In this document: positions 1-32,000 of the stretch, one piece after another | Layout: each line of letters opens with the position of its first letter | Position numbering within the stretch: the first letter of the stretch is position 1 | NCBI GenBank assembly: GCA_019187665.1 | Contig: JABARH010000003.1 | Span: forward strand, 222,982-254,981 | Direction of reading: 5' to 3' | Source of the DNA: Anaerolineales bacterium | Lineage (GTDB): Bacteria; Chloroflexota; Anaerolineae; Anaerolineales; Villigracilaceae | Length of the DNA stretch: 32,000 nucleotides | Notes under the pieces: model-generated | Seen by the model: the letters and a program-made list of their open reading frames with translations, nothing else | Databases searched by the model: none | What the model was told of the DNA's origin: nothing | Made by a program: the position numbers and the translations under genes

Positions 1-650
1 CGCAATGCGCGTTCGTAACGCACGGCATTCAGGGCGGCGGCTATATGCTCGAAATGAATCGCATGCAAGCCATTGCTGCCGACCACGCGCGCAAACACGC
101 GGACAAGACGTTTAATTATGCGAGCAATTTGTTTTCAGGGATCCCGCCCACAGGCGGCGCGCCTGCTTTGCGCATGACCGAGTATTGGGCATACTTGAAT
201 CAATCGGGTTGGTTGTACGATGCGGCGTCGAGATCGTATTGGCGCACGGTGGACGATTCGACCGAGGCCAACGCGGGAATTCAACGTCTCGAAGTGGACC
301 GCTTGAACGGACGGCAGCTGCAATTCGAGAATGTTATCGTGGTTTTCGCCGAAGTGGATGTGGTCTCGCCGACCAATCTCGACATTCATCTCGAACAGGG
401 CAGCGGCGGCCCGGCGCTGATCTTTCGTGACGGGATGAAATACAATATCCGCTGGAGCACGCGCTCGACCGCCTCTGAACAACATAGCGGACAACGTGAG
501 CCAATGCAATTTTTGAACGCGGACGGCTCGCCCTTTCCGTTGAAGCCGGGGCGAACGTGGGTGATCGTCCTGTCGCCGTTTTCGCTCGTCAACGAATCTG
601 CGCCGGGCGGGTGGGTCATACGGTACGCACGGGTGAACGGCGAACAGTAA
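1..650 (+). CDS. DUF3048-like secreted protein, C-terminal part (gene starts upstream of the window)
   Basis: Frame 3 is open from base 3 to the TAA at 648-650, with no stop upstream of the listed ATG at 45, so the CDS enters from the left edge. The C-terminal sequence (GGPALIFRDGMKYNIRWS, PGRTWVIVL) resembles the DUF3048/YerB C-terminal domain from memory. Confidence 0.45.
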   Translation, partial: QCAFVTHGIQGGGYMLEMNRMQAIAADHARKHADKTFNYASNLFSGIPPTGGAPALRMTEYWAYLNQSGWLYDAASRSYWRTVDDSTEANAGIQRLEVDRLNGRQLQFENVIVVFAEVDVVSPTNLDIHLEQGSGGPALIFRDGMKYNIRWSTRSTASEQHSGQREPMQFLNADGSPFPLKPGRTWVIVLSPFSLVNESAPGGWVIRYARVNGEQ

Positions 651-727
651 CACGGGTGTATAATGGAAATCATCGCCCTTCTTCGAAAACCAAATCAATT
701 TTCATTCATTCTTAGACGGAGGAAGAA

Positions 728-1741
728 ATGAGCCGCTACAGATTGGTTTCCAGTGCGACACTGATCCTGCTGGCCGCGCTGGCCTGCAACCTGCCGCAGG
801 CTTCCGCGCCGGTCGCGCCGCCAGTGGAAATAACCGTGATCATCACCAATACCGCCGCGCCTCTGGTGCCCGGCGCCCCAACTGCAACCTTCACGGCGAT
901 TCCTTCGGCGATCCCTCCGACCGGCCTGCCCACAGCCACCGCCTGCTCGCCTACTGTGACAGCGAGTTCCAGCATCAATGTCCGATCGGGGCCTGGCACG
1001 GTCTATACCGTGATCGGTTCCATGTCGACCGGGGAAACAGCGGGGGCAGCCGGGAAGAGCAATGACGGAACATGGTATTACATCAATTTTCCCGGGGGAT
1101 CCGGCGGGTATGGCTGGGTGTCGGGGAGTGTTGTCTCGGCCGCGTGCATCCCACCCACACTGGCGGTAATCGCCGCGCCGCCAACCCCGCTCCCTGCCAG
1201 TGGAACTTGCAGGGATGGATACGTCTGGCGGCTGATCACACCTTCCGATAAGGTGTGTGTCACGCCCGCCGCGAAGGCCCAGGCCGAAGCGGATAACGCC
1301 GCGGCCAACTCGCGCAAGATCGTGAACGTGTACGGCATGGACGCCTGTATTTCCGGCTATGTCTGGCGCGAGGCCTATTCCGGCGACGTGGTGTGCGTGA
1401 CCCCGGCCACGCGCAGCCAGGCCGCGTCGGATAATGCAGCCGCGGCTGCGCGCTGGGTGGTCGGCGCGTATGGCCCCCATACCTGCATCGCGGGCTATGT
1501 CTGGCGCGAAGCGCGCCCCGGAGACGATGTATGCGTTACCGGCACAGTGCGTTCGCAGACCGCCGCCGATAACGCCGCAGCCGGTTCGCGCAAGGCAGTG
1601 AACGTGTACGGCGTGAACGCCTGCATCTCCGGCTACGTCTGGCGCGAGGCCTTCGCGGGCGATTACGTGTGCGTGACCCCGGCAGTAAAGAGTCAAGTCG
1701 CCGCGGATAACGCCGCCGCGCCCAGCCATACCTGGCCGTAA
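728..1741 (+). CDS. Secreted (possibly lipid-anchored) protein: signal peptide, Pro/Thr/Ala-rich linker, SH3b-like domain, then four tandem 46-aa Cys-containing repeats
   Basis: GGAGG RBS at 717-721 and TATAAT at 659-664 lie upstream. The N-terminus MSRYRLVSSATLILLAALAC is signal-peptide or lipobox-like. INVRSGPGTVYTVIGSM...GWVSGSVV matches the bacterial SH3 pattern. It is followed by repeats of C-x2-GYVWREA-x2-GD-x-VCVTPA-x3-Q-x3-DNAAA. Confidence 0.8.
   Translation: MSRYRLVSSATLILLAALACNLPQASAPVAPPVEITVIITNTAAPLVPGAPTATFTAIPSAIPPTGLPTATACSPTVTASSSINVRSGPGTVYTVIGSMSTGETAGAAGKSNDGTWYYINFPGGSGGYGWVSGSVVSAACIPPTLAVIAAPPTPLPASGTCRDGYVWRLITPSDKVCVTPAAKAQAEADNAAANSRKIVNVYGMDACISGYVWREAYSGDVVCVTPATRSQAASDNAAAAARWVVGAYGPHTCIAGYVWREARPGDDVCVTGTVRSQTAADNAAAGSRKAVNVYGVNACISGYVWREAFAGDYVCVTPAVKSQVAADNAAAPSHTWP
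1208..1738 (+). repeat. Intragenic tandem repeat, period 138 nt (46 aa): three full units plus a 39-aa terminal unit
   Basis: The first Cys codon of each unit falls at 1208, 1346, 1484 and 1622, exactly 138 nt apart. Each unit has two conserved Cys and the GYVWR(E/L) core. Confidence 0.9.
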
Positions 1742-2085
1742 AGCGGGAAATCCAAAATGTCCGTTCGCCAACCTTTGCGATCTCCCGGTCGCGAAGGTTG
1801 GCTTTTTTTTCTGGAAGATTTATGCATGCCTATCTTGTCCGGCTGACCCCTCCGTTTCGGGGTCATGCCGATCCCGGTCAGGCCGTGCCGATGGAGAAGC
1901 ATATGCGTGACCAATTTGAGTATTTGAGAATCAAATCTCCGCTTCCGGTCTCGCCGATTGTGAATGACGCGGATCTCCGCGGCTTCAGGCGCGGAATCCA
2001 TCAAGTCGTAGAAACGGTCAACGAGCGCGCGTACGCCCGTCTCGCCGCCGAGGAGTTCGTAGAGAGAATGTTCGGAGTCAATCAT
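1693..2085 (-). pseudogene. Globin-like (truncated-hemoglobin-type N-terminus) ORF, probably decayed
   Basis: The first ~35 aa (SLYELLGGETGVRALVDRFYDLM) resemble the N-terminus of bacterial truncated hemoglobins. The rest is Arg/Lys-rich low complexity and lacks the expected GHP-x-LR-x-RH region. The ORF runs through the neighbour's terminator and 49 nt into the convergent CDS. Confidence 0.3.
1768..1810 (+). terminator. Rho-independent terminator of the SH3b-repeat gene
   Basis: A 13-bp stem pairs ccaacctttgcga with tcgcgaaggttgg (one G-U), with an 8-nt loop, followed by c plus T8 at 1803-1810. Confidence 0.85.
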
Positions 2086-2091
2086 AAGTAG

Positions 2092-2487
2092 TTATGGATG
2101 AACGACTTGCAAACCTAAATGCTTTTCATAACCATCGAAATCGCTATCGTTATGTAGCAGTTGATGGTCGTTTTCGATGCAAAAGGTGGCAATCAAACTA
2201 TCTATGGTTTTGCGAACAGTAATCCCTTTTTGGCGCAAGAACCGAAAGTTCCTCGCGCTCTGAACCGCTAACTCCGTTCCAACCATATCGGCTTGAATGA
2301 ACTTGCCAAGCACACGGCGAACCTTCTCAAAATCAGACACGCTCCGAAAGCCTTGCAAGATTTCAGCGAGAATCAAATCACCAACCAATATCGGGGTCCG
2401 ATCTAGGTTTTCGTGGAGATAGTCGGTCTGTGGATTCTCAATTCCATTGAAATAATCCACCCAAACGCTGGTATCAACGAGAAGCAT
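2092..2487 (-). CDS. vapC: Type II toxin VapC (PIN-domain ribonuclease)
   Basis: MLLVDTSVWVDYF is a classic PIN N-terminus. Acidic residues are spaced as in PIN domains (D5, E42, D97, D116-like). It lies 2 nt downstream of the antitoxin ORF. GC is lower than in the flanks. Confidence 0.9.
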   Translation of the reverse strand: MLLVDTSVWVDYFNGIENPQTDYLHENLDRTPILVGDLILAEILQGFRSVSDFEKVRRVLGKFIQADMVGTELAVQSARNFRFLRQKGITVRKTIDSLIATFCIENDHQLLHNDSDFDGYEKHLGLQVVHP

Positions 2488-2489
2488 GG

Positions 2490-2696
2490 TCAGTTCGTTG
2501 AAACGCGCGATTGACGCTGTTCATCTAAATTGCCAACCCAAGCCATCTTGCCGCGCAAAGCGCGCACATCAGTTTGTTCACTCAACAAGATGAGCAACCG
2601 CAATGCTTCATGTACCACTTCGCGTTTGGTTTTGATGCCCGTTACTTTTTGGGCGCGTTCGATAAGCTTGTCATCTAACACAATGTTGGTTCGCAT
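2490..2696 (-). CDS. vapB: Type II antitoxin VapB (ribbon-helix-helix type)
   Basis: I start it at the ATG at 2696 (MRTNIVLDDKLIERAQKVTGIKTKREVVHEALR), preceded by the AAGAGGA RBS. The listed longer ORF starts further upstream inside the palindromic operator. Confidence 0.85.
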   Translation of the reverse strand: MRTNIVLDDKLIERAQKVTGIKTKREVVHEALRLLILLSEQTDVRALRGKMAWVGNLDEQRQSRVSTN

Positions 2697-2713
2697 CGCA
2701 TCCTCTTTCTCAT

Positions 2714-2748
2714 GTGTATAATTTTCACATGTTGTGTGTATTATACAC
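2714..2748 (-). promoter_or_regulatory. Candidate vapBC promoter/operator: 9-bp inverted repeat carrying TATAAT
   Basis: GTGTATAAT (2714-2722) and ATTATACAC (2740-2748) are perfect inverted repeats 17 nt apart, immediately upstream of vapB. TATAAT reads on the minus strand at 2745-2740. Confidence 0.5.
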
Positions 2749-2824
2749 TGAAGCAATCCCCTACGAGGAAAATGTCTCCATCATAGTGTTGGGGGATTGC
2801 TTTACTCGCTAACACTCGCTCGCA

Positions 2825-2852
2825 ATGACAGTGACACATTTGGCTTTATAAT
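2825..2852 (+). promoter_or_regulatory. Candidate sigma70-type promoter of the thiolase gene
   Basis: ATGACA (2825-2830), 16-nt spacer, TATAAT (2847-2852). AGGAG RBS at 2863-2867 and ATG at 2874. Confidence 0.45.
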
Positions 2853-2873
2853 CGCCTCATTCAGGAGCAACCC

Positions 2874-4070
2874 ATGACCAAAGAAACTGAAGCCGTCATT
2901 TTATCCGCCGCGCGGACGCCGATTGGAAAATTTCAGGGCGCGTTGAGTTCCGTCCCTGCGACGCAACTTGGCGCGATCGCCGTGAGAGCCGCGGTGGAGC
3001 GGGCAGGCATCCATGCCGAAGAGATCGAAGAAGTCATCATGGGCAACGTGGTGCAGGCGGGCGAGGGTCAGGCTCCCGCGCGGCAATCGGGAATTTTGAG
3101 CGGCATCCCCGCCACGGTCAGCGCGAGCACGATCAACAAAGTCTGCGGGTCGGGGTTGAAAGCCGCGATGATGGCGAGTCAGGCTGTTCGAGCGGGCGAT
3201 GCGTCGCTCTTCGTCGCAGGCGGATTCGAATCGATGAGTCGCGCTCCATTTCTCGTCGCGGGTCGTTCGGGCGAATTAAAATTTGGAGACCAGCCACTCA
3301 CCGACGCGCTTCTCAAAGACGGCTTGTGGGATCCCTTCGAAAATTGGAGCATGGGCAACGCGGCGGAATTTATTGCGGATGAATACGAGGTGACGCGCGA
3401 GGCGATGGACAACTTTGCGCTTCGCTCGCACGGGAAGGCTGTTGAGGCGCAAGCGGCGGGCCGATTCGCGCCTGAGATCGTCCCCGTGCGAATCGAATCG
3501 CGCAAAGGCGAAATGATCGTAGACACGGACGAAGGTCCGCGAAAGGATTCGACTCTCGAGGCGTTATCCAAACTCAAGCCCGCGTTCAAGCCTGGCGGAA
3601 AAGTAACTCCTGGCAATTCGTCGCCAATGAACGACGGCGGCGCGGCGGTTGTGATCGCTTCGCGCGCGTATGCTGAGAAAAATAAATTGAAGCCGATGGC
3701 GCGCGTGGTGGGGTATGCACAAGCCGCGCTCGAACCGAAATATTTGTTCGCCGCGCCCGCTCATGCGATTCCGAAGTTGTTGAAAAAGATTGACTGGAAA
3801 CTATCCGACGTGGACTTGATCGAACTCAACGAAGCCTTCGCCGCGCAAGTGTTGGCAGATGGTTATGCTCTCGCAGATCAAGGCTGGGATTGGGACAAAG
3901 TCAACGTCAACGGTGGCGCGATCGCGTTGGGGCATCCGCTCGGCGCAAGCGGAGCGCGTGTGTTGACGACGTTGTTGTATGCTTTGAAAGATCGTGGGTT
4001 GAAGCGCGGCATTGCCTCTTTATGTTTAGGTGGAGGCGAGGCGGTGGCGATGGCGGTTGAAATCGAGTAG
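2874..4070 (+). CDS. Acetyl-CoA C-acetyltransferase (thiolase II)
   Basis: Full-length thiolase pattern: active-site Cys in NKVCGSGLKA, the NEAFAAQ motif, and C-terminal GGAIALGHPLGASGAR and CLGGGEAVAM (thiolase signatures). Confidence 0.95.
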   Translation: MTKETEAVILSAARTPIGKFQGALSSVPATQLGAIAVRAAVERAGIHAEEIEEVIMGNVVQAGEGQAPARQSGILSGIPATVSASTINKVCGSGLKAAMMASQAVRAGDASLFVAGGFESMSRAPFLVAGRSGELKFGDQPLTDALLKDGLWDPFENWSMGNAAEFIADEYEVTREAMDNFALRSHGKAVEAQAAGRFAPEIVPVRIESRKGEMIVDTDEGPRKDSTLEALSKLKPAFKPGGKVTPGNSSPMNDGGAAVVIASRAYAEKNKLKPMARVVGYAQAALEPKYLFAAPAHAIPKLLKKIDWKLSDVDLIELNEAFAAQVLADGYALADQGWDWDKVNVNGGAIALGHPLGASGARVLTTLLYALKDRGLKRGIASLCLGGGEAVAMAVEIE

Positions 4071-4123
4071 ACACGTACACAAGTAGACAGGTAAACACGT
4101 GTGTACTTGTGTACGTGTTTACC
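4067..4123. repeat. Octamer-built hairpin element abutting the thiolase stop codon
   Basis: Four direct octamers (GTAGACAC, GTACACAA, GTAGACAG, GTAAACAC) are followed by three inverted units (GTGTGTAC, TTGTGTAC, GTGTTTAC). This gives a perfect 15-bp stem (4071-4085 with 4104-4118) and a competing 11-bp stem (4090-4100 with 4113-4123). Confidence 0.85.
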
Positions 4124-4137
4124 CTCACGGAGACACA

Positions 4138-4986
4138 ATGACCATCAAACACATCTTCGTCATCGGCGCAGGGACCATGGGCAACGGCATCGCGCAGGTC
4201 GCGGCGACATCGGGGTATCAAGTCACGTGCATGGACGTTCAGTCCGCCGCGCTGGAGAAAGCCAGAGACGCGATTGCCAAGTCAACGGCGAAACTGCTCG
4301 AAAAAGGGACGATCACCGCTGAGGGCAAAGCCTCCGCCGATGCGATTCAATATGTGTCGACCATGGACACGATGAAAGAGGCGGACTTTGTCATCGAAGC
4401 CGCGACGGAAAACCCCGAACTCAAATTTAAAATTTTCAAAGACATGGATGCCAATGCCCGTACAGGCGTGATTTTGGCGAGCAACACATCTTCGATCTCG
4501 ATCACCAAAATCGCCGCGCAGACCAACCGTCCCGACAGAGTGATCGGGATGCACTTCATGAATCCCGTGCCGTTGATGAAACTGGTGGAAGTTATCAAAG
4601 GTCTCGCCACCAGCGAAGAGACGCTCGCCACAACGCTGGAACTGTGCAAGGTCATGGGTAAGGAAGCGTGGGAAGCGAACGACGCGCCAGGCTTCATCTC
4701 GAATCGCATTTTGTGCCCGATGATCAACGAAGCGATCTTCGCCCTGCAAGAAGGAGTCGGCACGAAAGAAGCGATTGACGCCGTGATGAAACTCGGCATG
4801 AATCACCCGATGGGTCCGCTCACGCTGGCGGATTTGATCGGGCTGGATGTGGTGCTGTTCATCATGGAAGTCCTGCACCGCGACCTCGGCGAAGACAAAT
4901 ACCGCCCCGCGCCTCTGCTCCGCAAGATGGTGGATGCGGGGTATTTGGGAAGGAAATCAGGGAAAGGGTTTTATTCATACTCGTAA
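4138..4986 (+). CDS. hbd: 3-hydroxybutyryl-CoA dehydrogenase (NAD-dependent 3-hydroxyacyl-CoA dehydrogenase)
   Basis: Starts at the ATG at 4138 (GGAGA RBS upstream). Has the [12 protein letters not shown] Rossmann motif and the typical NTSS, MHFMNP and GFISNR motifs. The listed 4099 start lies inside the hairpin element. Confidence 0.93.
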
Positions 4987-4993
4987 CTTTTCG

Positions 4994-5025
4994 TGGTATG
5001 ATCGTCTGAAATTCAGAAAATCAGA
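4994..5025 (+). promoter_or_regulatory. Candidate extended -10 promoter plus palindromic operator of the AbrB/RelE-ParE module
   Basis: TGgTATGAT at 4994-5002, the perfect palindrome TCTGAAATTCAGA at 5005-5017, and a third TCAGA half-site at 5021-5025. ATG at 5039. Confidence 0.45.
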
Positions 5026-5038
5026 CATCCGAGGCGAT

Positions 5039-5359
5039 ATGACCGAGAAAAAATCCTACTACAAGACCCGCCTACGCGGGCGCGGACAGATCACCATCCC
5101 GCCTGAGATCAGAAAGAGATTGAAGGTCAGCGAAGGCGATGACGTGCTGTTTTTCGTCAATGAACTGGGACAGATCGTAATTGATCAGGTTCAGATCATA
5201 GACCCCGAGCAAGCCTGGTTTTGGACCGAACGCTGGCAAAAGGCGGAAATGGAATCGCGGCGCGATTACCTCAACGGCGACTTTTTCGAATTCGACAACG
5301 CAGACGACGCGATAAAGCACCTAAACGAGTACGCCCATGCCAAAGATAAAAACAAGTAA
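5039..5359 (+). CDS. AbrB/MazE/SpoVT-family antitoxin
   Basis: Starts at the ATG at 5039 (GAGG RBS). RGQITIPPEIRKRLKVSEGDDVLF is the SpoVT/AbrB looped-hinge DNA-binding motif. It overlaps the downstream toxin ORF by 23 nt. Confidence 0.8.
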   Translation: MTEKKSYYKTRLRGRGQITIPPEIRKRLKVSEGDDVLFFVNELGQIVIDQVQIIDPEQAWFWTERWQKAEMESRRDYLNGDFFEFDNADDAIKHLNEYAHAKDKNK

Positions 5360-5603
5360 GCGTTTTATGGATGCTTACGCGGACTTGCCGCTGGATGTCC
5401 GAAAAAAGATTGATAAAGCCATTAAGTTTCTAAAAGAAAACCCGCGTCACCCTTCCCTGCAAACCAAACCGATCAAAGGCGCGCATGGGTTTTACGAAGC
5501 CCGCGTAGACATCAACTATCGCATGACGTACATCCGCCTGCCTGACGATACCGTTGAAATGAGTAACGTGGACAAGCACGATGAAGCGTTGAAAAATCCG
5601 TAG
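5337..5603 (+). CDS. RelE/ParE-superfamily toxin
   Basis: 88 aa and basic. The pattern NPRHPSLQTKPIKG...YEARVDINYRMTY...HDEALK is typical of RelE/ParE-fold toxins. It is overlap-coupled to the AbrB-type antitoxin. Confidence 0.75.
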   Translation: MPKIKTSKRFMDAYADLPLDVRKKIDKAIKFLKENPRHPSLQTKPIKGAHGFYEARVDINYRMTYIRLPDDTVEMSNVDKHDEALKNP

Positions 5604-5610
5604 GGTATCA

Positions 5611-5647
5611 AGAACTCCGAGATGCTTGCGCGAAATCTCGGAGTTCT
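5611..5647 (+). terminator. Hairpin (terminator-like) after the RelE/ParE toxin gene
   Basis: Perfect 13-bp stem AGAACTCCGAGAT/ATCTCGGAGTTCT with an 11-nt loop, 8 nt after the stop. There is no clean T-tract immediately after it (the TTTCTTTT stretch lies about 14 nt downstream). Confidence 0.5.
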
Positions 5648-5982
5648 GCTATTGGGGGCATTTCTTTTCGAGAGTAAAATATACCCATGAGCGCTAACCA
5701 TCCACGAATTTCAACCGCGAATAAACGAATGAGCCATCCCTCCGTTCACGCATTCATGGACGGCGATTCCTCATCTTCATCCCAACTTCTCATACACTTC
5801 CCCTCGCGAAGCATCCCTTTGGGACAAATCCGACCCCAGACTTTGAATCCGCATCCCAACTCCCGTTGTCGTATTTGGGGGAAGACGGAAGGGGGCCGAT
5901 AACCATGCCCCGTGATCAAACCTACATCCTAGCCGAAAAGAAAATCGAACAGGCGCGGCGCTCGAAAAACCACCTGAACAAG

Positions 5983-5991
5983 TGGTAGAAT
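5983..5991 (+). promoter_or_regulatory. Candidate extended -10 element placing the DUF2442 mRNA as leaderless or near-leaderless
   Basis: TGgTAGAAT at 5983-5991. The ATG at 5998 begins 7 nt after the -10 hexamer and no Shine-Dalgarno is visible. Confidence 0.3.
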
Positions 5992-5997
5992 CGCAAT

Positions 5998-6291
5998 ATG
6001 GAAGAGAACATACCAGTTCTAACCGAAGTCAAGCCGCTAAAAGATTTCCACCTTCGCGTTAAATTCTCGGACGGCGTGGAAGGCGAAGTTGATTTGTCCG
6101 AATTCGCGGACAAAGGTGTTTTCGCGCTATGGAACGATTACAGTCAGTTCGAAAAGGTGACGATCGGGTCCAGCGATGAATTGGTTTGGAATGAAGAAGT
6201 GGATATGGACGGATTGGGAATTTACCTGAAGATCACGGGCAAGAATCCCGAAGAGGTTTTACCTAAACTTCAAGAACCTTCTCATGCCTGA
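5998..6291 (+). CDS. DUF2442-domain protein
   Basis: The pattern VKPLKDFHLRVKFSDGVEGEVDLSEF...W matches DUF2442 from memory. It overlaps the next ORF by 8 nt. Confidence 0.75.
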   Translation: MEENIPVLTEVKPLKDFHLRVKFSDGVEGEVDLSEFADKGVFALWNDYSQFEKVTIGSSDELVWNEEVDMDGLGIYLKITGKNPEEVLPKLQEPSHA

Positions 6292-6544
6292 GATCAGCCG
6301 CTTTTTCGGGATCAGCATCAAAATGTTCTTTGGCGATCATGTTCCGCCGCATTTTCACGCCGAGTATGGGGAATACAAAGCGCAAATAAATATTCGCTCA
6401 CACAATATCATTGCGGGAGATTTGCCGCCCCGCGTTCTTGGAATGATTGTCGAATGGGCATCGCTGCATCAGGATGAATTATTTGAATTATGGGAACTTG
6501 CATCGAAGAACCAGCCTCTGCACCGTATTGAACCGCTCAAATAA
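6284..6544 (+). CDS. DUF4160-domain protein
   Basis: MPEISRFFGISIKMFFGDHVPPHFHAEYGEYKA is the hallmark DUF4160 N-terminus (FYGI-x-I-x-MY-x2-DH-x-PPHFH). Confidence 0.8.
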   Translation: MPEISRFFGISIKMFFGDHVPPHFHAEYGEYKAQINIRSHNIIAGDLPPRVLGMIVEWASLHQDELFELWELASKNQPLHRIEPLK

Positions 6545-6550
6545 ATAGCC

Positions 6551-8251
6551 TCACACCAATGTCCCCGCATACCCATCCGCGCGCGGATCGCTTCCGCCGC
6601 ACAGCACGCCTGTTTTTGCGTCGCGGAGAATGACCTGCCCCCTGCCGAACAATGCGCGTTCGTAACCAGTGACCGAATACACGGGGTGTCCCATTTTTTG
6701 CAAGCCGTTGAATGTCCCCTCTGGCATTCCCTCTTCGATCGCAACGCGCCCGCCTGATTCATCCACGTCAATGCAAAAGCGCGAACGATCCAGCGCGGAC
6801 TGGGGATCTAGCCCATCATCCACCAACGCGGATAACACTTGCACGTGTCCCTGCGGTTGCATGAATCCGCCCATGACGCCGTAGGAGGCGTATAAAGATT
6901 CTTCAAAAGAATCTTTTGAACCGCGAAGCTCGCTAAGACCGCTAAGAATTTCTTGATTCTTCGCGTGCTTTGCGCTCTTCGCGGTAAGTTTTGTGACCAT
7001 GGCAGGGATAATCGTGTGATAGGGTCGCTTGCGCGGGGCGAGGGCGTTGGGATGATTCGGGTCGAGGCTGAAGTTGTGTCCGCGATTTTGAAGCGTGAAG
7101 CCCCAGCCTTTTGGGACAATGCCTGTGCCGAATCCCATGTAGTTGCTGTTGATGAACGAGCAGGCGTTGCCGAATTTGTCCACGACGCTGAGATAGACGG
7201 TGTCGGAGGAGGAGACGGGAACGCCGCGTTCGATATTGCGTATTGCGGACTGCGTGTTGATTAGTTTGCGGCGATGACTTGCATATTCTTTCGATAACAG
7301 TTCATTGATGGGGATGTTTGAAAACTTTGGGTCAGATACATACCAACTCGCATCGGCAAAAGCGAGGCGCATCGCTTCGATCATCAGGTGCATCTTTTCA
7401 ATGGAGAGAGATTCAAGTGAAGCCAGATCGAATCCTTCGAGAATATTCAACGCGATCAACGCGGTGATGCCCTGTCCATTGGGCGGACATTCGTAGACTC
7501 GATAGCCGCGATAATCCACTGAGATTGGCTCTTCCCACGTGGACGTGTGCGACGCGAGATCGTCAGCGGACAGACACCCGCCCGCCTCGTTCAACACAGC
7601 GACGATGGCTTCGGCAATTTCACCTTGATAAAACGCCGACGCCCCTTCGCGCGCGATGGTTTCAAATGTTTTTGCCAAGCCAGAATTGCGGAAGATCTCG
7701 CCCGCGTTCGGTCCGCGTCCATCAATGGTTAACTCTTGTCCGTTCGGCGCGGAGGCGAGTTGACGTTGAACGCCGCGTCCCCAAAAATAGGATGTGATCG
7801 GCGCGACGGGAAAGCCGTCGCTGGCGAGTCGAATCGCGGGCGCGAGAATCTCAGACATCGAGAGCGAGCCGTGTTTTTGAATCAGGTCGAACCAGCCCGC
7901 GCACGCGCCGGGGACAGTCACCGTGTATGGATGGAACGCGGGAATCGAAGATGCGAATCCGCTGGTCTTTAGCCGATCAAGCGTAAGGGCGGAAGGAGCG
8001 CGGCCCGATCCGTTGAGGGCGGTGACTCGTTTCGTATCCGCAGAAAAATACAGCGCGAACATGTCGCCGCCGATCCCAGTGGAGGTTGGCTCGGTCACGT
8101 TGAGCGCCGCGCCCGCCGCAACAGCCGCATCTGCCGCGTTGCCTCCTTTCGCAAGGATTTCAAGCCCCGCAGCTGTAGCGAGAGGTTGCGAGGTTGCGAC
8201 GATTCCGTTCGTTGAGTACACAGGCGAGCGATGGGATGAAAAATTCATCAT
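6551..8251 (-). CDS. ggt: Gamma-glutamyltransferase family protein (no signal peptide, YwrD-like) carrying a 22-codon repeat insertion
   Basis: I start it at the ATG at 8251 (MMNFSSHRSPVYSTNGIVATSQPLA), because the listed longer ORF would overlap the divergent MFS gene. GGT motifs are present: TSTGIGGDMFALY, the autoprocessing Thr in SSDTVYLSVVD, and GVMGGFMQPQGH. Confidence 0.9.
   Translation of the reverse strand: MMNFSSHRSPVYSTNGIVATSQPLATAAGLEILAKGGNAADAAVAAGAALNVTEPTSTGIGGDMFALYFSADTKRVTALNGSGRAPSALTLDRLKTSGFASSIPAFHPYTVTVPGACAGWFDLIQKHGSLSMSEILAPAIRLASDGFPVAPITSYFWGRGVQRQLASAPNGQELTIDGRGPNAGEIFRNSGLAKTFETIAREGASAFYQGEIAEAIVAVLNEAGGCLSADDLASHTSTWEEPISVDYRGYRVYECPPNGQGITALIALNILEGFDLASLESLSIEKMHLMIEAMRLAFADASWYVSDPKFSNIPINELLSKEYASHRRKLINTQSAIRNIERGVPVSSSDTVYLSVVDKFGNACSFINSNYMGFGTGIVPKGWGFTLQNRGHNFSLDPNHPNALAPRKRPYHTIIPAMVTKLTAKSAKHAKNQEILSGLSELRGSKDSFEESLYASYGVMGGFMQPQGHVQVLSALVDDGLDPQSALDRSRFCIDVDESGGRVAIEEGMPEGTFNGLQKMGHPVYSVTGYERALFGRGQVILRDAKTGVLCGGSDPRADGYAGTLV
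6920..6985. repeat. 66-nt hairpin element (3 x 9-mer, loop, 3 x inverted 9-mer) inserted in frame inside ggt
   Basis: The left arm is ACCGCGAAG CTCGCTAAG ACCGCTAAG (6920-6946) and the right arm is CTTCGCGTG CTTTGCGCT CTTCGCGGT (6959-6985). It spans exactly codons 423-444 of ggt (TAKSAKHAKNQEILSGLSELRG). It has the same architecture as the core of the element at 21349-21415. Confidence 0.85.
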
Positions 8252-8296
8252 GGCGATTTGAACCTTTTCTGAAAGTTTTTTCGTAGATGGACGTGA

Positions 8297-8305
8297 TGGT
8301 ATCAT
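8297..8305 (+). promoter_or_regulatory. Candidate extended -10 promoter of the MFS gene
   Basis: TGgTATCAT at 8297-8305 in the ggt/MFS divergent intergenic region. AAAGGA RBS lies before the ATG at 8331. Confidence 0.35.
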
Positions 8306-8330
8306 AGACCAACTTGCCAAAAAGGAAAAC

Positions 8331-9593
8331 ATGGAAAATTCTTCACAGAACATTCCGCAAAATTGGGCGCCGCGCTTTTTCACCATTTGGACCGGGCAGG
8401 CGTTCTCGTTGTTTGGTTCGGCTTTGGTTCAATTCGCGCTCGTGTGGTGGCTGACGAAAGAGACCGGTTCCGCCACCGTGTTGGCGACCGCCACGTTGGT
8501 GGCGCTGTTGCCTCAGATCGTTTTTGGTCCGTTCATCGGCGCGTTGGTTGACCGTTGGAACCGCCGCTTGATCATGATCGTAGCAGACGGGAGCATCGCG
8601 CTTTCAACCGCGTTCCTGTTTTATCTGTTCGCTACTGGGCAAGTTCAAGTTTGGCACATCTACGTGATCGTGATCATCCGCTCGTTTGGCACGGCGTTTC
8701 ATTCACCCGCCATGACCGCCTCCACCTCGCTGATGGTTCCCGATAAATATCTCGCACAATTATCTGGCGCGAATCAATTGCTTCAAGGTCTGGTCGGCAT
8801 TGCCGCGCCTCCGCTTGGCGCATTGTTGATCGAAGCGTTCTCGACGCAAAATGTTTTGCTCATTGATATTGCGACCGCCGCCCTTGCGATCCTGCCATTG
8901 TTATTCATCCCCGTGCCTCAACCCGTCCGCGACGCGATTCAAAAACCGTCCACGTACTGGGAAGATTTGAGGGAAGGTTTTCATTACGTTGTGCGCTGGC
9001 GCGGATTGCTCGGCTTGACCATTCTTGCGATGATCTTGAATTTTATGATCACCCCAAGTTCCGCGCTCCTGCCTCTCGTGGTTACGAAAGTTTTCAACGG
9101 CGGCGCGCAAGAACTCGGTTGGAGCGAAGCGATGTTCGGGGCCGGCATAATCGCGGGCGGCATTTTGCTCGGCATCTGGGGCGGATTCAAACGCCGCATC
9201 ATCACCTCGTTCAGCGGCATCATCGGCATCGGCGTCGGATGCGTCCTCATCGGGTTCGTGCCAGCAGACAAGTTCTACCTCCTGCTCGCCGCCAACTTCA
9301 TCATCGGTTTCACGGAAGTTTTTGCCAACGGGCCGTTGATGGCGATCCTTCAATCCACCGTCGCGCCCGATAAACAAGGACGAGTCTTTTCGCTCCTCGG
9401 CGCGGGCGCGACCGCCATGATGCCGCTCAGCCTGCTGGTCTCGGGTCCCATCGCCGATCTCCTTGGGATCCGCTTCTGGTTCATCTTCGGCGGCGCGGTC
9501 TGTGTTCTGATGACGGTCATCGGGTTCTTCATCCCCGCGATCATGAACATCGAGAACGACCGCGAAGCCGTGTTGACTCCTGTGGCTGAATAA
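8331..9593 (+). CDS. MFS transporter (DHA3/EntS-like efflux family)
   Basis: About 12 predicted TM helices. The N-terminal F-x2-W-x-GQ-x-FS-x-FGS pattern and the GALVDRWNRR loop between TM2 and TM3 are typical of MFS_3/enterobactin-exporter-like proteins. Confidence 0.85.
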   Translation: MENSSQNIPQNWAPRFFTIWTGQAFSLFGSALVQFALVWWLTKETGSATVLATATLVALLPQIVFGPFIGALVDRWNRRLIMIVADGSIALSTAFLFYLFATGQVQVWHIYVIVIIRSFGTAFHSPAMTASTSLMVPDKYLAQLSGANQLLQGLVGIAAPPLGALLIEAFSTQNVLLIDIATAALAILPLLFIPVPQPVRDAIQKPSTYWEDLREGFHYVVRWRGLLGLTILAMILNFMITPSSALLPLVVTKVFNGGAQELGWSEAMFGAGIIAGGILLGIWGGFKRRIITSFSGIIGIGVGCVLIGFVPADKFYLLLAANFIIGFTEVFANGPLMAILQSTVAPDKQGRVFSLLGAGATAMMPLSLLVSGPIADLLGIRFWFIFGGAVCVLMTVIGFFIPAIMNIENDREAVLTPVAE

Positions 9594-9619
9594 CTCACTT
9601 TACGCACAAAGCTTGTCAT

Positions 9620-9646
9620 GCGAGACTGCGAAGCGTCTCGCTTTTC
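9620..9646 (+). terminator. Weak rho-independent terminator after the MFS gene
   Basis: GCGAGAC (9620-9626), 8-nt loop, GTCTCGC (9635-9641), followed by TTTT. Confidence 0.5.
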
Positions 9647-9710
9647 AGGCTGTTCTTGCACAAGAGCGACATATTGCTATTTTCACAATTAATCGAGCAA
9701 TAAATCGAAC

Positions 9711-9771
9711 CACTGAGACACGGAGACACTGAGAAAAGAATTAAAAACTCCGCGACTCAGTGTCTCCGTGT
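9711..9771. repeat. Octamer-built hairpin element between convergent genes
   Basis: The left arm is three CACNGAGA octamers (9711-9734) and the right arm is inverted TCTCNGTG units. A perfect 16-bp stem pairs 9718-9733 with 9756-9771, with a 22-nt loop. Confidence 0.8.
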
Positions 9772-9877
9772 TTCAAAATAGAGCGAAAGGATTGCTCAGG
9801 TAAATTCCTAATCTGCAAAATGTCGCATTACGAGAACTGAATCCAACTGCATAACATCAGTAAAAAAATTCCATTGG

Positions 9878-9925
9878 ACAAAAACCCCCGTTGCTGGCGC
9901 AGTTGAACTGCGTCAGCAACGGGGG
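9878..9925 (-). terminator. Strong rho-independent terminator of the cytochrome operon
   Basis: A 19-bp stem (9885-9903 with 9907-9925, one G-U) has a 3-nt loop. On the minus strand it is followed by TTTTTGT. It lies 20 nt after the cytochrome stop codon. Confidence 0.85.
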
Positions 9926-9945
9926 TTCGGCTTGATTCGGTTTCC

Positions 9946-11211
9946 TCAATCATCCCCCTCTTTGCGTTCGCCTCCCTCCTCTTTCTGTCCTGTCGAATGG
10001 CACTCCATGCAGTTTTGGAAATCTGTAACTCCTTCCTCGATATGCTTCGAGCGTATTTCGGATTCGTTGTGTTCATGACAACCATAACAGGTATAGGTTG
10101 TAAAAGCGCTTGGGTGACAAGTGGCGCATGAGACTGTGCCGCCATCGCCGTGATTCAACGGGAAGGTGTGTGGTTCATTGAACGTGGCGGGTTTCCACGC
10201 CGTGGTGGTGTGACAAGCCGCGCAGTCTGTGCCAAACAAGCCCAAATGAAAAACGGGATCGGCATGACAGGCAACGCACGCGCTGGGCGTTCCCGCAAAC
10301 TGGTCGTTGACGTGACACTGCTCGCATTCCACTTGTTGATGCGCGCCCGTCAGCGGGAAGTCGCTGCGCGAATGATCGAAGGTCGCGTCCTTCCAATTGG
10401 AGGGCGTGTGACAGGAGCCACAGTCTGCGCCAAATTGCCCGGCGTGAACGTCGTCGGCCTGGTGACAAGCCGCGCAGTCCTGCGATGCGGCTTGTAAATC
10501 CGCAATCGTTCGCGCGTTCGCGTGACAGTCGGCGCAGGCAACATCCGCGTGTTTGCCATCGAGCGGGAATACGAAAGTATTATGATCGAAATCGTTTCCG
10601 TAGGTATCCACGCCATCGTGACACGACAAACAGTCGCCGCCCCAACTTGCCGCGTGTGTGTCGGTGAAAGCCGAATCAATTTGACGATGACAAGTATCGC
10701 ACGTCTGCAAATCGAATTGCGACACATCATCGGCATGGCAATCGGAACAAGTGAAGGCTTTTCGCGCCGCAGTGAACTGGTGACCTTTCAACGAGTAACC
10801 GAGCGCTTCATGCGGAAAAGTGATTTCGTCCATCTCGGTCAGCGAAGCGTCCGCGCCGCGATGCTCGGGATGACAATTGCGGCACGTGATGGCGGCGGCA
10901 TCTTTCATCATCCGTCCGTGAAGCGAAGACAAATCTTGCAGTTGTCCCGAAAGATCGCTATGGCAATCCAGACAGCGATCCGCCATGGTGGCGCGTTCCC
11001 AGGGAGCAGTGTGACAGGTCTGGCAATCCCCGCCGGTCTCCGCATGAGACGTGACGCCGCCCAACATCTCTCCGCGTTGCGCATTCAATGGACCGGGGCT
11101 GTATAACAAACCTCCGCGAGCATACACGTATCCCACGATAAGGAACGTGGTGAGGATCGCGGCGATGATGCCGCTTCCTGATAGGCAACCCAGACGATTG
11201 GTTCGCATCAT
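9946..11211 (-). CDS. Membrane-anchored multiheme c-type cytochrome (15 CxxCH motifs)
   Basis: I counted 15 CxxCH motifs. The N-terminus is MMRTNR plus a hydrophobic anchor (IIAAILTTFLIVGYVY). It contains repeated F-x-H...G-x-H...CxxCH...CxxCH modules like c3/c7-type polymers. GGAGGA RBS at 11212-11219. Confidence 0.93.
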   Translation of the reverse strand: MMRTNRLGCLSGSGIIAAILTTFLIVGYVYARGGLLYSPGPLNAQRGEMLGGVTSHAETGGDCQTCHTAPWERATMADRCLDCHSDLSGQLQDLSSLHGRMMKDAAAITCRNCHPEHRGADASLTEMDEITFPHEALGYSLKGHQFTAARKAFTCSDCHADDVSQFDLQTCDTCHRQIDSAFTDTHAASWGGDCLSCHDGVDTYGNDFDHNTFVFPLDGKHADVACADCHANARTIADLQAASQDCAACHQADDVHAGQFGADCGSCHTPSNWKDATFDHSRSDFPLTGAHQQVECEQCHVNDQFAGTPSACVACHADPVFHLGLFGTDCAACHTTTAWKPATFNEPHTFPLNHGDGGTVSCATCHPSAFTTYTCYGCHEHNESEIRSKHIEEGVTDFQNCMECHSTGQKEEGGERKEGDD

Positions 11212-11218
11212 TCCTCCG

Positions 11219-11773
11219 CTACTTTAACAAGGTAGCGTAGTACAACGCCGCGCCGATATGGACGAACGCCGAAATGAACAACGCGATGCCGATGGGGATA
11301 TGAACGGTATGCCAGAGCGCCAAAAGACGACGCGCTTGCTTGAGAGCCTCTTGTGAGAGCGTCCCCTCAATCTCCAATCCGTCCATGGTGCGCGGGATGC
11401 GGGTGAAGACATAACGCCCGATGAATCCGCTAACGACGATAATGATAGTCAGTAAGGTTGTCGCGCCGGCGATGCCGTTGAATTTCCACGAGGTGTGAAG
11501 CAAAACCATGTACGGTCCCACGATCCCGGTAAAAATATGGAATTGAAGCCACGTAGACATCCTCCCCCACTGTACAGTGCGACTCCGTTTGCGCAGGCTG
11601 TATAACGTCTCTGTCATCATCATTAAGACAAAGCCGACGATTCCGACGCCGTGACCGAACAACTCGCCCGCCGGGGGAATCGAGCGCGTGAAAAAAACAA
11701 CCAGCGCGTAGATCCCTGTGATCAACGCCATCGCCAAAAACGCCAACCATAATTCTTTGTTGCCACGAAGCAT
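11219..11773 (-). CDS. Five-TM membrane protein with two H-x13-H pairs (putative di-heme b-type electron carrier)
   Basis: Starts at the ATG at 11773, 3 nt after a GGAGGG RBS (11777-11782). Predicted helix 3 carries H79 and H93, and helix 5 carries H158 and H172, each pair with 13 intervening residues. Confidence 0.65.
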   Translation of the reverse strand: MLRGNKELWLAFLAMALITGIYALVVFFTRSIPPAGELFGHGVGIVGFVLMMMTETLYSLRKRSRTVQWGRMSTWLQFHIFTGIVGPYMVLLHTSWKFNGIAGATTLLTIIIVVSGFIGRYVFTRIPRTMDGLEIEGTLSQEALKQARRLLALWHTVHIPIGIALFISAFVHIGAALYYATLLK

Positions 11774-11790
11774 AAACCCTCCAAAGATTC

Positions 11791-13089
11791 CTAATTCCTC
11801 AAACCCGCCCAAAACTCGACGACCACATCCCCGATGCGGGCATCTGGAGCCAATAATTTCTCGCGGATCGAGGAAATATCTATTCCTTCCGAAACGATTT
11901 TCTGGAGAGGGTACGAAAGTTTCTGGTCGCCCATCACCACCGCGCCGAACACCCGCTTTTCACCGACAAGCAAGCGGACATGATTCACGTCAAAGCCGCT
12001 CTGAGCCACCATTGCCTCCGGCAGGCTCCGCCACGTTTCGCTGTCGCCGCGCGCAATGCCGATCACGTCTTCATCGTGACCGCTCCCCACCGCGCCGATG
12101 ATCGTTGTCGTCAGACCCGCCAAACGAGTCACGTTGAACGGAGGCGCTTTGACATACGCCGTTATCCTGCCTGCCATGTTCAACCCCGCCGCATATCCTT
12201 GCTGACGAGCGGGTCCCCACAAACTATCCAACACAGACCGCCCGCTGGACGGATCGTACACCTGCGCCACATCGCCCGCCGCAAAGATATGCGGATCGTT
12301 CGTCCGCATACACTCGTCGACGAGAATCCCCCGCTCGACCTCCAGCCCAGCCTGCCTCGCCAACTCCAAGCGCGGACGAATCCCGATCGCATACGCCAGC
12401 ATGTCGCACTTGATGATCTTCCCGTCGAGCAAGCGCGCGCCGCCGACGCGATTCTTCCTCCCGATCACCTCGGTCAATTCGGCGTGATGATGCAAGGTCA
12501 CGCCTTCCACCTGAAGCCGCGCCTCGACGATCTTCGATTCGCGCTCATCCAGCACACTGCCCCAATATCGATCGCCGCGCAGTAAATAATGGACGTTCAT
12601 ACCCCGCGCGAGCAATCCTTCGGTTAACTCCAACGCGGTGATCCCGCCTCCCACCACAACGACCGTCTTGCCGCGCCGCGCATGTTTCAAAATGCGCTTC
12701 GCGTCATCCATGTGATCGAGTTTGAAAACACCCTCGAGATTTGCGCCGGGCATCTCCAGCGGCAATGCCTGCGCCCCGGTGGCGATCAACAGGCGGTCAT
12801 ACGGGATGGAAGCCTGATCCTCCAACTCCAACGCGCGCGCCTCGCGCAGAACATTCTTCACGCGCCCTTTCATATACCGAAAGTTCATCTGGCGGTAATC
12901 TTCAGCCGTACGCGGGTACAAAGCTTTGTCGTGAAGTTCCCCGGTCAAATAATAGGCAAGCCCGGGGCGCGAATAGAATCCGTGAGGGTCGTCGCCGATC
13001 ATCACGATCTCCCCAGCGGCATCCACGGAGCGGATCGCCTCAATCGCCGCGATGCCCGCCACGCCCGTGCCGACGATCGCGTACTTCAT
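11791..13089 (-). CDS. FAD-dependent pyridine-nucleotide-disulfide-family oxidoreductase (NAD(P)H-binding)
   Basis: Starts at the ATG at 13089 after an AGGAGG RBS. It has IVGTGVAGIAA (FAD fold), VVVVGGGITALE (NAD(P)H fold) and IFAAGDVA motifs. The start overlaps the ferredoxin stop (ATGA). Confidence 0.88.
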   Translation of the reverse strand: MKYAIVGTGVAGIAAIEAIRSVDAAGEIVMIGDDPHGFYSRPGLAYYLTGELHDKALYPRTAEDYRQMNFRYMKGRVKNVLREARALELEDQASIPYDRLLIATGAQALPLEMPGANLEGVFKLDHMDDAKRILKHARRGKTVVVVGGGITALELTEGLLARGMNVHYLLRGDRYWGSVLDERESKIVEARLQVEGVTLHHHAELTEVIGRKNRVGGARLLDGKIIKCDMLAYAIGIRPRLELARQAGLEVERGILVDECMRTNDPHIFAAGDVAQVYDPSSGRSVLDSLWGPARQQGYAAGLNMAGRITAYVKAPPFNVTRLAGLTTTIIGAVGSGHDEDVIGIARGDSETWRSLPEAMVAQSGFDVNHVRLLVGEKRVFGAVVMGDQKLSYPLQKIVSEGIDISSIREKLLAPDARIGDVVVEFWAGLRN

Positions 13090-13352
13090 GATTTCCTCCT
13101 GGCAAACAAATCCGTCCTCTCGAACCGCAACGCCCCGCGCGGGCAACGCGCCACACACTCGCCGCACGCCAGGCAATGACTGTGGATCACCGGCTCATTC
13201 CGCCACGCATGAGCGCGCACGTCAATTCCCACCGGGCAGTGATATGTGCAAATCCCGCACTGCACACAACGCGCGGGGTCCGGCGCCACCAGCCCCGCAG
13301 CGAGAACCGCATGCTTCTTCGCGTCATGTTGAAAGAGTCCCAAGATTGCCAT
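13086..13352 (-). CDS. 2x[4Fe-4S] ferredoxin-type protein
   Basis: CVQCGICTYHCP and CLACGECVARCP are two canonical 4Fe-4S cluster motifs. The ATG at 13352 is preferred over the listed TTG at 13415, but the start is uncertain. Confidence 0.8.
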   Translation of the reverse strand: MAILGLFQHDAKKHAVLAAGLVAPDPARCVQCGICTYHCPVGIDVRAHAWRNEPVIHSHCLACGECVARCPRGALRFERTDLFARRKS

Positions 13353-13557
13353 TGTGTTGAAAGCCGTCCGATCTGCCGATTGAATACAACTTGCATCGTT
13401 ATTATAGGCTTCCAAACAGCGACGAATGTCACGATTAAGTCATAAGCATAATGCGCTGCCACACAACGACATAGTTACCCTACACCACACTACAGGCGCT
13501 CCATTTCATGGGGTTTCTTCGCGCCCTTTACGGTGAAATGCGCTTTAACGAAATAGG

Positions 13558-13609
13558 ACTTACGCAACCATCCGTTCGGCGCGTTAGAGAACGCCAATTA
13601 TGCGTACGT
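13558..13609. repeat. Nested small hairpin element containing a 26-nt sequence repeated exactly at 31970-31995
   Basis: GCGTTAGAGAACGCCAATTATGCGTA at 13581-13606 is identical to 31970-31995. The inner stem is GCGTT/AACGC (13581-13585 with 13590-13594). The outer imperfect stem pairs ACTTACGCA (13558-13566) with TGCGTACGT (13601-13609). Confidence 0.8.
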
Positions 13610-13698
13610 TTCATTTGTATCGAACAGCGCGCCAGATACCGCCGGCTTATGATAATTGCCAAAACCCATTCCTCAATCGAGGGTAAAATATCCTACTG

Positions 13699-15804
13699 AT
13701 GCCCTTCCTCTTCCAAAAATTTCACAACTGGAAATACAGCGCGCAGACGATCCTCCTCGGCGCGGCCCTGCTCGCCTACGGACTCTTTGCCGGTCAACAG
13801 GGTTTCCACTGGGATGATTGGGGCTTCGTGTGGATGATGCGCTTCGGCGGCGCGGAACGTCTGCTGGATTATTTCTCTGTGGCGCGGCCCGTGCTGGCGC
13901 GGATGTATCTCGTCACCCTGCCCCTGCTCGGAGCGAATCCGCTCGCGTGGCAGGTCTTCGCATTGTTCTGGCGCGCCGCCTGCGCGATCGCCATGTGGTG
14001 GGCGCTTAAGCAAATCTTCCCAAAATATCCGCGAGAAATTTTCTGGATTTCCCTGCTCGCCCTCGTTTACCCCGGCTTCAGCCAACATTCCATCGCCATC
14101 GCCTACGGACATTACTCGCTGCTCTTCACCGCCTTCTGGCTCTCGCTTGGATTGATGATCGTCGCCCTGCGCGCCGAAAAACGGAAATGGATTCCCCTAT
14201 CGGCGGCGCTGATTCTTTCTGCGTGGTCGCTGTTTTCGGCGGAATACGCATTCGGATTGGAATTACTTCGCCCGGTATTTCTATGGTTTGCAATCGCCAA
14301 TGCCTCCGATACGCTCAAAACAAAAATAATCAAAACCCTCCGCGCTTACATCCCCTATCTCCTGATCCTCCTGGCTTTTATCATCTGGCGCGTCTTCATC
14401 TTCGGCTTCCAAATGTACGACGCCGAACTGTTCGACTCGAGCGCGACAGGCGCGCCCAGCGGACTGTCCGCCCTGCCGCGCATGATCGTAGACGCGTTGC
14501 TCAACGCCTCCGTCCGCGCCTGGACCGGCCTGCTCGATTTCTCCGCCTATGCCGATTTCGGCGCGCGCCTGCTCACGCTCACCTTGATCATCATCATCGG
14601 CGCATTCCTTTTCCTCGTCCACTACGATTCTCACTTATCACTTATCACTCGTCACTCATCACTTCCCGCTCCTCACTCCGCACGATCTTCCCAACCTCTA
14701 CTCCCCTTCACCCTCCTCGGCATCCTCGCCCTCCTCACCGCCGGGATTCCGTTCTACGTCGCCGGTCTCCCCATCACATTAAATTTCCCCAACGACCGCT
14801 TCACCATGTCCTTCGCGTTCGGCGCGGCAAGCCTGCTGGTCGGTCTCATCAATTTGATTCGCAAAAACGAATATCGCGCCGTCGCGTTAAGTCTGCTCGT
14901 CGCGCTCAGCATCGGCAAACAGATTCAATTCGCGCATGCCTTCCGCGAAGACTGGGAACTGCAAAAAAGTTTTTTCTGGCAACTCACCTGGCGCGCCCCG
15001 CAGATCGAGCCGGGCACTGCCCTGCTCTCCGACGATTCCGCGATTCGATTCTCCACCGACTATTCCCTCGCCGGTCCGCTCAACTGGCTCTACAACCCCG
15101 GCAATCCCAACGGCGGCGTGGACTACGCCTACTTTTTCATCGGCACGCGCCTGCATCACGAACTGCCCGACCTCAAAGAAAATCTACCCATCCAATCCAA
15201 CGTCCGCCTCTCAAGTTTCAGCGGCAACACCAGCGACATGCTCGTCTTTCAATTCCGCACGCCCGCCTGCCTGCACATCCTCGATCCAAAATATGATTCA
15301 GACATTCCCGCGCCGCCCAATTCAATTAGTGTGACGAAGGACATGCTCGCGGACGGAATCCCCGTTCTGACCGCGCGGACCTTGCAAGCCCTGCCCCTCT
15401 CCGATGTTTCCCGCATCGTGACTGACGGGACAGCGGGCGCCGCGCCTCCATCCTTTCTCTTCGGGACAGAGCCGCCGCATACATGGTGTTACTACTTCCA
15501 AAAAGCGGACCTCGCCCGTCAATCTGGCAACTGGGAACAAGTTGCAGAACTCGGCGACCAAGCCTTCGCGATTCCCTATCTGCCGGACGACGCCTCCGAA
15601 TTCCTCCCGTTCATCGAAGCCTATCTGCGCCTTGGACGAATGGACGACGCCCGCCAGTGGACGCGCAACGCCAGCAGGCAGATGCCCGTTATCGCTCCAG
15701 CCCTGTGCGCCGTGTGGCAGAGAGTCGCCGCGGATGAAATCGCCATCCCCGAATCCGCGCTGGAAAAAACGATCCGCGAATTAAAATATTGCCCGTCGCA
15801 ATAG
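13699..15804 (+). CDS. Large polytopic membrane protein, GT-C/ArnT-PMT-like glycosyltransferase fold suspected, with a C-terminal soluble TPR-like region
   Basis: More than 10 predicted TM helices. There is an acidic HWDDWGF motif in the first loop, as in GT-C enzymes. The C-terminus has helical-repeat-like sequence (GNWEQVAELGDQAF...AYLRLGRMDDARQW). The function is inferred only from this architecture. Confidence 0.6.
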   Translation: MPFLFQKFHNWKYSAQTILLGAALLAYGLFAGQQGFHWDDWGFVWMMRFGGAERLLDYFSVARPVLARMYLVTLPLLGANPLAWQVFALFWRAACAIAMWWALKQIFPKYPREIFWISLLALVYPGFSQHSIAIAYGHYSLLFTAFWLSLGLMIVALRAEKRKWIPLSAALILSAWSLFSAEYAFGLELLRPVFLWFAIANASDTLKTKIIKTLRAYIPYLLILLAFIIWRVFIFGFQMYDAELFDSSATGAPSGLSALPRMIVDALLNASVRAWTGLLDFSAYADFGARLLTLTLIIIIGAFLFLVHYDSHLSLITRHSSLPAPHSARSSQPLLPFTLLGILALLTAGIPFYVAGLPITLNFPNDRFTMSFAFGAASLLVGLINLIRKNEYRAVALSLLVALSIGKQIQFAHAFREDWELQKSFFWQLTWRAPQIEPGTALLSDDSAIRFSTDYSLAGPLNWLYNPGNPNGGVDYAYFFIGTRLHHELPDLKENLPIQSNVRLSSFSGNTSDMLVFQFRTPACLHILDPKYDSDIPAPPNSISVTKDMLADGIPVLTARTLQALPLSDVSRIVTDGTAGAAPPSFLFGTEPPHTWCYYFQKADLARQSGNWEQVAELGDQAFAIPYLPDDASEFLPFIEAYLRLGRMDDARQWTRNASRQMPVIAPALCAVWQRVAADEIAIPESALEKTIRELKYCPSQ
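14631..14679 (+). repeat. Heptamer tandem repeat inside the membrane-protein CDS
   Basis: The units are TCACTTA TCACTTA TCACTCG TCACTCA TCACTTC CCGCTCC TCACTCC, encoding SHLSLITRHSSLPAPHS between two hydrophobic segments. Confidence 0.8.
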
Positions 15805-15841
15805 TGCCGCAAGATTTATCTTGCGCGCAGAGGCTATAACA

Positions 15842-17479
15842 ATGAAGCAGACCTACGACTACGTCATCATCGGCTCGGGATTCGGCGGAAGCGTTTCCGC
15901 CATGCGTCTCGCCGAAAAAGGATATTCGGTGCTCGTCCTCGAAAAAGGGAAACAATTCGAGGATAAGGATTTTGCAAAAACAAACTGGCAGTATTGGAAA
16001 TACCTGTGGCTGCCCGCCCTGCGCGCGCACGGCATTTTGCAGATCAGCATCCTCAAAGGGGTGATGGTCATGCACGGCACGGGCGTGGGCGGAGGCAGTC
16101 TTGGTTATGCCAACGTCCTCGAAGTCCCCACCGCTGAAACGTTTGCGACTCCCGCATGGAAGCAAAACCTGTCCTGGGGAAAAATCCTCGAGCCGCATTA
16201 TGCCACCGCCAAAAAAATGCTCGGCGCGGCGCGCAACCCAAAACTTTGGAAGGCGGACCTGCTCCTGAAAGATTTCGCCGAGGAACGCGGCATGGGACAC
16301 ACCTTCCGCGCCACCGAAGTCGGCGCATACTTCGGCGAGGCGGGCGTCACCGTCGCGGACCCATACTTCGGCGGAGCGGGACCCGACCGCGCGGGATGCC
16401 GTCACTGCGGCGGGTGCATGGTGGGGTGTCGTCACAACGCGAAGAACACACTCCCAAAGAATTATTTGTATTTCGCGCAGAAGAACGGCGCAGAGGTAAT
16501 GGCGGAGGTTGAAGTTGTAGATGTAAAACCGCTGACAATTAACAGCGGACAGTTGACTGCCAGCCACCAACCATCAACTACCAACGGCACTCGTTACGAA
16601 ATCACCTACCATTCCTCCACATCTCCATTCAAGCGCAAGCGAACAATCCATGCCAAGAACGTCGTCTTCTCCGCGGGCGTAATGGGAACGATGCGCCTGC
16701 TTTTGAATTTGCGCGACGTAAAAAAATCCCTGCCGAATCTTTCGCCGCGTCTCGGCCACATGGTACGCACCAACTCCGAAGGTCTGCTCGGCTCGCTGGC
16801 GCGCAACTCAGACATCAACTATTCAGAGGGCGTCTCCATCTCTTCCATCTATAACCACGACGAGGTCACGCGCGTCGAGCCGGTGCGCTACCCCGACGGG
16901 TCCAGCCTGATGCGCTTCCTCGCCGCGCCGCTGATCGAAAAAGACATCCCCGTTATGATGAGGATTCTGAAATTCATCGCCTGGTCGCTGACTCACCCGC
17001 TCGATTTTCTAAAGGCGCTCTTCCTGCCGGACTGGGCGCACAACACCACCATTCTGCTCGTCATGCAAAACGCCGACAACCGCATGAGATTCCGCATGGG
17101 CCGCAGTTTCTTCACACTCTTTCGGCGCGGTCTGGTCGCGGACGAGGAGCCTGGCTACACGATCCACGCGCAAGTCGGCGGCTCGCACGAACTGACGCGC
17201 GAATTCGCCCAACGCACCAACGGCATCGCGCTCGGCTCCATCGGCGAAAATTTGCTCGGCTTGCCCACCACCGCGCACATCCTCGGCGGCGCGCCCATTG
17301 GAAAAAACGCCGAAGACGGTGTTGTGGATGAAAATTTTGCCATCCACAACTACCCCGGCCTCTACATCATTGACGGCTCGATCATGCCCGCCAATCCCGG
17401 CGTCAACCCGTCACTGACAATCACCGCCCTCGCGGAATATGCGATGAGTCGGATTCAAGGGAAGTATGTAGACAAGTAG
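15842..17479 (+). CDS. GMC-family FAD oxidoreductase (cholesterol-oxidase/choline-dehydrogenase-like)
   Basis: YDYVIIGSGFGGSVSAMRLAEKGYSVLVLEKG is the GMC N-terminal FAD fold. The C-terminal LYIIDGSIMPANPGVNPSLTITALAE is the GMC signature. The ATG at 15842 is preferred over the listed TTG at 15821. The last codons (VDK-stop) lie in the octamer array. Confidence 0.9.
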   Translation: MKQTYDYVIIGSGFGGSVSAMRLAEKGYSVLVLEKGKQFEDKDFAKTNWQYWKYLWLPALRAHGILQISILKGVMVMHGTGVGGGSLGYANVLEVPTAETFATPAWKQNLSWGKILEPHYATAKKMLGAARNPKLWKADLLLKDFAEERGMGHTFRATEVGAYFGEAGVTVADPYFGGAGPDRAGCRHCGGCMVGCRHNAKNTLPKNYLYFAQKNGAEVMAEVEVVDVKPLTINSGQLTASHQPSTTNGTRYEITYHSSTSPFKRKRTIHAKNVVFSAGVMGTMRLLLNLRDVKKSLPNLSPRLGHMVRTNSEGLLGSLARNSDINYSEGVSISSIYNHDEVTRVEPVRYPDGSSLMRFLAAPLIEKDIPVMMRILKFIAWSLTHPLDFLKALFLPDWAHNTTILLVMQNADNRMRFRMGRSFFTLFRRGLVADEEPGYTIHAQVGGSHELTREFAQRTNGIALGSIGENLLGLPTTAHILGGAPIGKNAEDGVVDENFAIHNYPGLYIIDGSIMPANPGVNPSLTITALAEYAMSRIQGKYVDK

Positions 17480-17539
17480 ACACGTACACACGTAGACACG
17501 TAGACACGTACACACGTAGACACGTACACACGTAGACAC
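17468..17539. repeat. Octamer microsatellite, 9 units (GTAGACAC/GTACACAC)
   Basis: Nine contiguous 8-nt units, counted directly. The first two units contain the final codons and the TAG stop (17477-17479) of the GMC gene. It uses the same unit family as 4067-4123. Confidence 0.95.
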
Positions 17540-17684
17540 GTATCTCGTATCTCGTATCCCGTATCCCGTATCCCGTAACCCGTAACCCGTATCCCGTAAC
17601 CCGTATCCCGTATCCCGTAACCCGTAACCCGTATCCCGTAACCCGTATATCCCGTAACCCGTATCCCGTATCCCGTATCCCCCC
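17540..17684. repeat. Heptamer microsatellite, 20 units (GTATCTC x2, then GTATCCC/GTAACCC, one unit expanded to 9 nt)
   Basis: Counted directly. Eighteen units carry CCC on the plus strand, which reads as GGG-N4 periodicity on the minus strand. The array ends 22 nt before the kynureninase ATG. Confidence 0.95.
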
Positions 17685-17705
17685 TTCATCCTTTACAATA
17701 AACAC

Positions 17706-18980
17706 ATGTCCACTTTCTCCCCCTCCCGCTCTCACGCCCTCGAACTCGATCAACAAGACCCCCTCGCCTCCTTCCGCGAACGCTTCGTCATCAGCGACTC
17801 CGAACTGCTCTACATGGACGGCAACTCGCTCGGTCGTCTGCCCAAAGCCGCAGTGGAACGCACCCGTCAAGTCGTCGAAACCGAATGGGGACAAGACCTC
17901 ATTCGCGGCTGGAACAAAGGCTGGTGGGAAGCGCCGCAACGCGTCGGCGACAAGATCGGACAACTGACCGGCGCCGCACCGGGTCAAGTCATCGTCAGCG
18001 ACACAACCTCGCTCAACCTCTACAAACTCGTCATGGCGGCGTTAATGCACCAACCGAATCGCAAACGCATCATCAGCGACGCATTCAACTTTCCCTCCGA
18101 TCTTTATATCTTGCAGGGCTGCGCCAACGTATTCGGCAACCGCCACGAAATCATTCGCGTCGGTTCGCAAGACGAAGGATTGACTCCCGATCTCAACGCG
18201 CTCGAATCCGCCATCAACGAAGACACCGCCCTCGTCACGCTTTCGCACGTCTTCTTCAAAAGCGGCTACCTCTACGACATGCAACACATCACCGACCTCG
18301 CCCACCGCAAGGGCGCGCTCGTCTTGTGGGACCTCTGCCACTCCGTCGGCGCCCTGCCCATCCAACTCGACGCCTGCAACGCCGACCTCGCCATCGGTTG
18401 CACCTACAAATATCTCAACGGCGGACCCGGCGCGCCCGCCTTCCTCTACGTCAACAAAAATATTCAGCAAAAAATGGTCTCACCCATCTGGGGCTGGTGG
18501 GGACAAAACAAACCGTTCGACTTCGGTCTCGATTACGAACCCGCGCCCGGGGTCAACCACTTCCTCGTCGGTTCCCAGCCGATACTCTCCCTGCTGATGA
18601 TGGAATCCGCGCTCGACCCGACTCTCGAAGCCGGGCTGGATTCCATCCGCCAAAAATCGGTCGCGCTGACGGGCTACCTGATCCACCTCGCCGACGAGAT
18701 CCTCTCCCCGCTGGGATTCCGCCTCGGCTCCCCGCGCGCAGCGGATCGGCGCGGCTCGCACGTCTCCCTCCGCCATGCCGACGCGTACCGCATCAACCGC
18801 GCGTTGATCGAGGAGCTGAACGTCATCCCCGACTTCCGCGCCCCCGACAACATCCGCCTCGGGCTCGCGCCGCTCTACACGACCTTCGTCGAGGTGTGGG
18901 ATACAATAGACCGCATCCGCCGCGTGATCGAGGAAAAACGCCACGAAAAATATCCGCAGACCAGACTCACGGTAACATGA
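17706..18980 (+). CDS. kynU: Kynureninase (PLP-dependent)
   Basis: The N-terminal [14 protein letters not shown]...YMDGNSLG, the WDLCHSVGA motif and the PLP-lysine motif [13 protein letters not shown] are characteristic of KynU. Confidence 0.9.
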
Positions 18981-19957
18981 CCCGCGCCGCATCGCACACC
19001 CGCATCATCCACATTCCAAACGCCGAATTCCTGCCGGGCGCCCGGCTGGAATCGCTGCGCGTGGAAAAACGCGGAAAACGCGAGGACCTGGCGCTCGACA
19101 TCCTCGGCTTCAAACCGGGCGGAGCGCCCGCGCTGGTCATGGAAGATGACAGGCTCTACGAGCGCATCGAAGGACATACCCGCCCCATCCGCTTGCGCTT
19201 CAAAGGCGTGAAAGATATTCAACTCAGCGGCTTATATGAAAATCTTGCAGAGATTCCAGCGGAGCATGATACCCGCCTCCTGCGCGATATTTTTGCGTTC
19301 CGCCCCAGGGATGAATCGCTTGCGTTTTTCCTGGTGATGAACAATGCCCCCGAGGAAGCCGACCTGCGATTCTTTGCCGGGCGTGTCGTCGAAGAATCGC
19401 GCGAAGGCGAGACTCACCCGGTGGTGATCACGCGCGATTGGTCCTCGCCGCCAGCCATGCCAGAGCGGATCGTCCCGGACACAAAGAGCCTCTATCAAAA
19501 ATTCGGCGGCGACCCGGTAACGGTAAAACTCAAAGGCAGACCGCATCACCGGCGCCTGTTCATCGGCGGGTTGGATAAACAGACCGAATCCCGCCCGGAC
19601 GTTGACACGGTCTTGAACCTCGGCGAAGAACCCAGCCGCTGGGCGATCGCCAATCGCGCGCTCGACCCGCGCGACCGCTGGTCGCATAAAGGCGAAGGAC
19701 GCCTCGGCATGGATGTGGACGAGATCACGCGCGAAGCCTATTGGGTCACCGAACGCCTGCTGTCCGGTCAACGCGCGCTGGTGCATTGCGTGGCTGGAAT
19801 GAATCGTTCCGCCACGATCTGTTGCGCGGTGGTCATGCTGCTCGAGGGACTCTCCGCCGAAGCCGCGCTGGAGCGCGTGCGCAAGCATCACCCCTGGGCG
19901 CGCCCGGATGCAAGCCACTGGCTGAAATTGCGCTGGCTGGCAAGCACGCTAAAATAA
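18977..19957 (+). CDS. Cys-based protein phosphatase (dual-specificity/PTP-like HCx5R domain) with an unassigned ~200-aa N-terminal domain
   Basis: The ATG at 18977 overlaps the kynU stop (ATGA). The C-terminal VHCVAGMNRSATI matches the HCxxGxxR(S/T) P-loop. The listed 690-aa ORF upstream of 18977 is an out-of-frame overlap with kynU. Confidence 0.75.
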   Translation: MTRAASHTRIIHIPNAEFLPGARLESLRVEKRGKREDLALDILGFKPGGAPALVMEDDRLYERIEGHTRPIRLRFKGVKDIQLSGLYENLAEIPAEHDTRLLRDIFAFRPRDESLAFFLVMNNAPEEADLRFFAGRVVEESREGETHPVVITRDWSSPPAMPERIVPDTKSLYQKFGGDPVTVKLKGRPHHRRLFIGGLDKQTESRPDVDTVLNLGEEPSRWAIANRALDPRDRWSHKGEGRLGMDVDEITREAYWVTERLLSGQRALVHCVAGMNRSATICCAVVMLLEGLSAEAALERVRKHHPWARPDASHWLKLRWLASTLK

Positions 19958-19989
19958 TATCTCCGAAGCCGCCCGGCTCCGGAGATATT
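19956..19989. terminator. Hairpin between convergent genes (likely the fbaB terminator)
   Basis: A 15-bp stem (19956-19970 with 19975-19989, one mismatch) has a 4-nt loop. On the minus strand it is followed by ATTATTTTA. Confidence 0.6.
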
Positions 19990-19994
19990 GTTCA

Positions 19995-21059
19995 CTACGC
20001 CACCAAGATACCCGTATCCAGATACACATCCTGAATAGTGTTAAGCAACTGCACGCCCTCCGCCATCGGCCGCTGGAAGGCTTTGCGCCCGGAAATAAGA
20101 CCCTGCCCGCCGGCGCGCTTGTTGATCACGGCGGTCGCGGCGGCCTCGGCAAAGTCGTTCTCGCCCGACGCGCCGCCGCTGTTGATCAGGCCGGCGCGCC
20201 CCGCGAAACAGTTGATCACCTGATAACGGCACAGGTCAATCGGATGGTCGCTGGTCAGGTCGCTGTAGATACGCTTGTCCAGTTTGCCGTACGAACTCCC
20301 GCCGGAGTTCAGCGCGATAAAGCCGCCGTTATTTTCGGGGAGTTTTTGCTTGATGATATCCGCCTCGATCGTGACTCCAATATGATTCGCCTGGCCGGTC
20401 AAGTCGGCGGAGACGTGATAATCCTTATCCTGCTTGAAGGCGGGGTTACGAAGATAACACCATAGCACGGTTGCCATGCCAAGTTCGTGCGCCAGGGCAA
20501 AGGCCTGCGCGATCTCGACAATCTCGCGGTGCGAGTCGTCTGAACCGAAATAGATGGTCGCACCGACCGCGGCCGCGCCCATGTCGTAGGCCTGCTCCAC
20601 TGTTCCAAAGAGAATCTGTTCGAAACTGTTCGGGTACGTCAGCAACTCATTATGATTGATCTTCACAAGGAAGGGAATCTTGTGCGCGTACTTGCGCGAC
20701 ATCATCCCCAGCGCGCCAAACGTGGAGGCGACCGCGTTACATCCGCCCTCGATGGCGAGTTGGACGATCTTTTCAGGATCGAAGTAATCGGGATTCCTGG
20801 CAAAGGACGCGCCGCCCGAATGTTCAATGCCCTGATCCACCGGCAGGATCGAGAGGTAGCCGCTCCCTGCAAGACGACCGGCGTTGTATATACGTTGCAG
20901 GTTTGCCAGCACGCGCGGATTGCGGTCCGACTGCGCGAAGACGCGGTCCACAAAATCGGGACCGGCCGGGCACAAGCGTTCCTTCGGTATCTTCGGGGCA
21001 TTGAATCCGAGCAGGAACTCCGCTTTGGCCCCCAACAGGGTTTGAATGTTCGTTACCAT
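19995..21059 (-). CDS. fbaB: Class I fructose-bisphosphate aldolase (FbaB/DhnA type)
   Basis: The length (354 aa) and sequence ([23 protein letters not shown] with the Schiff-base Lys region, [14 protein letters not shown]) resemble E. coli FbaB from memory. Confidence 0.88.
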
Positions 21060-21313
21060 CTATCATTCTCCTTAAGAATCTGGTGTTTTTCTCGCTGCGA
21101 ATGGAAATCCGGGCGGCGAAGGTTTTCGAATACTCTCTGCGCGCGCTGCATCCCTTCGCGGTTAATGTACGCGCCTGACGCGTGCTGCGAGATGTATTCT
21201 GCGTCCAGCAAGATTCCTTAAAAGTTGCGGCGCTGAAACTGCGCGGCAGCGCTGCTTTACTCTTCTTCAAACACGAACTTTGGACGACCCAAGTCTTTCT
21301 TGATTAGACTTTA

Positions 21314-21442
21314 TCGGTAATTTCTCTACCGTACATGAGAAGATTTTTACCGCAAAGCACGCTAAGGTCGCCAAGTTAAAAAGGTTTTCTTTGCGTTCTT
21401 TGCGGGCGTAGCGGTGCAAATGTACGGTAGAGAGTCGGTAAT
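21314..21442. mobile_element. MITE-like nested hairpin element with terminal inverted repeats and flanking 8-nt direct repeats
   Basis: The perfect 14-bp inverted repeat is TCTCTACCGTACAT (21323-21336) and ATGTACGGTAGAGA (21420-21433). The direct repeat TCGGTAAT sits at 21314-21321 and 21435-21442, one nt outside each inverted repeat. The core (21349-21415) is a 3 x 9-mer / inverted 3 x 9-mer hairpin related to the ggt insertion. Confidence 0.7.
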
Positions 21443-21461
21443 AAGCCCAAGTTCTTGTGTA

Positions 21462-21532
21462 GGACGCGGATCAACGCCGATGAACGCTGATACAGAGGAT
21501 AAAATCCGCGTTTTCCGCGTCAATCCGCGTCC
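21462..21532. repeat. Hairpin element with arms made of three ~10-nt units (ACGCNGA / TCCGCGT)
   Basis: GGACGCGGAT (21462-21471) and ATCCGCGTCC (21523-21532) are a perfect 10-bp inverted repeat. The left arm has ACGCGGA, ACGCCGA and ACGCTGA at 21464, 21474 and 21484. The right arm has TCCGCGT at 21505, 21514 and 21524. Confidence 0.8.
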
Positions 21533-21641
21533 GAAAAATGATTTCCGACAACGTCTATTATAACTCCGAAGTCAGGCTATAATGGAAGCGGCGCGCAACG
21601 CAAGCCGTTTTTCTTCGTAGATTAATTTCAAGGAGGCTCAC

Positions 21642-22163
21642 ATGAGCGATTTTTTTGAAAAAGTGACCAGTGGTCAAGACATCTTCAAAAACCTGGCCAG
21701 CAAGATTCCAGGCTTTGGCGGCTATGTGGAACGCCAGAACCGCCGCGCAGCGGATAAACTCCTGCGCGAGACCGCAGCCCGCCGCTTCGAAGAACTGTAC
21801 GCGCGCGCTTCCGCCCTCCAGGCGGATCTCGCATCGAATGGAATGATCTCTGTTGTGGACGACATGGAAAAGGCGGCCATCAAAATCCGCACCTTCATAG
21901 ACAAGGTCGGCATGGCGGCCTACGGCACATCCGGGTTGTTCGACGCGGTCAAGATCAACGAAAAGGAACTCGAGCAACTTTACCAGTTCGACAGCGGATT
22001 CTTCGCCATCGGCGACCAGATCGCATCCGCCCTCGACAACGTGGAGGCCAGCCTCGGCGACGAAGACGCCCTGCCCGCCGCCATCCGCAACGTCACAAGT
22101 CTCGCCCGCGAGGCCGTCAAACTCTTCGAGCGCCGCGCCGAAGTTTTCACAGGTTCCCAGTAA
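21642..22163 (+). CDS. Hypothetical helical protein (173 aa), family not recognised
   Basis: A strong AGGAGG RBS lies 6 nt upstream of the ATG. The composition looks protein-like and the gene is followed by a 15-bp-stem hairpin. Confidence 0.7.
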   Translation: MSDFFEKVTSGQDIFKNLASKIPGFGGYVERQNRRAADKLLRETAARRFEELYARASALQADLASNGMISVVDDMEKAAIKIRTFIDKVGMAAYGTSGLFDAVKINEKELEQLYQFDSGFFAIGDQIASALDNVEASLGDEDALPAAIRNVTSLAREAVKLFERRAEVFTGSQ

Positions 22164-22167
22164 TCAT

Positions 22168-22200
22168 AGGCCCTAAAGGTTTTCCAAACCTTCAGGGCCT
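22168..22200 (+). terminator. Hairpin after the hypothetical gene, immediately upstream of the molybdenum hydroxylase cluster
   Basis: AGGCCCTAAAGGTTT (22168-22182), loop TCC, then AAACCTTCAGGGCCT (22186-22200), with one mismatch. There is no strong T-tract. Confidence 0.45.
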
Positions 22201-22209
22201 TCCTTAAAT

Positions 22210-23607
22210 ATGTGGCGCCAATACATCACTGTCACCGCTGTTGAAGAAGCCGTCCGCATTCTGGGCGAAAAAGGGGAACGCGCCCGCATCGTGGCCGGAG
22301 CCACCGACCTGATCCTCGAACTGGAACGCGGGGTTCGCCGCGGCGTGGACACGCTGATTGATATCACGCGCGTCCCCGAACTCGACCGCATCCGCCTGGA
22401 CGAGGCTGGGACACTCCATCTCGGTCCGCTCGTGACGCACAACAACGCAGCCGCCTCTCCCCTCCTCCGCAGCCGCGCCTTCCCCCTGGCGCGCGCCGCG
22501 TGGGAAGTGGGCGCGCCGCAGATCCGCAACCGGGCCACCATCGCGGGCAACCTGATCACCGCCTCGCCTGCCAACGACACCATCACCCCGCTCATGGCGC
22601 TCGACGCCAGCGTGACCCTGCTCTCCGCGCGCGGCGCGCGCAGCCTGCCATTGCGCGAGTTTTACACCGGCGTCCGAAAGACCGTCATGCAAGCCGATGA
22701 AATACTCGTGGATATTTCCTTCCCTGCCCTGAAAGAGACACAGCACGGGACGTTCATCAAAATGGCGCTGCGGCGCGCGCAGGCCATCTCCATCGTCAAC
22801 GCTGCGGTCATTCTGGATATACGGGCGGATACTGTCCATTCGGCTGCAATCACCCTCGGAGCGGTCGCGCCCACCATCCTTCACGCGCTCGAAGCGGAAA
22901 AATGGCTGGCGGGCAAGGACCTCAGCGAGGAGGCCATCGCCGAAGCGGCGCGACTCGCCATGCAGGCCAGCCGTCCCATAGACGATATCCGCGCCTCCGC
23001 CGCGTATCGCCGCGAGCTGGTGCGCGTCAGCGTCCTGCGCGCCCTGCAACGCCTGCGCGATGGAACAGAACGAAACGACATGCCGGAGCAGCCGATAGTG
23101 CTGGGACAAATCGCTCCAGGATTGGGAATTCAGAATTCAGAATTCCCAATGATGCCGATCGAAACCAGCGTCAACGGCAGGAAAATGACATTTGCGACCG
23201 GCCACGAAAAAACATTATTACGCCTATTACGCGAAGATGGTTTATTAACCGGCACGAAAGAGGGCTGCGCCGAGGGGGAATGCGGCGCATGCACCGTTTT
23301 CCTCGACGGCCAGGCGGTGATGGCGTGCCTCGTCCCCGCGCCGCGCGCACATGGCGCGGAGATTGTCACCGTCGAAGGACTCGCAGCGGACGGGCAATTA
23401 CATCCTGTGCAGGAAGCCTTCATCCGGCATGGCGCGGTTCAGTGCGGATACTGCACGCCGGGCTTTATCATGTCTGGCGCAAAATTGCTGGAGGAGAGGC
23501 CGCACCCCACACAGAATGAGATCCAACAGGCATTCAGCGGCAACCTATGTCGCTGCACCGGTTACTACAAAATCATCGAGGCCGTCGAATCGGCCGGCAG
23601 GAGTTGA
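22210..23607 (+). CDS. Fused FAD-binding (CoxM/XdhB-like) and [2Fe-2S] (CoxS/XdhC-small-like) subunit of a xanthine-dehydrogenase-family molybdenum hydroxylase
   Basis: The N-terminal ~290 aa show the FAD_binding_5 pattern (ARIVAGATDLILELERG, IRNRATIAGNL, ASAAYRREL). The C-terminal 150 aa carry both 2Fe-2S motifs (CAEGECGACTV and QCGYCTPG...CRCTGY). One uninterrupted frame joins them through a ~25-aa linker. Confidence 0.9.
   Translation: MWRQYITVTAVEEAVRILGEKGERARIVAGATDLILELERGVRRGVDTLIDITRVPELDRIRLDEAGTLHLGPLVTHNNAAASPLLRSRAFPLARAAWEVGAPQIRNRATIAGNLITASPANDTITPLMALDASVTLLSARGARSLPLREFYTGVRKTVMQADEILVDISFPALKETQHGTFIKMALRRAQAISIVNAAVILDIRADTVHSAAITLGAVAPTILHALEAEKWLAGKDLSEEAIAEAARLAMQASRPIDDIRASAAYRRELVRVSVLRALQRLRDGTERNDMPEQPIVLGQIAPGLGIQNSEFPMMPIETSVNGRKMTFATGHEKTLLRLLREDGLLTGTKEGCAEGECGACTVFLDGQAVMACLVPAPRAHGAEIVTVEGLAADGQLHPVQEAFIRHGAVQCGYCTPGFIMSGAKLLEERPHPTQNEIQQAFSGNLCRCTGYYKIIEAVESAGRS
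23122..23149. repeat. 28-nt near-palindrome with three tandem GAATTC-containing heptamers in the interdomain linker
   Basis: TTGGGAATTCAGAATTCAGAATTCCCAA has three units (GAATTCA GAATTCA GAATTCC) flanked by the 10-bp perfect inverted repeat TTGGGAATTC/GAATTCCCAA. An in-frame ATGATG begins within its last base (23149-23154). Confidence 0.9.
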
Positions 23608-23609
23608 CC

Positions 23610-24032
23610 ATGTCAAAATACGGCAATGTGCGAACGGCCACCCCGCCCAAAAGCCGCCGCGAACCACATCCCGTCTGGCGGGGAATCGGTTGTTTTATGA
23701 TGCTTTTTCTCCCCGTGATCTCGTATGCCATCAGCATGTTAACGGTGGACGAGGCCATCCGGCAGGGTATCCGCCTGCCAGAGGGACTGGTCAGGAATCC
23801 GGTGATGCCGGAGATCCTGTTCATGGTACCGGGATTGGTGGACCTGTTGTATTGGATCCAGGCGCAGACTAATTTGTACGCGTATCTGCTGGTGACTTTC
23901 TTTATCCTCATTTTTCTCGGCGGCATCTTCAGCTTCATTTACGCGTTGATCTATCGCGTTGTCGGCCCCCCCGCCTACTCCGAGTTCGACGCTCCGCCGC
24001 CGAAGGTTAAAGTTAAAAAATATCGAAGATAA
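23610..24032 (+). CDS. Small two-TM membrane protein embedded in the molybdenum hydroxylase operon
   Basis: The ATG at 23610 follows GGCAGGAG and lies 2 nt after the upstream stop. There are two hydrophobic helices (GIGCFMMLFLPVISYAISMLTV and AYLLVTFFILIFLGGIFSFIYALIY) and a basic tail (KVKVKKYRR). The next gene starts 4 nt after its stop. Confidence 0.7.
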   Translation: MSKYGNVRTATPPKSRREPHPVWRGIGCFMMLFLPVISYAISMLTVDEAIRQGIRLPEGLVRNPVMPEILFMVPGLVDLLYWIQAQTNLYAYLLVTFFILIFLGGIFSFIYALIYRVVGPPAYSEFDAPPPKVKVKKYRR

Positions 24033-24036
24033 CCGC

Positions 24037-26226
24037 ATGGCTGAAATTTCGATCGGTAAATCGCTGCCGCGCATAGATGCGCGCGATAAAGTGACCGGAC
24101 AGGCGCTCTATTCGGGCGACCTCGCCGCCCCCGGCCTCCTGCACATGCAAATACTCTTCGCGGGACGGCCCCACGCGCGCATTGCGCGCATTGACGCGCA
24201 GGCTGCCGAATCCGCACCGGATGTAGTGGCTGTTTTCACGTCGAAGGATGTGCCGGTAAACGAGCGCGGACTCCAGATCCAGGACCAGCCCGTGCTGTGC
24301 GGACCGGGGCCGACTCCCCCGCAGGGGGTCGCGACCGATATCGTGCGTTTCGAAGGGGATCAGGTCGCGGCCATCGTCGCCCGGTCTGAAGCGGCTGCGG
24401 CCGCGGCTTTGAAGTTGATTCAAGTGGAATACGAGGATCTGCCCGGCGTATTCGATCCGGTGGATGGAATGCAGCCCGCCGCGGCGCAGTTGCATCCCGA
24501 ACGCGGCGACTCGAACGTCTGCGTGCATTACAAGATTCGCAAAGGGGATGTGGAAGACGGTTTCGCCGGGGCGGATGTGATCATTGAGGGCGAATACAAA
24601 ACCCCCTATCAGGAACACGCCTACCTCCAGCCGGAAGCGGGCATGGCATACATTGACGAAGAGGGACGCGTAACCGTCGTCGCGGGCGGGCAATGGCCTC
24701 ACACTGACGTGCGCGAGATCGCGCATTGCCTCGGCCTGCCGCAGGAACAGGTGCGCGTGATCTATCCGGCCATCGGCGGCGCATTTGGCGGGCGCGAAGA
24801 TATGTCCGTGCAGATCGTTCTGGCGTTGGCGGCCTGGAAATTAAAGCGCCCGGTGCGCATCATCTGGTCGCGGCGCGAGTCGATCATCGGTCACGGCAAA
24901 CGTCACCCATCCACGCTCAAAGCAAAATGGGGCGCGACGAAAGACGGCATGCTGGTCGCCGCCGAAGTGGAAATGATCGCCGACGGCGGCGCGTATATGT
25001 ACACTTCCAACAAAGTGCTGGGAAATTCGGCCATCACCTGCACGGGACCGTATTTCATCCCGAATGTTAAAGCGGATATTTACGGCGTGTACACCAACAA
25101 CGTCCCGACCGCCGCCTTTCGCGGATTCGGCGCGCCGCAGGCGTTGTTCATGGCCGAATCGCAGATGAACAAACTCGCGGAAAAGCTCGGCATGGACCCG
25201 GTTGAGTTGCGCCTGAAGAACGCGCTGAAAGAAGGCGACCTGCTCAACGTTGGCACCCCCGTCCCGCTGCCGGTCACCAGCTCCAAAGTCATGAAAGAAG
25301 CGGCAAAGAAATTCGGCTGGGACAAGCCCGCATCGAATCGTTCACCATCCATACTGCGGCGCGGGCGCGGCTTCGCGGCCGGTTTCAAAAATATCGGATT
25401 CAGTTTTGGTTATCAGGAAAATTGCTGGGCAAAGGTTGAAATTCACGGCAATGGGAAAATCGAAAAAGTGATCGTGTATCACGCGGGCGCGGAGGTGGGA
25501 CAGGGCGCGCACACCGTCATGGCGCAAATGGCCGCCCACGCATTGGGCGTCGGCGCGGACAAAATAGAAATGCACACGATGGACACCGCCATCACCGGCG
25601 ATTCCGGCTCGGTCTCTGCCTCGCGCATGACATTCATGGCGGGCAATTCGATCAAGGGCGCGGCCGAGGCGGCGCTGAAAAAATGGCAGGCCGAGGAACG
25701 TCCCGCCATCGCCGAATACAAATATTTTGCGCCGGGCACGACTCCCTTTGAAAAAGAAACCGGGCGTTCGATGCCCAACTTTGCTTATGCCTATGTCGCG
25801 CAAGCCGTGGAAGTGGAAGTGGATACCGAAACCGGCCACGTGCGCGTGATCCGCATCACCTCCGCGGACGATGTGGGCAAGGCGATCAACCCCGCCCTCG
25901 TGCAGGGACAGATCGAGGGTGCGATTGTGCAGGCACAGGGCCACACCATTCTCGAAGATATGAAAGTGAGGAATGGAAAAATCCTGACCGACCAATTCAG
26001 CACGTATCTCATCCCGACCATTCACGACATTCCCGAAAAAGTGGAATCGGTCATTGTCGAAGAGCCGGATCCCAACGGGCCCTGGGGCGCGCGCGGCGTG
26101 GGCGAACCGCCCTTCCTGACGGTCGCGCCGGCCATCATCGCCGCCGTCCACGACGCGACCGGCATATGGCTGGACGAATTCCCCATCACACCGGAGCGCG
26201 TACTGCGCGCGCTTGGAAAAATTTAA
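24037..26226 (+). CDS. Molybdopterin-binding large subunit of a xanthine dehydrogenase/aldehyde oxidase-family hydroxylase
   Basis: Starts at the ATG at 24037 (MAEISIGKSLPRIDARDKVTGQALY). It has AAFRGFGAPQ (the XDH-type active-site motif, not the CODH VAYRCSFR loop), GGAFGGRED, and C-terminal RGVGEPP with the catalytic Glu. Confidence 0.92.
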   Translation: MAEISIGKSLPRIDARDKVTGQALYSGDLAAPGLLHMQILFAGRPHARIARIDAQAAESAPDVVAVFTSKDVPVNERGLQIQDQPVLCGPGPTPPQGVATDIVRFEGDQVAAIVARSEAAAAAALKLIQVEYEDLPGVFDPVDGMQPAAAQLHPERGDSNVCVHYKIRKGDVEDGFAGADVIIEGEYKTPYQEHAYLQPEAGMAYIDEEGRVTVVAGGQWPHTDVREIAHCLGLPQEQVRVIYPAIGGAFGGREDMSVQIVLALAAWKLKRPVRIIWSRRESIIGHGKRHPSTLKAKWGATKDGMLVAAEVEMIADGGAYMYTSNKVLGNSAITCTGPYFIPNVKADIYGVYTNNVPTAAFRGFGAPQALFMAESQMNKLAEKLGMDPVELRLKNALKEGDLLNVGTPVPLPVTSSKVMKEAAKKFGWDKPASNRSPSILRRGRGFAAGFKNIGFSFGYQENCWAKVEIHGNGKIEKVIVYHAGAEVGQGAHTVMAQMAAHALGVGADKIEMHTMDTAITGDSGSVSASRMTFMAGNSIKGAAEAALKKWQAEERPAIAEYKYFAPGTTPFEKETGRSMPNFAYAYVAQAVEVEVDTETGHVRVIRITSADDVGKAINPALVQGQIEGAIVQAQGHTILEDMKVRNGKILTDQFSTYLIPTIHDIPEKVESVIVEEPDPNGPWGARGVGEPPFLTVAPAIIAAVHDATGIWLDEFPITPERVLRALGKI

Positions 26227-26299
26227 GACCCCCAATGAACGCGCGGAGCGCGTATGTTATCTCGCAGATCTTCGTTTTAGGATTCCCGCCAGAAAAAAA

Positions 26300-27193
26300 A
26301 TGTCCTTCCCCTATCTTTCCGAAACCGAAGACCTGACAGACGCCATCCGCTCCAAGGCGGATGGTTCATTCATCCGCCTGGCGGATGGCATGTGCCACTA
26401 CGAGCTCTCGCCTCTCCCTTCGACCGGGAACGATGCAAAAGCCACCGTTGTTCTCGTTCACGGGTTTTCCGTCCCCTGCTTTATCTGGGACCCCACTTTC
26501 GACTTCCTCGTTCGGTCCGGCTTCCGCGTCCTGCGTTATGACCTGTTCGGGCGCGGCTACTCGGATCGTCCGCGAACAAACTACGGCGTCGAACTCTACC
26601 TCCGCCAGTTATGCGGCCTGCTCGACGCGCTCGACCTGCGCCAACCGATCCATCTCGCCGGACTTTCAATGGGCGGAGTCGTCTCCGTCGCGTTCACTGA
26701 GCGTTTCCCCGAGCGCGTCTCAAAATTGATCCTCGTAGATCCTGCCGGGGCAAAGCCCATCGCCCGCACGCCGCTCCTCAAATTGATTCAGACTCCCATC
26801 CTCGGCGAACTGACGCTCGGCCTGGGAGGCGACAACTTCCTGCTCAACAGCATGGCCGCCGACTTCTTCGACCCGGACCTGATCCAGCATTTCATCGGAC
26901 GCTACAAACCGCAGATGAAGATCAAAGGCTTTAAGCGCGCGCTCCTCTCCACGATCCGCAACAACCTGCTCGGCGATTTCTCCGAAACCTATCGCCGCGT
27001 GGGAACGCTGAACACGCCGACGCTCCTTTTTTGGGGCCGTAATGACGCGACCGTTCCCTTCGCGCATAGCGCGCTGGTCACAGAATTCATCCCGCGCGCG
27101 GAACTGCACGTCATCGAAAATACCGGCCACATCCCGCACTACGAAGCGCCCGGCGAAGTCAACCCGCTTTTGTTAGAATTCATACTCAGATGA
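26300..27193 (+). CDS. Alpha/beta-fold hydrolase
   Basis: HGFSVP (oxyanion region), the GLSMGG nucleophile elbow, and C-terminal GHIPHYE with the catalytic His. The ATG at 26300 is preferred over the listed earlier start, which overlaps the large subunit. Confidence 0.85.
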   Translation: MSFPYLSETEDLTDAIRSKADGSFIRLADGMCHYELSPLPSTGNDAKATVVLVHGFSVPCFIWDPTFDFLVRSGFRVLRYDLFGRGYSDRPRTNYGVELYLRQLCGLLDALDLRQPIHLAGLSMGGVVSVAFTERFPERVSKLILVDPAGAKPIARTPLLKLIQTPILGELTLGLGGDNFLLNSMAADFFDPDLIQHFIGRYKPQMKIKGFKRALLSTIRNNLLGDFSETYRRVGTLNTPTLLFWGRNDATVPFAHSALVTEFIPRAELHVIENTGHIPHYEAPGEVNPLLLEFILR

Positions 27194-27687
27194 ACAAACA
27201 AAATATTCAACTTCTCTTTCATTACAACTCCTGGGCAAACGAACGCATCTTGCGCGCCGCCGAGCGGGTGACCGCCGCACAATTTATCGCGCCCTCCGAT
27301 TTCCCGCATGGCGGGTTGCGCGGCGCCCTCGTCCACACACTATTCGCGGAATGGCTCTGGCGCAGACGCTGTGAAGGCGTCTCCCCCACAGAGCGGCTCA
27401 AAGACGAAGATTTTCCGACCCTCGCCGTTCTACGCGACCGCTGGAAACAGGAAGAAACGAAACTCAACCTCTTCATCGAATCCCTCACCGACTCCCAATT
27501 GAACAGCCCGCTGGAATACAAAAACACACAAGGTGTCGCCATGCGCGAGCCGCTCATGTGGACCCTCCTCGCGCACCTTGTCAATCACGGCACGCAACAT
27601 CGCGGCGAGGCGGCGGCCATACTCACCCAGCTCGGTCACTCCCCCGGCGACATTGACTTGATCATTTTCCTGCGCGAACAAAAATAG
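27190..27687 (+). CDS. DinB-family (DinB/YfiT-like four-helix) protein
   Basis: LFHYNSWANERIL and HLVNHGTQHRGE are DinB-family motifs with the His triad. The start overlaps the hydrolase stop (ATGA). Confidence 0.8.
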   Translation: MNKQNIQLLFHYNSWANERILRAAERVTAAQFIAPSDFPHGGLRGALVHTLFAEWLWRRRCEGVSPTERLKDEDFPTLAVLRDRWKQEETKLNLFIESLTDSQLNSPLEYKNTQGVAMREPLMWTLLAHLVNHGTQHRGEAAAILTQLGHSPGDIDLIIFLREQK

Positions 27688-27709
27688 CGAACAGGCCGTT
27701 TAACCCGCC

Positions 27710-28411
27710 ATGAAAAAGATTTTCGATTCCATCCACTCCGTCCGCTATCGCCTCTTCCTGTTCTTCCTGCTCGGCGGCGCAACCGTCGTCTCTGTCGCGC
27801 TCTATCGCTTTCGCGGAGCATGGTACAACGAAACCGGCTACTCCTTCCTCGTCTGGAATCTCTTCCTCGCCTGGATTCCCCTCGGCTTCGCCTACGCCGC
27901 CTGGGTCATGGCATGGAACCGCCGCCTGCTCTTTCTCGCCATCACCGTCACAGCCTTCCTCTGGCTGATCTTCTTCCCCAACGCGCCCTACATCCTGACC
28001 GACTTCCAACACCTCGGCAACCCCAGCGAGATCGTCCCCATCTGGTTCGACGTGATCCTCGTCGTCTGGTTCGCATGGACCGGACTCCTGCTCGGCGTCA
28101 TCTCGCTCTACCTCATGCACGACGTTGTCCATCGCGCCTTTGGACGCGCCGCGGGCTGGCTCTTCGTCTGCCTCGTTTCCTTCCTCAGCGGCATCGGCAT
28201 TTACATCGGGCGTTTCATTCGCTGGAACTCATGGGATATCCTCCAGCAACCCAACGATATTTTCTACGGCTTCGTCCAGGGCGTCAGCAATCCCAGCCTG
28301 CGCTCCATCGGCGTCACCGCGTTATTCGGGGCGTTCTTCCTCTTTGTCTACCTGACGTTCTACACCTTCGGACATCTCCTGCGCGACGATCACAACCGGC
28401 GGGAAGCATGA
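27710..28411 (+). CDS. DUF1361-family integral membrane protein
   Basis: LVWNLFLAWIPL, FFPNAPYILTDFQHL and RWNSWD match the DUF1361 pattern from memory. It has about 6 TM helices. Confidence 0.7.
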   Translation: MKKIFDSIHSVRYRLFLFFLLGGATVVSVALYRFRGAWYNETGYSFLVWNLFLAWIPLGFAYAAWVMAWNRRLLFLAITVTAFLWLIFFPNAPYILTDFQHLGNPSEIVPIWFDVILVVWFAWTGLLLGVISLYLMHDVVHRAFGRAAGWLFVCLVSFLSGIGIYIGRFIRWNSWDILQQPNDIFYGFVQGVSNPSLRSIGVTALFGAFFLFVYLTFYTFGHLLRDDHNRREA

Positions 28412-29211
28412 CACGCCGCCTCATCCTCCTGCGCGGCGGCGGCGACCTCGCCAGCGGAGTCGCCCTGCGGCTTTTCCACGCCGGCTTCGAGGTCGTCATC
28501 GCCGAACTGCCGCAACCGCTCGCCGTGCGCAGACTCGTCTCGTTCTCCGAAGCAGTCTACGAGGGGCAGATCACCGTCGAGGATGTAACCGCCCGGCATG
28601 TCACGCCGGAACGAATCGAGGCGGCGCTCTCCCACCGCGAGATTCCCGTCATCGTGGATCCCGAAGCGGACACACTGCGCGACCGGCAATACGACATCGT
28701 CATTGACGCGCGCCTGCTCAAAACGCCTCCCCAACCGCTCCCACTCTCCATTCCGCTTCTCATTGGACTCGGACCCGGCTTCACCGCACCCAACGACTGC
28801 CACGCCGTCATCGAAACCCAGCGCGGACATTATCTCGGGCGCGTCTATTGGAGCGGCTCCGCCGCGCCAAACACACAGACACCGGAAGGCGATCCGCGCC
28901 GGGTCTTGCGTGCAAACACGGATGGCATCTTTTTCACGCGCGCAACTTTGGGCAAACACGTTGAGCCAGATCAATTGATCGCCGAGATCCAACCGGAAAA
29001 TGAAACGATAAAATTCGGAATTACATCTTCTTTCCCCGGCGTCCTGCGCGGACTGCTCCGCGACGGTATGCCAGTGACGCGCGGACTCAAGATCGGCGAC
29101 GTGGACCCGCGCGACAACCCCGACTATTGCAGGCTGGTCTCAGACAAAGCGCTGGCAGTCGCAGGCGGCGTGATCGAAGCCATCCTGTTGCACCAAAGCC
29201 GGGAACGATAA
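28408..29211 (+). CDS. yqeB: YqeB-family selenium-dependent molybdenum hydroxylase maturation protein
   Basis: The ATG at 28408 overlaps the DUF1361 stop (ATGA). LLRGGGDLASGVALRLFHAGFEVVIAELPQPLAVRRLVSFSEAVYEG matches the YqeB N-terminal pattern (GAGDIASGVA-x-RL...VRR-x-VSF). The listed 463-aa ORF upstream is an out-of-frame overlap. Confidence 0.8.
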   Translation: MTRRLILLRGGGDLASGVALRLFHAGFEVVIAELPQPLAVRRLVSFSEAVYEGQITVEDVTARHVTPERIEAALSHREIPVIVDPEADTLRDRQYDIVIDARLLKTPPQPLPLSIPLLIGLGPGFTAPNDCHAVIETQRGHYLGRVYWSGSAAPNTQTPEGDPRRVLRANTDGIFFTRATLGKHVEPDQLIAEIQPENETIKFGITSSFPGVLRGLLRDGMPVTRGLKIGDVDPRDNPDYCRLVSDKALAVAGGVIEAILLHQSRER

Positions 29212-29225
29212 ACGTCACGCACACC

Positions 29226-29936
29226 ATGCCCCTCATCCCTGCCCTGATTTTATTTCTCGGCGCGTTCACCCAAAGCATGACCGGCTTCGGGAGCGCTTTG
29301 GTCGCCATGTCCATCCTGCCTTCCCTGCTGGGGCTGGACATTGCCGCGCCGCTCGTTGCCGCAACGGGATTAATTCTCGAAATCATGCTGATCCTGCGCT
29401 ATCGTCAGTCTCTGCGCCTGGACGCCATCTGGCGCGCGCTGGCCGCCTCGCTCGCCGCCGCGCCGCTCGGCGTGCTGGCGGTTCGCCACATTAACGAACG
29501 CGCCGCGCTGTTCCTGCTCGGCTTGCTCCTCGTCGCGTACAGTCTCTACGCCCTCAGCGGCATCCGCCTGCCCGCCCTCACGCATCCGCTCTGGGCGTGG
29601 GCCACCGGCCTGCTCAGCGGACTGCTCGGCGGCGCGTACAACACAGCCGGCCCGCCGATCGTGGTTTACGGAAACTGCCGCGGCTGGGACGCGGCGCAAT
29701 TTAAGAGCAACCTGTCCGGCTTCTTCATCATCAACAGCCTATTCGTCACAACCAGCCACGCCGTGAACGGAAACTTCACATCGGAAGTAATGCGCCTCTT
29801 TCTGCTGTGCATCCCGGCCACCGCGCTTGGATTCATCGTCGGGCAATCCATGGACCGCTGGCTCGACCCGCAGCGTTTTCGCAAAATCGTGCTGGTCTTG
29901 CTGATCGCCCTCGGCGCCAGATTGATGCTCGGATAA
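29226..29936 (+). CDS. TauE/SafE (DUF81) family anion transporter
   Basis: Starts at the ATG at 29226. It has about 7-8 TM helices, FTQSMTGFGSALV near the N-terminus and GLLGGAYNTAGPPIV in the second half, as in TauE/SafE permeases. Confidence 0.8.
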   Translation: MPLIPALILFLGAFTQSMTGFGSALVAMSILPSLLGLDIAAPLVAATGLILEIMLILRYRQSLRLDAIWRALAASLAAAPLGVLAVRHINERAALFLLGLLLVAYSLYALSGIRLPALTHPLWAWATGLLSGLLGGAYNTAGPPIVVYGNCRGWDAAQFKSNLSGFFIINSLFVTTSHAVNGNFTSEVMRLFLLCIPATALGFIVGQSMDRWLDPQRFRKIVLVLLIALGARLMLG

Positions 29937-29955
29937 CCCGGAGTACAATCCACGC

Positions 29956-31263
29956 ATGAATTTATTGCGCGCGCTGCGATTCCAGCCAGACACAGGCCGC
30001 AACCGGGTCGCGTTCGTTGGAGCCGGGGGAAAAACCACATCCATCTTTCAGCTGGCGCGCGAACTGCCCGCGCCGGTCCTCGTCGCATCCACGACACACT
30101 TTGGCGCGTGGCAAACGCGCCTGGCCGATACGCATCTCGTGGCAGAAATGCCCGACGATTTCGACCGGATTTCAATCGAGGGCGTCATCCTTGCAACCGG
30201 TCGCGTGGAGGGAGATCGCACCACGCCGCTGCCGGCCCGCGTTTTGAATCATGCGCGCGCACTGGACATCCCCCTGCTCATCGAATGTGACGGCGCGCGC
30301 GGCCTGCCCCTCAAAGCCCCTGCTGAACACGAGCCGCCCATCCCCGATTTTGTGGATACGGTCGTCGTCACTGCGGGATTAAGCGGACTCAGCCAGCCGC
30401 TGGATGACTCACACATTCACCGCCCGCTTCTCTTCTCAACGTTGAGCGGGCTTGGCCCTGGCGAGCCGCTCACGCCCGCAGGCGTGACGCGCGCCCTGCT
30501 CCATCCCGAGGGCGGCTTGAAAAATATTCCGCCGGGCGCGCGCCGCGTGTGCCTGCTCAACCAGGCCGACACGCCGGAACTGCAATCCGCCGCGCAAGCC
30601 ATGAGCGAAACCCTGCTGGAAAAATACGATTCAGTGATCATTGCCAGCCTGAAAGATAAGATCGTTCATGCCGTCCACGAACGCGTGGCGGGAATCATTT
30701 TGGCGGCGGGAGAATCGACCCGTTTCGGGCAACCAAAACAAATCCTCGATTGGCGCGGCGAGCCGTTTGTCCGCGTGGTGGCGAAGCAGGCGCTCGCGGC
30801 CGGACTCGCGCCGGTGATCGTAGTTACCGGCTCCCACGCCGGCCTGGTGGAAAATGCGCTCAAGGAGTTGGATGTAGCGATCGTTCACAACGAGGATTGG
30901 CGGGGCGGCCAGGGACGATCTATTGCAAAAGGAGTCGCCGCGCTTCAGGAAAATATCGGCGCGGTCCTATTTCTATTAGCGGACCAGCCGCAGGTCACAG
31001 CAGAGGTGATGCGCGCGCTGATCGAACTGCACCGGCGCGAAATGCCCGCGATCGCCGCGCCCCTCATCCTTGAGGAGAGACGCGGTAATCCCGTTCTCTT
31101 CGACCGCGCCGCCTTCACGGATCTGCTGTCGCTGCAAGGCGATGTCGGAGGCCGGGGAATCTTCCACAAGCATACAGTCGCCTATCTGCCCTGGCACGAT
31201 GACGCGTTATGGCTCGACGTGGACACGCCGGAAGATTATGAACGGCTGCTGCGCGCAACATAA
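29956..31263 (+). CDS. Fusion of YqeC-family selenium cofactor biosynthesis protein and MocA/YgfJ-like molybdenum cofactor cytidylyltransferase
   Basis: The N-terminal VAFVGAGGKTTSIFQLA...VLVASTTH is the YqeC P-loop pattern. The C-terminal half, GIILAAGESTRFGQPKQIL...LLADQP...LDVDTPEDY, is a MobA-like NTP-transferase (MocA type). Confidence 0.85.
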   Translation: MNLLRALRFQPDTGRNRVAFVGAGGKTTSIFQLARELPAPVLVASTTHFGAWQTRLADTHLVAEMPDDFDRISIEGVILATGRVEGDRTTPLPARVLNHARALDIPLLIECDGARGLPLKAPAEHEPPIPDFVDTVVVTAGLSGLSQPLDDSHIHRPLLFSTLSGLGPGEPLTPAGVTRALLHPEGGLKNIPPGARRVCLLNQADTPELQSAAQAMSETLLEKYDSVIIASLKDKIVHAVHERVAGIILAAGESTRFGQPKQILDWRGEPFVRVVAKQALAAGLAPVIVVTGSHAGLVENALKELDVAIVHNEDWRGGQGRSIAKGVAALQENIGAVLFLLADQPQVTAEVMRALIELHRREMPAIAAPLILEERRGNPVLFDRAAFTDLLSLQGDVGGRGIFHKHTVAYLPWHDDALWLDVDTPEDYERLLRAT

Positions 31264-31297
31264 AACGTCCGCTCTCGTTTGAGGGCAGACGTTTGCG

Positions 31298-31945
31298 TCA
31301 GGCCGGGGTTTGTTTTTTCTCGCGCTTCGCCTTCCACCATTCGACCGCGATCGGCACGACCGAGACAAGAATGATGGCGATGATCACAAATTCGAAATTT
31401 TTCTTCACGAAGGGGATGTTGCCGAAAAAGTAGCCCGCGAGGGTGAAGAGCGCCACCCAGGTGACGCCGCCGATGATATTCCAGCGAAAGAAAAAACCGT
31501 AGGACATGCGCCCGATGCCCGCCACAAAGGGCGCAAAGGTGCGCACGATGGGAACGAAGCGCGCCAGGAAGATCGTTTTGCCGCCGTGTTTTTCGAAGAA
31601 GGCGTGCGTTTTGTCGAGGTATTCTTTTTTGATCCACTTGATGTTGTAGGCGCGGTCGCCGAGGTAGTGGCCGATCCAGTAGTTGACCGAGTCGCCGAGG
31701 ATGGCCGCGACGATGAGCAGGATCAACAGCGCCCACACATTCAGTCCGCTTTCGAGCGCGGCGAATGTGCCGGCCGCGAAAAGCAGCGAATCGCCGGGCA
31801 GGAAGGGCGTGATGACGAAGCCAGTCTCCATGAAGATGACGCCGAAGAGGATGGCATAGGTCCACGCGCCGTATTGGGAGATGATGTTCGCAAGGTGTTC
31901 GTCGAGATGGAGGAAGAGGTCTATCAGAAATTGAATGGTTTCCAT
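31298..31945 (-). CDS. dedA: DedA-family (VTT/SNARE-associated domain) membrane protein
   Basis: [22 protein letters not shown] and [15 protein letters not shown] are DedA signatures. It is 215 aa. Confidence 0.9.
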
Positions 31946-31969
31946 TGGTATCTCACAGGTTGTGTTTAG

Positions 31970-32000
31970 GCGTTAGAGAACGCCAATTATGCGTAAGCCC
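31970..32000. repeat. Second copy of the 26-nt repeat (element truncated by the window edge)
   Basis: 31970-31995 is identical to 13581-13606. It lies 25 nt upstream (minus sense) of the dedA start. On the minus strand it contains CATAAT. Confidence 0.8.

Follow-up and report, generated by a model that had tools for sequence, protein, structure and literature searches.

An octamer-repeat hairpin at the thiolase-hbd junction of an Anaerolineales genome and its likeness to S23p cassettes

Between a thiolase gene and the hbd gene that follows it in the genome of an uncultured Anaerolineales bacterium lies a short block of direct and inverted octamers, which begins at the stop codon of the first gene and ends just ahead of the ribosome-binding site of the second, and which raises the question of what the element is and why it sits precisely there. 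We address this question in the window (the whole stretch of 32,000 nucleotides analysed here), in the rest of the genome and among its congeners. The hairpin adds a further copy to a class of repeats already in print. We consider it probable that this 56-nt element is a gene-less, tandem-repeat-armed hairpin of a genome-wide family, with the same arms as a cassette carrying an S23p (23S-rRNA-IVS protein, PF05635) gene, that slippage and tolerance account for its placement, and that it forms a paired stem on the mRNA.

The element between thiolase and hbd

The junction comprises the following parts:

2874..4070, + strand: acetyl-CoA acetyltransferase (thiolase) gene, from the ORF list and translation, with stop TAG at 4068-4070
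4067..4122, + strand: predicted RNA hairpin with a 19-bp stem (4067-4085/4104-4122) and an 18-nt apical part, from the minimum free energy (MFE) fold
4067..4098, + strand: stop-proximal arm of four sense GTANACAN units, from sequence, motif enrichment and family map
4099..4122, + strand: start-proximal arm of three inverted units (NTGTNTAC), from sequence, ending 6 nt 5' of the hbd Shine-Dalgarno
4129..4133, + strand: hbd Shine-Dalgarno GGAGA, from sequence and fold
4138..4986, + strand: 3-hydroxybutyryl-CoA dehydrogenase (hbd) gene, ATG at 4138, Pfam 3HCDH_N and 3HCDH

Read directly, the sense arm consists of GTAGACAC GTACACAA GTAGACAG GTAAACAC and the inverted arm of GTGTGTAC TTGTGTAC GTGTTTAC, which bears out the initial annotation's description of four octamers followed by three inverted units. 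The ORF likewise places the thiolase TAG within the first GTAG unit, as had been noted, this unit supplying the final base of the Glu codon together with the stop. With four units facing three, the locus has the layout of a paired inverted array, in which at least three 7-8-nt units face an inverted set. The window contains the motif GTANACA 21 times, against an expectation of 3.6, and 0 of 100 shuffles reached 21. The thiolase contains Pfam Thiolase_N and Thiolase_C, the latter ending at residue 396 of 398, and hbd starts 16 nt past the hairpin stem with its own Shine-Dalgarno and no detectable promoter. Of the marks of a MITE, no target-site duplication is visible at the ends of the element, the left of which is the stop codon itself; the transposases covered were those of the Y1_Tnp type. 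A cyanobacterial origin, prompted by the HIP1-like GCGATCGC in the window, was rejected, there being just 135 copies in 3.5 Mb of a genome that is Anaerolineales.

The predicted hairpin has a free energy of -40 kcal/mol (MFE), with z = -5.9 against shuffles. Two stems sharing 4113-4118 had been described, and both exist (15 bp at 4071-4085/4104-4118 and 11 bp at 4090-4100/4113-4123), but the 11-bp stem is negligible at equilibrium. In RNA the 15-bp stem grows to 19 bp via a G4070.U4119 pair, 18 of the 19 positions being complementary as DNA too; its pair probabilities are 0.95-1.0 against about 0 for the 11-bp alternative, and forcing the latter costs approximately 20 kcal/mol (-40 versus -19.7 kcal/mol). 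The alternative is predicted only once the 5' arm is occluded, for instance by a ribosome, and then in a 12-bp version. The hbd Shine-Dalgarno is outside both stems and unpaired in both folds, no U-tract follows the stem, which runs into CCCUCACGGAGACACAAUG (tail CCCUCACGG), and a consensus scan of 3800-4400 returned no terminator-like site. With the 19-bp stem at a probability of about 1.0, the 11-bp stem at about 0, the Shine-Dalgarno free and the U-tract lacking, the suggested attenuator with alternative folds fails at equilibrium, and the element is predicted by these models neither to terminate transcription nor to mask the hbd start. A search of Rfam matched no family, giving just chance matches to miRNA precursors far below their thresholds. 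In long composites the arms almost never share unit types, leaving stems mismatched every 4 nt. Sense RNA is more stable than antisense in just 12 of 32 composites, with 20 the reverse (p = 0.31), so that selection on the transcript leaves no G.U signature here.

Stop-anchored arrays across the genome

The genome-wide map of the GTANACAN family contains 196 arrays in 156 loci, totaling about 12.7 kb, and 121 of the 156 loci fall outside ORFs as called by a crude in-house caller. These dispersed, mostly intergenic copies have one unit consensus, kept at 156 loci and across species while two N positions drift, in a genome whose tandem repeats are dominated by periods 7 and 8. Between co-directional genes, 95 loci are sense-first and 6 antisense, and where both arms are present their order is '+ then -' in 39 composites and '- then +' in 0. 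For 96 sense-first loci whose two neighbouring genes are co-directional, stop and array are a median of 8 nt apart, versus 74 nt from array to next start; 41 loci have the upstream stop within an in-phase unit, and in-phase placement at that stop among nearby loci has p = 1e-9. The proposed association of arrays with gene 3' ends and stop codons is thus supported by a strong genome-wide preference. A simple model of a GTAR seed plus tolerance alone predicts that about 37% of arrays lie at stops.

Orientation set by replication was ruled out, since array strand tracks local gene strand and switches with it several times per contig. An assembly artefact is unlikely because arrays recur at orthologous sites in independent MAGs. 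The literature on the octamer itself returned primer-like chance matches only, and an 18-mer scan of metagenome contigs for copy-number variation between strains yielded one true orthologue, from another species, and 11 chance matches, with no same-species contig.

A second array of the family in the window is part of a compound array between two further genes:

15821..17479, + strand: GMC-family oxidoreductase gene, from translation, with (Y)VDK and TAG read from octamer units
17468..17542, + strand: sense GTANACAN array of 9.4 units, same family as the focal element, TRF score 122
17539..17681, + strand: heptamer array CGTATCC/CGTAACC of about 20 units, TRF score 205, near the start of the next gene
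17706..18980, + strand: kynureninase gene, Pfam KYNU_C and Aminotran_5, downstream of the compound array

Octamers at 17468 had been read as encoding the VDK and TAG of the oxidoreductase, and translation agrees: the ORF ends in YVDK and stop with GTAGACAA G-TAG, the TAG sitting in the second unit of the array, and the Pfam domain GMC_oxred_C ends at residue 538 of 552. This YVDK tail is built of units, as it is in relatives (L136, L125, L129, L121). The adjoining heptamer array is oriented like the downstream arm of another S23p cassette of this genome (G000:C3:226.1-226.7 kb).

Octamer repeats demonstrably change other proteins as well. In NuoI a TGG stands in place of the ancestral TAG stop and units encode 11 residues, the ancestral spacer being as short as 3 nt in one congener (nuoI TAG tcc ATG, G002); in HMG-CoA reductase the terminal ILKGMMA is replaced by ILKTYTSTQVHT; and units lie in frame inside enzymes as GTQVDTYT loops, the 8-nt unit being held by a 24-nt super-period. 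The idea that repeats rewrite C-termini therefore stands for the GMC, NuoI and HMG-CoA reductase tails but not for the thiolase, whose C-terminus (AVAMAVE[IVML]E and stop) and stop position do not differ among about 30 orthologues, whether these have repeats or not. Identity of tail and stop in orthologues lacking the repeat was the very outcome that the initial annotation had set against its own proposal of rewriting, which therefore fails at the focal locus; judged from the orthologous sequences, the thiolase C-terminus is ancestral.

S23p cassettes and the junction in relatives

The genome has 14-15 PF05635 genes, and each of the 14 inspected is preceded by a tandem array and followed by the reverse complement of that array, with a unit of its own. 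Inverted 7-mers common to both flanks number a median of 19.5 for S23p genes versus 4 for 607 control genes (p = 1e-9); these counts were used in place of RNA duplex energy, which did not discriminate armed S23p genes because the controls were strongly negative too. The gaps between inverted array pairs are bimodal, with 40 of less than 100 nt and an S23p gene in 7 of the 11 larger ones. One cassette, at G000:C3:163.9-164.7 kb, has octamer arms of the same kind as the focal element:

C3:163922-164056: GTANACAN array
C3:164067-164564: S23p gene
C3:164663-164702: NTGTNTAC array

Orthologues of 88-89%, at the same locus and with the same arms, are present only in two congeners, G011 and G007; the orthologues L206 and L207 have these arms.

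Among congeners the thiolase-hbd junction is seen in all states, namely empty, with a gene-less hairpin, with an intact S23p cassette and with a decayed one. The order thiolase-TAG, arm, S23p, inverted arm, hbd occurs in L002, L004, L005 and L019, while L001 retains the arms around an internally deleted S23p. Gene-less GTANACAN hairpins follow the thiolase stop in L006, L013, L016, L030, L043, L060 and L168, with differing unit numbers: within 160 nt past the stop, exact sense/inverted motifs number 4/3 in the window, 5/3 in L006, 4/2 in L013, 4/2 in L043, 3/9 in L060 and 2/3 in L030. Unit copy number thus varies at an orthologous locus between related genomes, as in LSSR and STRR repeats. In L007 and L043, hbd is preceded by an inverted arm of the focal type and the leader CC(C)CTCACGGAGAC, and in close relatives the site holds other repeat families or nothing.

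No PF05635 ORF lies between the focal arms; the 18-nt loop contains no ORF, and the element is therefore classed as a gene-less relative and not as a cassette. Nor is it a direct remnant of the junction cassettes in relatives, since its arm family is GTAGACAC and theirs are ATAGTCGC and GTAGATTG. Across 14 congeners, related and not independent genomes, array abundance correlates with the copy number of S23p (Spearman 0.79). G005 and G006 have 13-14 GTAGACAC matches without a cognate S23p orthologue; G009 has arrays with no PF05635 detected, and G004 has PF05635 with none of the three searched array families.

Origin of the hairpin and comparison with known systems

Arms of this kind bracket S23p genes elsewhere and the junction itself holds S23p cassettes in relatives; the focal element is therefore probably a gene-less member of a class previously described in Geobacter, in Xanthomonas and in the intervening sequences of 23S rRNA. 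The sense GTANACAN array begins at the upstream stop, and the inverted array ends just 5' of the next gene's ribosome-binding site. Arrays would lengthen and shorten by slippage of 8-nt units and would persist only where tolerated, the tolerated space beginning at the first base dispensable to protein function, often the stop's own G-TAR, and reaching down to the Shine-Dalgarno. Such a limit would explain why units enter dispensable tails (GMC, NuoI, HMG-CoA reductase) yet halt precisely at the stop codon of the thiolase. As S23p-bearing intervening sequences of rRNA and REP elements suggest by analogy, the arms may pair into the 19-bp stem on the bicistronic mRNA, where the stem could serve as an RNase III substrate or as a 3'-exonuclease barrier between both cistrons, and a terminating ribosome would have to melt it.

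We regard it as unlikely that the hairpin is instead a selected intercistronic regulator of the thiolase-hbd operon, whether stabiliser, attenuator or REP-like ribosome brake at the stop, kept because it sets how stable or how well translated the two cistrons are relative to each other. In eight species a hairpin of -22 to -63 kcal/mol lies 0-15 nt from the thiolase stop, whatever gene follows, and because the stop codon is in the stem base, folding cannot be independent of termination; when a ribosome covers the 5' arm, the prediction switches to the 12-bp alternative stem. Against this, equal architecture occurs at 39 unrelated junctions, close relatives have other repeats or none at the site, and a sense-strand compensatory signature is lacking, while the alternative fold is about 20 kcal/mol worse, the Shine-Dalgarno is never sequestered and there is no U-tract. 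An intrinsic terminator of the thiolase gene, to which a strong stem directly 3' of the stop codon might point, is highly improbable given CCCUCACGGAGACACAAUG in place of a U-tract, no consensus terminator in 3800-4400, and hbd 16 nt past the stem with its own Shine-Dalgarno and no detectable promoter. The REP/BIME elements of enterobacteria are extragenic hairpins that bear a GTAG head and lie past stop codons and between co-transcribed genes; protection of the upstream mRNA is their classical association (in part, PMC3733652). The GTAG unit head and post-gene position of the octamers recall such elements, units start with GTAG, GTAA or GTAC, and the genome has seven Y1_Tnp genes, but we give almost no credence to a REP/REPIN mobilised by a RAYT (Y1 transposase). 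REPs are imperfect palindromes of 20-40 nt, each tied to its RAYT, whereas the unit here is 8 nt long and non-palindromic and a hairpin forms only by combining an array with an inverted one; moreover, every Y1_Tnp gene has classical 20-40-nt REP palindromes of its own, none is flanked by octamer arrays, and the nearest array is 1.7-53 kb away.

The arrays could also be putative DNA or RNA binding sites, one 8-nt site per unit, for a sequence-specific protein such as the cognate S23p pentamer or a global regulator, as proposed for the paired tandem repeats of Geobacter metallireducens. Constancy of the consensus at 156 loci and across species, the two N positions apart, a distinct unit family for each S23p paralogue, the correlation across the 14 related congeners (Spearman 0.79) and the homology of PF05635 to the nucleic-acid-binding DGR protein Avd (PMC10053308) are consistent with this account, which we nevertheless find doubtful: some genomes have arrays without the cognate paralogue, G009 has arrays with no detected PF05635, G004 has PF05635 with none of the three array families searched, and a regulatory site makes little sense where units lie in frame inside enzymes. 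There is a similarly slim chance that the element is an ordinary slippage-born microsatellite, a long-unit SSR unrelated to S23p, whose inverted arm and stop anchoring are by-products of tiny spacers and gene-preserving selection. Ancestral spacers down to 3 nt (nuoI in G002), the dominance of periods 7 and 8, differing unit numbers at orthologous loci and heptamer SSRs near upstream stops in Xanthomonas (PMC4692102) speak for it, but it leaves unexplained the 39:0 arm order, the one consensus across 156 loci, the matching arms around S23p genes and the bimodal gaps.

A wider, speculative reading, to which we attach a low probability, is that repeat-armed hairpins and S23p cassettes form one system targeting junctions of stop codon and ribosome-binding site. 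Recognition of a particular 7-8-nt unit would be specific to each Avd-like S23p paralogue, which would promote spread of its arms to new junctions or their RNase III-type processing; the approximately 150 GTANACAN hairpins that lack a gene would be non-autonomous copies, standing to the cassettes as REPINs do to RAYTs, and C-terminus rewriting and in-frame loops would be side effects. If true, this would join the long-unexplained excess of bacterial heptamer and octamer repeats to the equally unexplained S23p family. For what this repeat class does, genome and genus are unusually informative, offering one family that has expanded to about 150 loci under strict rules (the sense arm placed at the stop and the inverted one at the ribosome-binding site), the same arms bracketing an S23p gene, the thiolase-hbd junction in its several states, and proteins altered by the repeats; together these make it directly testable whether the elements move, what S23p binds and whether the stems process operon mRNAs.

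Among published systems, the paired tandem octa- and heptanucleotide sites of Geobacter metallireducens, described as 'putative global regulator binding sites' of classes 1-3 (Aklujkar et al. 2009, PMC2700814), are alike in layout: a run of three to five units of 7-8 nt (GTTGCTYN, TCTCCGTS, MTYCTGA) is opposed, at variable distance, by an inverted set on the opposite strand, in dozens per genome. They differ in unit sequence and lineage; in-phase stop anchoring, C-terminal coding and arms in common with S23p belong to the present family and are unstated in the available portion of that report. The S23p-bearing 23S rRNA intervening sequences of Coxiella burnetii and Leptospira (Warrier et al. 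2016, PMC4990558) have a PF05635 ORF in the loop of a long terminal-inverted-repeat stem that is cut by RNase III, with tandem heptamers (GACAGAT) varying in number between strains, and are held to be selfish. This genome's S23p cassettes have an equal layout, but the rRNA elements lie in helix 45 or 25 and not between protein genes, and the focal element has no ORF, arms wholly of octamers and putative RNase III cutting.

The heptamer SSRs described in Xanthomonas (GGGAATC) and in Nostoc by Rehm et al. (2015, PMC4692102, which also cites the long SSRs of Mrazek et al. 2007) are mostly intergenic between co-directional ORFs, at about 28 nt from the upstream versus about 160 nt from the downstream ORF; some overlap a stop codon, and length differs between relatives. 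Unlike the present arrays they are G-rich and discussed as G-quadruplexes, with no strict sense orientation, stop phase-locking or inverted partner reported there. Tandem repeats of Borg elements (Schoelmerich et al. 2023, PMC9879509) are likewise intergenic with the first unit in a gene end, or encode in-frame disordered repeat peptides, and turn over fast; their in-ORF units are multiples of 3, whereas here an 8-nt unit is read in a 24-nt super-period (GTQVDTYT). The TAACTGA heptamer direct repeats of Beggiatoaceae, Cyanobacteria and Bacteroidetes, listed with cyanobacterial STRR (MacGregor 2015, PMC4679880), are intergenic 7-mers in sense orientation that give stops in all three frames; a number of them overlap the upstream ORF end by at most about two units, and equal reasoning was given there for why forward repeats fit only at ORF ends. 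They adjoin start codons, with inverted pairs in 1 of 170 sets, whereas GTANACAN arrays adjoin stop codons. Four TAACTGA-type arrays also occur in the present genome, about 1 nt 5' of start codons.

Octamer arrays at the thiolase and GMC oxidoreductase stops

The octamer-repeat hairpin between the thiolase and hbd genes is best seen as a repeat-armed hairpin that lacks a gene but belongs to the S23p cassette class, the full cassette being a PF05635 (23S-rRNA-IVS-protein) gene bracketed by repeat arms. Four direct and three inverted octamers are present as the initial annotation described them, with the thiolase TAG inside the first unit, and the window has 21 copies of the octamer motif where 3.6 are expected.

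Features of the two loci in the window
2874-4070: thiolase ORF, TAG 4068-4070 inside unit 1 (ORF, Pfam)
4067-4098: sense arm, four direct units GTAGACAC GTACACAA GTAGACAG GTAAACAC (sequence)
4099-4122: inverted arm, three inverted units GTGTGTAC TTGTGTAC GTGTTTAC (sequence)
4129-4133: GGAGA, SD of hbd; hbd ATG at 4138 (sequence, Pfam)
17468-17542: octamer array of the second locus, 9.4 units
17539-17681: heptamer array of the second locus, ~20 units, after the octamers

RNA 4055-4145 is predicted to fold into a single 19-pair stem (4067-4085/4104-4122, including G4070.U4119) with an energy of -40 kcal/mol, z = -5.9 and pair probabilities of 0.95-1.0 throughout. Of the two alternative stems originally proposed, the 11-bp one has a probability of ~0 and costs ~20 kcal/mol to force; it is predicted to form only when something, such as a ribosome sitting on the UAG, occupies the 5' arm. 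All predicted folds leave the hbd SD unpaired, no U-tract follows the stem, no terminator-like or promoter-like site was found around the hairpin and an Rfam search with it returned no real match.

At the second locus, between the GMC oxidoreductase and kynureninase genes, the TAG of the second octamer unit ends the GMC ORF, as had been claimed. The heptamers before kynureninase (CGTATCC/CGTAACC) are oriented as the downstream arm of an S23p cassette at C3:226.1-226.7 kb of the source genome. This spacer thus pairs an upstream-type arm from one family with a downstream-type arm from a second, and the usual hairpin cannot form. A 690-aa ORF (17885-19957, +) overlaps the kynureninase ORF in a different frame and extends 1 kb past it; only a weak minus-strand ORF (19232-19918) was called there by our gene caller, and a missed gene or a frameshift may lie within 18980-19957.

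Genome-wide placement and protein C-termini

Arrays, defined as runs of at least two exact units, were mapped over the 3.53-Mb Anaerolineales MAG (57 contigs), with genes called by our own dicodon model (2893 genes, 85% coding). The whole MAG contains 196 arrays in 156 loci, totaling ~12.7 kb; 60 loci are '+' only, 56 '-' only and 39 '+ then -', and none of the 156 is '- then +'. Where the flanking genes are co-directional, GTANACAN units read in the sense direction at 95 loci (63 single, 32 composite) and in the antisense direction at 6. Within each contig, array orientation flips several times together with the strand of the local genes, and thus tracks transcription and not replication.

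The proposed preference for stop codons is borne out at this scale: the 96 sense-first loci lie a median 8 nt from the upstream stop and 74 nt from the next start, and only 14 loci start more than 12 nt past the stop. The stop falls within the exact-unit array in 23 of these loci and within an in-phase unit in 41, allowing units that match 5/6 fixed bases; among loci 1-30 nt away, 26/58 are in phase with the stop (p = 1e-9). TAG is twice as frequent among array-associated stops as genome-wide, and other repeat families of the genome lack such anchoring (median 36 nt from the stop). As a caution, 1298 copies of GTAR were counted in co-directional spacers free of repeats and 750 at stops, so that a seed-plus-tolerance model alone places ~37% of arrays at stops.

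The suggestion that repeats rewrite C-termini fails for thiolase but holds for GMC oxidoreductase, NuoI and HMG-CoA reductase. With or without repeats, ~30 thiolase orthologues share the tail ...AVAMAVE[IVML]E* and the stop position, and Pfam Thiolase_C extends to residue 396/398; the thiolase C-terminus is not rewritten. In GMC oxidoreductase, the conserved core ends ...AEYAMS[KR][IV], and in the source genome and five relatives' loci (L136, L125, L129, L121, L110) the final 3-6 codons come from octamer units that share the array's phase (YVDK*, HGNR*, QGNT*, QVDK*, KVDR*). NuoI of congeners ends ...KDP[QRS]D* at a TAG; in the source genome that position is TGG, and 11 unit-encoded residues (WESGDTVKVDT*) are added before the reading frame meets another TAG. 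HMG-CoA reductase ends ...EEILKGMMA* or similar in congeners and ...EEILKTYTSTQVHT* here. At least three sense codons are built from units in 15 of the 96 sense-first loci.

Arrays also lie inside ORFs (27/35 sense, the antisense ones at mis-called starts), where in real genes in-frame sense octamers encode GTQVDTYT-type 8-residue repeats with a 24-nt super-period. Such genes include an ABC ATPase (array between ABC_tran and DrrA_C), diaminopimelate decarboxylase (inside the PLP domain), an M1 peptidase and large membrane proteins; adjoining some arrays are ACACCTG heptamers encoding SHLTPDT. Gaining or losing a single unit would shift the reading frame of such genes.

In-frame array sites: C2:71013-72119, C6:385-1725, C11:56807-58519, C3:21669-23969, C5:85328-96737

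Four TAACTGA-type heptamer arrays (rotation AACTGAT) of the genome are sense and lie ~1 nt upstream of start codons, a placement also reported in Beggiatoaceae. Their sequence matches the downstream arm of a CAGTGAT-family S23p cassette (C1:239.6-240.3 kb).

S23p cassettes and the same junctions in relatives

The genome carries 14-15 PF05635 genes, and in all 14 inspected a tandem 7-8-nt array lies upstream and recurs as its reverse complement downstream; the first usually begins at the preceding gene's stop, and the second ends ahead of the following start codon. Units differ from cassette to cassette and are the genome's most abundant repeat families. Inverted 7-mers common to both flanks number a median 19.5 for S23p genes versus 4 in a control set of 607 genes (p = 1e-9). 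Gaps in inverted array pairs are bimodal: 40 measure less than 100 nt, and an S23p gene lies in 7 of the 11 larger ones.

Cassettes in the source genome
S23p examples: C1:239589-240260, C2:70458-71024, C10:83110-83756, C11:31621-32204, C35:5868-6340, C3:163922-164702
GTANACAN-armed cassette: + arm C3:163922-164056, ORF 164067-164564, - arm 164663-164702

Orthologues (88-89%) of the GTANACAN-armed S23p occur only in congeners G011 and G007, with the same neighbour genes and arms, and G011 is the second-richest genome in GTAGACAC arrays. Across 14 congeners, which are related and not independent and include exceptions, S23p copy number and array abundance correlate (Spearman 0.79). Congener G004 (97% complete) has no match to any of the three repeat families searched and only two PF05635 matches, one below the family cut-off; G009 (only 80% complete) has some arrays and no PF05635 match. 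Both are useful contrasts for what drives the repeats.

Relatives' loci L002, L004, L005 and L019 have, after the thiolase TAG, a ATAGTCGC-type arm, an S23p ORF (PF05635, E = 1e-31, as checked in L002), the inverted arm and hbd. L001, from the closest relative, keeps both arms but has lost the middle of the ORF, of which the final ~110 nt remain (decayed L001:4195-4460, intact L002:4195-4685). The ~12-nt ATGGCAACAA(CA) stands in L002 on either side of the missing stretch, so the loss was probably a deletion between these direct repeats, and L001 looks like an intermediate between cassette and gene-less hairpin. In G007 the cassette after the thiolase stop is another S23p one, armed with GTAGATTG; gene-less GTANACAN hairpins follow that stop in the window, L006, L013, L016, L030, L043, L060 and L168, and some relatives compared have no repeat there.

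At least three repeat families occupy the thiolase stop of relatives, and the nuoI stop of congeners has four different families or none (TAG tcc ATG in G002). Many further 7-8-mer families start at long-ORF stops in 833 kb of relatives' loci, including GTAATTG, CAGTGAT, ATAGTCGC.. and AGTTGGAA...

Origin, possible role and published counterparts

Arm families differ between the focal hairpin and the cassettes seen at this junction in relatives, and we therefore rejected its being a remnant of those particular cassettes. A RAYT origin was likewise rejected: each of seven Y1_Tnp genes is flanked by its own classical REP-type palindromes. These RAYT-like genes (examples at C9:7715-8134, C8:71359-71895, C25:16450-17106 and C3:156089-156733) form a second repeat system, separate from the octamer arrays.

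The hairpin would most plausibly act as a processing or protection site between the two cistrons, by analogy with the S23p-bearing IVS of Coxiella and with REP elements. REP elements protect upstream mRNA. RNase III cleaves the Coxiella IVS, which has a 28-bp stem with tandem heptamers (PMC4990558). Among composites, sense RNA hairpins were not more stable than antisense ones (12 versus 20, p = 0.31). The arms of long '+ then -' composites almost never have unit types in common (for example GTAGACA[CT] on one side and GTA[CT]ACAG on the other), so that in their stems each unit is mismatched at its two variable positions, a pattern that may fit selection against extended perfect palindromes in the DNA better than selection for RNA pairing.

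Long composites, examples: C13:74414-74786, C6:129556-129807, C3:151016-151324

The class of element is already in print though unexplained, and the focal hairpin adds one more example. Paired tandem sites with octa- or heptanucleotide units appear in a Geobacter report (PMC2700814), heptamers near stops in Xanthomonas (PMC4692102), TAACTGA repeats in a further paper (PMC4679880), and Borg repeats start in gene ends or lie in frame within ORFs (PMC9879509). The present genus is unusually informative for the study of this class.

Follow-up and report, generated by a model that had tools for sequence, protein, structure and literature searches.

Small dispersed repeats (SDRs) and STRR heptamers, which Elhai et al. 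are said to have described in Nostocaceae in 2008, reportedly have other repeats, and in some cases genes, as their insertion sites and comprise tandem short units, the Nostoc SDRs reportedly having units of 21–27 nt with SDR consensus sequences. REP and REPIN elements are short imperfect palindromes mobilized by RAYT (PMC3733652, PMC2817692, PMC3116915). The Rickettsia palindromic elements (RPEs; Ogata et al. 2000, 2002), according to the passages on them in PMC10969869 and PMC3184786, are dispersed palindromic repeats that lie between genes as well as in frame inside unrelated conserved enzyme genes, where read-through adds a peptide at places that the fold can accommodate. The same passages give RPEs a length of ~105–150 bp and a conserved encoded peptide, and place nearly half of the copies inside genes in some families (PMC10969869, PMC3184786). 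Read-through palindromic repeats are known mainly from Rickettsia, and we describe here a case in a free-living Chloroflexota.

The window (the whole stretch of 32,000 nucleotides of DNA from an uncultured Anaerolineales bacterium that we analyzed) contains a gene for a YwrD-type gamma-glutamyltransferase (GGT) with an in-frame hairpin of repeated 9-nt units (Table 1). We consider it likely that this segment is a copy of a palindromic repeat dispersed in Anaerolineales, which settled in a β-turn and left the enzyme intact while keeping its own nucleotide motif. The three 9-mers, 12-nt loop and three inverted 9-mers can be read directly from the letters, as in the preliminary description of this DNA, and the inverted repeat was also recovered independently (arms of 30 nt, 80% complementary). 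In the minus-strand ggt frame, the 66-nt core corresponds to 22 codons with the peptide TAKSAKHAKNQEILSGLSELRG. The mRNA strand has a computed fold energy of −34.9 kcal/mol (z = −6.1), and two adjacent units occur 10 times in the window, whereas shuffling gave an expectation of 0.58 and none of 100 shuffled sequences attained that number. Searching positions 6400–7500 with the covariance models of Rfam 15 gave no match at E ≤ 1 on either strand. Predicted tryptic peptides of the loop region include SAKHAK and NQEILSGLSELR.

Table 1. Positions in the window of the ggt gene, its foreign segment and the related MITE
Feature	Position	Strand	Remarks
YwrD-type gamma-glutamyltransferase gene	6551–8248	−	565 aa from MNFSS start; ORF open upstream to 8386
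Gly460-Gly461 codons	6866–6871	−	end of strand after insert
Second palindrome, perfect, 10-bp	6894–6916		AAAGATTCTT TTG AAGAATCTTT; inside tail
Whole variable segment, 31 codons	6896–6988	−	LTAKSAKHAKNQEILSGLSELRGSKDSFEES; stands in place of ancestral 3–5 residue β-turn
8-codon tail SKDSFEES	6896–6919	−	common to all 9-mer-class orthologs
66-nt hairpin core	6920–6985		each arm made up of three 9-nt units
Arm of three NNCGCNAAG units	6920–6946	+	reads ACCGCGAAG CTCGCTAAG ACCGCTAAG; 3′ arm of mRNA; encodes LSG LSE LRG
12-nt A/T-rich loop	6947–6958		AATTTCTTGATT; encodes NQEI
Inverted arm, CTTNGCGNN ×3	6959–6985	+	reads CTTCGCGTG CTTTGCGCT CTTCGCGGT; 5′ arm of mRNA; encodes TAK SAK HAK
Catalytic nucleophile Thr350 codon	7199–7201	−	intact
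Family-A MITE copy	21322–21434		TIR TCTCTACCGTACAT, 8-bp target duplication TCGGTAAT; 9-mer hairpin core 21349–21415

Comparison with orthologs shows that the hairpin in ggt is a true insertion. A turn of 3–5 residues occupies this site in about two-thirds of ~180 orthologs, in 55 of 80 species-level genome orthologs and in 16 of the 23 orthologs from the same GTDB family, one same-genus genome among them. Likewise, 2NLZ, which matches the ggt protein with E = 3.3e-145, has 6 residues where the window GGT has 34 (query residues 420 and 455 are aligned to residues 428 and 435 of 2NLZ), in agreement with the earlier statement that this segment is short in other GGT/YwrD proteins. The ancestral turn codons have been replaced, and the orthologs with an empty site contain no proto-repeat. 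The preliminary description had proposed an in-frame insertion of 22 codons; the 22 codons are indeed in the ggt frame, but the foreign segment is really 31 codons long, consisting of L, the 22 codons and SKDSFEES, in place of a turn that ortholog comparison puts at five residues, the ancestral form being EADNS. The SKDSFEES tail lies outside the dispersed repeat; it was probably left behind by a previous occupant of this site. At the ggt junctions we found no convincing target-site duplication, the CAAAA present on both sides in the window not being common to the orthologs. In an AlphaFold model (AF2), the insert forms the tip of a β-hairpin between strands 416–423 and 448–458, which fits the surface loop that had been anticipated, with pLDDT <50 at residues 427–444.

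The ggt gene is intact despite the insert. Its ORF matches the Pfam family G_glu_transpept (PF01019) with E = 3.5e-148, the match to this family profile (GGT/YwrD, MEROPS T03) being broken into two stretches by the insert and covering both subunits. An alignment of 50 sequences shows no variation at T350, the catalytic N-terminal Thr of the small subunit, or at G460 and G461, and their codons were verified in the window. Gly460-Gly461 is the oxyanion-hole pair of GGT enzymes, Gly483-Gly484 in E. coli GGT. Since the gene is otherwise intact and the ortholog turns are short, the two objections that the preliminary description had raised against itself, a disrupted gene and an equally long segment in distant orthologs, fall away.

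The hairpin belongs to a family dispersed through the genome, where 88 loci have at least three units and a shuffled version of the genome yields 2. Of the 88, 28 are stand-alone hairpins and 60 lie in or adjoin a MITE. This family-A MITE is present in 54 copies with 14-bp TIRs and 8-bp target duplications, and the hairpin of like architecture that had been noted farther along the window is the core of one of them. The MITE and one ggt ortholog both have a mini-element of 24–25 nt nested within the 9-mer hairpin, always at the same place. Across the order, the motif occurs in 37 of 201 genomes and 19 of 80 genera (a reversed control pattern gives ~0), and one genome of the same genus has no copy of the family. 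The proposed genome-wide census found only 3 of the 28 stand-alone copies inside genes, all three in frame and, compared with solved structures, at loop or linker positions (the GGT β-turn, a loop of TlyA and a CoxS-type domain linker), a distribution that points to a purifying filter. In TlyA, the arm is read in a different frame from that used in ggt. Two-unit matches in genes for an ABC-type binding protein and a CoaE-like protein (C27:22861 and C28:28907) were put down to chance. The genome has seven Y1-transposase-like genes (PF01797), with the nearest 9-mer array 5–69 kb away and no flanking by cognate repeats; no mobilizing enzyme for the hairpin was identified in it.

The GGT turn is a hotspot for such insertions. 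It carries at least 6 extra residues in 23 of 81 orthologs, while every other internal site has at most 3. A metagenome scan for more close relatives yielded only orthologs at ≤79% identity, which served the hotspot count and not the close-clade DNA analysis. At least 10 unrelated hairpin families, whose fold z-scores reach −7 and −11, are found at the turn, spread over lineages. The occupants also turn over: on the ortholog tree, members of the four allele classes stand among one another (38 changes over 121 tips), and a tree with all carriers of the 9-mer class in one clade is rejected (p-AU = 3e-8). The nearest relatives of the window GGT, which are 96% identical, are of a different class with an unrelated Pro/Ser/Gly-rich (“PSP”) loop, and others have no insert. 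For the PSP hairpin class, a 56-nt blastn query found no match in E. coli genomes, perhaps because of the low-complexity filter. In a local linkage test for recombination at the protein level, trees from the four quarters of the protein each require 41–43 class changes, no fewer near the insert than elsewhere. TlyA orthologs have the same allele classes at one loop. Because the ten 9-mer inserts have their loop and tail in common, a single origin is indicated, yet the carriers are scattered on the gene tree; such an origin would call for lineages to have recombined with one another or for site-specific replacement to have occurred repeatedly. Targeting could explain the hotspot as well as tolerance does.

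The stems of the insert are frozen at the nucleotide level. All ten orthologs have identical stem codons ACC, AAG, CTT (three times), GGT and TCA, and among columns with an invariant residue, 7 of 7 in the stems are also codon-invariant versus 3 of 74 in the flanks (Fisher p = 3.5e-8). Identity at third positions of the flanks is 53%. Variation in the insert falls exactly on the N and NN positions and on the loop, and it affects first and second codon positions. Since these are free while third positions are frozen, selection or homogenization acts on a DNA motif within the coding region, the constraint being on this motif and not on the peptide. Intergenic copies in one genome display the same pattern of conserved and variable positions, and the PSP class has the same freeze. 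No covariation was seen in the stems, the paired columns being invariant and the N columns often mismatched.

Based on these data, we propose a model in which a repeat whose arms each comprise three NNCGCNAAG units around an A/T-rich loop enters the tight β-hairpin turn of GGT and is translated with the enzyme, adding a floppy loop of ~26 residues at the surface. Its arms have almost no stop codons and its 9-nt unit preserves the frame, and for these reasons copies may survive where the protein tolerates a loop, the permissive places in this genome being the GGT turn, the TlyA loop and the CoxS-type linker. The GGT turn has been refilled repeatedly by the lineage's own hairpin families, with occupants swapped fast. 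The peptide would not be under selection, and the nucleotide motif of the stem (ACC, CGC, AAG / CTT, GCG, GGT) is retained, most likely through concerted evolution with the other genomic copies or through a sequence-specific recognition common to them.

The frozen stems fit a functional element as well as a passenger homogenized by gene conversion. We weighed whether the hairpin is a functional nucleic-acid module, in the form of an mRNA structure or of a protein-bound CGCNAAG array, kept by purifying selection even in coding regions, with permissive loops simply being sites where it can persist. Such a module would account for the frozen synonymous sites of the stem motif next to varying N/NN positions and encoded residues, for the matching pattern of intergenic copies, several of which lie directly upstream of start codons, and for persistence at low copy number in 19 of 80 genera. 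Yet the stems lack covariation and an Rfam match, sister lineages exchange the element for unrelated hairpins or have none, and a genome of the same genus does without any copy; we know of no binding protein for a CGCNAAG array, and we regard this reading as possible but rather unlikely. A similarly tentative standing is given to the broader idea that the NNCGCNAAG hairpin and the other loop hairpins are sequence-specific modules, recognized by a protein or active in the mRNA, for which a handful of β-turns in conserved enzymes serve as reusable landing pads and which lineages exchange by recombination or by hairpin-targeted insertion.

An origin in place, by slippage and duplication of the 9-nt unit along with palindrome formation and without insertion of an element, would be compatible with the differing unit number among orthologs (2, 3 or 4 in the 5′ arm), which also bears out the earlier remark that the 9-nt unit keeps the frame. 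It is already disfavored, and very improbable, given that the three-plus-three architecture with termini ACCGC...GCGGT, often TTGAACCGC...GCGGTTCAA, recurs at ~28 other stand-alone loci, that matching hairpins are found in 54 MITE cores and 36 other genomes, and that empty sites lack a proto-repeat. It is just as hard to believe that the loop is an adaptive feature of GGT, such as a lid or an interaction loop, with the repeat-like DNA being incidental: the loop does precede the strand ending in the oxyanion-hole glycines, and the insert is kept in at least 29 cluster representatives, but changing first and second positions with frozen third positions are the reverse of what selection on the protein would produce, the model has low pLDDT here, the 96%-identical orthologs carry an unrelated loop where others carry none, and TlyA reads the arm in another frame. 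Finally, the window is part of a metagenome-assembled genome, yet the idea of an assembly artefact or of a pseudogene deserves next to no weight: independent assemblies in NCBI, ENA, JGI and Logan contain the insert too, nothing breaks the ORF, and every residue that is invariant in the family is conserved.

A dispersed repeat settled in a β-turn thus remains our preferred reading, and three features are new here: the independent colonization of one β-turn by at least 10 hairpin families across the order, an exchange of occupants that outpaces gene divergence, and an inverted constraint, with frozen third codon positions beside free first and second ones. The system allows one to ask whether such repeats are passengers or functional DNA or RNA modules and how protein loops originate, and it calls for caution in annotation and in phylogenies built on such repeat-bearing genes. 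Four points go beyond the preliminary description: how far the insert really extends, the hotspot with its turnover, the two other in-frame copies and the conservation at the nucleotide level.

Compared with the known systems, the nested 24–25-nt mini-element recalls the Nostoc SDRs, a likeness limited to that mini-element; the unit length (9 nt) and the phylum are different, the sequences would differ as well, and a hairpin of tandem units is not known from SDRs. Like REP/REPIN elements, the hairpin is a short imperfect palindrome, largely extragenic, in tens of copies whose sequence is kept; unlike them, it has no GTAG or CGTC head, it measures 66 nt versus 20–40 nt for their palindrome, and it is built of periodic units. 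RAYT-like genes lack flanking copies of the element, and the closest of them is 5 kb off. The hairpin is also the core of a genuine MITE in this genome, the separate family-A element having both TIRs and a target-site duplication, whereas the ggt copy, like the other stand-alone hairpins, has no such TIRs or target duplication. The closest analogue would be the Rickettsia palindromic elements, with which the hairpin shares in-frame positions in unrelated conserved genes at fold-compatible sites, the GGT β-turn, the TlyA loop and the CoxS-type linker. It is set apart from RPEs as described by its length and peptide: the core is 66 nt with arms of tandem 9-nt units, and instead of a conserved peptide the residues vary and the arm is read in different frames. 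Moreover, the host belongs to the Chloroflexota, genic copies make up 3 of the 28 stand-alone ones versus nearly half in some RPE families, and, unlike in RPEs, many unrelated hairpin families colonize one loop and displace each other.

The preliminary description had reported a 66-nt repeat hairpin lying in frame in ggt, the gene of a YwrD-type gamma-glutamyltransferase (GGT), and the analysis bears this out: the 9-nt units, the loop, the open reading frame around them and the in-frame translation, TAKSAKHAKNQEILSGLSELRG, were all found. The reading frame matches Pfam G_glu_transpept at E = 3.5e-148. A repeat finder gives arms of 30 nt with 80% complementarity, and the hairpin folds on the mRNA strand at -34.9 kcal/mol (z = -6.1). 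The window has 10 occurrences of its two-unit pattern, where 0.58 would be expected, and 0 of 100 shuffles reach that count; the second window element said to share this architecture indeed has the same design. The earlier count of 22 codons holds for the hairpin itself, but the whole foreign segment comprises 31, namely Leu, the 22 hairpin codons and a tail SKDSFEES, and displaces a 5-residue turn. The hairpin is thus real, and its interpretation as an insertion is supported. The SKDSFEES codons also contain a perfect 10-bp palindrome adjoining the hairpin. Only the window and its 94%-identical relative have this palindrome; at that place SNNEFEES or SNIDIDES is encoded in other orthologs.

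Coordinates of the ggt hairpin, its host gene and related elements (unprefixed positions lie in the window; C, contigs of the window's own genome; L, ortholog loci)
Feature	Position	Strand	Sequence or reading
First units	6920-6946	+	ACCGCGAAG CTCGCTAAG ACCGCTAAG
Loop	6947-6958	read on +	AATTTCTTGATT
Inverted units	6959-6985	+	CTTCGCGTG CTTTGCGCT CTTCGCGGT
Foreign segment in ggt	6896-6988		
ggt open reading frame	6551-8248	-	
Thr350	7199-7201		
Gly460-Gly461	6866-6871		
10-bp palindrome	6894-6916		AAAGATTCTT TTG AAGAATCTTT
Second element of the same design	21349-21415		
MITE, window copy	21322-21434		
TlyA copy	C31:14431-14491		
CoxS-type copy	C3:31415-31439		
Stand-alone hairpins near start codons	C3:134679, C1:325012, C6:140123, C19:26714		
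Y1-transposase homologs	C9:7721, C8:71464, C8:21503, C1:345198, C12:3477, C25:16531, C3:156170		
PSP class			CCCCTCTCCC...GGGAGAGGGG, read as LPSPxGRG
Second hairpin insert type at the GGT turn			CTCCCCCCAAATT...AATTTGGGGGGAG
ggt ortholog with 198-nt hairpin	L111:1501-3291 (metagenome contig FWPV01000065.1)		
ggt ortholog with nested 24-nt element	L083:3001-4725		CACTTCGATAAAACTCAGTGCAAGC, read as TSIKLSAS

Alignment with 2NLZ, the best solved homolog, pairs residues 3-420 and 455-561 of the query protein with 12-428 and 435-536 of the homolog, so that 34 query residues face 6 at the turn. A turn of 3-5 residues, between HTIIPAMVT[RK] and LYASxGVMGG, is found in 55 of 80 orthologs taken at species level from genome assemblies (almost all of them MAGs of Anaerolineales or Chloroflexota), in 48 of 75 metagenome loci and at 16 of the 23 readable sites in the same GTDB family, including a same-genus genome with KSDGS. 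These comparisons confirm the earlier supposition that the segment is short in GGT/YwrD proteins and has been lengthened by insertion. Outside the insert ggt is intact, and the disruption that would have spoken against this reading is not seen: an alignment of 50 sequences shows no variation at Thr350, Gly460-Gly461 and about 170 other positions. In an AlphaFold2 model (mean pLDDT 88.8, pTM 0.91), the insert is flanked by strands 416-423 and 448-458, and its residues 427-444 have pLDDT below 50. The model thus predicts that an unstructured stretch extends the tip of a beta-hairpin, in line with the surface loop proposed previously. The second strand of this hairpin continues into the oxyanion-hole glycines, Gly460-Gly461, their role being established for E. 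coli GGT. The tip of a long two-stranded hairpin would be the least harmful site for an extra peptide whose ends must meet, and the loop would be translated and tolerated. The gene is patchy in the GTDB family, 25 of 41 genomes giving a match at E <= 1e-100, which suggests an accessory gene under weak constraint; one same-genus genome, 97% complete, has no match.

Counting as a locus any array of three or more units with no more than two mismatches, we found 88 loci in the 3.5-Mb genome, 44 of them with both arms, against 2 in a shuffled genome. Sixty lie in or beside a MITE of ~112-137 bp, present in 54 copies, with terminal inverted repeats (TIRs) TCTCTACCGTACAT, 8-bp target duplications and a 9-mer hairpin core; in about one-third of the copies a 25-nt element, CACTTCGGCTTCGCTCAGTACAGGC, is nested in the 3' arm, always at the same point. 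The remaining 28 loci, the ggt copy among them, are hairpins that stand alone. Each of their arms has three units, their loops are rich in A/T and their ends read, for example, TTGAACCGC...GCGGTTCAA; they vary among themselves at the free positions of the unit, N and NN. Four stand-alone hairpins lie 15-70 nt upstream of start codons, the downstream genes being formate-dehydrogenase-like, ornithine carbamoyltransferase, MoxR-like and one other. Across the order, the motif is present in 37 of 201 genomes and 19 of 80 genera, usually with 1-20 arms; the window's own genome has 129 and one same-genus genome none, while a reversed control pattern is essentially absent.

The genome-wide census proposed in the preliminary description places only 3 of the 28 stand-alone copies within genes (ggt, TlyA and CoxS-type). 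On the assumption of a typical bacterial coding density of nearly 90%, this points to a strong filter or to an intergenic preference; most genic insertions would be removed by selection. The copy in the TlyA methyltransferase gene is in frame and adds ~29 residues relative to 3HP7, between residues 172 and 177 of the latter; its 5' arm is read in another frame (YRQAREEREE) than in ggt, consistent with the 9-nt unit being stop-free in at least four of six frames as read from its sequence. The CoxS-type copy, also in frame, lies in the linker between the two [2Fe-2S] domains of an aldehyde-oxidase-like fusion, where it fills a 19-residue gap relative to 1T3Q; of its arms, the 5' one, TAKHAKNAK, is intact and the 3' one degenerate.

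The GGT turn is recurrently colonised. At least six extra residues occur there in 23 of 81 orthologs, against no more than three such cases at every other internal site of the alignment. The inserts are hairpins that bear no relation to one another, and their fold z-scores range between -2 and -11; among them are the Pro/Ser/Gly-rich PSP class, several with heptamer-unit arms, and a 198-nt hairpin (-100.7 kcal/mol) encoding 66 residues, whose arms of tandem 15-nt units give GRLVD repeats in one arm and STNSQ repeats in the other. Some inserts that no longer fold may be decayed.

Among 120 orthologs of 77-94% identity, the site is occupied by the 9-mer hairpin in 29, the PSP class in 56 and an AERS class, the translated reverse complement of a CTTCGGCTTCGCTCAG-type mini-element, in 19, and is an empty turn in 15. 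This distribution takes 38 changes on a tree built with the insert masked, and it is the PSP class that is found in the window's nearest relatives, at 96% identity. A single group of 9-mer carriers, chosen after the first tree had been viewed, is rejected (delta lnL 466, p-AU = 3e-8). The ggt loci are syntenic, a divergent MFS gene adjoining ggt, and the ten readable 9-mer inserts are homologous at the DNA level, sharing the loop AAT-CAA-AAA-AAT and the tail GGT TCA AAT AAT GAA TTT GAA GAA TCT. Homologous inserts in scattered carriers imply either that lineages recombined or that an earlier occupant was replaced repeatedly and site-specifically; quarter-gene trees showed no local linkage signal near the insert, and some PSP alleles have a tail, ...NEEE[ST], similar to that of the 9-mer inserts. 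Composite forms also occur, with two PSP units in tandem or PSP with a GTCCGAAGGAC mini-hairpin. In one ortholog (L083, 89% identical), a 24-nt element is nested between the first and second units of the 3' arm. In MITE copies the 25-nt element occupies the corresponding position, and this agreement suggests insertion targeted to the hairpin. One loop of TlyA orthologs displays the same classes as the GGT turn (9-mer, PSP, LPPNS..LGG, FDQAQ/AERS, FPLSSFVEKGKKKDER, near-empty), and the behaviour is therefore not peculiar to GGT. The window's own genome holds ~13 PSP hairpins and ~20 mini-element copies.

In the stems, all ten 9-mer orthologs agree on the codons ACC (Thr), AAG (Lys), three CTT (Leu, six-fold degenerate), GGT (Gly) and TCA (Ser). 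In the flanks, 50 codons on each side, just 3 of the 74 columns whose degenerate residue is invariant keep one codon (Fisher p = 3.5e-8), and third positions are 53% identical. When the seven three-unit forms are aligned over 72 columns, variation is confined to 22, made up of the N and NN positions, the loop and two single changes. NN falls on codon positions one and two, so that the encoded residues differ (S/Y/D/N/G, H/N/S/D) with third positions fixed. As had been pointed out, the 9-nt unit keeps the frame at any copy number, and unit number differs by whole units (2, 3 or 4). The PSP class keeps CCC TCT CCC ... AGA GGG ... GGT GAG nearly invariant, versus 3 of 73 in its flanks, with two CCC/GGG to CCT/AGG double changes. 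No covariation was found in the stems of the seven three-unit forms; facing N columns often mismatch, so this is conservation without covariation. Divergence at the variable positions and in the loop and tail shows that the frozen stems do not go back to recent spread of one cassette. This leaves two explanations, namely purifying selection acting on a DNA or RNA motif and concerted evolution with other copies.

The ggt copy was assigned neither to REP/RAYT elements nor to MITEs; it lacks a target duplication and an adjoining Y1 transposase, and its only TIRs are the palindrome itself. The genome encodes seven Y1-transposase (PF01797) homologs, some REP-associated by length, none of which lies within 5 kb of a 9-mer array. 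A limited literature search, weak evidence in itself, found no published account of these elements in Chloroflexota; what the present analysis adds is the picture of hotspot and turnover and the inverted codon-position conservation. Rickettsia palindromic elements are repeats that have become in-frame parts of enzyme genes unrelated to each other (PMC10969869, PMC3184786), and the 9-mer hairpin is like them in this behaviour, but it differs in size, phylum and architecture and is without a conserved peptide, on which grounds we rejected its assignment to that family.

Follow-up and report, generated by a model that had tools for sequence, protein, structure and literature searches.

A conserved four-gene cluster of Anaerolineales that may encode a self-contained transmembrane electron-export complex

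Introduction

Four tightly packed minus-strand genes at positions 9946-13352 of an Anaerolineales contig (JABARH010000003.1; the window analyzed spans 32,000 nucleotides) encode a ferredoxin, a flavoprotein, a membrane protein, and a multiheme cytochrome. Do these proteins work as one unit, and if so, where do its electrons come from and where do they go? The first-pass annotation, made from the sequence by itself, read the operon as a split, NOX-like electron conduit and did not recognize the gene combination as a described complex; we likewise found no description of the four-gene module in the literature. Our case is built from gene structure, cofactor motifs, conservation, topology, and co-occurrence across phyla, and cofactor motifs and family matches are present for all four proteins. 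On balance, we lean toward a single, self-contained transmembrane electron-export complex.

A compact operon

The ferredoxin gene (13086-13352, minus strand, as are all features below) is followed by the flavoprotein gene (11791-13089), whose ATG overlaps the ferredoxin TGA (ATGA). A 17-nt gap then leads to the membrane protein gene (11219-11773) and a 7-nt gap to the cytochrome gene (9946-11211). AGGAGG, GGAGGG, and GGAGGA precede the three internal starts, in line with the strong ribosome-binding sites noted earlier; every junction detail of the first-pass annotation that we checked was correct. Its 19-bp-stem terminator was also essentially right. The intrinsic terminator (9880-9928), a hairpin followed by a U-run, lies 18 nt past the cytochrome stop codon, and RNA folding gives a hairpin of 15+6 bp with one internal mismatch and an energy of -39.6 kcal/mol (z = -6.1; 0 of 200 shuffles fold equally well). 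A simple terminator scan did not pick up this hairpin. The upstream intergenic region (13353-13698), shared by the cluster and a divergent gene, is presumed to be the promoter region; the ORF list places no ORF of the cluster within it, and it contains one sigma-70-like site (13676-13649), a count that does not exceed shuffle expectation. The operon's neighbors in the window, GGT and MFS genes, are unrelated to it.

Cytoplasmic redox proteins

The 88-aa protein carries the motif CxxCxxCxxxCP twice, at residues 29 and 60 (CVQCGICTYHCP and CLACGECVARCP), and it matches Fer4_7, Fer4, and Fer4_9 above the Pfam cut-offs, identifying it by motif and family match as a 2x[4Fe-4S] ferredoxin. All eight cysteines are conserved in 73 orthologues. 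Hydrophobic segments are absent from this protein and from the flavoprotein, and both are assigned to the cytoplasm.

The 432-aa protein had been described as a flavoprotein with dinucleotide folds and an AAGD motif, and this was borne out by a Pyr_redox_2 match (Pfam, 196 bits) and by the conserved motifs YSRPGLAY, GGGITALEL, VHYLLRGDRYW, and AAGDVAQ; it is an FAD/NAD(P)H protein of the ferredoxin/rubredoxin-reductase type, and it has no conserved Cys pair. Its closest solved relatives are rubredoxin reductase 3fg2, then AorC (8c0z_E) as second-best match, and ferredoxin reductases. In the annotation given by its depositors, AorC resembles ferredoxin:NADH oxidoreductases and is a potential subunit of an aldehyde oxidoreductase. 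No NCBIfam equivalog cut-off is reached, and the most similar model is PadH (183.6 bits, below cut-off). A GxGxxA fingerprint, together with the conserved LLRGDR past the second Rossmann strand, hints that NADPH may be the donor.

A putative di-heme b membrane protein

The 184-aa membrane protein belongs to a large family (2,594 clusters at 50% identity) that has no curated model. AlphaFold2 predicts five helices (6-29, 38-63, 72-93, 100-124, and 141-181; mean pLDDT 93.7), as proposed in the first-pass annotation, and the histidine pairs it placed on helices 3 and 5 are where it put them: the protein has His at 41, 79, 93, 155, 158, and 172, with the spacings H79-x13-H93 and H158-x13-H172. Histidines 79, 93, 158, and 172 show no variation among 52 homologues (30-62% identity), and the same alignment shows conserved Gly in the helices neighboring the His helices. 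The positive-inside K+R counts (2.1, 4.9, and 14 inside vs 0.8, 0.8, and 0.7 outside) would orient the protein N-in/C-out. With this topology and the helix limits, both His pairs fall at +7 and +21 residues from the inner ends of TM3 and TM5, matched in membrane depth, so that H79/H158 may bind a putative inner heme and H93/H172 a putative outer heme, one near each membrane face. Invariant R61 and K62, and also R120, give the protein a positively charged cytoplasmic face. Among the four proteins it is the most conserved, with 76-92% identity across species in the Anaerolineales loci.

Two stacked b hemes held by H-x13-H pairs of TM3 and TM5, in a bundle with its N-terminus inside, are the pattern of NOX and ferric-reductase domains. 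As an analogy of mechanism and topology, the label "NOX-like" therefore stands; as a statement of homology it does not, since the window protein does not match Pfam Ferric_reduct (1 of 52 relatives does, at E 0.002) and Foldseek returned no significant structural neighbor. No curated-family threshold in Pfam or NCBIfam is reached. The only recurrent Pfam signal is Ni_hydr_CYTB, found in 15 of 52 family members (best E 2.3e-6) and sub-threshold in the window protein (22.5 bits, cut-off 30.1), and a few family members match DUF4405 weakly. We saw no match to a non-heme family, only these sub-threshold matches to di-heme b families. A comparison with FdnI, using approximate sequences, gave no significant match. 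The search of solved structures found no sequence relative either; with no solved relative and no Foldseek neighbor, heme binding is read from motifs and context.

A multiheme cytochrome with a conserved N-terminus

The 421-aa product of the last gene contains exactly 15 CxxCH motifs and one N-terminal hydrophobic TM segment, as first described. It matches Cytochrome_C7, Cytochrom_c3_2, and Cytochrom_CIII in Pfam and has a five-fold internal repeat; we read it as five c7-like triheme modules facing outward. Of its 31 His, 16 lie beyond the motifs; each heme appears to have bis-His ligation, which leaves no evident catalytic heme. All paralogues conserve the N-terminal ∼125 aa but differ in heme number (12 to 47), and loci of the module often hold two or three cytochromes. 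NCBIfam models match poorly (HmcA, E 1.4e-4, 20.6 bits where the cut-off is 400; nanowire_3heme, E 0.028), there is no significant sequence relative among solved structures, and the structure model (pLDDT 40) is unusable.

Conservation of the module across lineages

In Anaerolineales the four genes keep their order in 80 of 80 loci, as far as the contigs extend, while flanking genes vary, and the four-gene arrangement recurs at every related locus examined. Ardenticatenaceae and other Chloroflexota show the order b-c-Fdx-FAD, with true orthologues of both the ferredoxin (49% identity) and the flavoprotein (38-40%), and in a soil lineage the genes run FAD-b-c. The b protein of Fidelibacterota/FCB and related bacteria shares ∼39-43% identity across the BLAST-aligned region (∼35% when the full alignment is counted, for subfamily member P0250). 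Directly after it comes a fusion of a ferredoxin domain with a YpdA/TrxR-type flavoprotein, and some of these fused copies bear an N-terminal membrane helix. Judged by sequence, this flavoprotein is a non-orthologous replacement that would leave the logic unchanged. The same four components thus persist in other orders, and the ferredoxin/flavoprotein pair, which might have belonged to a known enzyme merely adjacent to the cytochrome, is instead fused beside the b protein in FCB. Altogether, the order kept in Anaerolineales, the shuffled orders in Chloroflexota, and the FCB fusion argue strongly for one functional unit.

Genes repeatedly found beside the FCB-group modules are those for CusB/CzcB/OEP/ACR_tran heavy-metal efflux, for CusF/SCO1, for OmpR-type two-component systems, or for a MerR regulator. 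At none of the loci examined is the cluster linked to a hydrogenase or formate dehydrogenase. A metagenome-assembled genome labeled Brevefilum fermentans (L077) carries the cluster; the published B. fermentans genome, to which L077 is tied by species label only, was described as having one membrane polyheme cytochrome and no electron-transport-chain complexes (PMC5481317).

Comparison with known systems

The module would work like the NOX, MsrQ, FoxB, DUF4405, and Tmc/Hmc conduits, a likeness of mechanism rather than of demonstrated family membership. With NOX, FRE, STEAP, and MsrQ it shares a cytoplasmic NAD(P)H flavoprotein and two putative stacked b hemes crossing the membrane, as well as an N-terminus inside and, in TM3 and TM5, the NOX-type His pairs with their ∼13-residue spacing; its "split" design resembles MsrQ with the soluble flavin reductase Fre. 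However, homology of the membrane protein to the NOX type is not demonstrated, and it has one helix fewer (five, not six). A glutathione-reductase-fold flavoprotein and a 2x[4Fe-4S] ferredoxin would take the place of the FNR-fold domain as donor, and a multiheme cytochrome that of O2, Fe(III), or MsrP as acceptor.

Four conserved His also mark other bacterial membrane proteins. PepSY_TM (FoxB), MsrQ-like, DUF4405, and FezC proteins have four central conserved His, and electron transfer to extracytosolic acceptors has been proposed or shown for them (PMC11334425; FoxB preprint 10.1101/2021.01.28.428567); heme b binding was shown for DUF4405 and FezC, relatives within the wider di-heme class (PMC11334425). 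Flavinylated proteins, siderophores, or ferrosomes are the partners of this group, for which the donor on the cytoplasmic side is mostly unknown, whereas the family described here is separate, without a curated model, and has donor module and acceptor encoded beside the b protein.

The arrangement of outer multiheme c, membrane di-heme b, and cytoplasmic FeS, linking outer and cytoplasmic redox pools, recalls Tmc, Hmc, and DsrMKJOP, but those have b subunits of the NarI/HdrE type and CCG proteins of the HdrD type, lack an NAD(P)H flavoprotein, and are believed to work mostly in the inward direction. CbcL (a Ni_hydr_CYTB-type b domain plus c hemes), CbcBA, and ImcH of Geobacter and CymA of Shewanella are likewise inner-membrane entries to extracellular multiheme chains; they draw on the menaquinol pool without dedicated cytoplasmic dehydrogenase subunits, unlike the constant ferredoxin/flavoprotein partner here. 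The flavin-based extracellular electron transfer of Listeria (Ndh2-DMK-EetAB-PplA) and Methanosarcina Rnf-MmcA likewise serve fermenters or anaerobes as dedicated paths that connect cytoplasmic NADH or ferredoxin to extracellular acceptors in redox balancing, but through a quinone derivative and flavinylated PplA or through the Rnf ion pump, with entirely different families and cofactors. In AorABC (PDB 8c0z) and phenylglyoxylate dehydrogenase PadEFGHI, an FAD subunit similarly couples NAD(H) to a 4Fe-4S chain, though one serving a soluble catalytic subunit rather than a membrane cytochrome. The cytochrome resembles the Geobacter dodecaheme GSU1996 nanowire in its repeated triheme c7-like modules of variable number, but differs in its membrane anchor and conserved, putative docking module.

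Proposed electron path and alternatives

The path that follows is inferred as regards heme b binding, contacts between subunits, electron donor, flow direction, and acceptor. The flavoprotein would oxidize NAD(P)H in the cytoplasm and hand single electrons to the two [4Fe-4S] clusters of the ferredoxin, which would dock on the positive cytoplasmic face of the membrane protein (R61, K62; R120). Electrons would cross the bilayer through two b hemes stacked between TM3 and TM5 (H79/H158 inner, H93/H172 outer), and the outer heme would reduce the first hemes of the cytochrome, whose conserved N-terminal helix and first ∼125 residues may form the docking module. The five bis-His triheme modules would then move electrons outward to an acceptor outside the cell, which could be Fe(III)/Mn(IV) minerals, humics, electrodes, a partner cell, or possibly O2. 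The earlier interpretation as an NAD(P)H-to-outside electron module is supported, as nothing in the tests proposed against it (histidine conservation and depth, synteny, a non-heme family, a known ferredoxin/flavoprotein enzyme) refuted it.

Two points speak against export: moving NAD(P)H electrons out without a quinone loop dissipates membrane potential, a cost to a fermenter, and proteins of the best-matching, sub-threshold family, Ni_hydr_CYTB, are usually quinone-reactive. The b protein could instead have a menaquinone site and act in a redox loop rather than as a straight wire, with ferredoxin/flavoprotein reducing menaquinone via the inner heme, like complex II or formate dehydrogenase-N, and menaquinol re-oxidized toward the multiheme cytochrome, as in CbcL, ImcH, and CymA. 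Such a loop would spare the membrane potential, Ni_hydr_CYTB is the sole recurrent signal (15/52 members) and its characterized members FdnI and HyaC react with quinones, and every known inner-membrane entry point of Geobacter and Shewanella into a multiheme chain is a quinol oxidase. Even so, we consider this unlikely: no quinone-site motif is identifiable in the b protein, the His pattern is 2+2 on two helices rather than the 1+1+2 of FdnI, and dedicated redox partners, conserved across phyla, already occupy both membrane faces. The species label of L077 is also that of an organism reported to have no electron-transport-chain complexes (PMC5481317).

The same wire might serve as an extracytoplasmic metal reductase acting on soluble ions or chelates, such as Fe(III) for uptake or Cu(II), Cr(VI), and other toxic metals, rather than as a bulk electron sink. 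The metal-efflux, CusF/SCO1, and OmpR-type or MerR genes beside FCB modules point this way, as do the analogous di-heme FoxB and FezC and the ferric reductases, which act on iron. However, neighbors are unrelated in the window (GGT, MFS) and in most Anaerolineales loci, a wire of 15-47 hemes, often with two or three cytochromes, far exceeds the reach needed for a soluble periplasmic substrate, and the apparently bis-His hemes include no evident catalytic heme; we regard this role as distinctly improbable. Inward flow, from Fe(II), a cathode, or a partner cell to ferredoxin or NAD(P)+, seems to us very improbable. Multiheme conduits are often reversible in vitro, and in sulfate reducers Tmc, Hmc, and Dsr, built of comparable parts, pass electrons inward, from cytochrome c to cytochrome b to cytoplasmic FeS proteins. 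Here, however, uptake would work against the membrane potential toward an acceptor at -320 mV or lower and, judging by standard potentials, would need a very low-potential donor; the lack of a cluster-linked hydrogenase or formate dehydrogenase at the loci examined also counts against it. That the genes share no function at all, a soluble NAD(P)H:ferredoxin reductase pair simply lying beside an unrelated membrane protein and cytochrome, is close to refuted: the ferredoxin and flavoprotein families are indeed very broad, with many unrelated roles, but the junctions overlap or nearly so, there is a single common terminator, synteny is exceptionless in 80 Anaerolineales loci, and the components recur in three other orders, fused, and, in other phyla, alongside a flavoprotein that is not orthologous.

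In the export reading, which we prefer, negative charge would exit the cell, so the membrane potential would assist the reaction rather than be built by it. The likely benefit to fermentative Anaerolineae would be regeneration of NAD(P)+, allowing redox balance and more substrate-level phosphorylation. If this is true, the module is an electron sink for fermenters.

A conserved four-gene operon

Four minus-strand genes occupy positions 9946-13352 of the window, which derives from an Anaerolineales metagenome-assembled genome, exactly where the first-pass annotation had placed them: a ferredoxin (13086-13352, 88 amino acids [aa]), a flavoprotein (11791-13089, 432 aa), a five-helix membrane protein that we call the b protein (11219-11773, 184 aa), and a multiheme cytochrome (9946-11211, 421 aa). 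The junctions are also as described there, with an ATGA overlap, a 17-nt gap, and a 7-nt gap, and the strong ribosome-binding sites claimed for the three internal starts are present (AGGAGG, GGAGGG, and GGAGGA). A terminator hairpin with a U-run lies downstream of the cytochrome gene, at about 9880-9928, though its stem, given earlier as 19 bp, proved to be 15 + 6 bp with one internal mismatch. The hairpin was overlooked by a simple consensus scan and recovered by RNA folding (−39.6 kcal/mol, z = −6.1).

A 701-aa ORF with many hydrophobic stretches (13699-15804, plus strand) diverges from the operon; it has no Pfam match and does not recur beside the cluster in relatives. Three neighbors are unrelated to the operon. 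The first two are a thiolase and 3-hydroxyacyl-CoA dehydrogenase pair (2874-4986, plus strand) and a molybdoenzyme of the xanthine-dehydrogenase/CO-dehydrogenase type, with a fused FAD and 2Fe-2S subunit and a Mo subunit (22210-26226, plus strand). In the third (6551-9593), a gamma-glutamyltranspeptidase, the longest ORF shares 56 nt with the start of a convergently numbered MFS transporter, so translation of the former probably begins further downstream.

Synteny ties the four genes together. Of genomes scanned at one per species, 281 encode a close relative of the b protein, and in the best 80 of these loci, all from Anaerolineales or bins of that kind, the order ferredoxin, flavoprotein, b protein, cytochrome holds as far as each contig extends. 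All 80 have a cytochrome match (truncated at the contig end in three), 77 have the flavoprotein, and 72 have the ferredoxin, with every absence at a contig end. In nine loci, a second, longer cytochrome intervenes, and the best-matching one sits 2-3 kb downstream of the b gene; in one locus (L051), the best match lies upstream, and a 20-heme cytochrome directly follows the b gene. Flanking genes vary among the 80 loci: GGT and MFS recur in some, and the other neighbors checked do not. Across these loci, the b protein is 76-92% identical to its window counterpart, the flavoprotein 62-90%, the ferredoxin 59-93%, and the cytochrome 43-92%, making the putative heme b protein the most constrained of the four.

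Gene order differs in the Ardenticatenaceae and other Anaerolineae, where it runs b protein, cytochrome, ferredoxin, flavoprotein, second cytochrome. There, the b and cytochrome genes overlap by 1 nt (locus L089) or 4 nt (L090 and L091). The ferredoxin (49% identity) and flavoprotein (38-40%) of this type are true orthologues of those in the window. The ferredoxin orthologue in L090, at about 8300-8590, is present in the DNA and uncalled in the public gene set. A high-GC soil contig carries the flavoprotein, the b protein, and a 12-heme cytochrome in window order; a metagenome scan with a narrower alignment returned two loci only.

The membrane protein as a putative di-heme b wire

A database record identical to the b protein is named “hypothetical protein HFACDABA_00393.” The family is large and without a curated model, comprising 4,686 clusters at 90% identity (E ≤ 1e-3) and 2,594 clusters at 50% identity. 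Its window member has histidines at 41, 79, 93, 155, 158, and 172, which include the two H-x13-H pairs first noticed in the sequence, H79/H93 on helix 3 and H158/H172 on helix 5. In an alignment of 52 members (30-62% identical to the window protein), all four are invariant, as are R61, K62, G86, G100, G116, and G119; H41 and H155 are not. An AlphaFold2 model made with the family alignment (pLDDT 93.7) has helices at 6-29, 38-63, 72-93, 100-124, and 141-181. Across the alignment, Lys plus Arg counts are 2.1 at the N-terminus, 4.9 in loop 2-3, and 14 in loop 4-5, vs 0.8 in loop 1-2, 0.8 in loop 3-4, and 0.7 at the C-terminus, a bias that puts the N-terminus inside and the C-terminus outside. TM3 and TM5 are both oriented from inside to outside, and the His pairs sit at matched depths: counted from the inner helix end, H79 and H158 come after about 7 residues and H93 and H172 after about 21. 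Going by helix geometry and known bis-heme bundles, this is the arrangement expected for one b heme per face, with the two hemes predicted to lie ∼21 Å apart.

Most family members are longer than the window protein, at about 260-290 aa, due to a charged, coiled-coil-like insertion in the cytoplasmic TM4-TM5 loop (window residues ∼125-150 in the family alignment, A1), which makes the loop about 85 residues longer. One 392-aa member (P0138) has an additional cytoplasmic N-terminal extension with a CxxC pair. Another (P0169, 548 aa), which appeared to fuse a b protein to a 10-heme cytochrome, is a frameshift read-through chimera lacking TM5 and is therefore unfit as Rosetta-stone evidence.

To which known family does the b protein belong? 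It matches no well-characterized non-heme family in Pfam; the sole match is Ni_hydr_CYTB (PF01292), which is sub-threshold at 22.5 bits (cut-off 30.1), and no NCBIfam model matched. Ni_hydr_CYTB is matched at E < 0.01 by 15 of the 52 relatives when they are scanned singly, and precomputed annotation assigns PF01292 to a minority of close homologues. These sequence comparisons suggest a relation that is distant, at the clan level only. Neither Ferric_reduct (PF01794; searched to E ≤ 0.1) nor DUF4405 (PF14358) matched the window protein. Hits among the 52 relatives were weak throughout, those to Ni_hydr_CYTB included: one matched Ferric_reduct (E 0.002), three matched DUF4405 (best E 7.5e-4), and one matched DUF4079; the homologue at locus L085 matched DUF4405 at E 0.0044. 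We take these four families to form one Pfam clan of two-heme membrane cytochromes.

Comparisons beyond single profiles revealed no homology to a solved protein. Aligning the family by hhalign with Escherichia coli CybB, FdnI, MsrQ, and the TM region of human NOX2 yielded probabilities below 1% (0.2% for NOX2), all against unverified reference sequences, so that these values are a lead and no more. Searches of solved structures, by single sequence and by profile, returned no relevant match; the family profile found coiled coils only, because of the loop insertion in long members. Foldseek, which is weak on all-helical membrane bundles, placed nothing in the PDB at E ≤ 0.001 against the model, and its best heme protein was eukaryotic cytochrome b561 (4o6y/4o7g; TM 0.40-0.44, E 6-8).

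The original description of the operon as NOX-like is thus right in part. Like the NOX/ferric-reductase domain, with its x13 and x12-13 His pairs on TM3 and TM5 and its cytoplasmic N-terminus, the b protein has its His pairs on these two helices and its N-terminus inside. The likeness does not extend to the Ferric_reduct profile, the six helices, or the FNR-fold partner. NOX has six TM helices and a fused or partner FNR-fold FAD/NADPH domain, whereas the b protein has five helices and an outside C-terminus, and the counterpart of the NOX dehydrogenase is a Pyr_redox_2 flavoprotein plus a ferredoxin. An FNR-like protein (NAD_binding_1) occurs only as an extra gene, in some of the loci of FCB-group bacteria described below. 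DUF4405 cytochromes, with four central His, differ as well in having six TM helices. The main rival to a transmembrane wire, and one compatible with the sequence data, is a quinone-coupled loop through the b protein. Ni_hydr_CYTB, the only profile that the window protein approaches, is the prokaryotic cytochrome b561 family of FdnI, HyaC, and CybB. The FdnI pattern is a four-helix bundle with heme ligands over three helices and a quinone site; the b protein has 2 + 2 His on two helices. A straight wire from NAD(P)H to an external acceptor is the best-supported reading.

The proposed cytoplasmic donor proteins

The 88-aa protein contains both CxxCxxCxxxCP motifs ascribed to it and matches several 4Fe-4S dicluster profiles of the Fer4 class above cut-off, which identifies it as a 2x[4Fe-4S] bacterial-type ferredoxin. 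All eight Cys are conserved in 73 orthologues.

The flavoprotein matches Pyr_redox_2 at 196 bits. It reaches no NCBIfam equivalog cut-off, the best models (PadH, the NirB N-terminal domain, and HcaD) all scoring far under theirs. Its closest solved structures are rubredoxin reductase (3fg2), AorC (8c0z_E), and aromatic-dioxygenase ferredoxin reductases; the depositors annotate AorC as resembling ferredoxin:NADH oxidoreductases and as a potential aldehyde oxidoreductase subunit. The dinucleotide folds (GTGVAG and GGGITA) and AAGD motif seen at first reading are present and conserved, and the 76 orthologues share YSRPGLAY, GGGITALEL, VHYLLRGDRYW, and AAGDVAQ. With Pyr_redox_2, two dinucleotide folds, xYxRPxL, and no redox-active disulfide, the protein falls in the ferredoxin/rubredoxin reductase group of the glutathione-reductase fold. 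No Cys pair is conserved in the 76 orthologues, which rules out a disulfide reductase role and leaves a ferredoxin-reductase-type enzyme. A GxGxxA fingerprint and an Arg-rich stretch after the second beta-strand hint that its cofactor may be NADPH.

The cytochrome: a conserved N-terminus and a variable number of hemes

As first described, the cytochrome has one N-terminal hydrophobic segment and exactly 15 CxxCH motifs. It belongs to the multiheme c3/c7 class, matching Cytochrome_C7 (66.9 bits), Cytochrom_c3_2 (60.9 bits), and Cytochrom_CIII (59.2 bits), all above cut-off. Its 31 His comprise the 15 in CxxCH motifs and 16 others, and the protein is built of five triheme repeats with three conserved extra His per module, so that all hemes can be bis-His. 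There is no sign of a catalytic heme in the sequence. A catalytic multiheme reductase of the nitrite/hydroxylamine type was considered and ruled out, as there is no CxxCK or unpaired heme and the His suffice for 15 bis-His hemes. The single-sequence structure model was unusable (pLDDT 40).

Across the 80 loci, complete cytochromes after the b gene have 12 to 38 hemes, and in many of these loci a second cytochrome is present, with up to 47. The number seems to change by whole triheme modules. In contrast to this variable total, the first ∼125 residues are highly conserved (94 proteins), comprising a cytoplasmic “R-L-G-C,” the membrane helix, “SPGxLN,” “GGVxSHAE,” and the first three heme motifs. 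We infer that this N-terminus would dock onto the b protein and that the rest of the chain would be an extension whose length can be adjusted.

Two multiheme cytochromes lie downstream of the b gene in loci L009, L010, L014, L016, L021, L022, L029, L030, L036, L040, L043, L046, L051, L053, and L077; one example pairs about 730 aa and 30 hemes with about 460 aa and 17 hemes. Heme counts in two-cytochrome loci reach 36-47, and the N-terminal anchor and docking region are common to all. The “R-L-G-C” motif (window 11185-11205, cytochrome residues 3-9) recurs at this place in 94 paralogues, facing the cytoplasm ahead of the helix, and its Cys9 does not vary among 25 aligned orthologues. Because the motif stands before the hydrophobic stretch, it is not a lipobox.

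A distant version with a different flavoprotein

The most distant branch of the b-protein family occurs in Fidelibacterota/Marinimicrobia, other FCB-group bacteria, and Thermoanaerobaculia; one member (P0250) is ∼35% identical to the window b protein in the alignment. In seven of eight loci from this branch, one protein of 415-440 aa, a fusion of a two-cluster ferredoxin and a flavoprotein, is encoded immediately after the b gene, with one to four multiheme cytochromes nearby; in the eighth (L084), the contig ends inside a cytochrome gene after the b gene, which leaves neither a ferredoxin nor a flavoprotein in view. The ferredoxin part is 30-39% identical to the window ferredoxin. The flavoprotein part, a YpdA/thioredoxin-reductase type (TIGR04018 at 158 bits; Pyr_redox_3), has no BLAST match to the window flavoprotein. 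Two of the fusion proteins start with a hydrophobic helix followed by Lys/Arg. These FCB-type loci are, by their predicted proteins, the same logic built with a different NAD(P)H flavoprotein. A non-orthologous flavoprotein in the same setting is difficult to account for if the ferredoxin/flavoprotein module does not feed the b protein.

Several FCB-type loci have further features of their own. In L081, L083, L085/L086, L092, L093, and L094, heavy-metal RND efflux genes (CusB/CzcB, OEP, and ACR_tran) recur in the flanks, as do CusF/SCO1-like genes and OmpR-type two-component systems or a MerR regulator, which hints at metal-responsive control or a metal-related role. Three loci encode an extra 285-288-aa FNR-fold protein between the fusion and the cytochromes (L085 9182-10048, L086 9182-10048, and L093 10192-11049); it matches NAD_binding_1, shows weak likeness to flavohemoprotein reductase, NqrF, and PaaE, and shares the fold class of the NOX dehydrogenase domain. 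L081 (10490-12070, 526 aa) and L092 (14198-15817, 539 aa) encode homologous heme-free proteins (31.5% identity over 511 aa) with signal peptides, ends of ...GYRL and ...GIRF, and no Pfam match. In diderm hosts, they may form outer-membrane barrels and so lengthen the conduit, like a porin-cytochrome complex.

Proposed electron route and implications

Transmembrane di-heme b conduits are a known kind, including NOX, ferric reductases, MsrQ with Fre, FoxB, DUF4405, and FezC, and transmembrane complexes of cytochrome c, cytochrome b, and FeS proteins are known from Tmc, Hmc, and Dsr. The four-gene module would work like both groups, but full membership is established in none. Tmc and Hmc combine an HmcA/TmcA-type cytochrome, a NarI/HdrE-type b subunit, and an HdrD-type CCG protein, whereas here the HmcA model gives 20.6 bits, far from its cut-off of 400, and none of the four proteins matches a CCG or NarI family in Pfam or NCBIfam. 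DUF4405 and FezC were recently reported to bind heme b (PMC11334425). The gene combination had not been recognized as a described complex at first reading, and a literature search, with most subscription journals outside its coverage, likewise found no description. What is new is the b-protein family, its unvarying association with a ferredoxin/NAD(P)H-flavoprotein pair as dedicated donor, and the modular multiheme acceptor.

In the straight wire, electrons would pass from NAD(P)H to FAD, then to the two [4Fe-4S] clusters, the inner heme b, the outer heme b, and the c-heme chain, and from there to an external acceptor. The membrane potential would help outward flow and oppose inward flow to a −320 mV acceptor, so export is more likely than uptake, and the pathway would be dissipative, not energy-conserving. 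Such export would suit NAD(P)+ regeneration in fermenters. One metagenome-assembled genome that carries the cluster (L077) is labelled Brevefilum fermentans. In the published genome description, that species is fermentative and without electron-transport-chain complexes, a single membrane polyheme cytochrome is reported, and direct interspecies electron transfer (DIET) to Methanosaeta is discussed (PMC5481317). The labelled genome is consistent with NAD(P)+ regeneration in fermenters, the link to the published genome being the species label only.

It is tempting to go further, and we offer the following as one joint reading, tentatively, since as a whole we consider it possible but somewhat improbable. 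The module would act as an NAD(P)H:extracellular-acceptor oxidoreductase that needs no quinone, in functional terms a bacterial “NADPH oxidase” connected to a heme nanowire, and would serve as the main electron-dump route of fermentative, respiration-poor Anaerolineae. Its acceptors would be minerals, humics, electrodes, or methanogen partners (by DIET), with added triheme modules setting the length of the wire. Diderm FCB-group bacteria would have a counterpart built around another flavoprotein, with an outer-membrane barrel as a likely further part.

In wastewater sludge, anaerobic digesters, and sediments, few bacteria are more abundant than the Anaerolineae, which also abound in aquifers, and their relatives; the group has many multiheme cytochromes. 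We know of no described route from the cytoplasm to these cytochromes and, to our knowledge, the cytoplasmic donor is mostly unknown for bacterial di-heme transmembrane cytochromes such as FoxB and DUF4405. The operon is a complete candidate route in four small genes, with the cytoplasmic donor named. If the proposal is true, a large unannotated membrane-protein family (about 2,600 clusters at 50% identity) would gain a function, and NAD(P)H-driven electron export could be engineered with a compact cassette. Extracellular electron transfer would gain a quinone-independent class, and genome surveys a marker by which to recognize the potential for electroactivity and DIET in Chloroflexota and FCB bacteria.

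Follow-up and report, generated by a model that had tools for sequence, protein, structure and literature searches.

The gap between the GMC-family oxidoreductase gene and the kynureninase gene (kynU) of an Anaerolineales MAG (locus tags HFACDABA) holds a compound tandem array that is, on balance, likely to be a hypermutable, slippage-born long simple-sequence repeat (LSSR) of the STRR or GGGNATC kind, nearly neutral or an expression tuner at most. It is a local member of a population of 8-nt and 7-nt tandem arrays in this uncultured organism; this population is described as genome-wide from a sample of about 50 kb of the source genome, to which all our genome-wide statements refer. The common denominator of the arrays is their periodicity and not the capacity to form G-quadruplexes (G4s).

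In the window, that is, the whole 32,000-nt stretch of DNA analysed, the 217 bases at 17468-17684 parse into nine octamers, two GTATCTC units and 18 GTAWCCC units (Table 1). This is exactly the anatomy that the initial annotation had given for the GMC-kynU gap. That annotation also had the array filling nearly the whole intergenic region, and 205 of the 226 bases are indeed covered. The last heptamer unit runs into a C6 tract at the 3’ end of the array, 21 nt before the kynU ATG. TRF scores the octamer part at 122 (period 8, 9.4 copies) and the heptamer part at 205 (period 7, 20.1 copies), with 89% matches for the array. In addition, the window contains 17 matches to GTAWCCCGTAWCCC with at most one mismatch, where shuffled sequences lead one to expect 0.03. 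As in LSSRs, short units are thus iterated head to tail beyond chance, and their lengths are not multiples of three in an array that lies outside coding sequence, between the GMC stop (in unit 2) and the kynU ATG. Both blocks carry a higher-order pattern. In the octamers it spans 24 nt, 17468-17491 and 17492-17515 matching at 23 of 24 positions. The 42-nt repeat of the heptamer block is the mark of a multi-unit duplication event. Together, the 24-nt and 42-nt duplications indicate stepwise multi-unit events.

Table 1 Array components, neighbouring genes and signals, and a further octamer site in the window
Feature	Position	Strand	Description
Second octamer site	4067..4122	+	GTAGACAC GTACACAA GTAGACAG GTAAACAC, then inverted copies
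GMC-family oxidoreductase gene	15842..17479	+	545 aa from conserved ATG (true start, 15842)
Octamer block	17468..17539	+	9 units: GTAGACAA, GTAGACAC x5, GTACACAC x3
GMC TAG stop	17477..17479	+	supplied by second octamer
GTATCTC x2	17540..17553	+	transition from octamers to C3 heptamers
C3 heptamer block	17554..17684	+	18 GTATCCC/GTAACCC units, one of them GTATATCCC
Six-unit (42-nt) duplication in heptamer block	17568..17653	+	pattern T-A-A-T-A-T twice; TA insertion in copy 2
TACAAT, -10-like hexamer	17694..17699	+	6 nt upstream of kynU ATG, leaderless-type spacing; motif match only
Kynureninase gene, kynU	17706..18980	+	MBV6394827.1
Dual-specificity phosphatase (DSPc) gene, HFACDABA_00398	18977..19957	+	start overlaps kynU stop by 4 nt

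A search for an inverted arm or palindrome at 17468-17684, as a REP/MITE test, found none, and the folding z-scores of the array are +3.6 for RNA and +1.8 for DNA. With neither spacers nor inverted termini, the array is not a CRISPR or a MITE. A telomere-like (GGGTTAC)n identity was also rejected, the array being inside a 308-kb contig and flanked by genes that are syntenic in relatives. Two minus-strand ORFs that run over the array (17411-17689 and 17421-17987) are spurious, their products being translations of the repeat (GYGIRDT...). Over the whole window, Rfam at gathering thresholds and a tRNA/tmRNA scan gave no match.

A repeat that was mis-assembled or altered by polishing in the MAG might account for the array or for its length. 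Short-read assemblies do break here: L253, a contig from an independent Logan assembly of the same organism (run SRR10609167), shows no difference as far as the array and stops within the octamers; exact look-ups in other assemblies gave no further contig with a complete kynU, the GMC-side junction alone being recovered independently; and several of the surveyed arrays of this kind lie at contig ends or beside N runs. However, L253 comes from a separate run and matches the first 39 nt of the array exactly. As it ends within the array, it speaks for the existence of the array, though not for its exact length; the unit number at 17468-17684 comes from a single assembly. The higher-order duplications and the variant units scattered through the array also resemble evolved sequence. 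Moreover, in a different assembly of this organism, contigs span arrays of the same octamers that are 146-226 nt long, and isolate genomes also have arrays of a similar kind (Pedobacter, Chryseobacterium, Paenibacillus, Streptomyces). We therefore regard an artefact as extremely improbable.

At the upstream junction, the last codons of the GMC gene (V D K) are repeat-encoded. At the downstream junction, no Shine-Dalgarno (SD) sequence is present between the array and the kynU ATG, unlike in most genes of the window and in kynU orthologs, which have one. The TACAAT-N6-ATG arrangement of kynU is found again at position 29956 of the window, and TATACT-N6/7-ATG lies directly 3’ of an array in locus L245 and has been retained in L246, the ortholog that has no array. 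Hence, two genes of the source genome, kynU and HFACDABA_02225, have an array directly next to a -10-like hexamer with leaderless spacing. A scan with the sigma-70 consensus between the GMC gene and kynU revealed no full promoter, and no plus-strand terminator was found there. Judging from the motif, kynU may have its own leaderless-type -10 just 3’ of the array. The initial annotation had placed any kynU promoter in or upstream of the array; given the candidate -10 in the 21-nt gap, this holds in part, since the array would contain no more than the -35. Read-through transcription of kynU from the GMC gene is an alternative, which is conceivable because the GMC-kynU spacer of relatives measures 30 nt.

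Comparison with relatives, which had been suggested as a check, was informative. At this site, no array is present in syntenic loci whose kynU is 84-85% identical; L002-L004 have the 30-nt spacer just mentioned, and in L001 the spacer consists of about 160 nt of unrelated sequence. At another locus the copy number shifts. There, one spacer holds 18 octamers followed by 5.4 copies of GATCACT in L245, and 12.4 octamers followed by 10.4 copies of GCAACTT/GTAACTT in the 94%-identical L246, with identical flanks. A second spacer of this locus has 25 octamers in L245 and none in L246. Hence, the arrays change fast in both copy number and unit sequence between relatives, and the absence at the kynU site together with the copy-number change elsewhere corresponds to the hypermutability of LSSRs.

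Octamers of the GTAGACAC type are present at at least seven other intergenic sites of the source genome, in up to 25-28 copies. Loci L219/L245, L202 and L145 carry such arrays of 6, at least 7.4, 16, 18 and 25 copies; they were assigned to the same MAG by HFACDABA_02225/02226 on L219/L245 and by proteins in the MBV639xxxx range on L202 and L145. Two loci of the same metagenome, L176 and L127, have octamer arrays of 13-28 copies. The arrays occupy non-coding gaps between co-oriented genes, up to the upstream stop and the downstream start signals, and in L245 they fill three of the five spacers of a co-directional gene string. The second site in the window, at 4067-4122, forms a hairpin with 26-nt arms that are 88% complementary, and the TAG of its upstream gene likewise lies inside a GTAGACAC unit. 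The sense strand of spacer A in L245 reads GTGTCTAC, so that octamers precede starts in both orientations within one genome. Degenerate units occur (GTAGACAT, GTGGACAG, GTAAACAC), and an octamer-then-heptamer compound architecture is seen at three sites. The neighbours of the source-genome arrays encode a lipid kinase, a helicase-like protein, malic enzyme and a response regulator. On the other hand, about 50 kb of the source genome, in which the octamer unit is abundant, revealed no further GTAWCCC array. In a metagenome-wide octamer scan, 112 of the 137 arrays were pure (GTACACAC)n on contigs of lower mean GC (0.47) and were left out of the analysis.

A scan of a genome collection gave at least 120 matches and located GTAWCCC arrays in many phyla. 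Among the matches listed, which do not include the source MAG, GTAACCC/GTATCCC is found in three contigs of CAYPGE01 and in two each of CAZCVY01, DIQU01 and JACSRL01. The non-seed repeats in 913 kb of GTAWCCC-bearing loci have mainly period 7 (101 arrays, versus 10, 17 and 10 for periods 6, 8 and 9), an excess over the other periods of about tenfold. A G3/C3 tract is present in 20 of these 101 other heptamer arrays, which is about chance. As for the GTAWCCC arrays themselves, 101 from other genomes were analysed: within 30 nt of a start the C-rich strand is more often sense (27, versus 15 with G-rich sense), and the bias is reversed after stops (7 versus 14). This strand and placement bias is modest (Fisher p = 0.03, from heuristic, greedy gene calls), and a cruder ORF-proximity count gave a weak orientation bias. 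A normal SD follows many arrays (L127; L071, L107, L119).

These observations are consistent with replication slippage, together with the duplication of several units at a time, as the source of the arrays and of their changes. In this reading, the kynU-site array was acquired in the lineage of this MAG, within the tight GMC-kynU-phosphatase operon of its relatives, and would have turned a spacer of about 30 nt into one of 226 nt. In the process the GMC stop codon would have become array-supplied, and a GG-free, unusually unstructured, pyrimidine-rich sense stretch would have been placed directly upstream of kynU. The SD of kynU appears to have been lost, and the gene carries the -10-like TACAAT at leaderless spacing. 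Overall, we regard the array as probably close to neutral; any effect would be limited to a modulation of kynU expression via spacer length or promoter-upstream context. Local slippage alone, however, leaves unexplained why one octamer unit occurs at many sites of one genome and why GTAACCC/GTATCCC is repeated within single genomes of other phyla. Selection or a sequence-specific process may be involved in this recurrence of units, and the bias in position and strand that is seen near starts is a hint of constraint or of a function.

The initial annotation had counted 18 G3 tracts with quadruplex potential on the minus strand, which is borne out in silico, and had noted C3 tracts on the plus (kynU sense) strand, as the sequence confirms. 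The minus strand reads (GGGATAC/GGGTTAC)n, with 18 G3+ tracts separated by loops of 4 nt, one of them 6 nt. G4Hunter gives about 1.2-1.27 over the heptamer part and 1.6 at its C6/G6 end, the 32 kb contain no long canonical G3N1-7 match other than the heptamer block, and G4-aware folding of this strand yields four three-layer G4s (-39.2 versus -19.5 kcal/mol). On this in silico evidence, the potential of the antisense strand is real for single-stranded DNA. For a regulatory G4/i-motif element, (GGGWTAC)18 on the template strand would fold when the DNA is unwound, modulate or block RNA polymerase or recruit G4-binding proteins, and so control kynU and the phosphatase gene, with the unit number setting the strength. 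For C3 tracts, i-motif formation requires acidic pH, and the 130-bp duplex would be a competitor of a three-tetrad G4. An analogue, (GGGAATC)3GGG, does form a K+-dependent G4 in vitro with a T1/2 of 50 °C, although Rehm et al. found no regulatory role for such repeats, in which 4 units and not 18 are preferred (PMC4692102). The array has the preferred site of these repeats, with an antisense G strand less than 50 bp before a start, and its C3 units have expanded much further than GTATCTC (18 versus 2). Against this, the G strand is the template strand and would be RNA-paired in the transcription bubble, and relatives keep the same operon without an array. In addition, the octamer part has a G4Hunter score of about 0 and no G4 potential, and the other arrays of the same genome also lack G tracts, yet are placed alike. 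Because of this, and because other heptamer arrays of GTAWCCC-bearing loci have G3/C3 tracts at no more than the chance level given above, G4/i-motif formation is not the unifying property of these arrays. A regulatory G4 element thus appears rather unlikely. The G4 potential is most likely a by-product of whichever unit happened to expand; it may favour slippage, and it is probably not a dedicated regulatory device.

A role at the RNA level appears about as unlikely. If transcribed, the array could serve as a long, structure-free, pyrimidine-rich platform before the SD-less start, where it would aid ribosome loading (by S1 or Csp-type binding) or uncouple kynU translation from the GMC gene. 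The sense RNA, which has no GG, does fold worse than all 200 shuffles, kynU stands apart from its orthologs in lacking an SD, the bias towards C-rich sense within 30 nt of starts in other genomes goes in the same direction, and MacGregor (2015) made a similar proposal for the TAACTGA heptamers of Beggiatoaceae (PMC4679880). However, the octamers of the source genome precede starts in both orientations, a normal SD follows many of the arrays, and the array would be outside the kynU mRNA if TACAAT-N6-ATG makes this gene leaderless. A contingency locus, at which gain and loss of units would switch or grade kynU-phosphatase expression within the population (phase variation), is suggested by a heptameric repeat directly upstream of a start, by the copy-number differences between close relatives, albeit at another locus, and by the graded control that a transcribed heptamer array exerts in H. 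influenzae (PMC12721329). It is nevertheless very unlikely. The genes downstream belong to ordinary metabolism and not to surface or virulence functions, and the source-genome arrays adjoin unrelated housekeeping genes, an argument also made by Rehm et al. (PMC4692102). Neither frame, promoter spacing nor RNA structure would change with the units here: the array is outside ORFs, the -10-like hexamer is downstream of it, a -35 in the last of identical units would keep its spacing at any unit number, and the sense RNA has no stable structure, the RNA hairpin needed in the hmw system being absent. Even less probable is an array of putative binding sites for a sequence-specific DNA-binding protein, either a global regulator or a nucleoid protein. 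Such sites would account for the genome-wide recurrence of one unit, the same octamer being present at at least seven sites, often with inverted copies, and they have a precedent in Geobacter metallireducens (PMC2700814). On the other hand, copy numbers range from 3 to 28 and shift between close relatives, units degenerate freely, and periods of 8 and 7 nt do not hold sites on one helix face. A broader possibility is that the 7-/8-nt arrays here and the GTAWCCC arrays across phyla are functional or actively propagated modules, reseeded by a sequence-specific process and serving as promoter-upstream or leader modules for leaderless or SD-poor genes. It is hinted at by the recurrence of one octamer at many sites, the abutting -10-like hexamers in kynU and HFACDABA_02225, the three compound sites and the strand bias near start codons; we consider it quite unlikely, though less so than a contingency locus.

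The preferred reading, a slippage-born LSSR, places the array among known systems. The STRR units of heterocystous cyanobacteria have the sequences CCCCAGT, TTGGTCA and CAACAGT. The resemblance to the cyanobacterial STRR heptamers that had been noted initially holds in kind, but the units here are unrelated to STRR1-3 and the host is an Anaerolineales MAG. Prokaryotic LSSRs have units of 5-11 nt, and a heptanucleotide excess and a slippage hypothesis go back to Mrazek, Guo & Shah (2007), as summarised in PMC4679880 and PMC4692102. As far as these summaries describe LSSRs and STRRs, the array shares with them near-perfect head-to-tail repeats beyond chance, the dominance of period 7 in the loci examined, a sporadic taxonomy and slippage as the proposed origin. 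It differs from the heptamer-dominated LSSRs of these summaries in that the dominant dispersed unit seen in the source genome is an octamer, and Chloroflexota is absent from the repeat-rich taxa that the summaries give (PMC4679880, PMC4692102).

The array is not new in kind, as G-rich heptamers with exactly such placement have already been described (PMC4692102). Rehm et al. (2015) reported GGGAATC in Xanthomonas and GGGGA(C/T)T in Nostoc PCC 7120. These GGGNATC-type arrays have 2-26 units, 4 being preferred, and lie in intergenic regions, for the most part between genes of the same orientation; their G strand is antisense less than 50 bp upstream of a start or sense less than 50 bp after a stop. 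Their length and sequence vary between close relatives, their neighbours are mixed and mostly metabolic, and they are quadruplex-competent in vitro, with no function found (PMC4692102). The array shares with them a G3 + 4 nt unit, the intergenic position between co-oriented genes and an antisense G strand that ends 21 nt before the kynU ATG; the same start/stop strand bias is found in the 101 GTAWCCC arrays of other genomes. Unlike them, it is found in Chloroflexota (Anaerolineales), its GGGATAC/GGGTTAC units fall outside the GGGNATC and GGGGA(C/T)T consensus, it has 18 units instead of the preferred 4, and its heptamers are fused without a spacer to a non-G4 octamer array. The GGGNATC-type units are highly abundant across their host genomes; in about 50 kb of the source genome, one GTAWCCC array was seen.

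Three further systems are partly similar. The TAACTGA heptamers lie upstream of starts in Beggiatoaceae, Cyanobacteria and Bacteroidetes, mostly in 2-6 copies, with up to 43 copies of the unit in some genomes (PMC4679880). As here, one unit occupies many intergenic sites, ends a few nt before starts and often goes with a missing canonical ribosome-binding site; the unit differs, and a post-transcriptional role is a proposal in both cases. In Haemophilus influenzae, (ATCTTTC)n in the hmw1A 5’ UTR needs a long RNA hairpin with a G-rich partner and RNase III (PMC12721329). Both are heptamer arrays between a promoter region and a start codon whose length could grade expression. The sense RNA here, however, is structure-poor and G-poor, and the target gene is metabolic and not an adhesin gene. 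Finally, Geobacter metallireducens has 49 copies of four GGGACCG units as well as sets of inverted octanucleotides, which were read as regulator sites or RNA elements (PMC2700814). Multicopy 7-/8-nt tandem units in opposite-strand pairs are common to both, and window 4067-4122, L127 and L176 look alike in this respect. In contrast to the fixed 4-5 units of the Geobacter sets, the arrays here have 3 to 28 units and vary between relatives. A literature search for the exact units, the metagenome accessions and reports of Chloroflexi repeats yielded nothing specific.

Why bacteria gather 7-nt, and here 8-nt, tandem repeats beside genes, and whether these have any role, is a question that dates from the STRR era, and the locus adds an example from Chloroflexota. 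It also contains an internal control: G4-competent heptamers and G4-incompetent octamers are fused in one array and placed alike. We therefore argue that periodicity and permissive non-coding space, and not quadruplex formation, drive these arrays. The locus illustrates, in addition, how arrays can rebuild an operon junction, by supplying a stop codon and expanding the 30-nt spacer to 226 nt, with a coincident loss of the SD. For annotation and assembly, such arrays break short-read contigs and create spurious ORFs.

The 217-nt array separating a GMC-family oxidoreductase ORF from the downstream kynureninase ORF (kynU), both assigned by Pfam, parses as a compound tandem repeat, as the initial annotation had described it. 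Its octamer block comprises nine units (one GTAGACAA, five GTAGACAC and three GTACACAC) and is followed by two GTATCTC heptamers and 18 GTATCCC/GTAACCC units, one of which is GTATATCCC; the final unit merges into a C6 tract. TRF scores are 122 at period 8 and 205 at period 7, and the two-unit heptamer pattern has 17 matches versus 0.03 expected from dinucleotide-preserving shuffles. A higher-order pattern is visible in the octamers, where the first two 24-nt blocks are identical at 23 of 24 positions, and a 42-nt block of six heptamers is duplicated, with a TA insertion in the second copy. Such nested duplications are the history expected of a real sequence expanding stepwise.

Coordinates of the array, its neighbours and other repeats (window positions unless a contig is named)
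Feature	Position	Remarks
138-nt repeat, four copies	1246-1719	62-81% identical; in overlapping ORFs 695-1771 (-) and 728-1741 (+); probably a 46-residue protein repeat
Thiolase-like gene	2874-4070	next gene ATG at ~4139
Octamer hairpin	4067-4122	GTAGACAC GTACACAA GTAGACAG GTAAACAC, then inverted copies; 26-nt arms, 88% complementary, 4-nt loop
GAGACACK hairpin	9714-9775	20-nt arms, 95% complementary, 22-nt loop
Separate hairpin, ~110 nt beyond	9883-9927	near-perfect 22-nt arms; looks like a bidirectional terminator
Exact 26-nt repeat GCGTTAGAGAACGCCAATTATGCGTA	13581-13606; 31970-31995	18 kb apart; small GCGTT/AACGC hairpin; first copy intergenic, second ~30 nt from window end; probably another dispersed short element of the source genome
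Membrane-protein ORF	13699-15804	
Heptamers in this ORF	14630-14683	
GMC gene	15842-17479 (+)	ATG 15842; TAG 17477-17479
Array	17468-17684	
42-nt block and its copy	17568-17609; 17610-17653	
TACAAT before kynU	17694-17699	
kynU	17706-18980 (+)	
Second TACAAT-N6-ATG	29941-29958	435-aa ORF starts at 29956
Spacer element of a relative	L001 4170-4320	
Upstream-ORF repeats of relatives	L001 1210-1349; L002 789-821	
Compound array of a relative	L246 10290-10460	

Assembly artefact was one of the refutations envisaged by the initial annotation. A different metagenome assembly (WBZY01) also contains the source organism, as do the Logan assemblies of SRR10609162, -163, -166 and -167, and their contigs are 99.85-100% identical to window positions 18278-21348. 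One independent Logan contig (L253) contains the full GMC gene and breaks off within the octamers after 39 nt of identical array sequence. Hence, the array is real, and assemblies of short reads are interrupted by it. Only the MAG assembly gives its full length, since a complete kynU is found in no other contig.

The array takes up 205 of the 226 intergenic bases. At its 5' end, the GMC gene, whose start was set by alignment with orthologs, has its stop within the second octamer, so that the last three GMC codons are repeat-encoded. A dual-specificity phosphatase gene (product MBV6394828.1, HFACDABA_00398) lies directly 3' of kynU (product MBV6394827.1) with a 4-nt overlap, both in the NCBI MAG 'Anaerolineales bacterium'. 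Four syntenic relatives (kynU 84-85% identical) have the same order, GMC - kynU - phosphatase - SIMPL, without the array, which was therefore acquired in the lineage of the source MAG, apparently at an operon junction. Between GMC and kynU, three of the relatives (L002-L004) have 30 nt, and L001 has about 160 nt of sequence that is unrelated and can fold into hairpins. The ~150-nt element in this last spacer (85% relative) has complementary ends, acacaaaggacaccaagtacacgaagg… / …ccttcgtggcctttgtgt, and an 8-nt periodic 'ACAC' flavour, as in the octamers.

In all four relatives, kynU is preceded by an AAGGA-type Shine-Dalgarno sequence. No such sequence was found for the window kynU, unlike most genes of the window, and a two-hexamer consensus scan gave no promoter for it. 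TACAAT is located 6 nt upstream of the ATG, at the spacing that would be expected, at motif level, for a leaderless transcript. The same arrangement precedes the 435-aa ORF, which suggests putative leaderless-type promoters in the source organism. In another contig of this genome, TATACT-N6/7-ATG follows an array and is kept in the array-less ortholog.

Octamers of the array also occur after the thiolase-like gene, whose TAG stop lies inside the GTAGACAC unit where they begin, and the related octamer GAGACACK forms a hairpin in a convergent intergenic region. A metagenome scan with three GTASACAC units returned five WBZY01 contigs. L219 (the same as L245) encodes HFACDABA_02225 and _02226 and hence belongs to the same MAG as the window, and proteins of L202 and L145 have accessions in the same range as those of this MAG. 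Copy numbers are 6, 18 and 25 in L219, 16 in L145 and at least 7 in L202; arrays of 13-28 copies, with frequent inverted partial ones, are present in two further contigs of this metagenome, L176 and L127. Along a co-directional gene string of L245, arrays fill three of five spacers, starting about 20 nt after a stop and finishing at most 8 nt before the next ATG, with octamers in both orientations.

L245 was compared with L246, from a relative whose lipid kinase is 94% identical. The kinase-helicase spacer holds 25 octamers in the MAG versus none in L246, and 'cgtgTATACT' before the ATG is common to both. Two spacers further on, between identical flanks, the MAG carries 18 octamers and 5.4 copies of GATCACT; L246 has 12.4 GTAGACAC-type octamers fused without a gap to 10.4 copies of GCAACTT/GTAACTT, ending 5 nt before an ATG. 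Thus, copy number and heptamer unit change fast, and the octamer-then-heptamer design of the kynU array recurs in this spacer.

Quadruplex potential, put forward in the initial annotation, holds in silico for the single-stranded antisense DNA of the heptamer half and does not extend to the octamer half, where G4Hunter is ~0. The minus strand has 18 G3+ tracts, separated by loops of 4 nt except for one of 6 nt. G4Hunter (25-nt window) gives 1.2-1.27 over the heptamer block, with 1.6 at its G6 end, and no other long canonical G3N1-7 match lies within the 32-kb window. With quadruplexes allowed, this single strand is predicted to form four three-layer G4s (-39.2 vs -19.5 kcal/mol, RNA parameters). 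The sense strand of the array has no GG, and its RNA is less stably folded than 200 of 200 shuffles (z = +3.6). Quadruplexes in the heptamer half are possible as modelled; quadruplex formation as the reason for the existence of the array is not supported.

In a species-representative genome collection, at least three consecutive GTAWCCC (GTATCCC/GTAACCC) units were found in at least 120 stretches, versus ~2 by rough chance expectation. Among the matches listed are Bacteroidota, Planctomycetota, Chloroflexota, Acidobacteriota, Gammaproteobacteria, Streptomyces and others, with more than one match in several genomes. The listed arrays consist of 3-18 units; other heptamers are joined to many of them, and some are situated at the ends of contigs. 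With greedy gene calls, the C-rich strand is sense in 27 and the G-rich strand in 15 of the arrays that lie no more than 30 nt from a start, and the numbers are 7 and 14 for those at most 30 nt past a stop (Fisher p = 0.03), the same strand bias as published for GGGNATC repeats (PMC4692102). Non-seed tandem repeats in 913 kb of these loci number 101 at period 7 and 10, 17 and 10 at periods 6, 8 and 9; a G3/C3 tract occurs in only 20 of the 101, roughly chance. What the GTAWCCC-bearing genomes have in common is heptamer periodicity, not quadruplex potential. In Chloroflexota/Anaerolineae genomes (L059, L069, L074, L077, L112), GTAACCC arrays stand opposite inverted GGGTTAC/GAGTTAC/GCATTAC across short unique segments, as pairs able to form hairpins.

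The kynU array is genuine: a compound long simple-sequence repeat of an already known kind. In Xanthomonas and Nostoc, G-rich heptamers of 2-26 units lie between co-oriented ORFs, with the G strand antisense at most 50 bp upstream of starts; they differ between relatives and form G4s in vitro, and their function was not identified (Rehm et al. 2015, PMC4692102). An idea cited in that paper is that 7 nt corresponds to the stretch of DNA that the polymerase holds. TAACTGA heptamers occur just 5' of starts without ribosome-binding sites (MacGregor 2015, PMC4679880), and the same article summarises heptanucleotides as the most abundant long SSR class (Mrazek et al. 2007). In Geobacter metallireducens, tandem sets of hepta- and octanucleotides are dispersed over the genome (PMC2700814). 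The best-worked functional case, (ATCTTTC)n of H. influenzae hmw1A, requires an RNA hairpin (PMC12721329) that has no counterpart in the kynU array. Our literature search found no paper naming GTAACCC/GTATCCC or GTAGACAC as bacterial repeats. Most likely, slippage would expand the array in permissive non-coding space, this expansion would have remodelled the GMC-kynU junction, and the array would be nearly neutral or at most tune expression. The remaining puzzle, one unit at many sites of a genome, has already been raised in publications on STRR, GGGAATC and TAACTGA repeats.

Heptamers are also seen in the 701-aa membrane-protein ORF, which has no Pfam match: about seven copies of TCACTTA/CTCACTC, apparently in a loop (…VHYDSHLSLITRHSSLPAPHS…). 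The corresponding upstream ORF of two relatives carries other heptamer/octamer units, at sites that may be equivalent: CACTGAT and ACACAGGT in L001 and CCAACCA in L002.

Follow-up and report, generated by a model that had tools for sequence, protein, structure and literature searches.

Nine co-directional genes of an uncultured Anaerolineales (Chloroflexota) bacterium, on the plus strand at positions 22210-31263 of the 32 kb stretch of DNA analysed here (the window), form one operon for an XDH-family molybdenum hydroxylase and the maturation of its cofactor (Table 1). The enzyme is a candidate selenium-dependent hydroxylase, probably with a selenium ligand installed by YqeB and YqeC and an MCD cofactor made by MocA. 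This reading is favoured by YqeB and YqeC, the two marker proteins of selenium-dependent enzymes of this kind, scoring over their cut-offs, the coupled gene order, a conserved core of genes, the lack of a neighbouring XdhC and a closest solved relative that contains selenium.

Table 1. Features of the hydroxylase operon (positions in the window).
Feature	Positions	Strand	Details
GC-rich hairpin	22168..22200	+	Between upstream 173-aa gene (21642-22163) and g1; RNA fold
g1, fused FAD-binding and 2x[2Fe-2S] electron-transfer subunit	22210-23607	+	465 aa; Pfam
g2, membrane protein, unannotated family	23610-24032	+	140 aa; two strong hydrophobic segments
g3, molybdopterin-binding catalytic large subunit, XDH type, uncharacterised clade	24037-26226	+	729 aa; Pfam
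g4, alpha/beta-fold hydrolase, GLSMGG nucleophile motif	26300-27193	+	297 aa; Pfam
g5, DinB-family protein	27190-27687	+	165 aa; Pfam DinB 6.5e-19
g6, DUF1361 integral membrane protein	27710-28411	+	233 aa; Pfam DUF1361 6e-43
g7, YqeB (EF2563 family), short form without XdhC domain	28408-29211	+	267 aa; TIGR03309
g8, TauE/SafE-family anion transporter between yqeB and yqeC-mocA	29226-29936	+	236 aa; Pfam TauE 6.7e-26
g9, YqeC (P-loop) fused to MocA-like molybdenum cofactor cytidylyltransferase	29956-31263	+	435 aa; NCBIfam, Pfam

ORF listing and translation confirmed the nine plus-strand genes and the spacings given in a preliminary description of this DNA, with intergenic gaps, in order from g1 to g9, of 2, 4, 73, -4 (ATGA), 22, -4 (ATGA), 14 and 19 nt. 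The gaps of 14-22 nt and the ATGA overlaps indicate co-transcription. The hairpin in front of g1 (-20 kcal/mol, z = -5.9 by RNA folding) is probably the terminator of the upstream gene and the 5' limit of the operon, and hairpins were found at the equivalent position in six related loci (L002, L003, L009, L011, L015 and L016), several of them followed by a U-run. Therefore, a start of the operon at 22210 is supported by both the strength of this hairpin and its equivalents in relatives. At the other end, the first gene beyond 31263 lies on the minus strand.

The core g1-g2-g3-g4-DUF1361-YqeB was present in the same six loci and in L010, seven Anaerolineales loci in all. Downstream of the core, YqeC-MocA was found in two of the seven (L015 and L016) and TauE in one (L015); in most close relatives, YqeB adjoins the enzyme with no YqeC nearby. 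The system had been described as lying outside its usual Firmicutes/enterobacterial context, which is true of the taxon but not new, as SelD, YqeB and YqeC were recorded in Anaerolinea thermophila UNI-1, Caldilinea aerophila and Chloroflexi oral taxon 439 (Peng et al. 2016, Table S1, PMC5029168), and homologues from Anaerolineales MAGs are named 'selenium-dependent molybdenum cofactor biosynthesis protein YqeB' and 'selenium cofactor biosynthesis protein YqeC' in NCBI. The operon thus adds a sound if rather unremarkable case to a system catalogued earlier in the phylum.

The large subunit g3 matched the Pfam families Ald_Xan_dh_C, MoCoBD_1 and MoCoBD_2 and carries the motifs AAFRGFGAPQ (25111-25140) and GVGEPP (26095-26112). 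Its best NCBIfam match was pucD, with 592 bits (under the cut-off of 784) compared to 252-278 bits for the CODH models, which, with the motifs, upheld its earlier assignment to the XDH rather than the CODH type. TIGR03311 gave 460 bits (cut-off 830), and no NCBIfam equivalog cut-off was reached, so g3 has no equivalog among the characterised hydroxylases modelled there. To our knowledge, no sequence signature tells Se-type and S-type large subunits apart.

The closest solved structure to g3 was that of the selenium-containing nicotinate dehydrogenase (NDH) of Eubacterium barkeri (PDB 3HRD), in which NdhL matched residues 6-430 (288 bits) and NdhM residues 552-725 (175 bits). Over its 180-residue Mo/active-site core, g3 showed 49% identity to this enzyme versus 38.5% to bovine XDH, and its N-terminal half showed a small margin of NDH (40%) over 4-HBCR (35%). 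The equivalents of Glu802 and of the catalytic Glu1261 are kept, and the arginine that xanthine requires is missing, Asn being found at the Arg880 position. As this differs from the xanthine enzymes, and the greatest resemblance is to nicotinate dehydrogenase, an N-heterocyclic carboxylate or similar compound is predicted as a more likely substrate than xanthine.

In g1, an N-terminal FAD portion (FAD_binding_5, 3e-45; CO_deh_flav_C, 6e-26) precedes a C-terminal Fe-S portion (Fer2, 1e-5; Fer2_2, 1e-33), and identity to its counterparts in the six hairpin-bearing loci was 70-77%. Pfam and NCBIfam scans gave no match for g2, whose hydrophobic segments agree with its first description as a small membrane protein. 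Homologues of g2 were always located directly 3' of the gene for the FAD and Fe-S fusion, even in the differing context of L013 and L014, and share the invariant motifs HPxWRGIG and YRxxGPPxYxxxDAPP; the family comprises 411 clusters at 50% identity among 1.84 billion representatives. From this position, we infer that g2 is a membrane partner or anchor tethering the FAD/FeS subunit g1, and its two-helix family is the most interesting by-product of the analysis.

Every family named in the earlier description was borne out by HMM scoring, with both YqeB and YqeC over the NCBI curated cut-offs: g7 matched TIGR03309 in full length (267.2 bits, cut-off 220) and residues 18-221 of g9 matched the YqeC model TIGR03172 (150.4 bits, cut-off 73.05). 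For residues 246-431 of g9, the MocA/YgfJ model TIGR03310 was the top-scoring one, as the proposed MocA identity would have it, but its 153.3 bits fell below the cut-off of 186.45. Pfam identified YqeC and NTP_transf_3 in g9, the P-loop GAGGKTT is encoded at 30019-30039, and the YqeC-MocA fusion is widespread across Anaerolineales. The AlphaFold model of g7 (pLDDT 82.6) pairs a Rossmann-like domain at the N terminus with a barrel-sandwich domain that is BCCP-like; Cys241 is its sole invariant cysteine. The YqeB protein is labelled hypothetical in the source MAG.

The hydrolase g4 matched Abhydrolase_6, Abhydrolase_1 and Hydrolase_4 in Pfam and no NCBIfam equivalog, the top model being PcaD (100 bits versus a cut-off of 256). 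Of the downstream roles suggested earlier for the hydrolase and DinB genes, that of the former agrees with its homologues lying 3' of the Mo subunit gene in 7/7 related cluster-bearing loci, whereas none of the related loci had a DinB gene at the corresponding place. As it is confined to the window, a pathway role for DinB is without comparative support, and g5 is a local addition, accessory to this genome only. The DUF1361 protein has about six hydrophobic segments and is translationally coupled to yqeB through the ATGA overlap; the pair is kept in the seven core-bearing loci as well as in L005 and L012, and in those of them with called genes the two genes overlap or abut. The TauE gene has a counterpart of 76% identity at the equal position in L015, and was not found in L016 or in the short-form loci.

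Pfam scanning of the remaining long ORFs and tblastn with a validated SelD probe detected no SelD in the window, and none of the related loci showed selD within 10 kb of its cluster. The same scans and an XdhC probe bore out the absence of XdhC from the window, and none was found within 10 kb of the cluster in related loci or adjoining any Anaerolineales copy; the Firmicutes loci L006 and L007 have XdhC after YqeB. No second hydroxylase was detected by Pfam among the long ORFs of the window. GMC oxidoreductases and a globin-like protein are encoded near the cluster and hint at a possibly aerobic organism; about 80% of the organisms carrying the Se-cofactor trait are anaerobes.

In the proposed mechanism, g1 with its FAD and two [2Fe-2S] clusters passes on electrons from the molybdopterin subunit g3, as shown by domain content. 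The MocA half of g9 would convert Mo-MPT to its cytidine dinucleotide form, as established for its family. YqeB, probably with the P-loop YqeC half of g9, would replace the usual sulfido ligand of the molybdenum by labile selenium, with SelD-made selenophosphate as the putative source, and would thereby fill the role of XdhC in sulfur-type enzymes; comparative genomics and clostridial genetics are the basis for this step. The hydrolase g4 probably handles the product of the hydroxylase and, more speculatively, DUF1361 and TauE may deliver selenium or another anion.

The same genes could encode an ordinary sulfur-type hydroxylase with a terminal sulfido ligand, in which YqeB and YqeC-MocA replace XdhC as general chaperones for maturing or inserting the MCD cofactor. 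The lack of selD in the window and near the related clusters would fit this, as would the top match of g3 to pucD of a sulfur-type Bacillus enzyme and neighbour genes compatible with aerobic life. Some genomes have YqeB or YqeC without the complete trait, and either alone may serve selenium-independent processes (Peng et al. 2016, PMC5029168); moreover, deletion of yqeC in C. difficile had no phenotype (PMC11448449). That YqeC is mostly not near YqeB in close relatives, that the MocA domain is below its equivalog cut-off, and that the large subunit offers no Se-type signature and a small margin over 4-HBCR also count against the favoured reading. However, members of TIGR03309 were restricted to selD-positive genomes across 26 non-redundant species (Haft and Self 2008, PMC2276186), and SelD is present in 3/3 Chloroflexi genomes listed with both markers by Peng et al. 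(2016, Table S1); in this operon, both markers are over cut-off. Deletion of yqeB in C. difficile phenocopies the loss of selD (PMC11448449), and a selD mutant of C. sporogenes yielded inactive DOPDH upon purification (bioRxiv 10.1101/2025.04.24.650524). We therefore regard a sulfur-type enzyme as unlikely, if still worth serious consideration.

It is very improbable that the accessory genes serve another molybdenum hydroxylase elsewhere in the genome, their adjacency being inherited synteny without functional meaning. L004 and L017 do have YqeB and/or YqeC-MocA amid housekeeping genes, the surrounding 10 kb being free of any hydroxylase, and the related loci all come from a single taxonomic order, so that their common gene arrangement could be inherited rather than selected. 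Nevertheless, YqeB still adjoins the enzyme in L016, where its identity has fallen to 55%, although the other neighbours vary among loci, and the spacing that indicates co-transcription, together with the lack of a second hydroxylase in the window, argues for g3 as the client.

Compared with known systems, the candidate selenium enzyme shares the FAD, 2x[2Fe-2S] and Mo-pterin organisation of E. barkeri NDH (NdhF/S/L/M). It differs in that its Mo subunit is a single chain instead of being split into L and M, its FAD and Fe-S parts are fused in one protein, and g3 has Glu (Glu802-type) where NDH has Leu and Asn where NDH has Arg; no nicotinate fermentation genes lie near the operon. The PucABCDE xanthine dehydrogenase of Bacillus subtilis is of sulfur type with an MCD cofactor, and its PucB is MocA-like. 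Its likeness to the operon lies in pucD as the top model for g3 and in a PucB/MocA-like cytidylyltransferase, whereas g3 is under the pucD cut-off and without the Arg880 equivalent, and YqeB and YqeC stand in place of a PucA/XdhC-type chaperone.

The loci of Enterococcus faecalis (EF2563-EF2570), Clostridioides difficile and E. coli (ygf/yqe) combine SelD, YqeB, YqeC and YgfJ/MocA with XDH-family enzymes, and the operon likewise clusters the TIGR03309, TIGR03172 and TIGR03310 families with such a hydroxylase. In contrast to these loci, neither an adjacent selD nor any of the genes ygeW, ygeX, ygeY, hyuA, ssnA and ygfK for purine catabolism accompanies it, and its large subunit is well under the TIGR03311 cut-off, whereas its YqeB is short, its YqeC is fused to MocA, and the membrane proteins g2, DUF1361 and TauE are added. 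The survey of Peng et al. (2016, PMC5029168) was of presence and absence only, leaving the client enzyme, operon structure and conserved membrane genes undescribed; its Chloroflexi share with the operon their phylum, class and the pairing of YqeB with YqeC.

The nine plus-strand genes g1 to g9 follow one another with successive spacings of 2, 4, 73, -4, 22, -4, 14 and 19 nt. These ORF boundaries and spacings agree with the preliminary description, in which nine co-directional genes were joined by ATGA overlaps or by gaps of 2-73 nt, and the labels it had proposed for g1, g3, the g4 hydrolase, g5 (DinB), g6 (DUF1361) and g8 (TauE) were the same as those assigned by Pfam. The cluster is very probably an operon encoding an XDH-family hydroxylase together with genes for its maturation.

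Genes of the hydroxylase cluster, with coordinates in the window and family assignments
Gene	Coordinates	Strand	Product and supporting models
g1	22210-23607	+	FAD/FeS fusion: Pfam FAD_binding_5, CO_deh_flav_C, Fer2, Fer2_2
g2	23610-24032	+	140-aa membrane protein, without Pfam or NCBIfam match
g3	24037-26226	+	Mo subunit: Ald_Xan_dh_C, MoCoBD_1, MoCoBD_2
g4	26300-27193	+	alpha/beta hydrolase (Pfam)
g5	27190-27687	+	DinB (Pfam)
g6	27710-28411	+	DUF1361 (Pfam)
g7	28408-29211	+	YqeB, TIGR03309
g8	29226-29936	+	TauE (Pfam)
g9	29956-31263	+	YqeC (TIGR03172) + MocA-like (TIGR03310 best family)

A hairpin (22168-22200, -20 kcal/mol, z = -5.9) is located right after the stop codon of a 173-aa gene and 9 nt before the start of g1. 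In the window it has no clear U-tail; six related genomes have an equivalent hairpin 3' of the 173-aa gene, in several cases with a U-tail. Therefore, the 173-aa gene forms a separate unit and the operon begins at g1. This gene (21642-22163) was considered as a tenth member of the operon and rejected, as it is syntenic, yet parted from g1 by a terminator hairpin in every genome. Its product is a soluble protein without Pfam match, found with 65-77% identity directly 5' of the hydroxylase cluster in all the relatives; low-threshold Pfam scans of this protein, g2 and YqeB gave noise only. On the 3' side, the cluster is flanked by a minus-strand DedA/VTT gene. A GTGTTAGAAT...AAGGAA stretch preceding the start codon is conserved in three of the related loci (L002, L003 and L011) and absent from the window. 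A promoter and terminator consensus scan yielded counts not above the shuffled expectation, a search for riboswitches or other RNA regulation gave zero Rfam matches at gathering score in the window, and no tRNA genes, tRNA-Sec included, were found in it.

Among the other genes of the window, the kynureninase and GMC oxidoreductase genes (15821-18980) were examined as pathway members and discarded, as a minus-strand DeoC gene lies between them and the cluster and they are not syntenic in the relatives. The GMC-family oxidoreductase (15821-17479) and the kynureninase-like gene (17706-18980) have directly 5' a putative gene, a 701-aa ORF without Pfam match (13699-15804). The 580-bp intergenic region of lower GC between the DeoC and 173-aa genes contains a perfect 14-nt inverted repeat (21323-21336 and 21420-21433, arms 83 nt apart), and this 21323-21433 stretch could represent a mobile or regulatory element of small size. 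An apparent minus-strand operon (9946-13176) encodes a multi-haem cytochrome c (421 aa), a cytochrome b561-like membrane protein and a pyridine-nucleotide-disulfide oxidoreductase, and a thiolase and 3-hydroxyacyl-CoA dehydrogenase pair (2874-4986) is flanked by a PIN-domain toxin-like gene (2092-2487, minus strand) and a MazE/AbrB-type antitoxin-like ORF (4847-5359, plus strand).

The type of hydroxylase was assigned from domains, motifs and family models. The Mo subunit matched Ald_Xan_dh_C, MoCoBD_1 and MoCoBD_2 with E-values of 1e-23, 4e-85 and 3e-61, and the FAD-binding domain and two [2Fe-2S] electron-transfer domains were all found within g1, as in the XDH/aldehyde-oxidase family. The motifs AAFRGFGAPQ (25111-25140) and GVGEPP (26095-26112), and also GGQWPH, align with bovine XDH and with NDH, the selenium-containing nicotinate dehydrogenase of Eubacterium barkeri (PDB 3HRD), the catalytic Glu and the Mo-site Gln/Phe being in place. 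As the two motifs quoted in the preliminary description were present and the NCBIfam model pucD scored 592 bits compared with 252-278 for the CODH models, the earlier assignment to the XDH rather than the CODH type was upheld. All the NCBIfam equivalog cut-offs were missed by g3 (score/cut-off: pucD 592/784, XdhA 476/780, Se_dep_XDH 460/830, 4-HBCR alpha 452/995), including that of TIGR02965.

Among solved structures, two chains of NDH were jointly the top match of g3, NdhL with 288 bits (residues 6-430) and NdhM with 175 bits (552-725). Over the active-site core of about 185 residues, NdhL gave 174 bits, compared with 104 for the Desulfovibrio aldehyde oxidoreductase and 101 for bovine XDH, and in this core g3 shares 49% of its residues with NdhL and 38.5% with bovine XDH. 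Across the entire N-terminal half NdhL leads by little, with 40% identity as compared with 35% for 4-HBCR alpha. At the positions that we take to be Glu802, Arg880 and Glu1261 in bovine XDH numbering, the alignment showed that the equivalent of Glu802 is kept in g3 (GGRED, against GGKET in bovine XDH), whereas that of Arg880 is Asn (VLGNSAI against SIMERAL). NDH is the opposite of g3, with Leu and Arg at the Glu802 and Arg880 positions. The Mo subunit thus lacks the Arg880 equivalent and the equivalog-level score of a purine-specific xanthine dehydrogenase proper, and is unlikely to be a canonical enzyme of this kind; it is rather a member of an uncharacterised clade.

The assignments of YqeB and YqeC, when put to HMM scoring, stood above the curated cut-offs. 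The product of g7 matched TIGR03309 over its full length (6-261) with 267.2 bits (cut-off 220), and residues 18-221 of g9 matched TIGR03172 with 150.4 bits (cut-off 73.05), with a Pfam YqeC E-value of 1.4e-30. For residues 246-431 of g9, TIGR03310 (MocA/YgfJ, positions 2-188 of 188) was the best family, but its 153.3 bits fall short of the cut-off of 186.45. An AlphaFold model of YqeB built with 30 homologues (pLDDT 82.6, pTM 0.81) has three parts: an N-terminal Rossmann-like domain with a RGGGDLASG motif, a barrel-sandwich similar to biotinyl/lipoyl carriers (residues about 165-235) and a C-terminal helix. The barrel-sandwich superposed on biotin carboxyl carrier proteins with target-normalised TM scores of 0.80-0.85 and rmsd of 1.7-1.9 over ~71 residues, in agreement with the AccB similarity of YqeB noted by Johnstone and Self. 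The sole invariant cysteine among the Chloroflexota and Firmicutes homologues is Cys241 (in CRLVSDKA), a natural candidate to carry selenium or the cofactor. YqeB was also tried as a cryptic XdhC homologue and rejected, as hhalign gave a probability of 6% and aligned only the first Rossmann beta-alpha-beta unit; no XdhC structure was among the best 50 Foldseek PDB matches listed for the model.

To place the cluster among its relatives, a scan of species-representative genomes was combined with context look-ups. The YqeB of the window is identical to HFACDABA_00407 of an Anaerolineales MAG, annotated as hypothetical, and is also found in SRA assemblies. Seven Anaerolineales/Chloroflexota loci (L002, L003, L009, L010, which is fragmented, L011, L015 and L016) share a core order of 173-aa gene, FAD/FeS fusion, 140-aa membrane protein, Mo subunit, alpha/beta hydrolase, DUF1361 and YqeB, with identities to the window of 55-69% for YqeB and of 74-81% for the Mo subunit in the five with an intact gene. 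The genes for the FAD/FeS and Mo subunits of L010 are split into many short ORFs (4293-8331), probably through frameshifts of a long-read assembly and not as true pseudogenes. Downstream of YqeB, the YqeC-MocA fusion is present in L015 and L016, followed in both by a second MocA paralogue, and TauE occupies the same position in L015 (76% identical); the genes 3' of YqeB in L002, L003, L009 and L011 are unrelated. The stand-alone MocA-like gene after YqeC-MocA was seen in L004 (12213-12851), L015 (11397-11984), L016 (11329-11907) and L017 (11323-11904), its place in the window being taken by the DedA/VTT gene. The accessory genes of L004 and L017 lie amid housekeeping genes, and no gene for a hydroxylase was seen up to 10 kb away.

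Because of this pattern of recurrence, the hydrolase, DUF1361 and YqeB appear firmly tied to the enzyme and YqeC-MocA and TauE more loosely, whereas DinB, present in the window only, seems not to be tied to it at all. The earlier proposal that the hydrolase and DinB may act downstream of the enzyme is thus supported for the hydrolase, which is kept in the relatives, but not for DinB.

The membrane protein g2 has two strong hydrophobic segments. A word-indexed search revealed 31 homologues of 111-140 aa, and when 1.84 billion representatives were searched with a profile, 411 clusters at 50% identity were obtained, 292 of them with E <= 1e-10. The family has the invariant motifs HPxWRGIG before helix 1 and YRxxGPPxYxxxDAPP after helix 2. 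In every context read, the g2-type gene is directly 3' of a gene for a g1-type FAD+[2Fe-2S] fusion; this is so in L013 (g2 homologue at 10001-10423), without an adjoining Mo subunit gene, and in L014 (10001-10414), where the neighbouring chaperone is XdhC and not YqeB. This gene order is what suggests, as the best reading, that g2 partners the FAD/FeS subunit at the membrane, independently of the selenium question. The DUF1361 gene overlaps or abuts the start of yqeB in every Anaerolineales locus retaining the hydroxylase, as seen in the window, in L009 (9309-10004 and 10001-10798), and also in L011, L012, L015 and L016; in most of them the coordinates overlap, as with the ATGA of the window. 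The literature searched contained neither a function for DUF1361 nor a link of this family to selenium or molybdenum, and nothing useful on a link between TauE and selenite.

The nature of the ligand on the cofactor was considered from the presence of XdhC and selD. In line with the preliminary description, no XdhC_CoxI or XdhC_C protein was found by Pfam in the window, where the sole XdhC-type match was a Rossmann cross-match (E = 0.0028) in the 3-hydroxyacyl-CoA dehydrogenase, and an XdhC probe taken from L014 gave zero tblastn matches in the window or the Anaerolineales loci. In both Firmicutes loci (L006 and L007) the probe detected XdhC directly 3' of YqeB, in keeping with the frequent fusion or adjacency of YqeB to XdhC noted by Haft and Self (2008, PMC2276186). 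The E. coli SelD sequence used as a probe scored 620 bits against PRK00943, which validated it; it gave zero tblastn matches in the whole window and in the 17 loci, which in the relatives covered up to 10 kb from the cluster, and no AIR-synthase-type (SelD-like) gene was found by the yqeC-mocA genes of relatives in the contexts P0165, P0223 and P0260. TIGR03309 is restricted to selD-positive genomes (Haft and Self 2008, PMC2276186), and SelD is present in 3/3 of the Chloroflexi genomes with YqeB and YqeC (Table S1 of Peng et al. 2016, PMC5029168), both of which would indirectly support the presence of selD in the source genome.

On xanthine and urate, C. difficile deleted for yqeB has the phenotype of a strain that has lost selD, and deletion of yqeC is without phenotype (PMC11448449); DOPDH from a C. 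sporogenes selD mutant was inactive when purified (bioRxiv 10.1101/2025.04.24.650524). The enzyme is somewhat more probably selenium-dependent than otherwise, and most of the remaining likelihood falls to a sulfur-type enzyme in which YqeB and YqeC would be used independently of selenium. A variant of the selenium-dependent hydroxylase system tethered to the membrane, in which the two-helix protein g2 would anchor the FAD/FeS subunit while YqeB, with the translationally coupled DUF1361 and with TauE, would take up or hand over the selenium or other chalcogen destined for molybdenum, is improbable; if true, these would be the first membrane components of a selenium-insertion route.

Of the three ways in which bacteria use selenium, its placement on the molybdenum cofactor is understood least. 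To our knowledge, the genetics so far come entirely from purine-degrading gut Firmicutes. This third selenium utilisation trait, reportedly also defined by Zhang et al. in 2008, has sequence-level hallmarks that the operon appears to carry. These are YqeB, YqeC and YgfJ/MocA encoded in one cluster with an enzyme of the XDH family (Haft and Self 2008, PMC2276186). The trait was tabulated in Anaerolineae and Caldilineae in 2016 (Table S1 of Peng et al., PMC5029168), and homologues in anaerolineal MAGs are already named as such proteins by NCBI's pipeline; no discussion of the Chloroflexi enzyme itself was found in the literature searched. Because the trait is already catalogued in the phylum, the value of the operon is incremental. 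The operon would not surprise a specialist, and it does not by itself render the mechanism of selenium insertion more testable. The operon adds an environmental Chloroflexota example with a different, uncharacterised client enzyme, whose active-site core is nearer to that of NDH than to that of xanthine dehydrogenase, and it offers further enzymes and settings for the study of YqeB, with g2, DUF1361 and TauE as candidate partners. In contrast to the studied selenium-cofactor loci of Firmicutes and enterobacteria, it has neither purine-catabolism genes nor an adjacent selD, its YqeB is short and without XdhC, its YqeC is fused to MocA, and it includes an FAD/FeS fusion with a membrane partner, DUF1361 and TauE.
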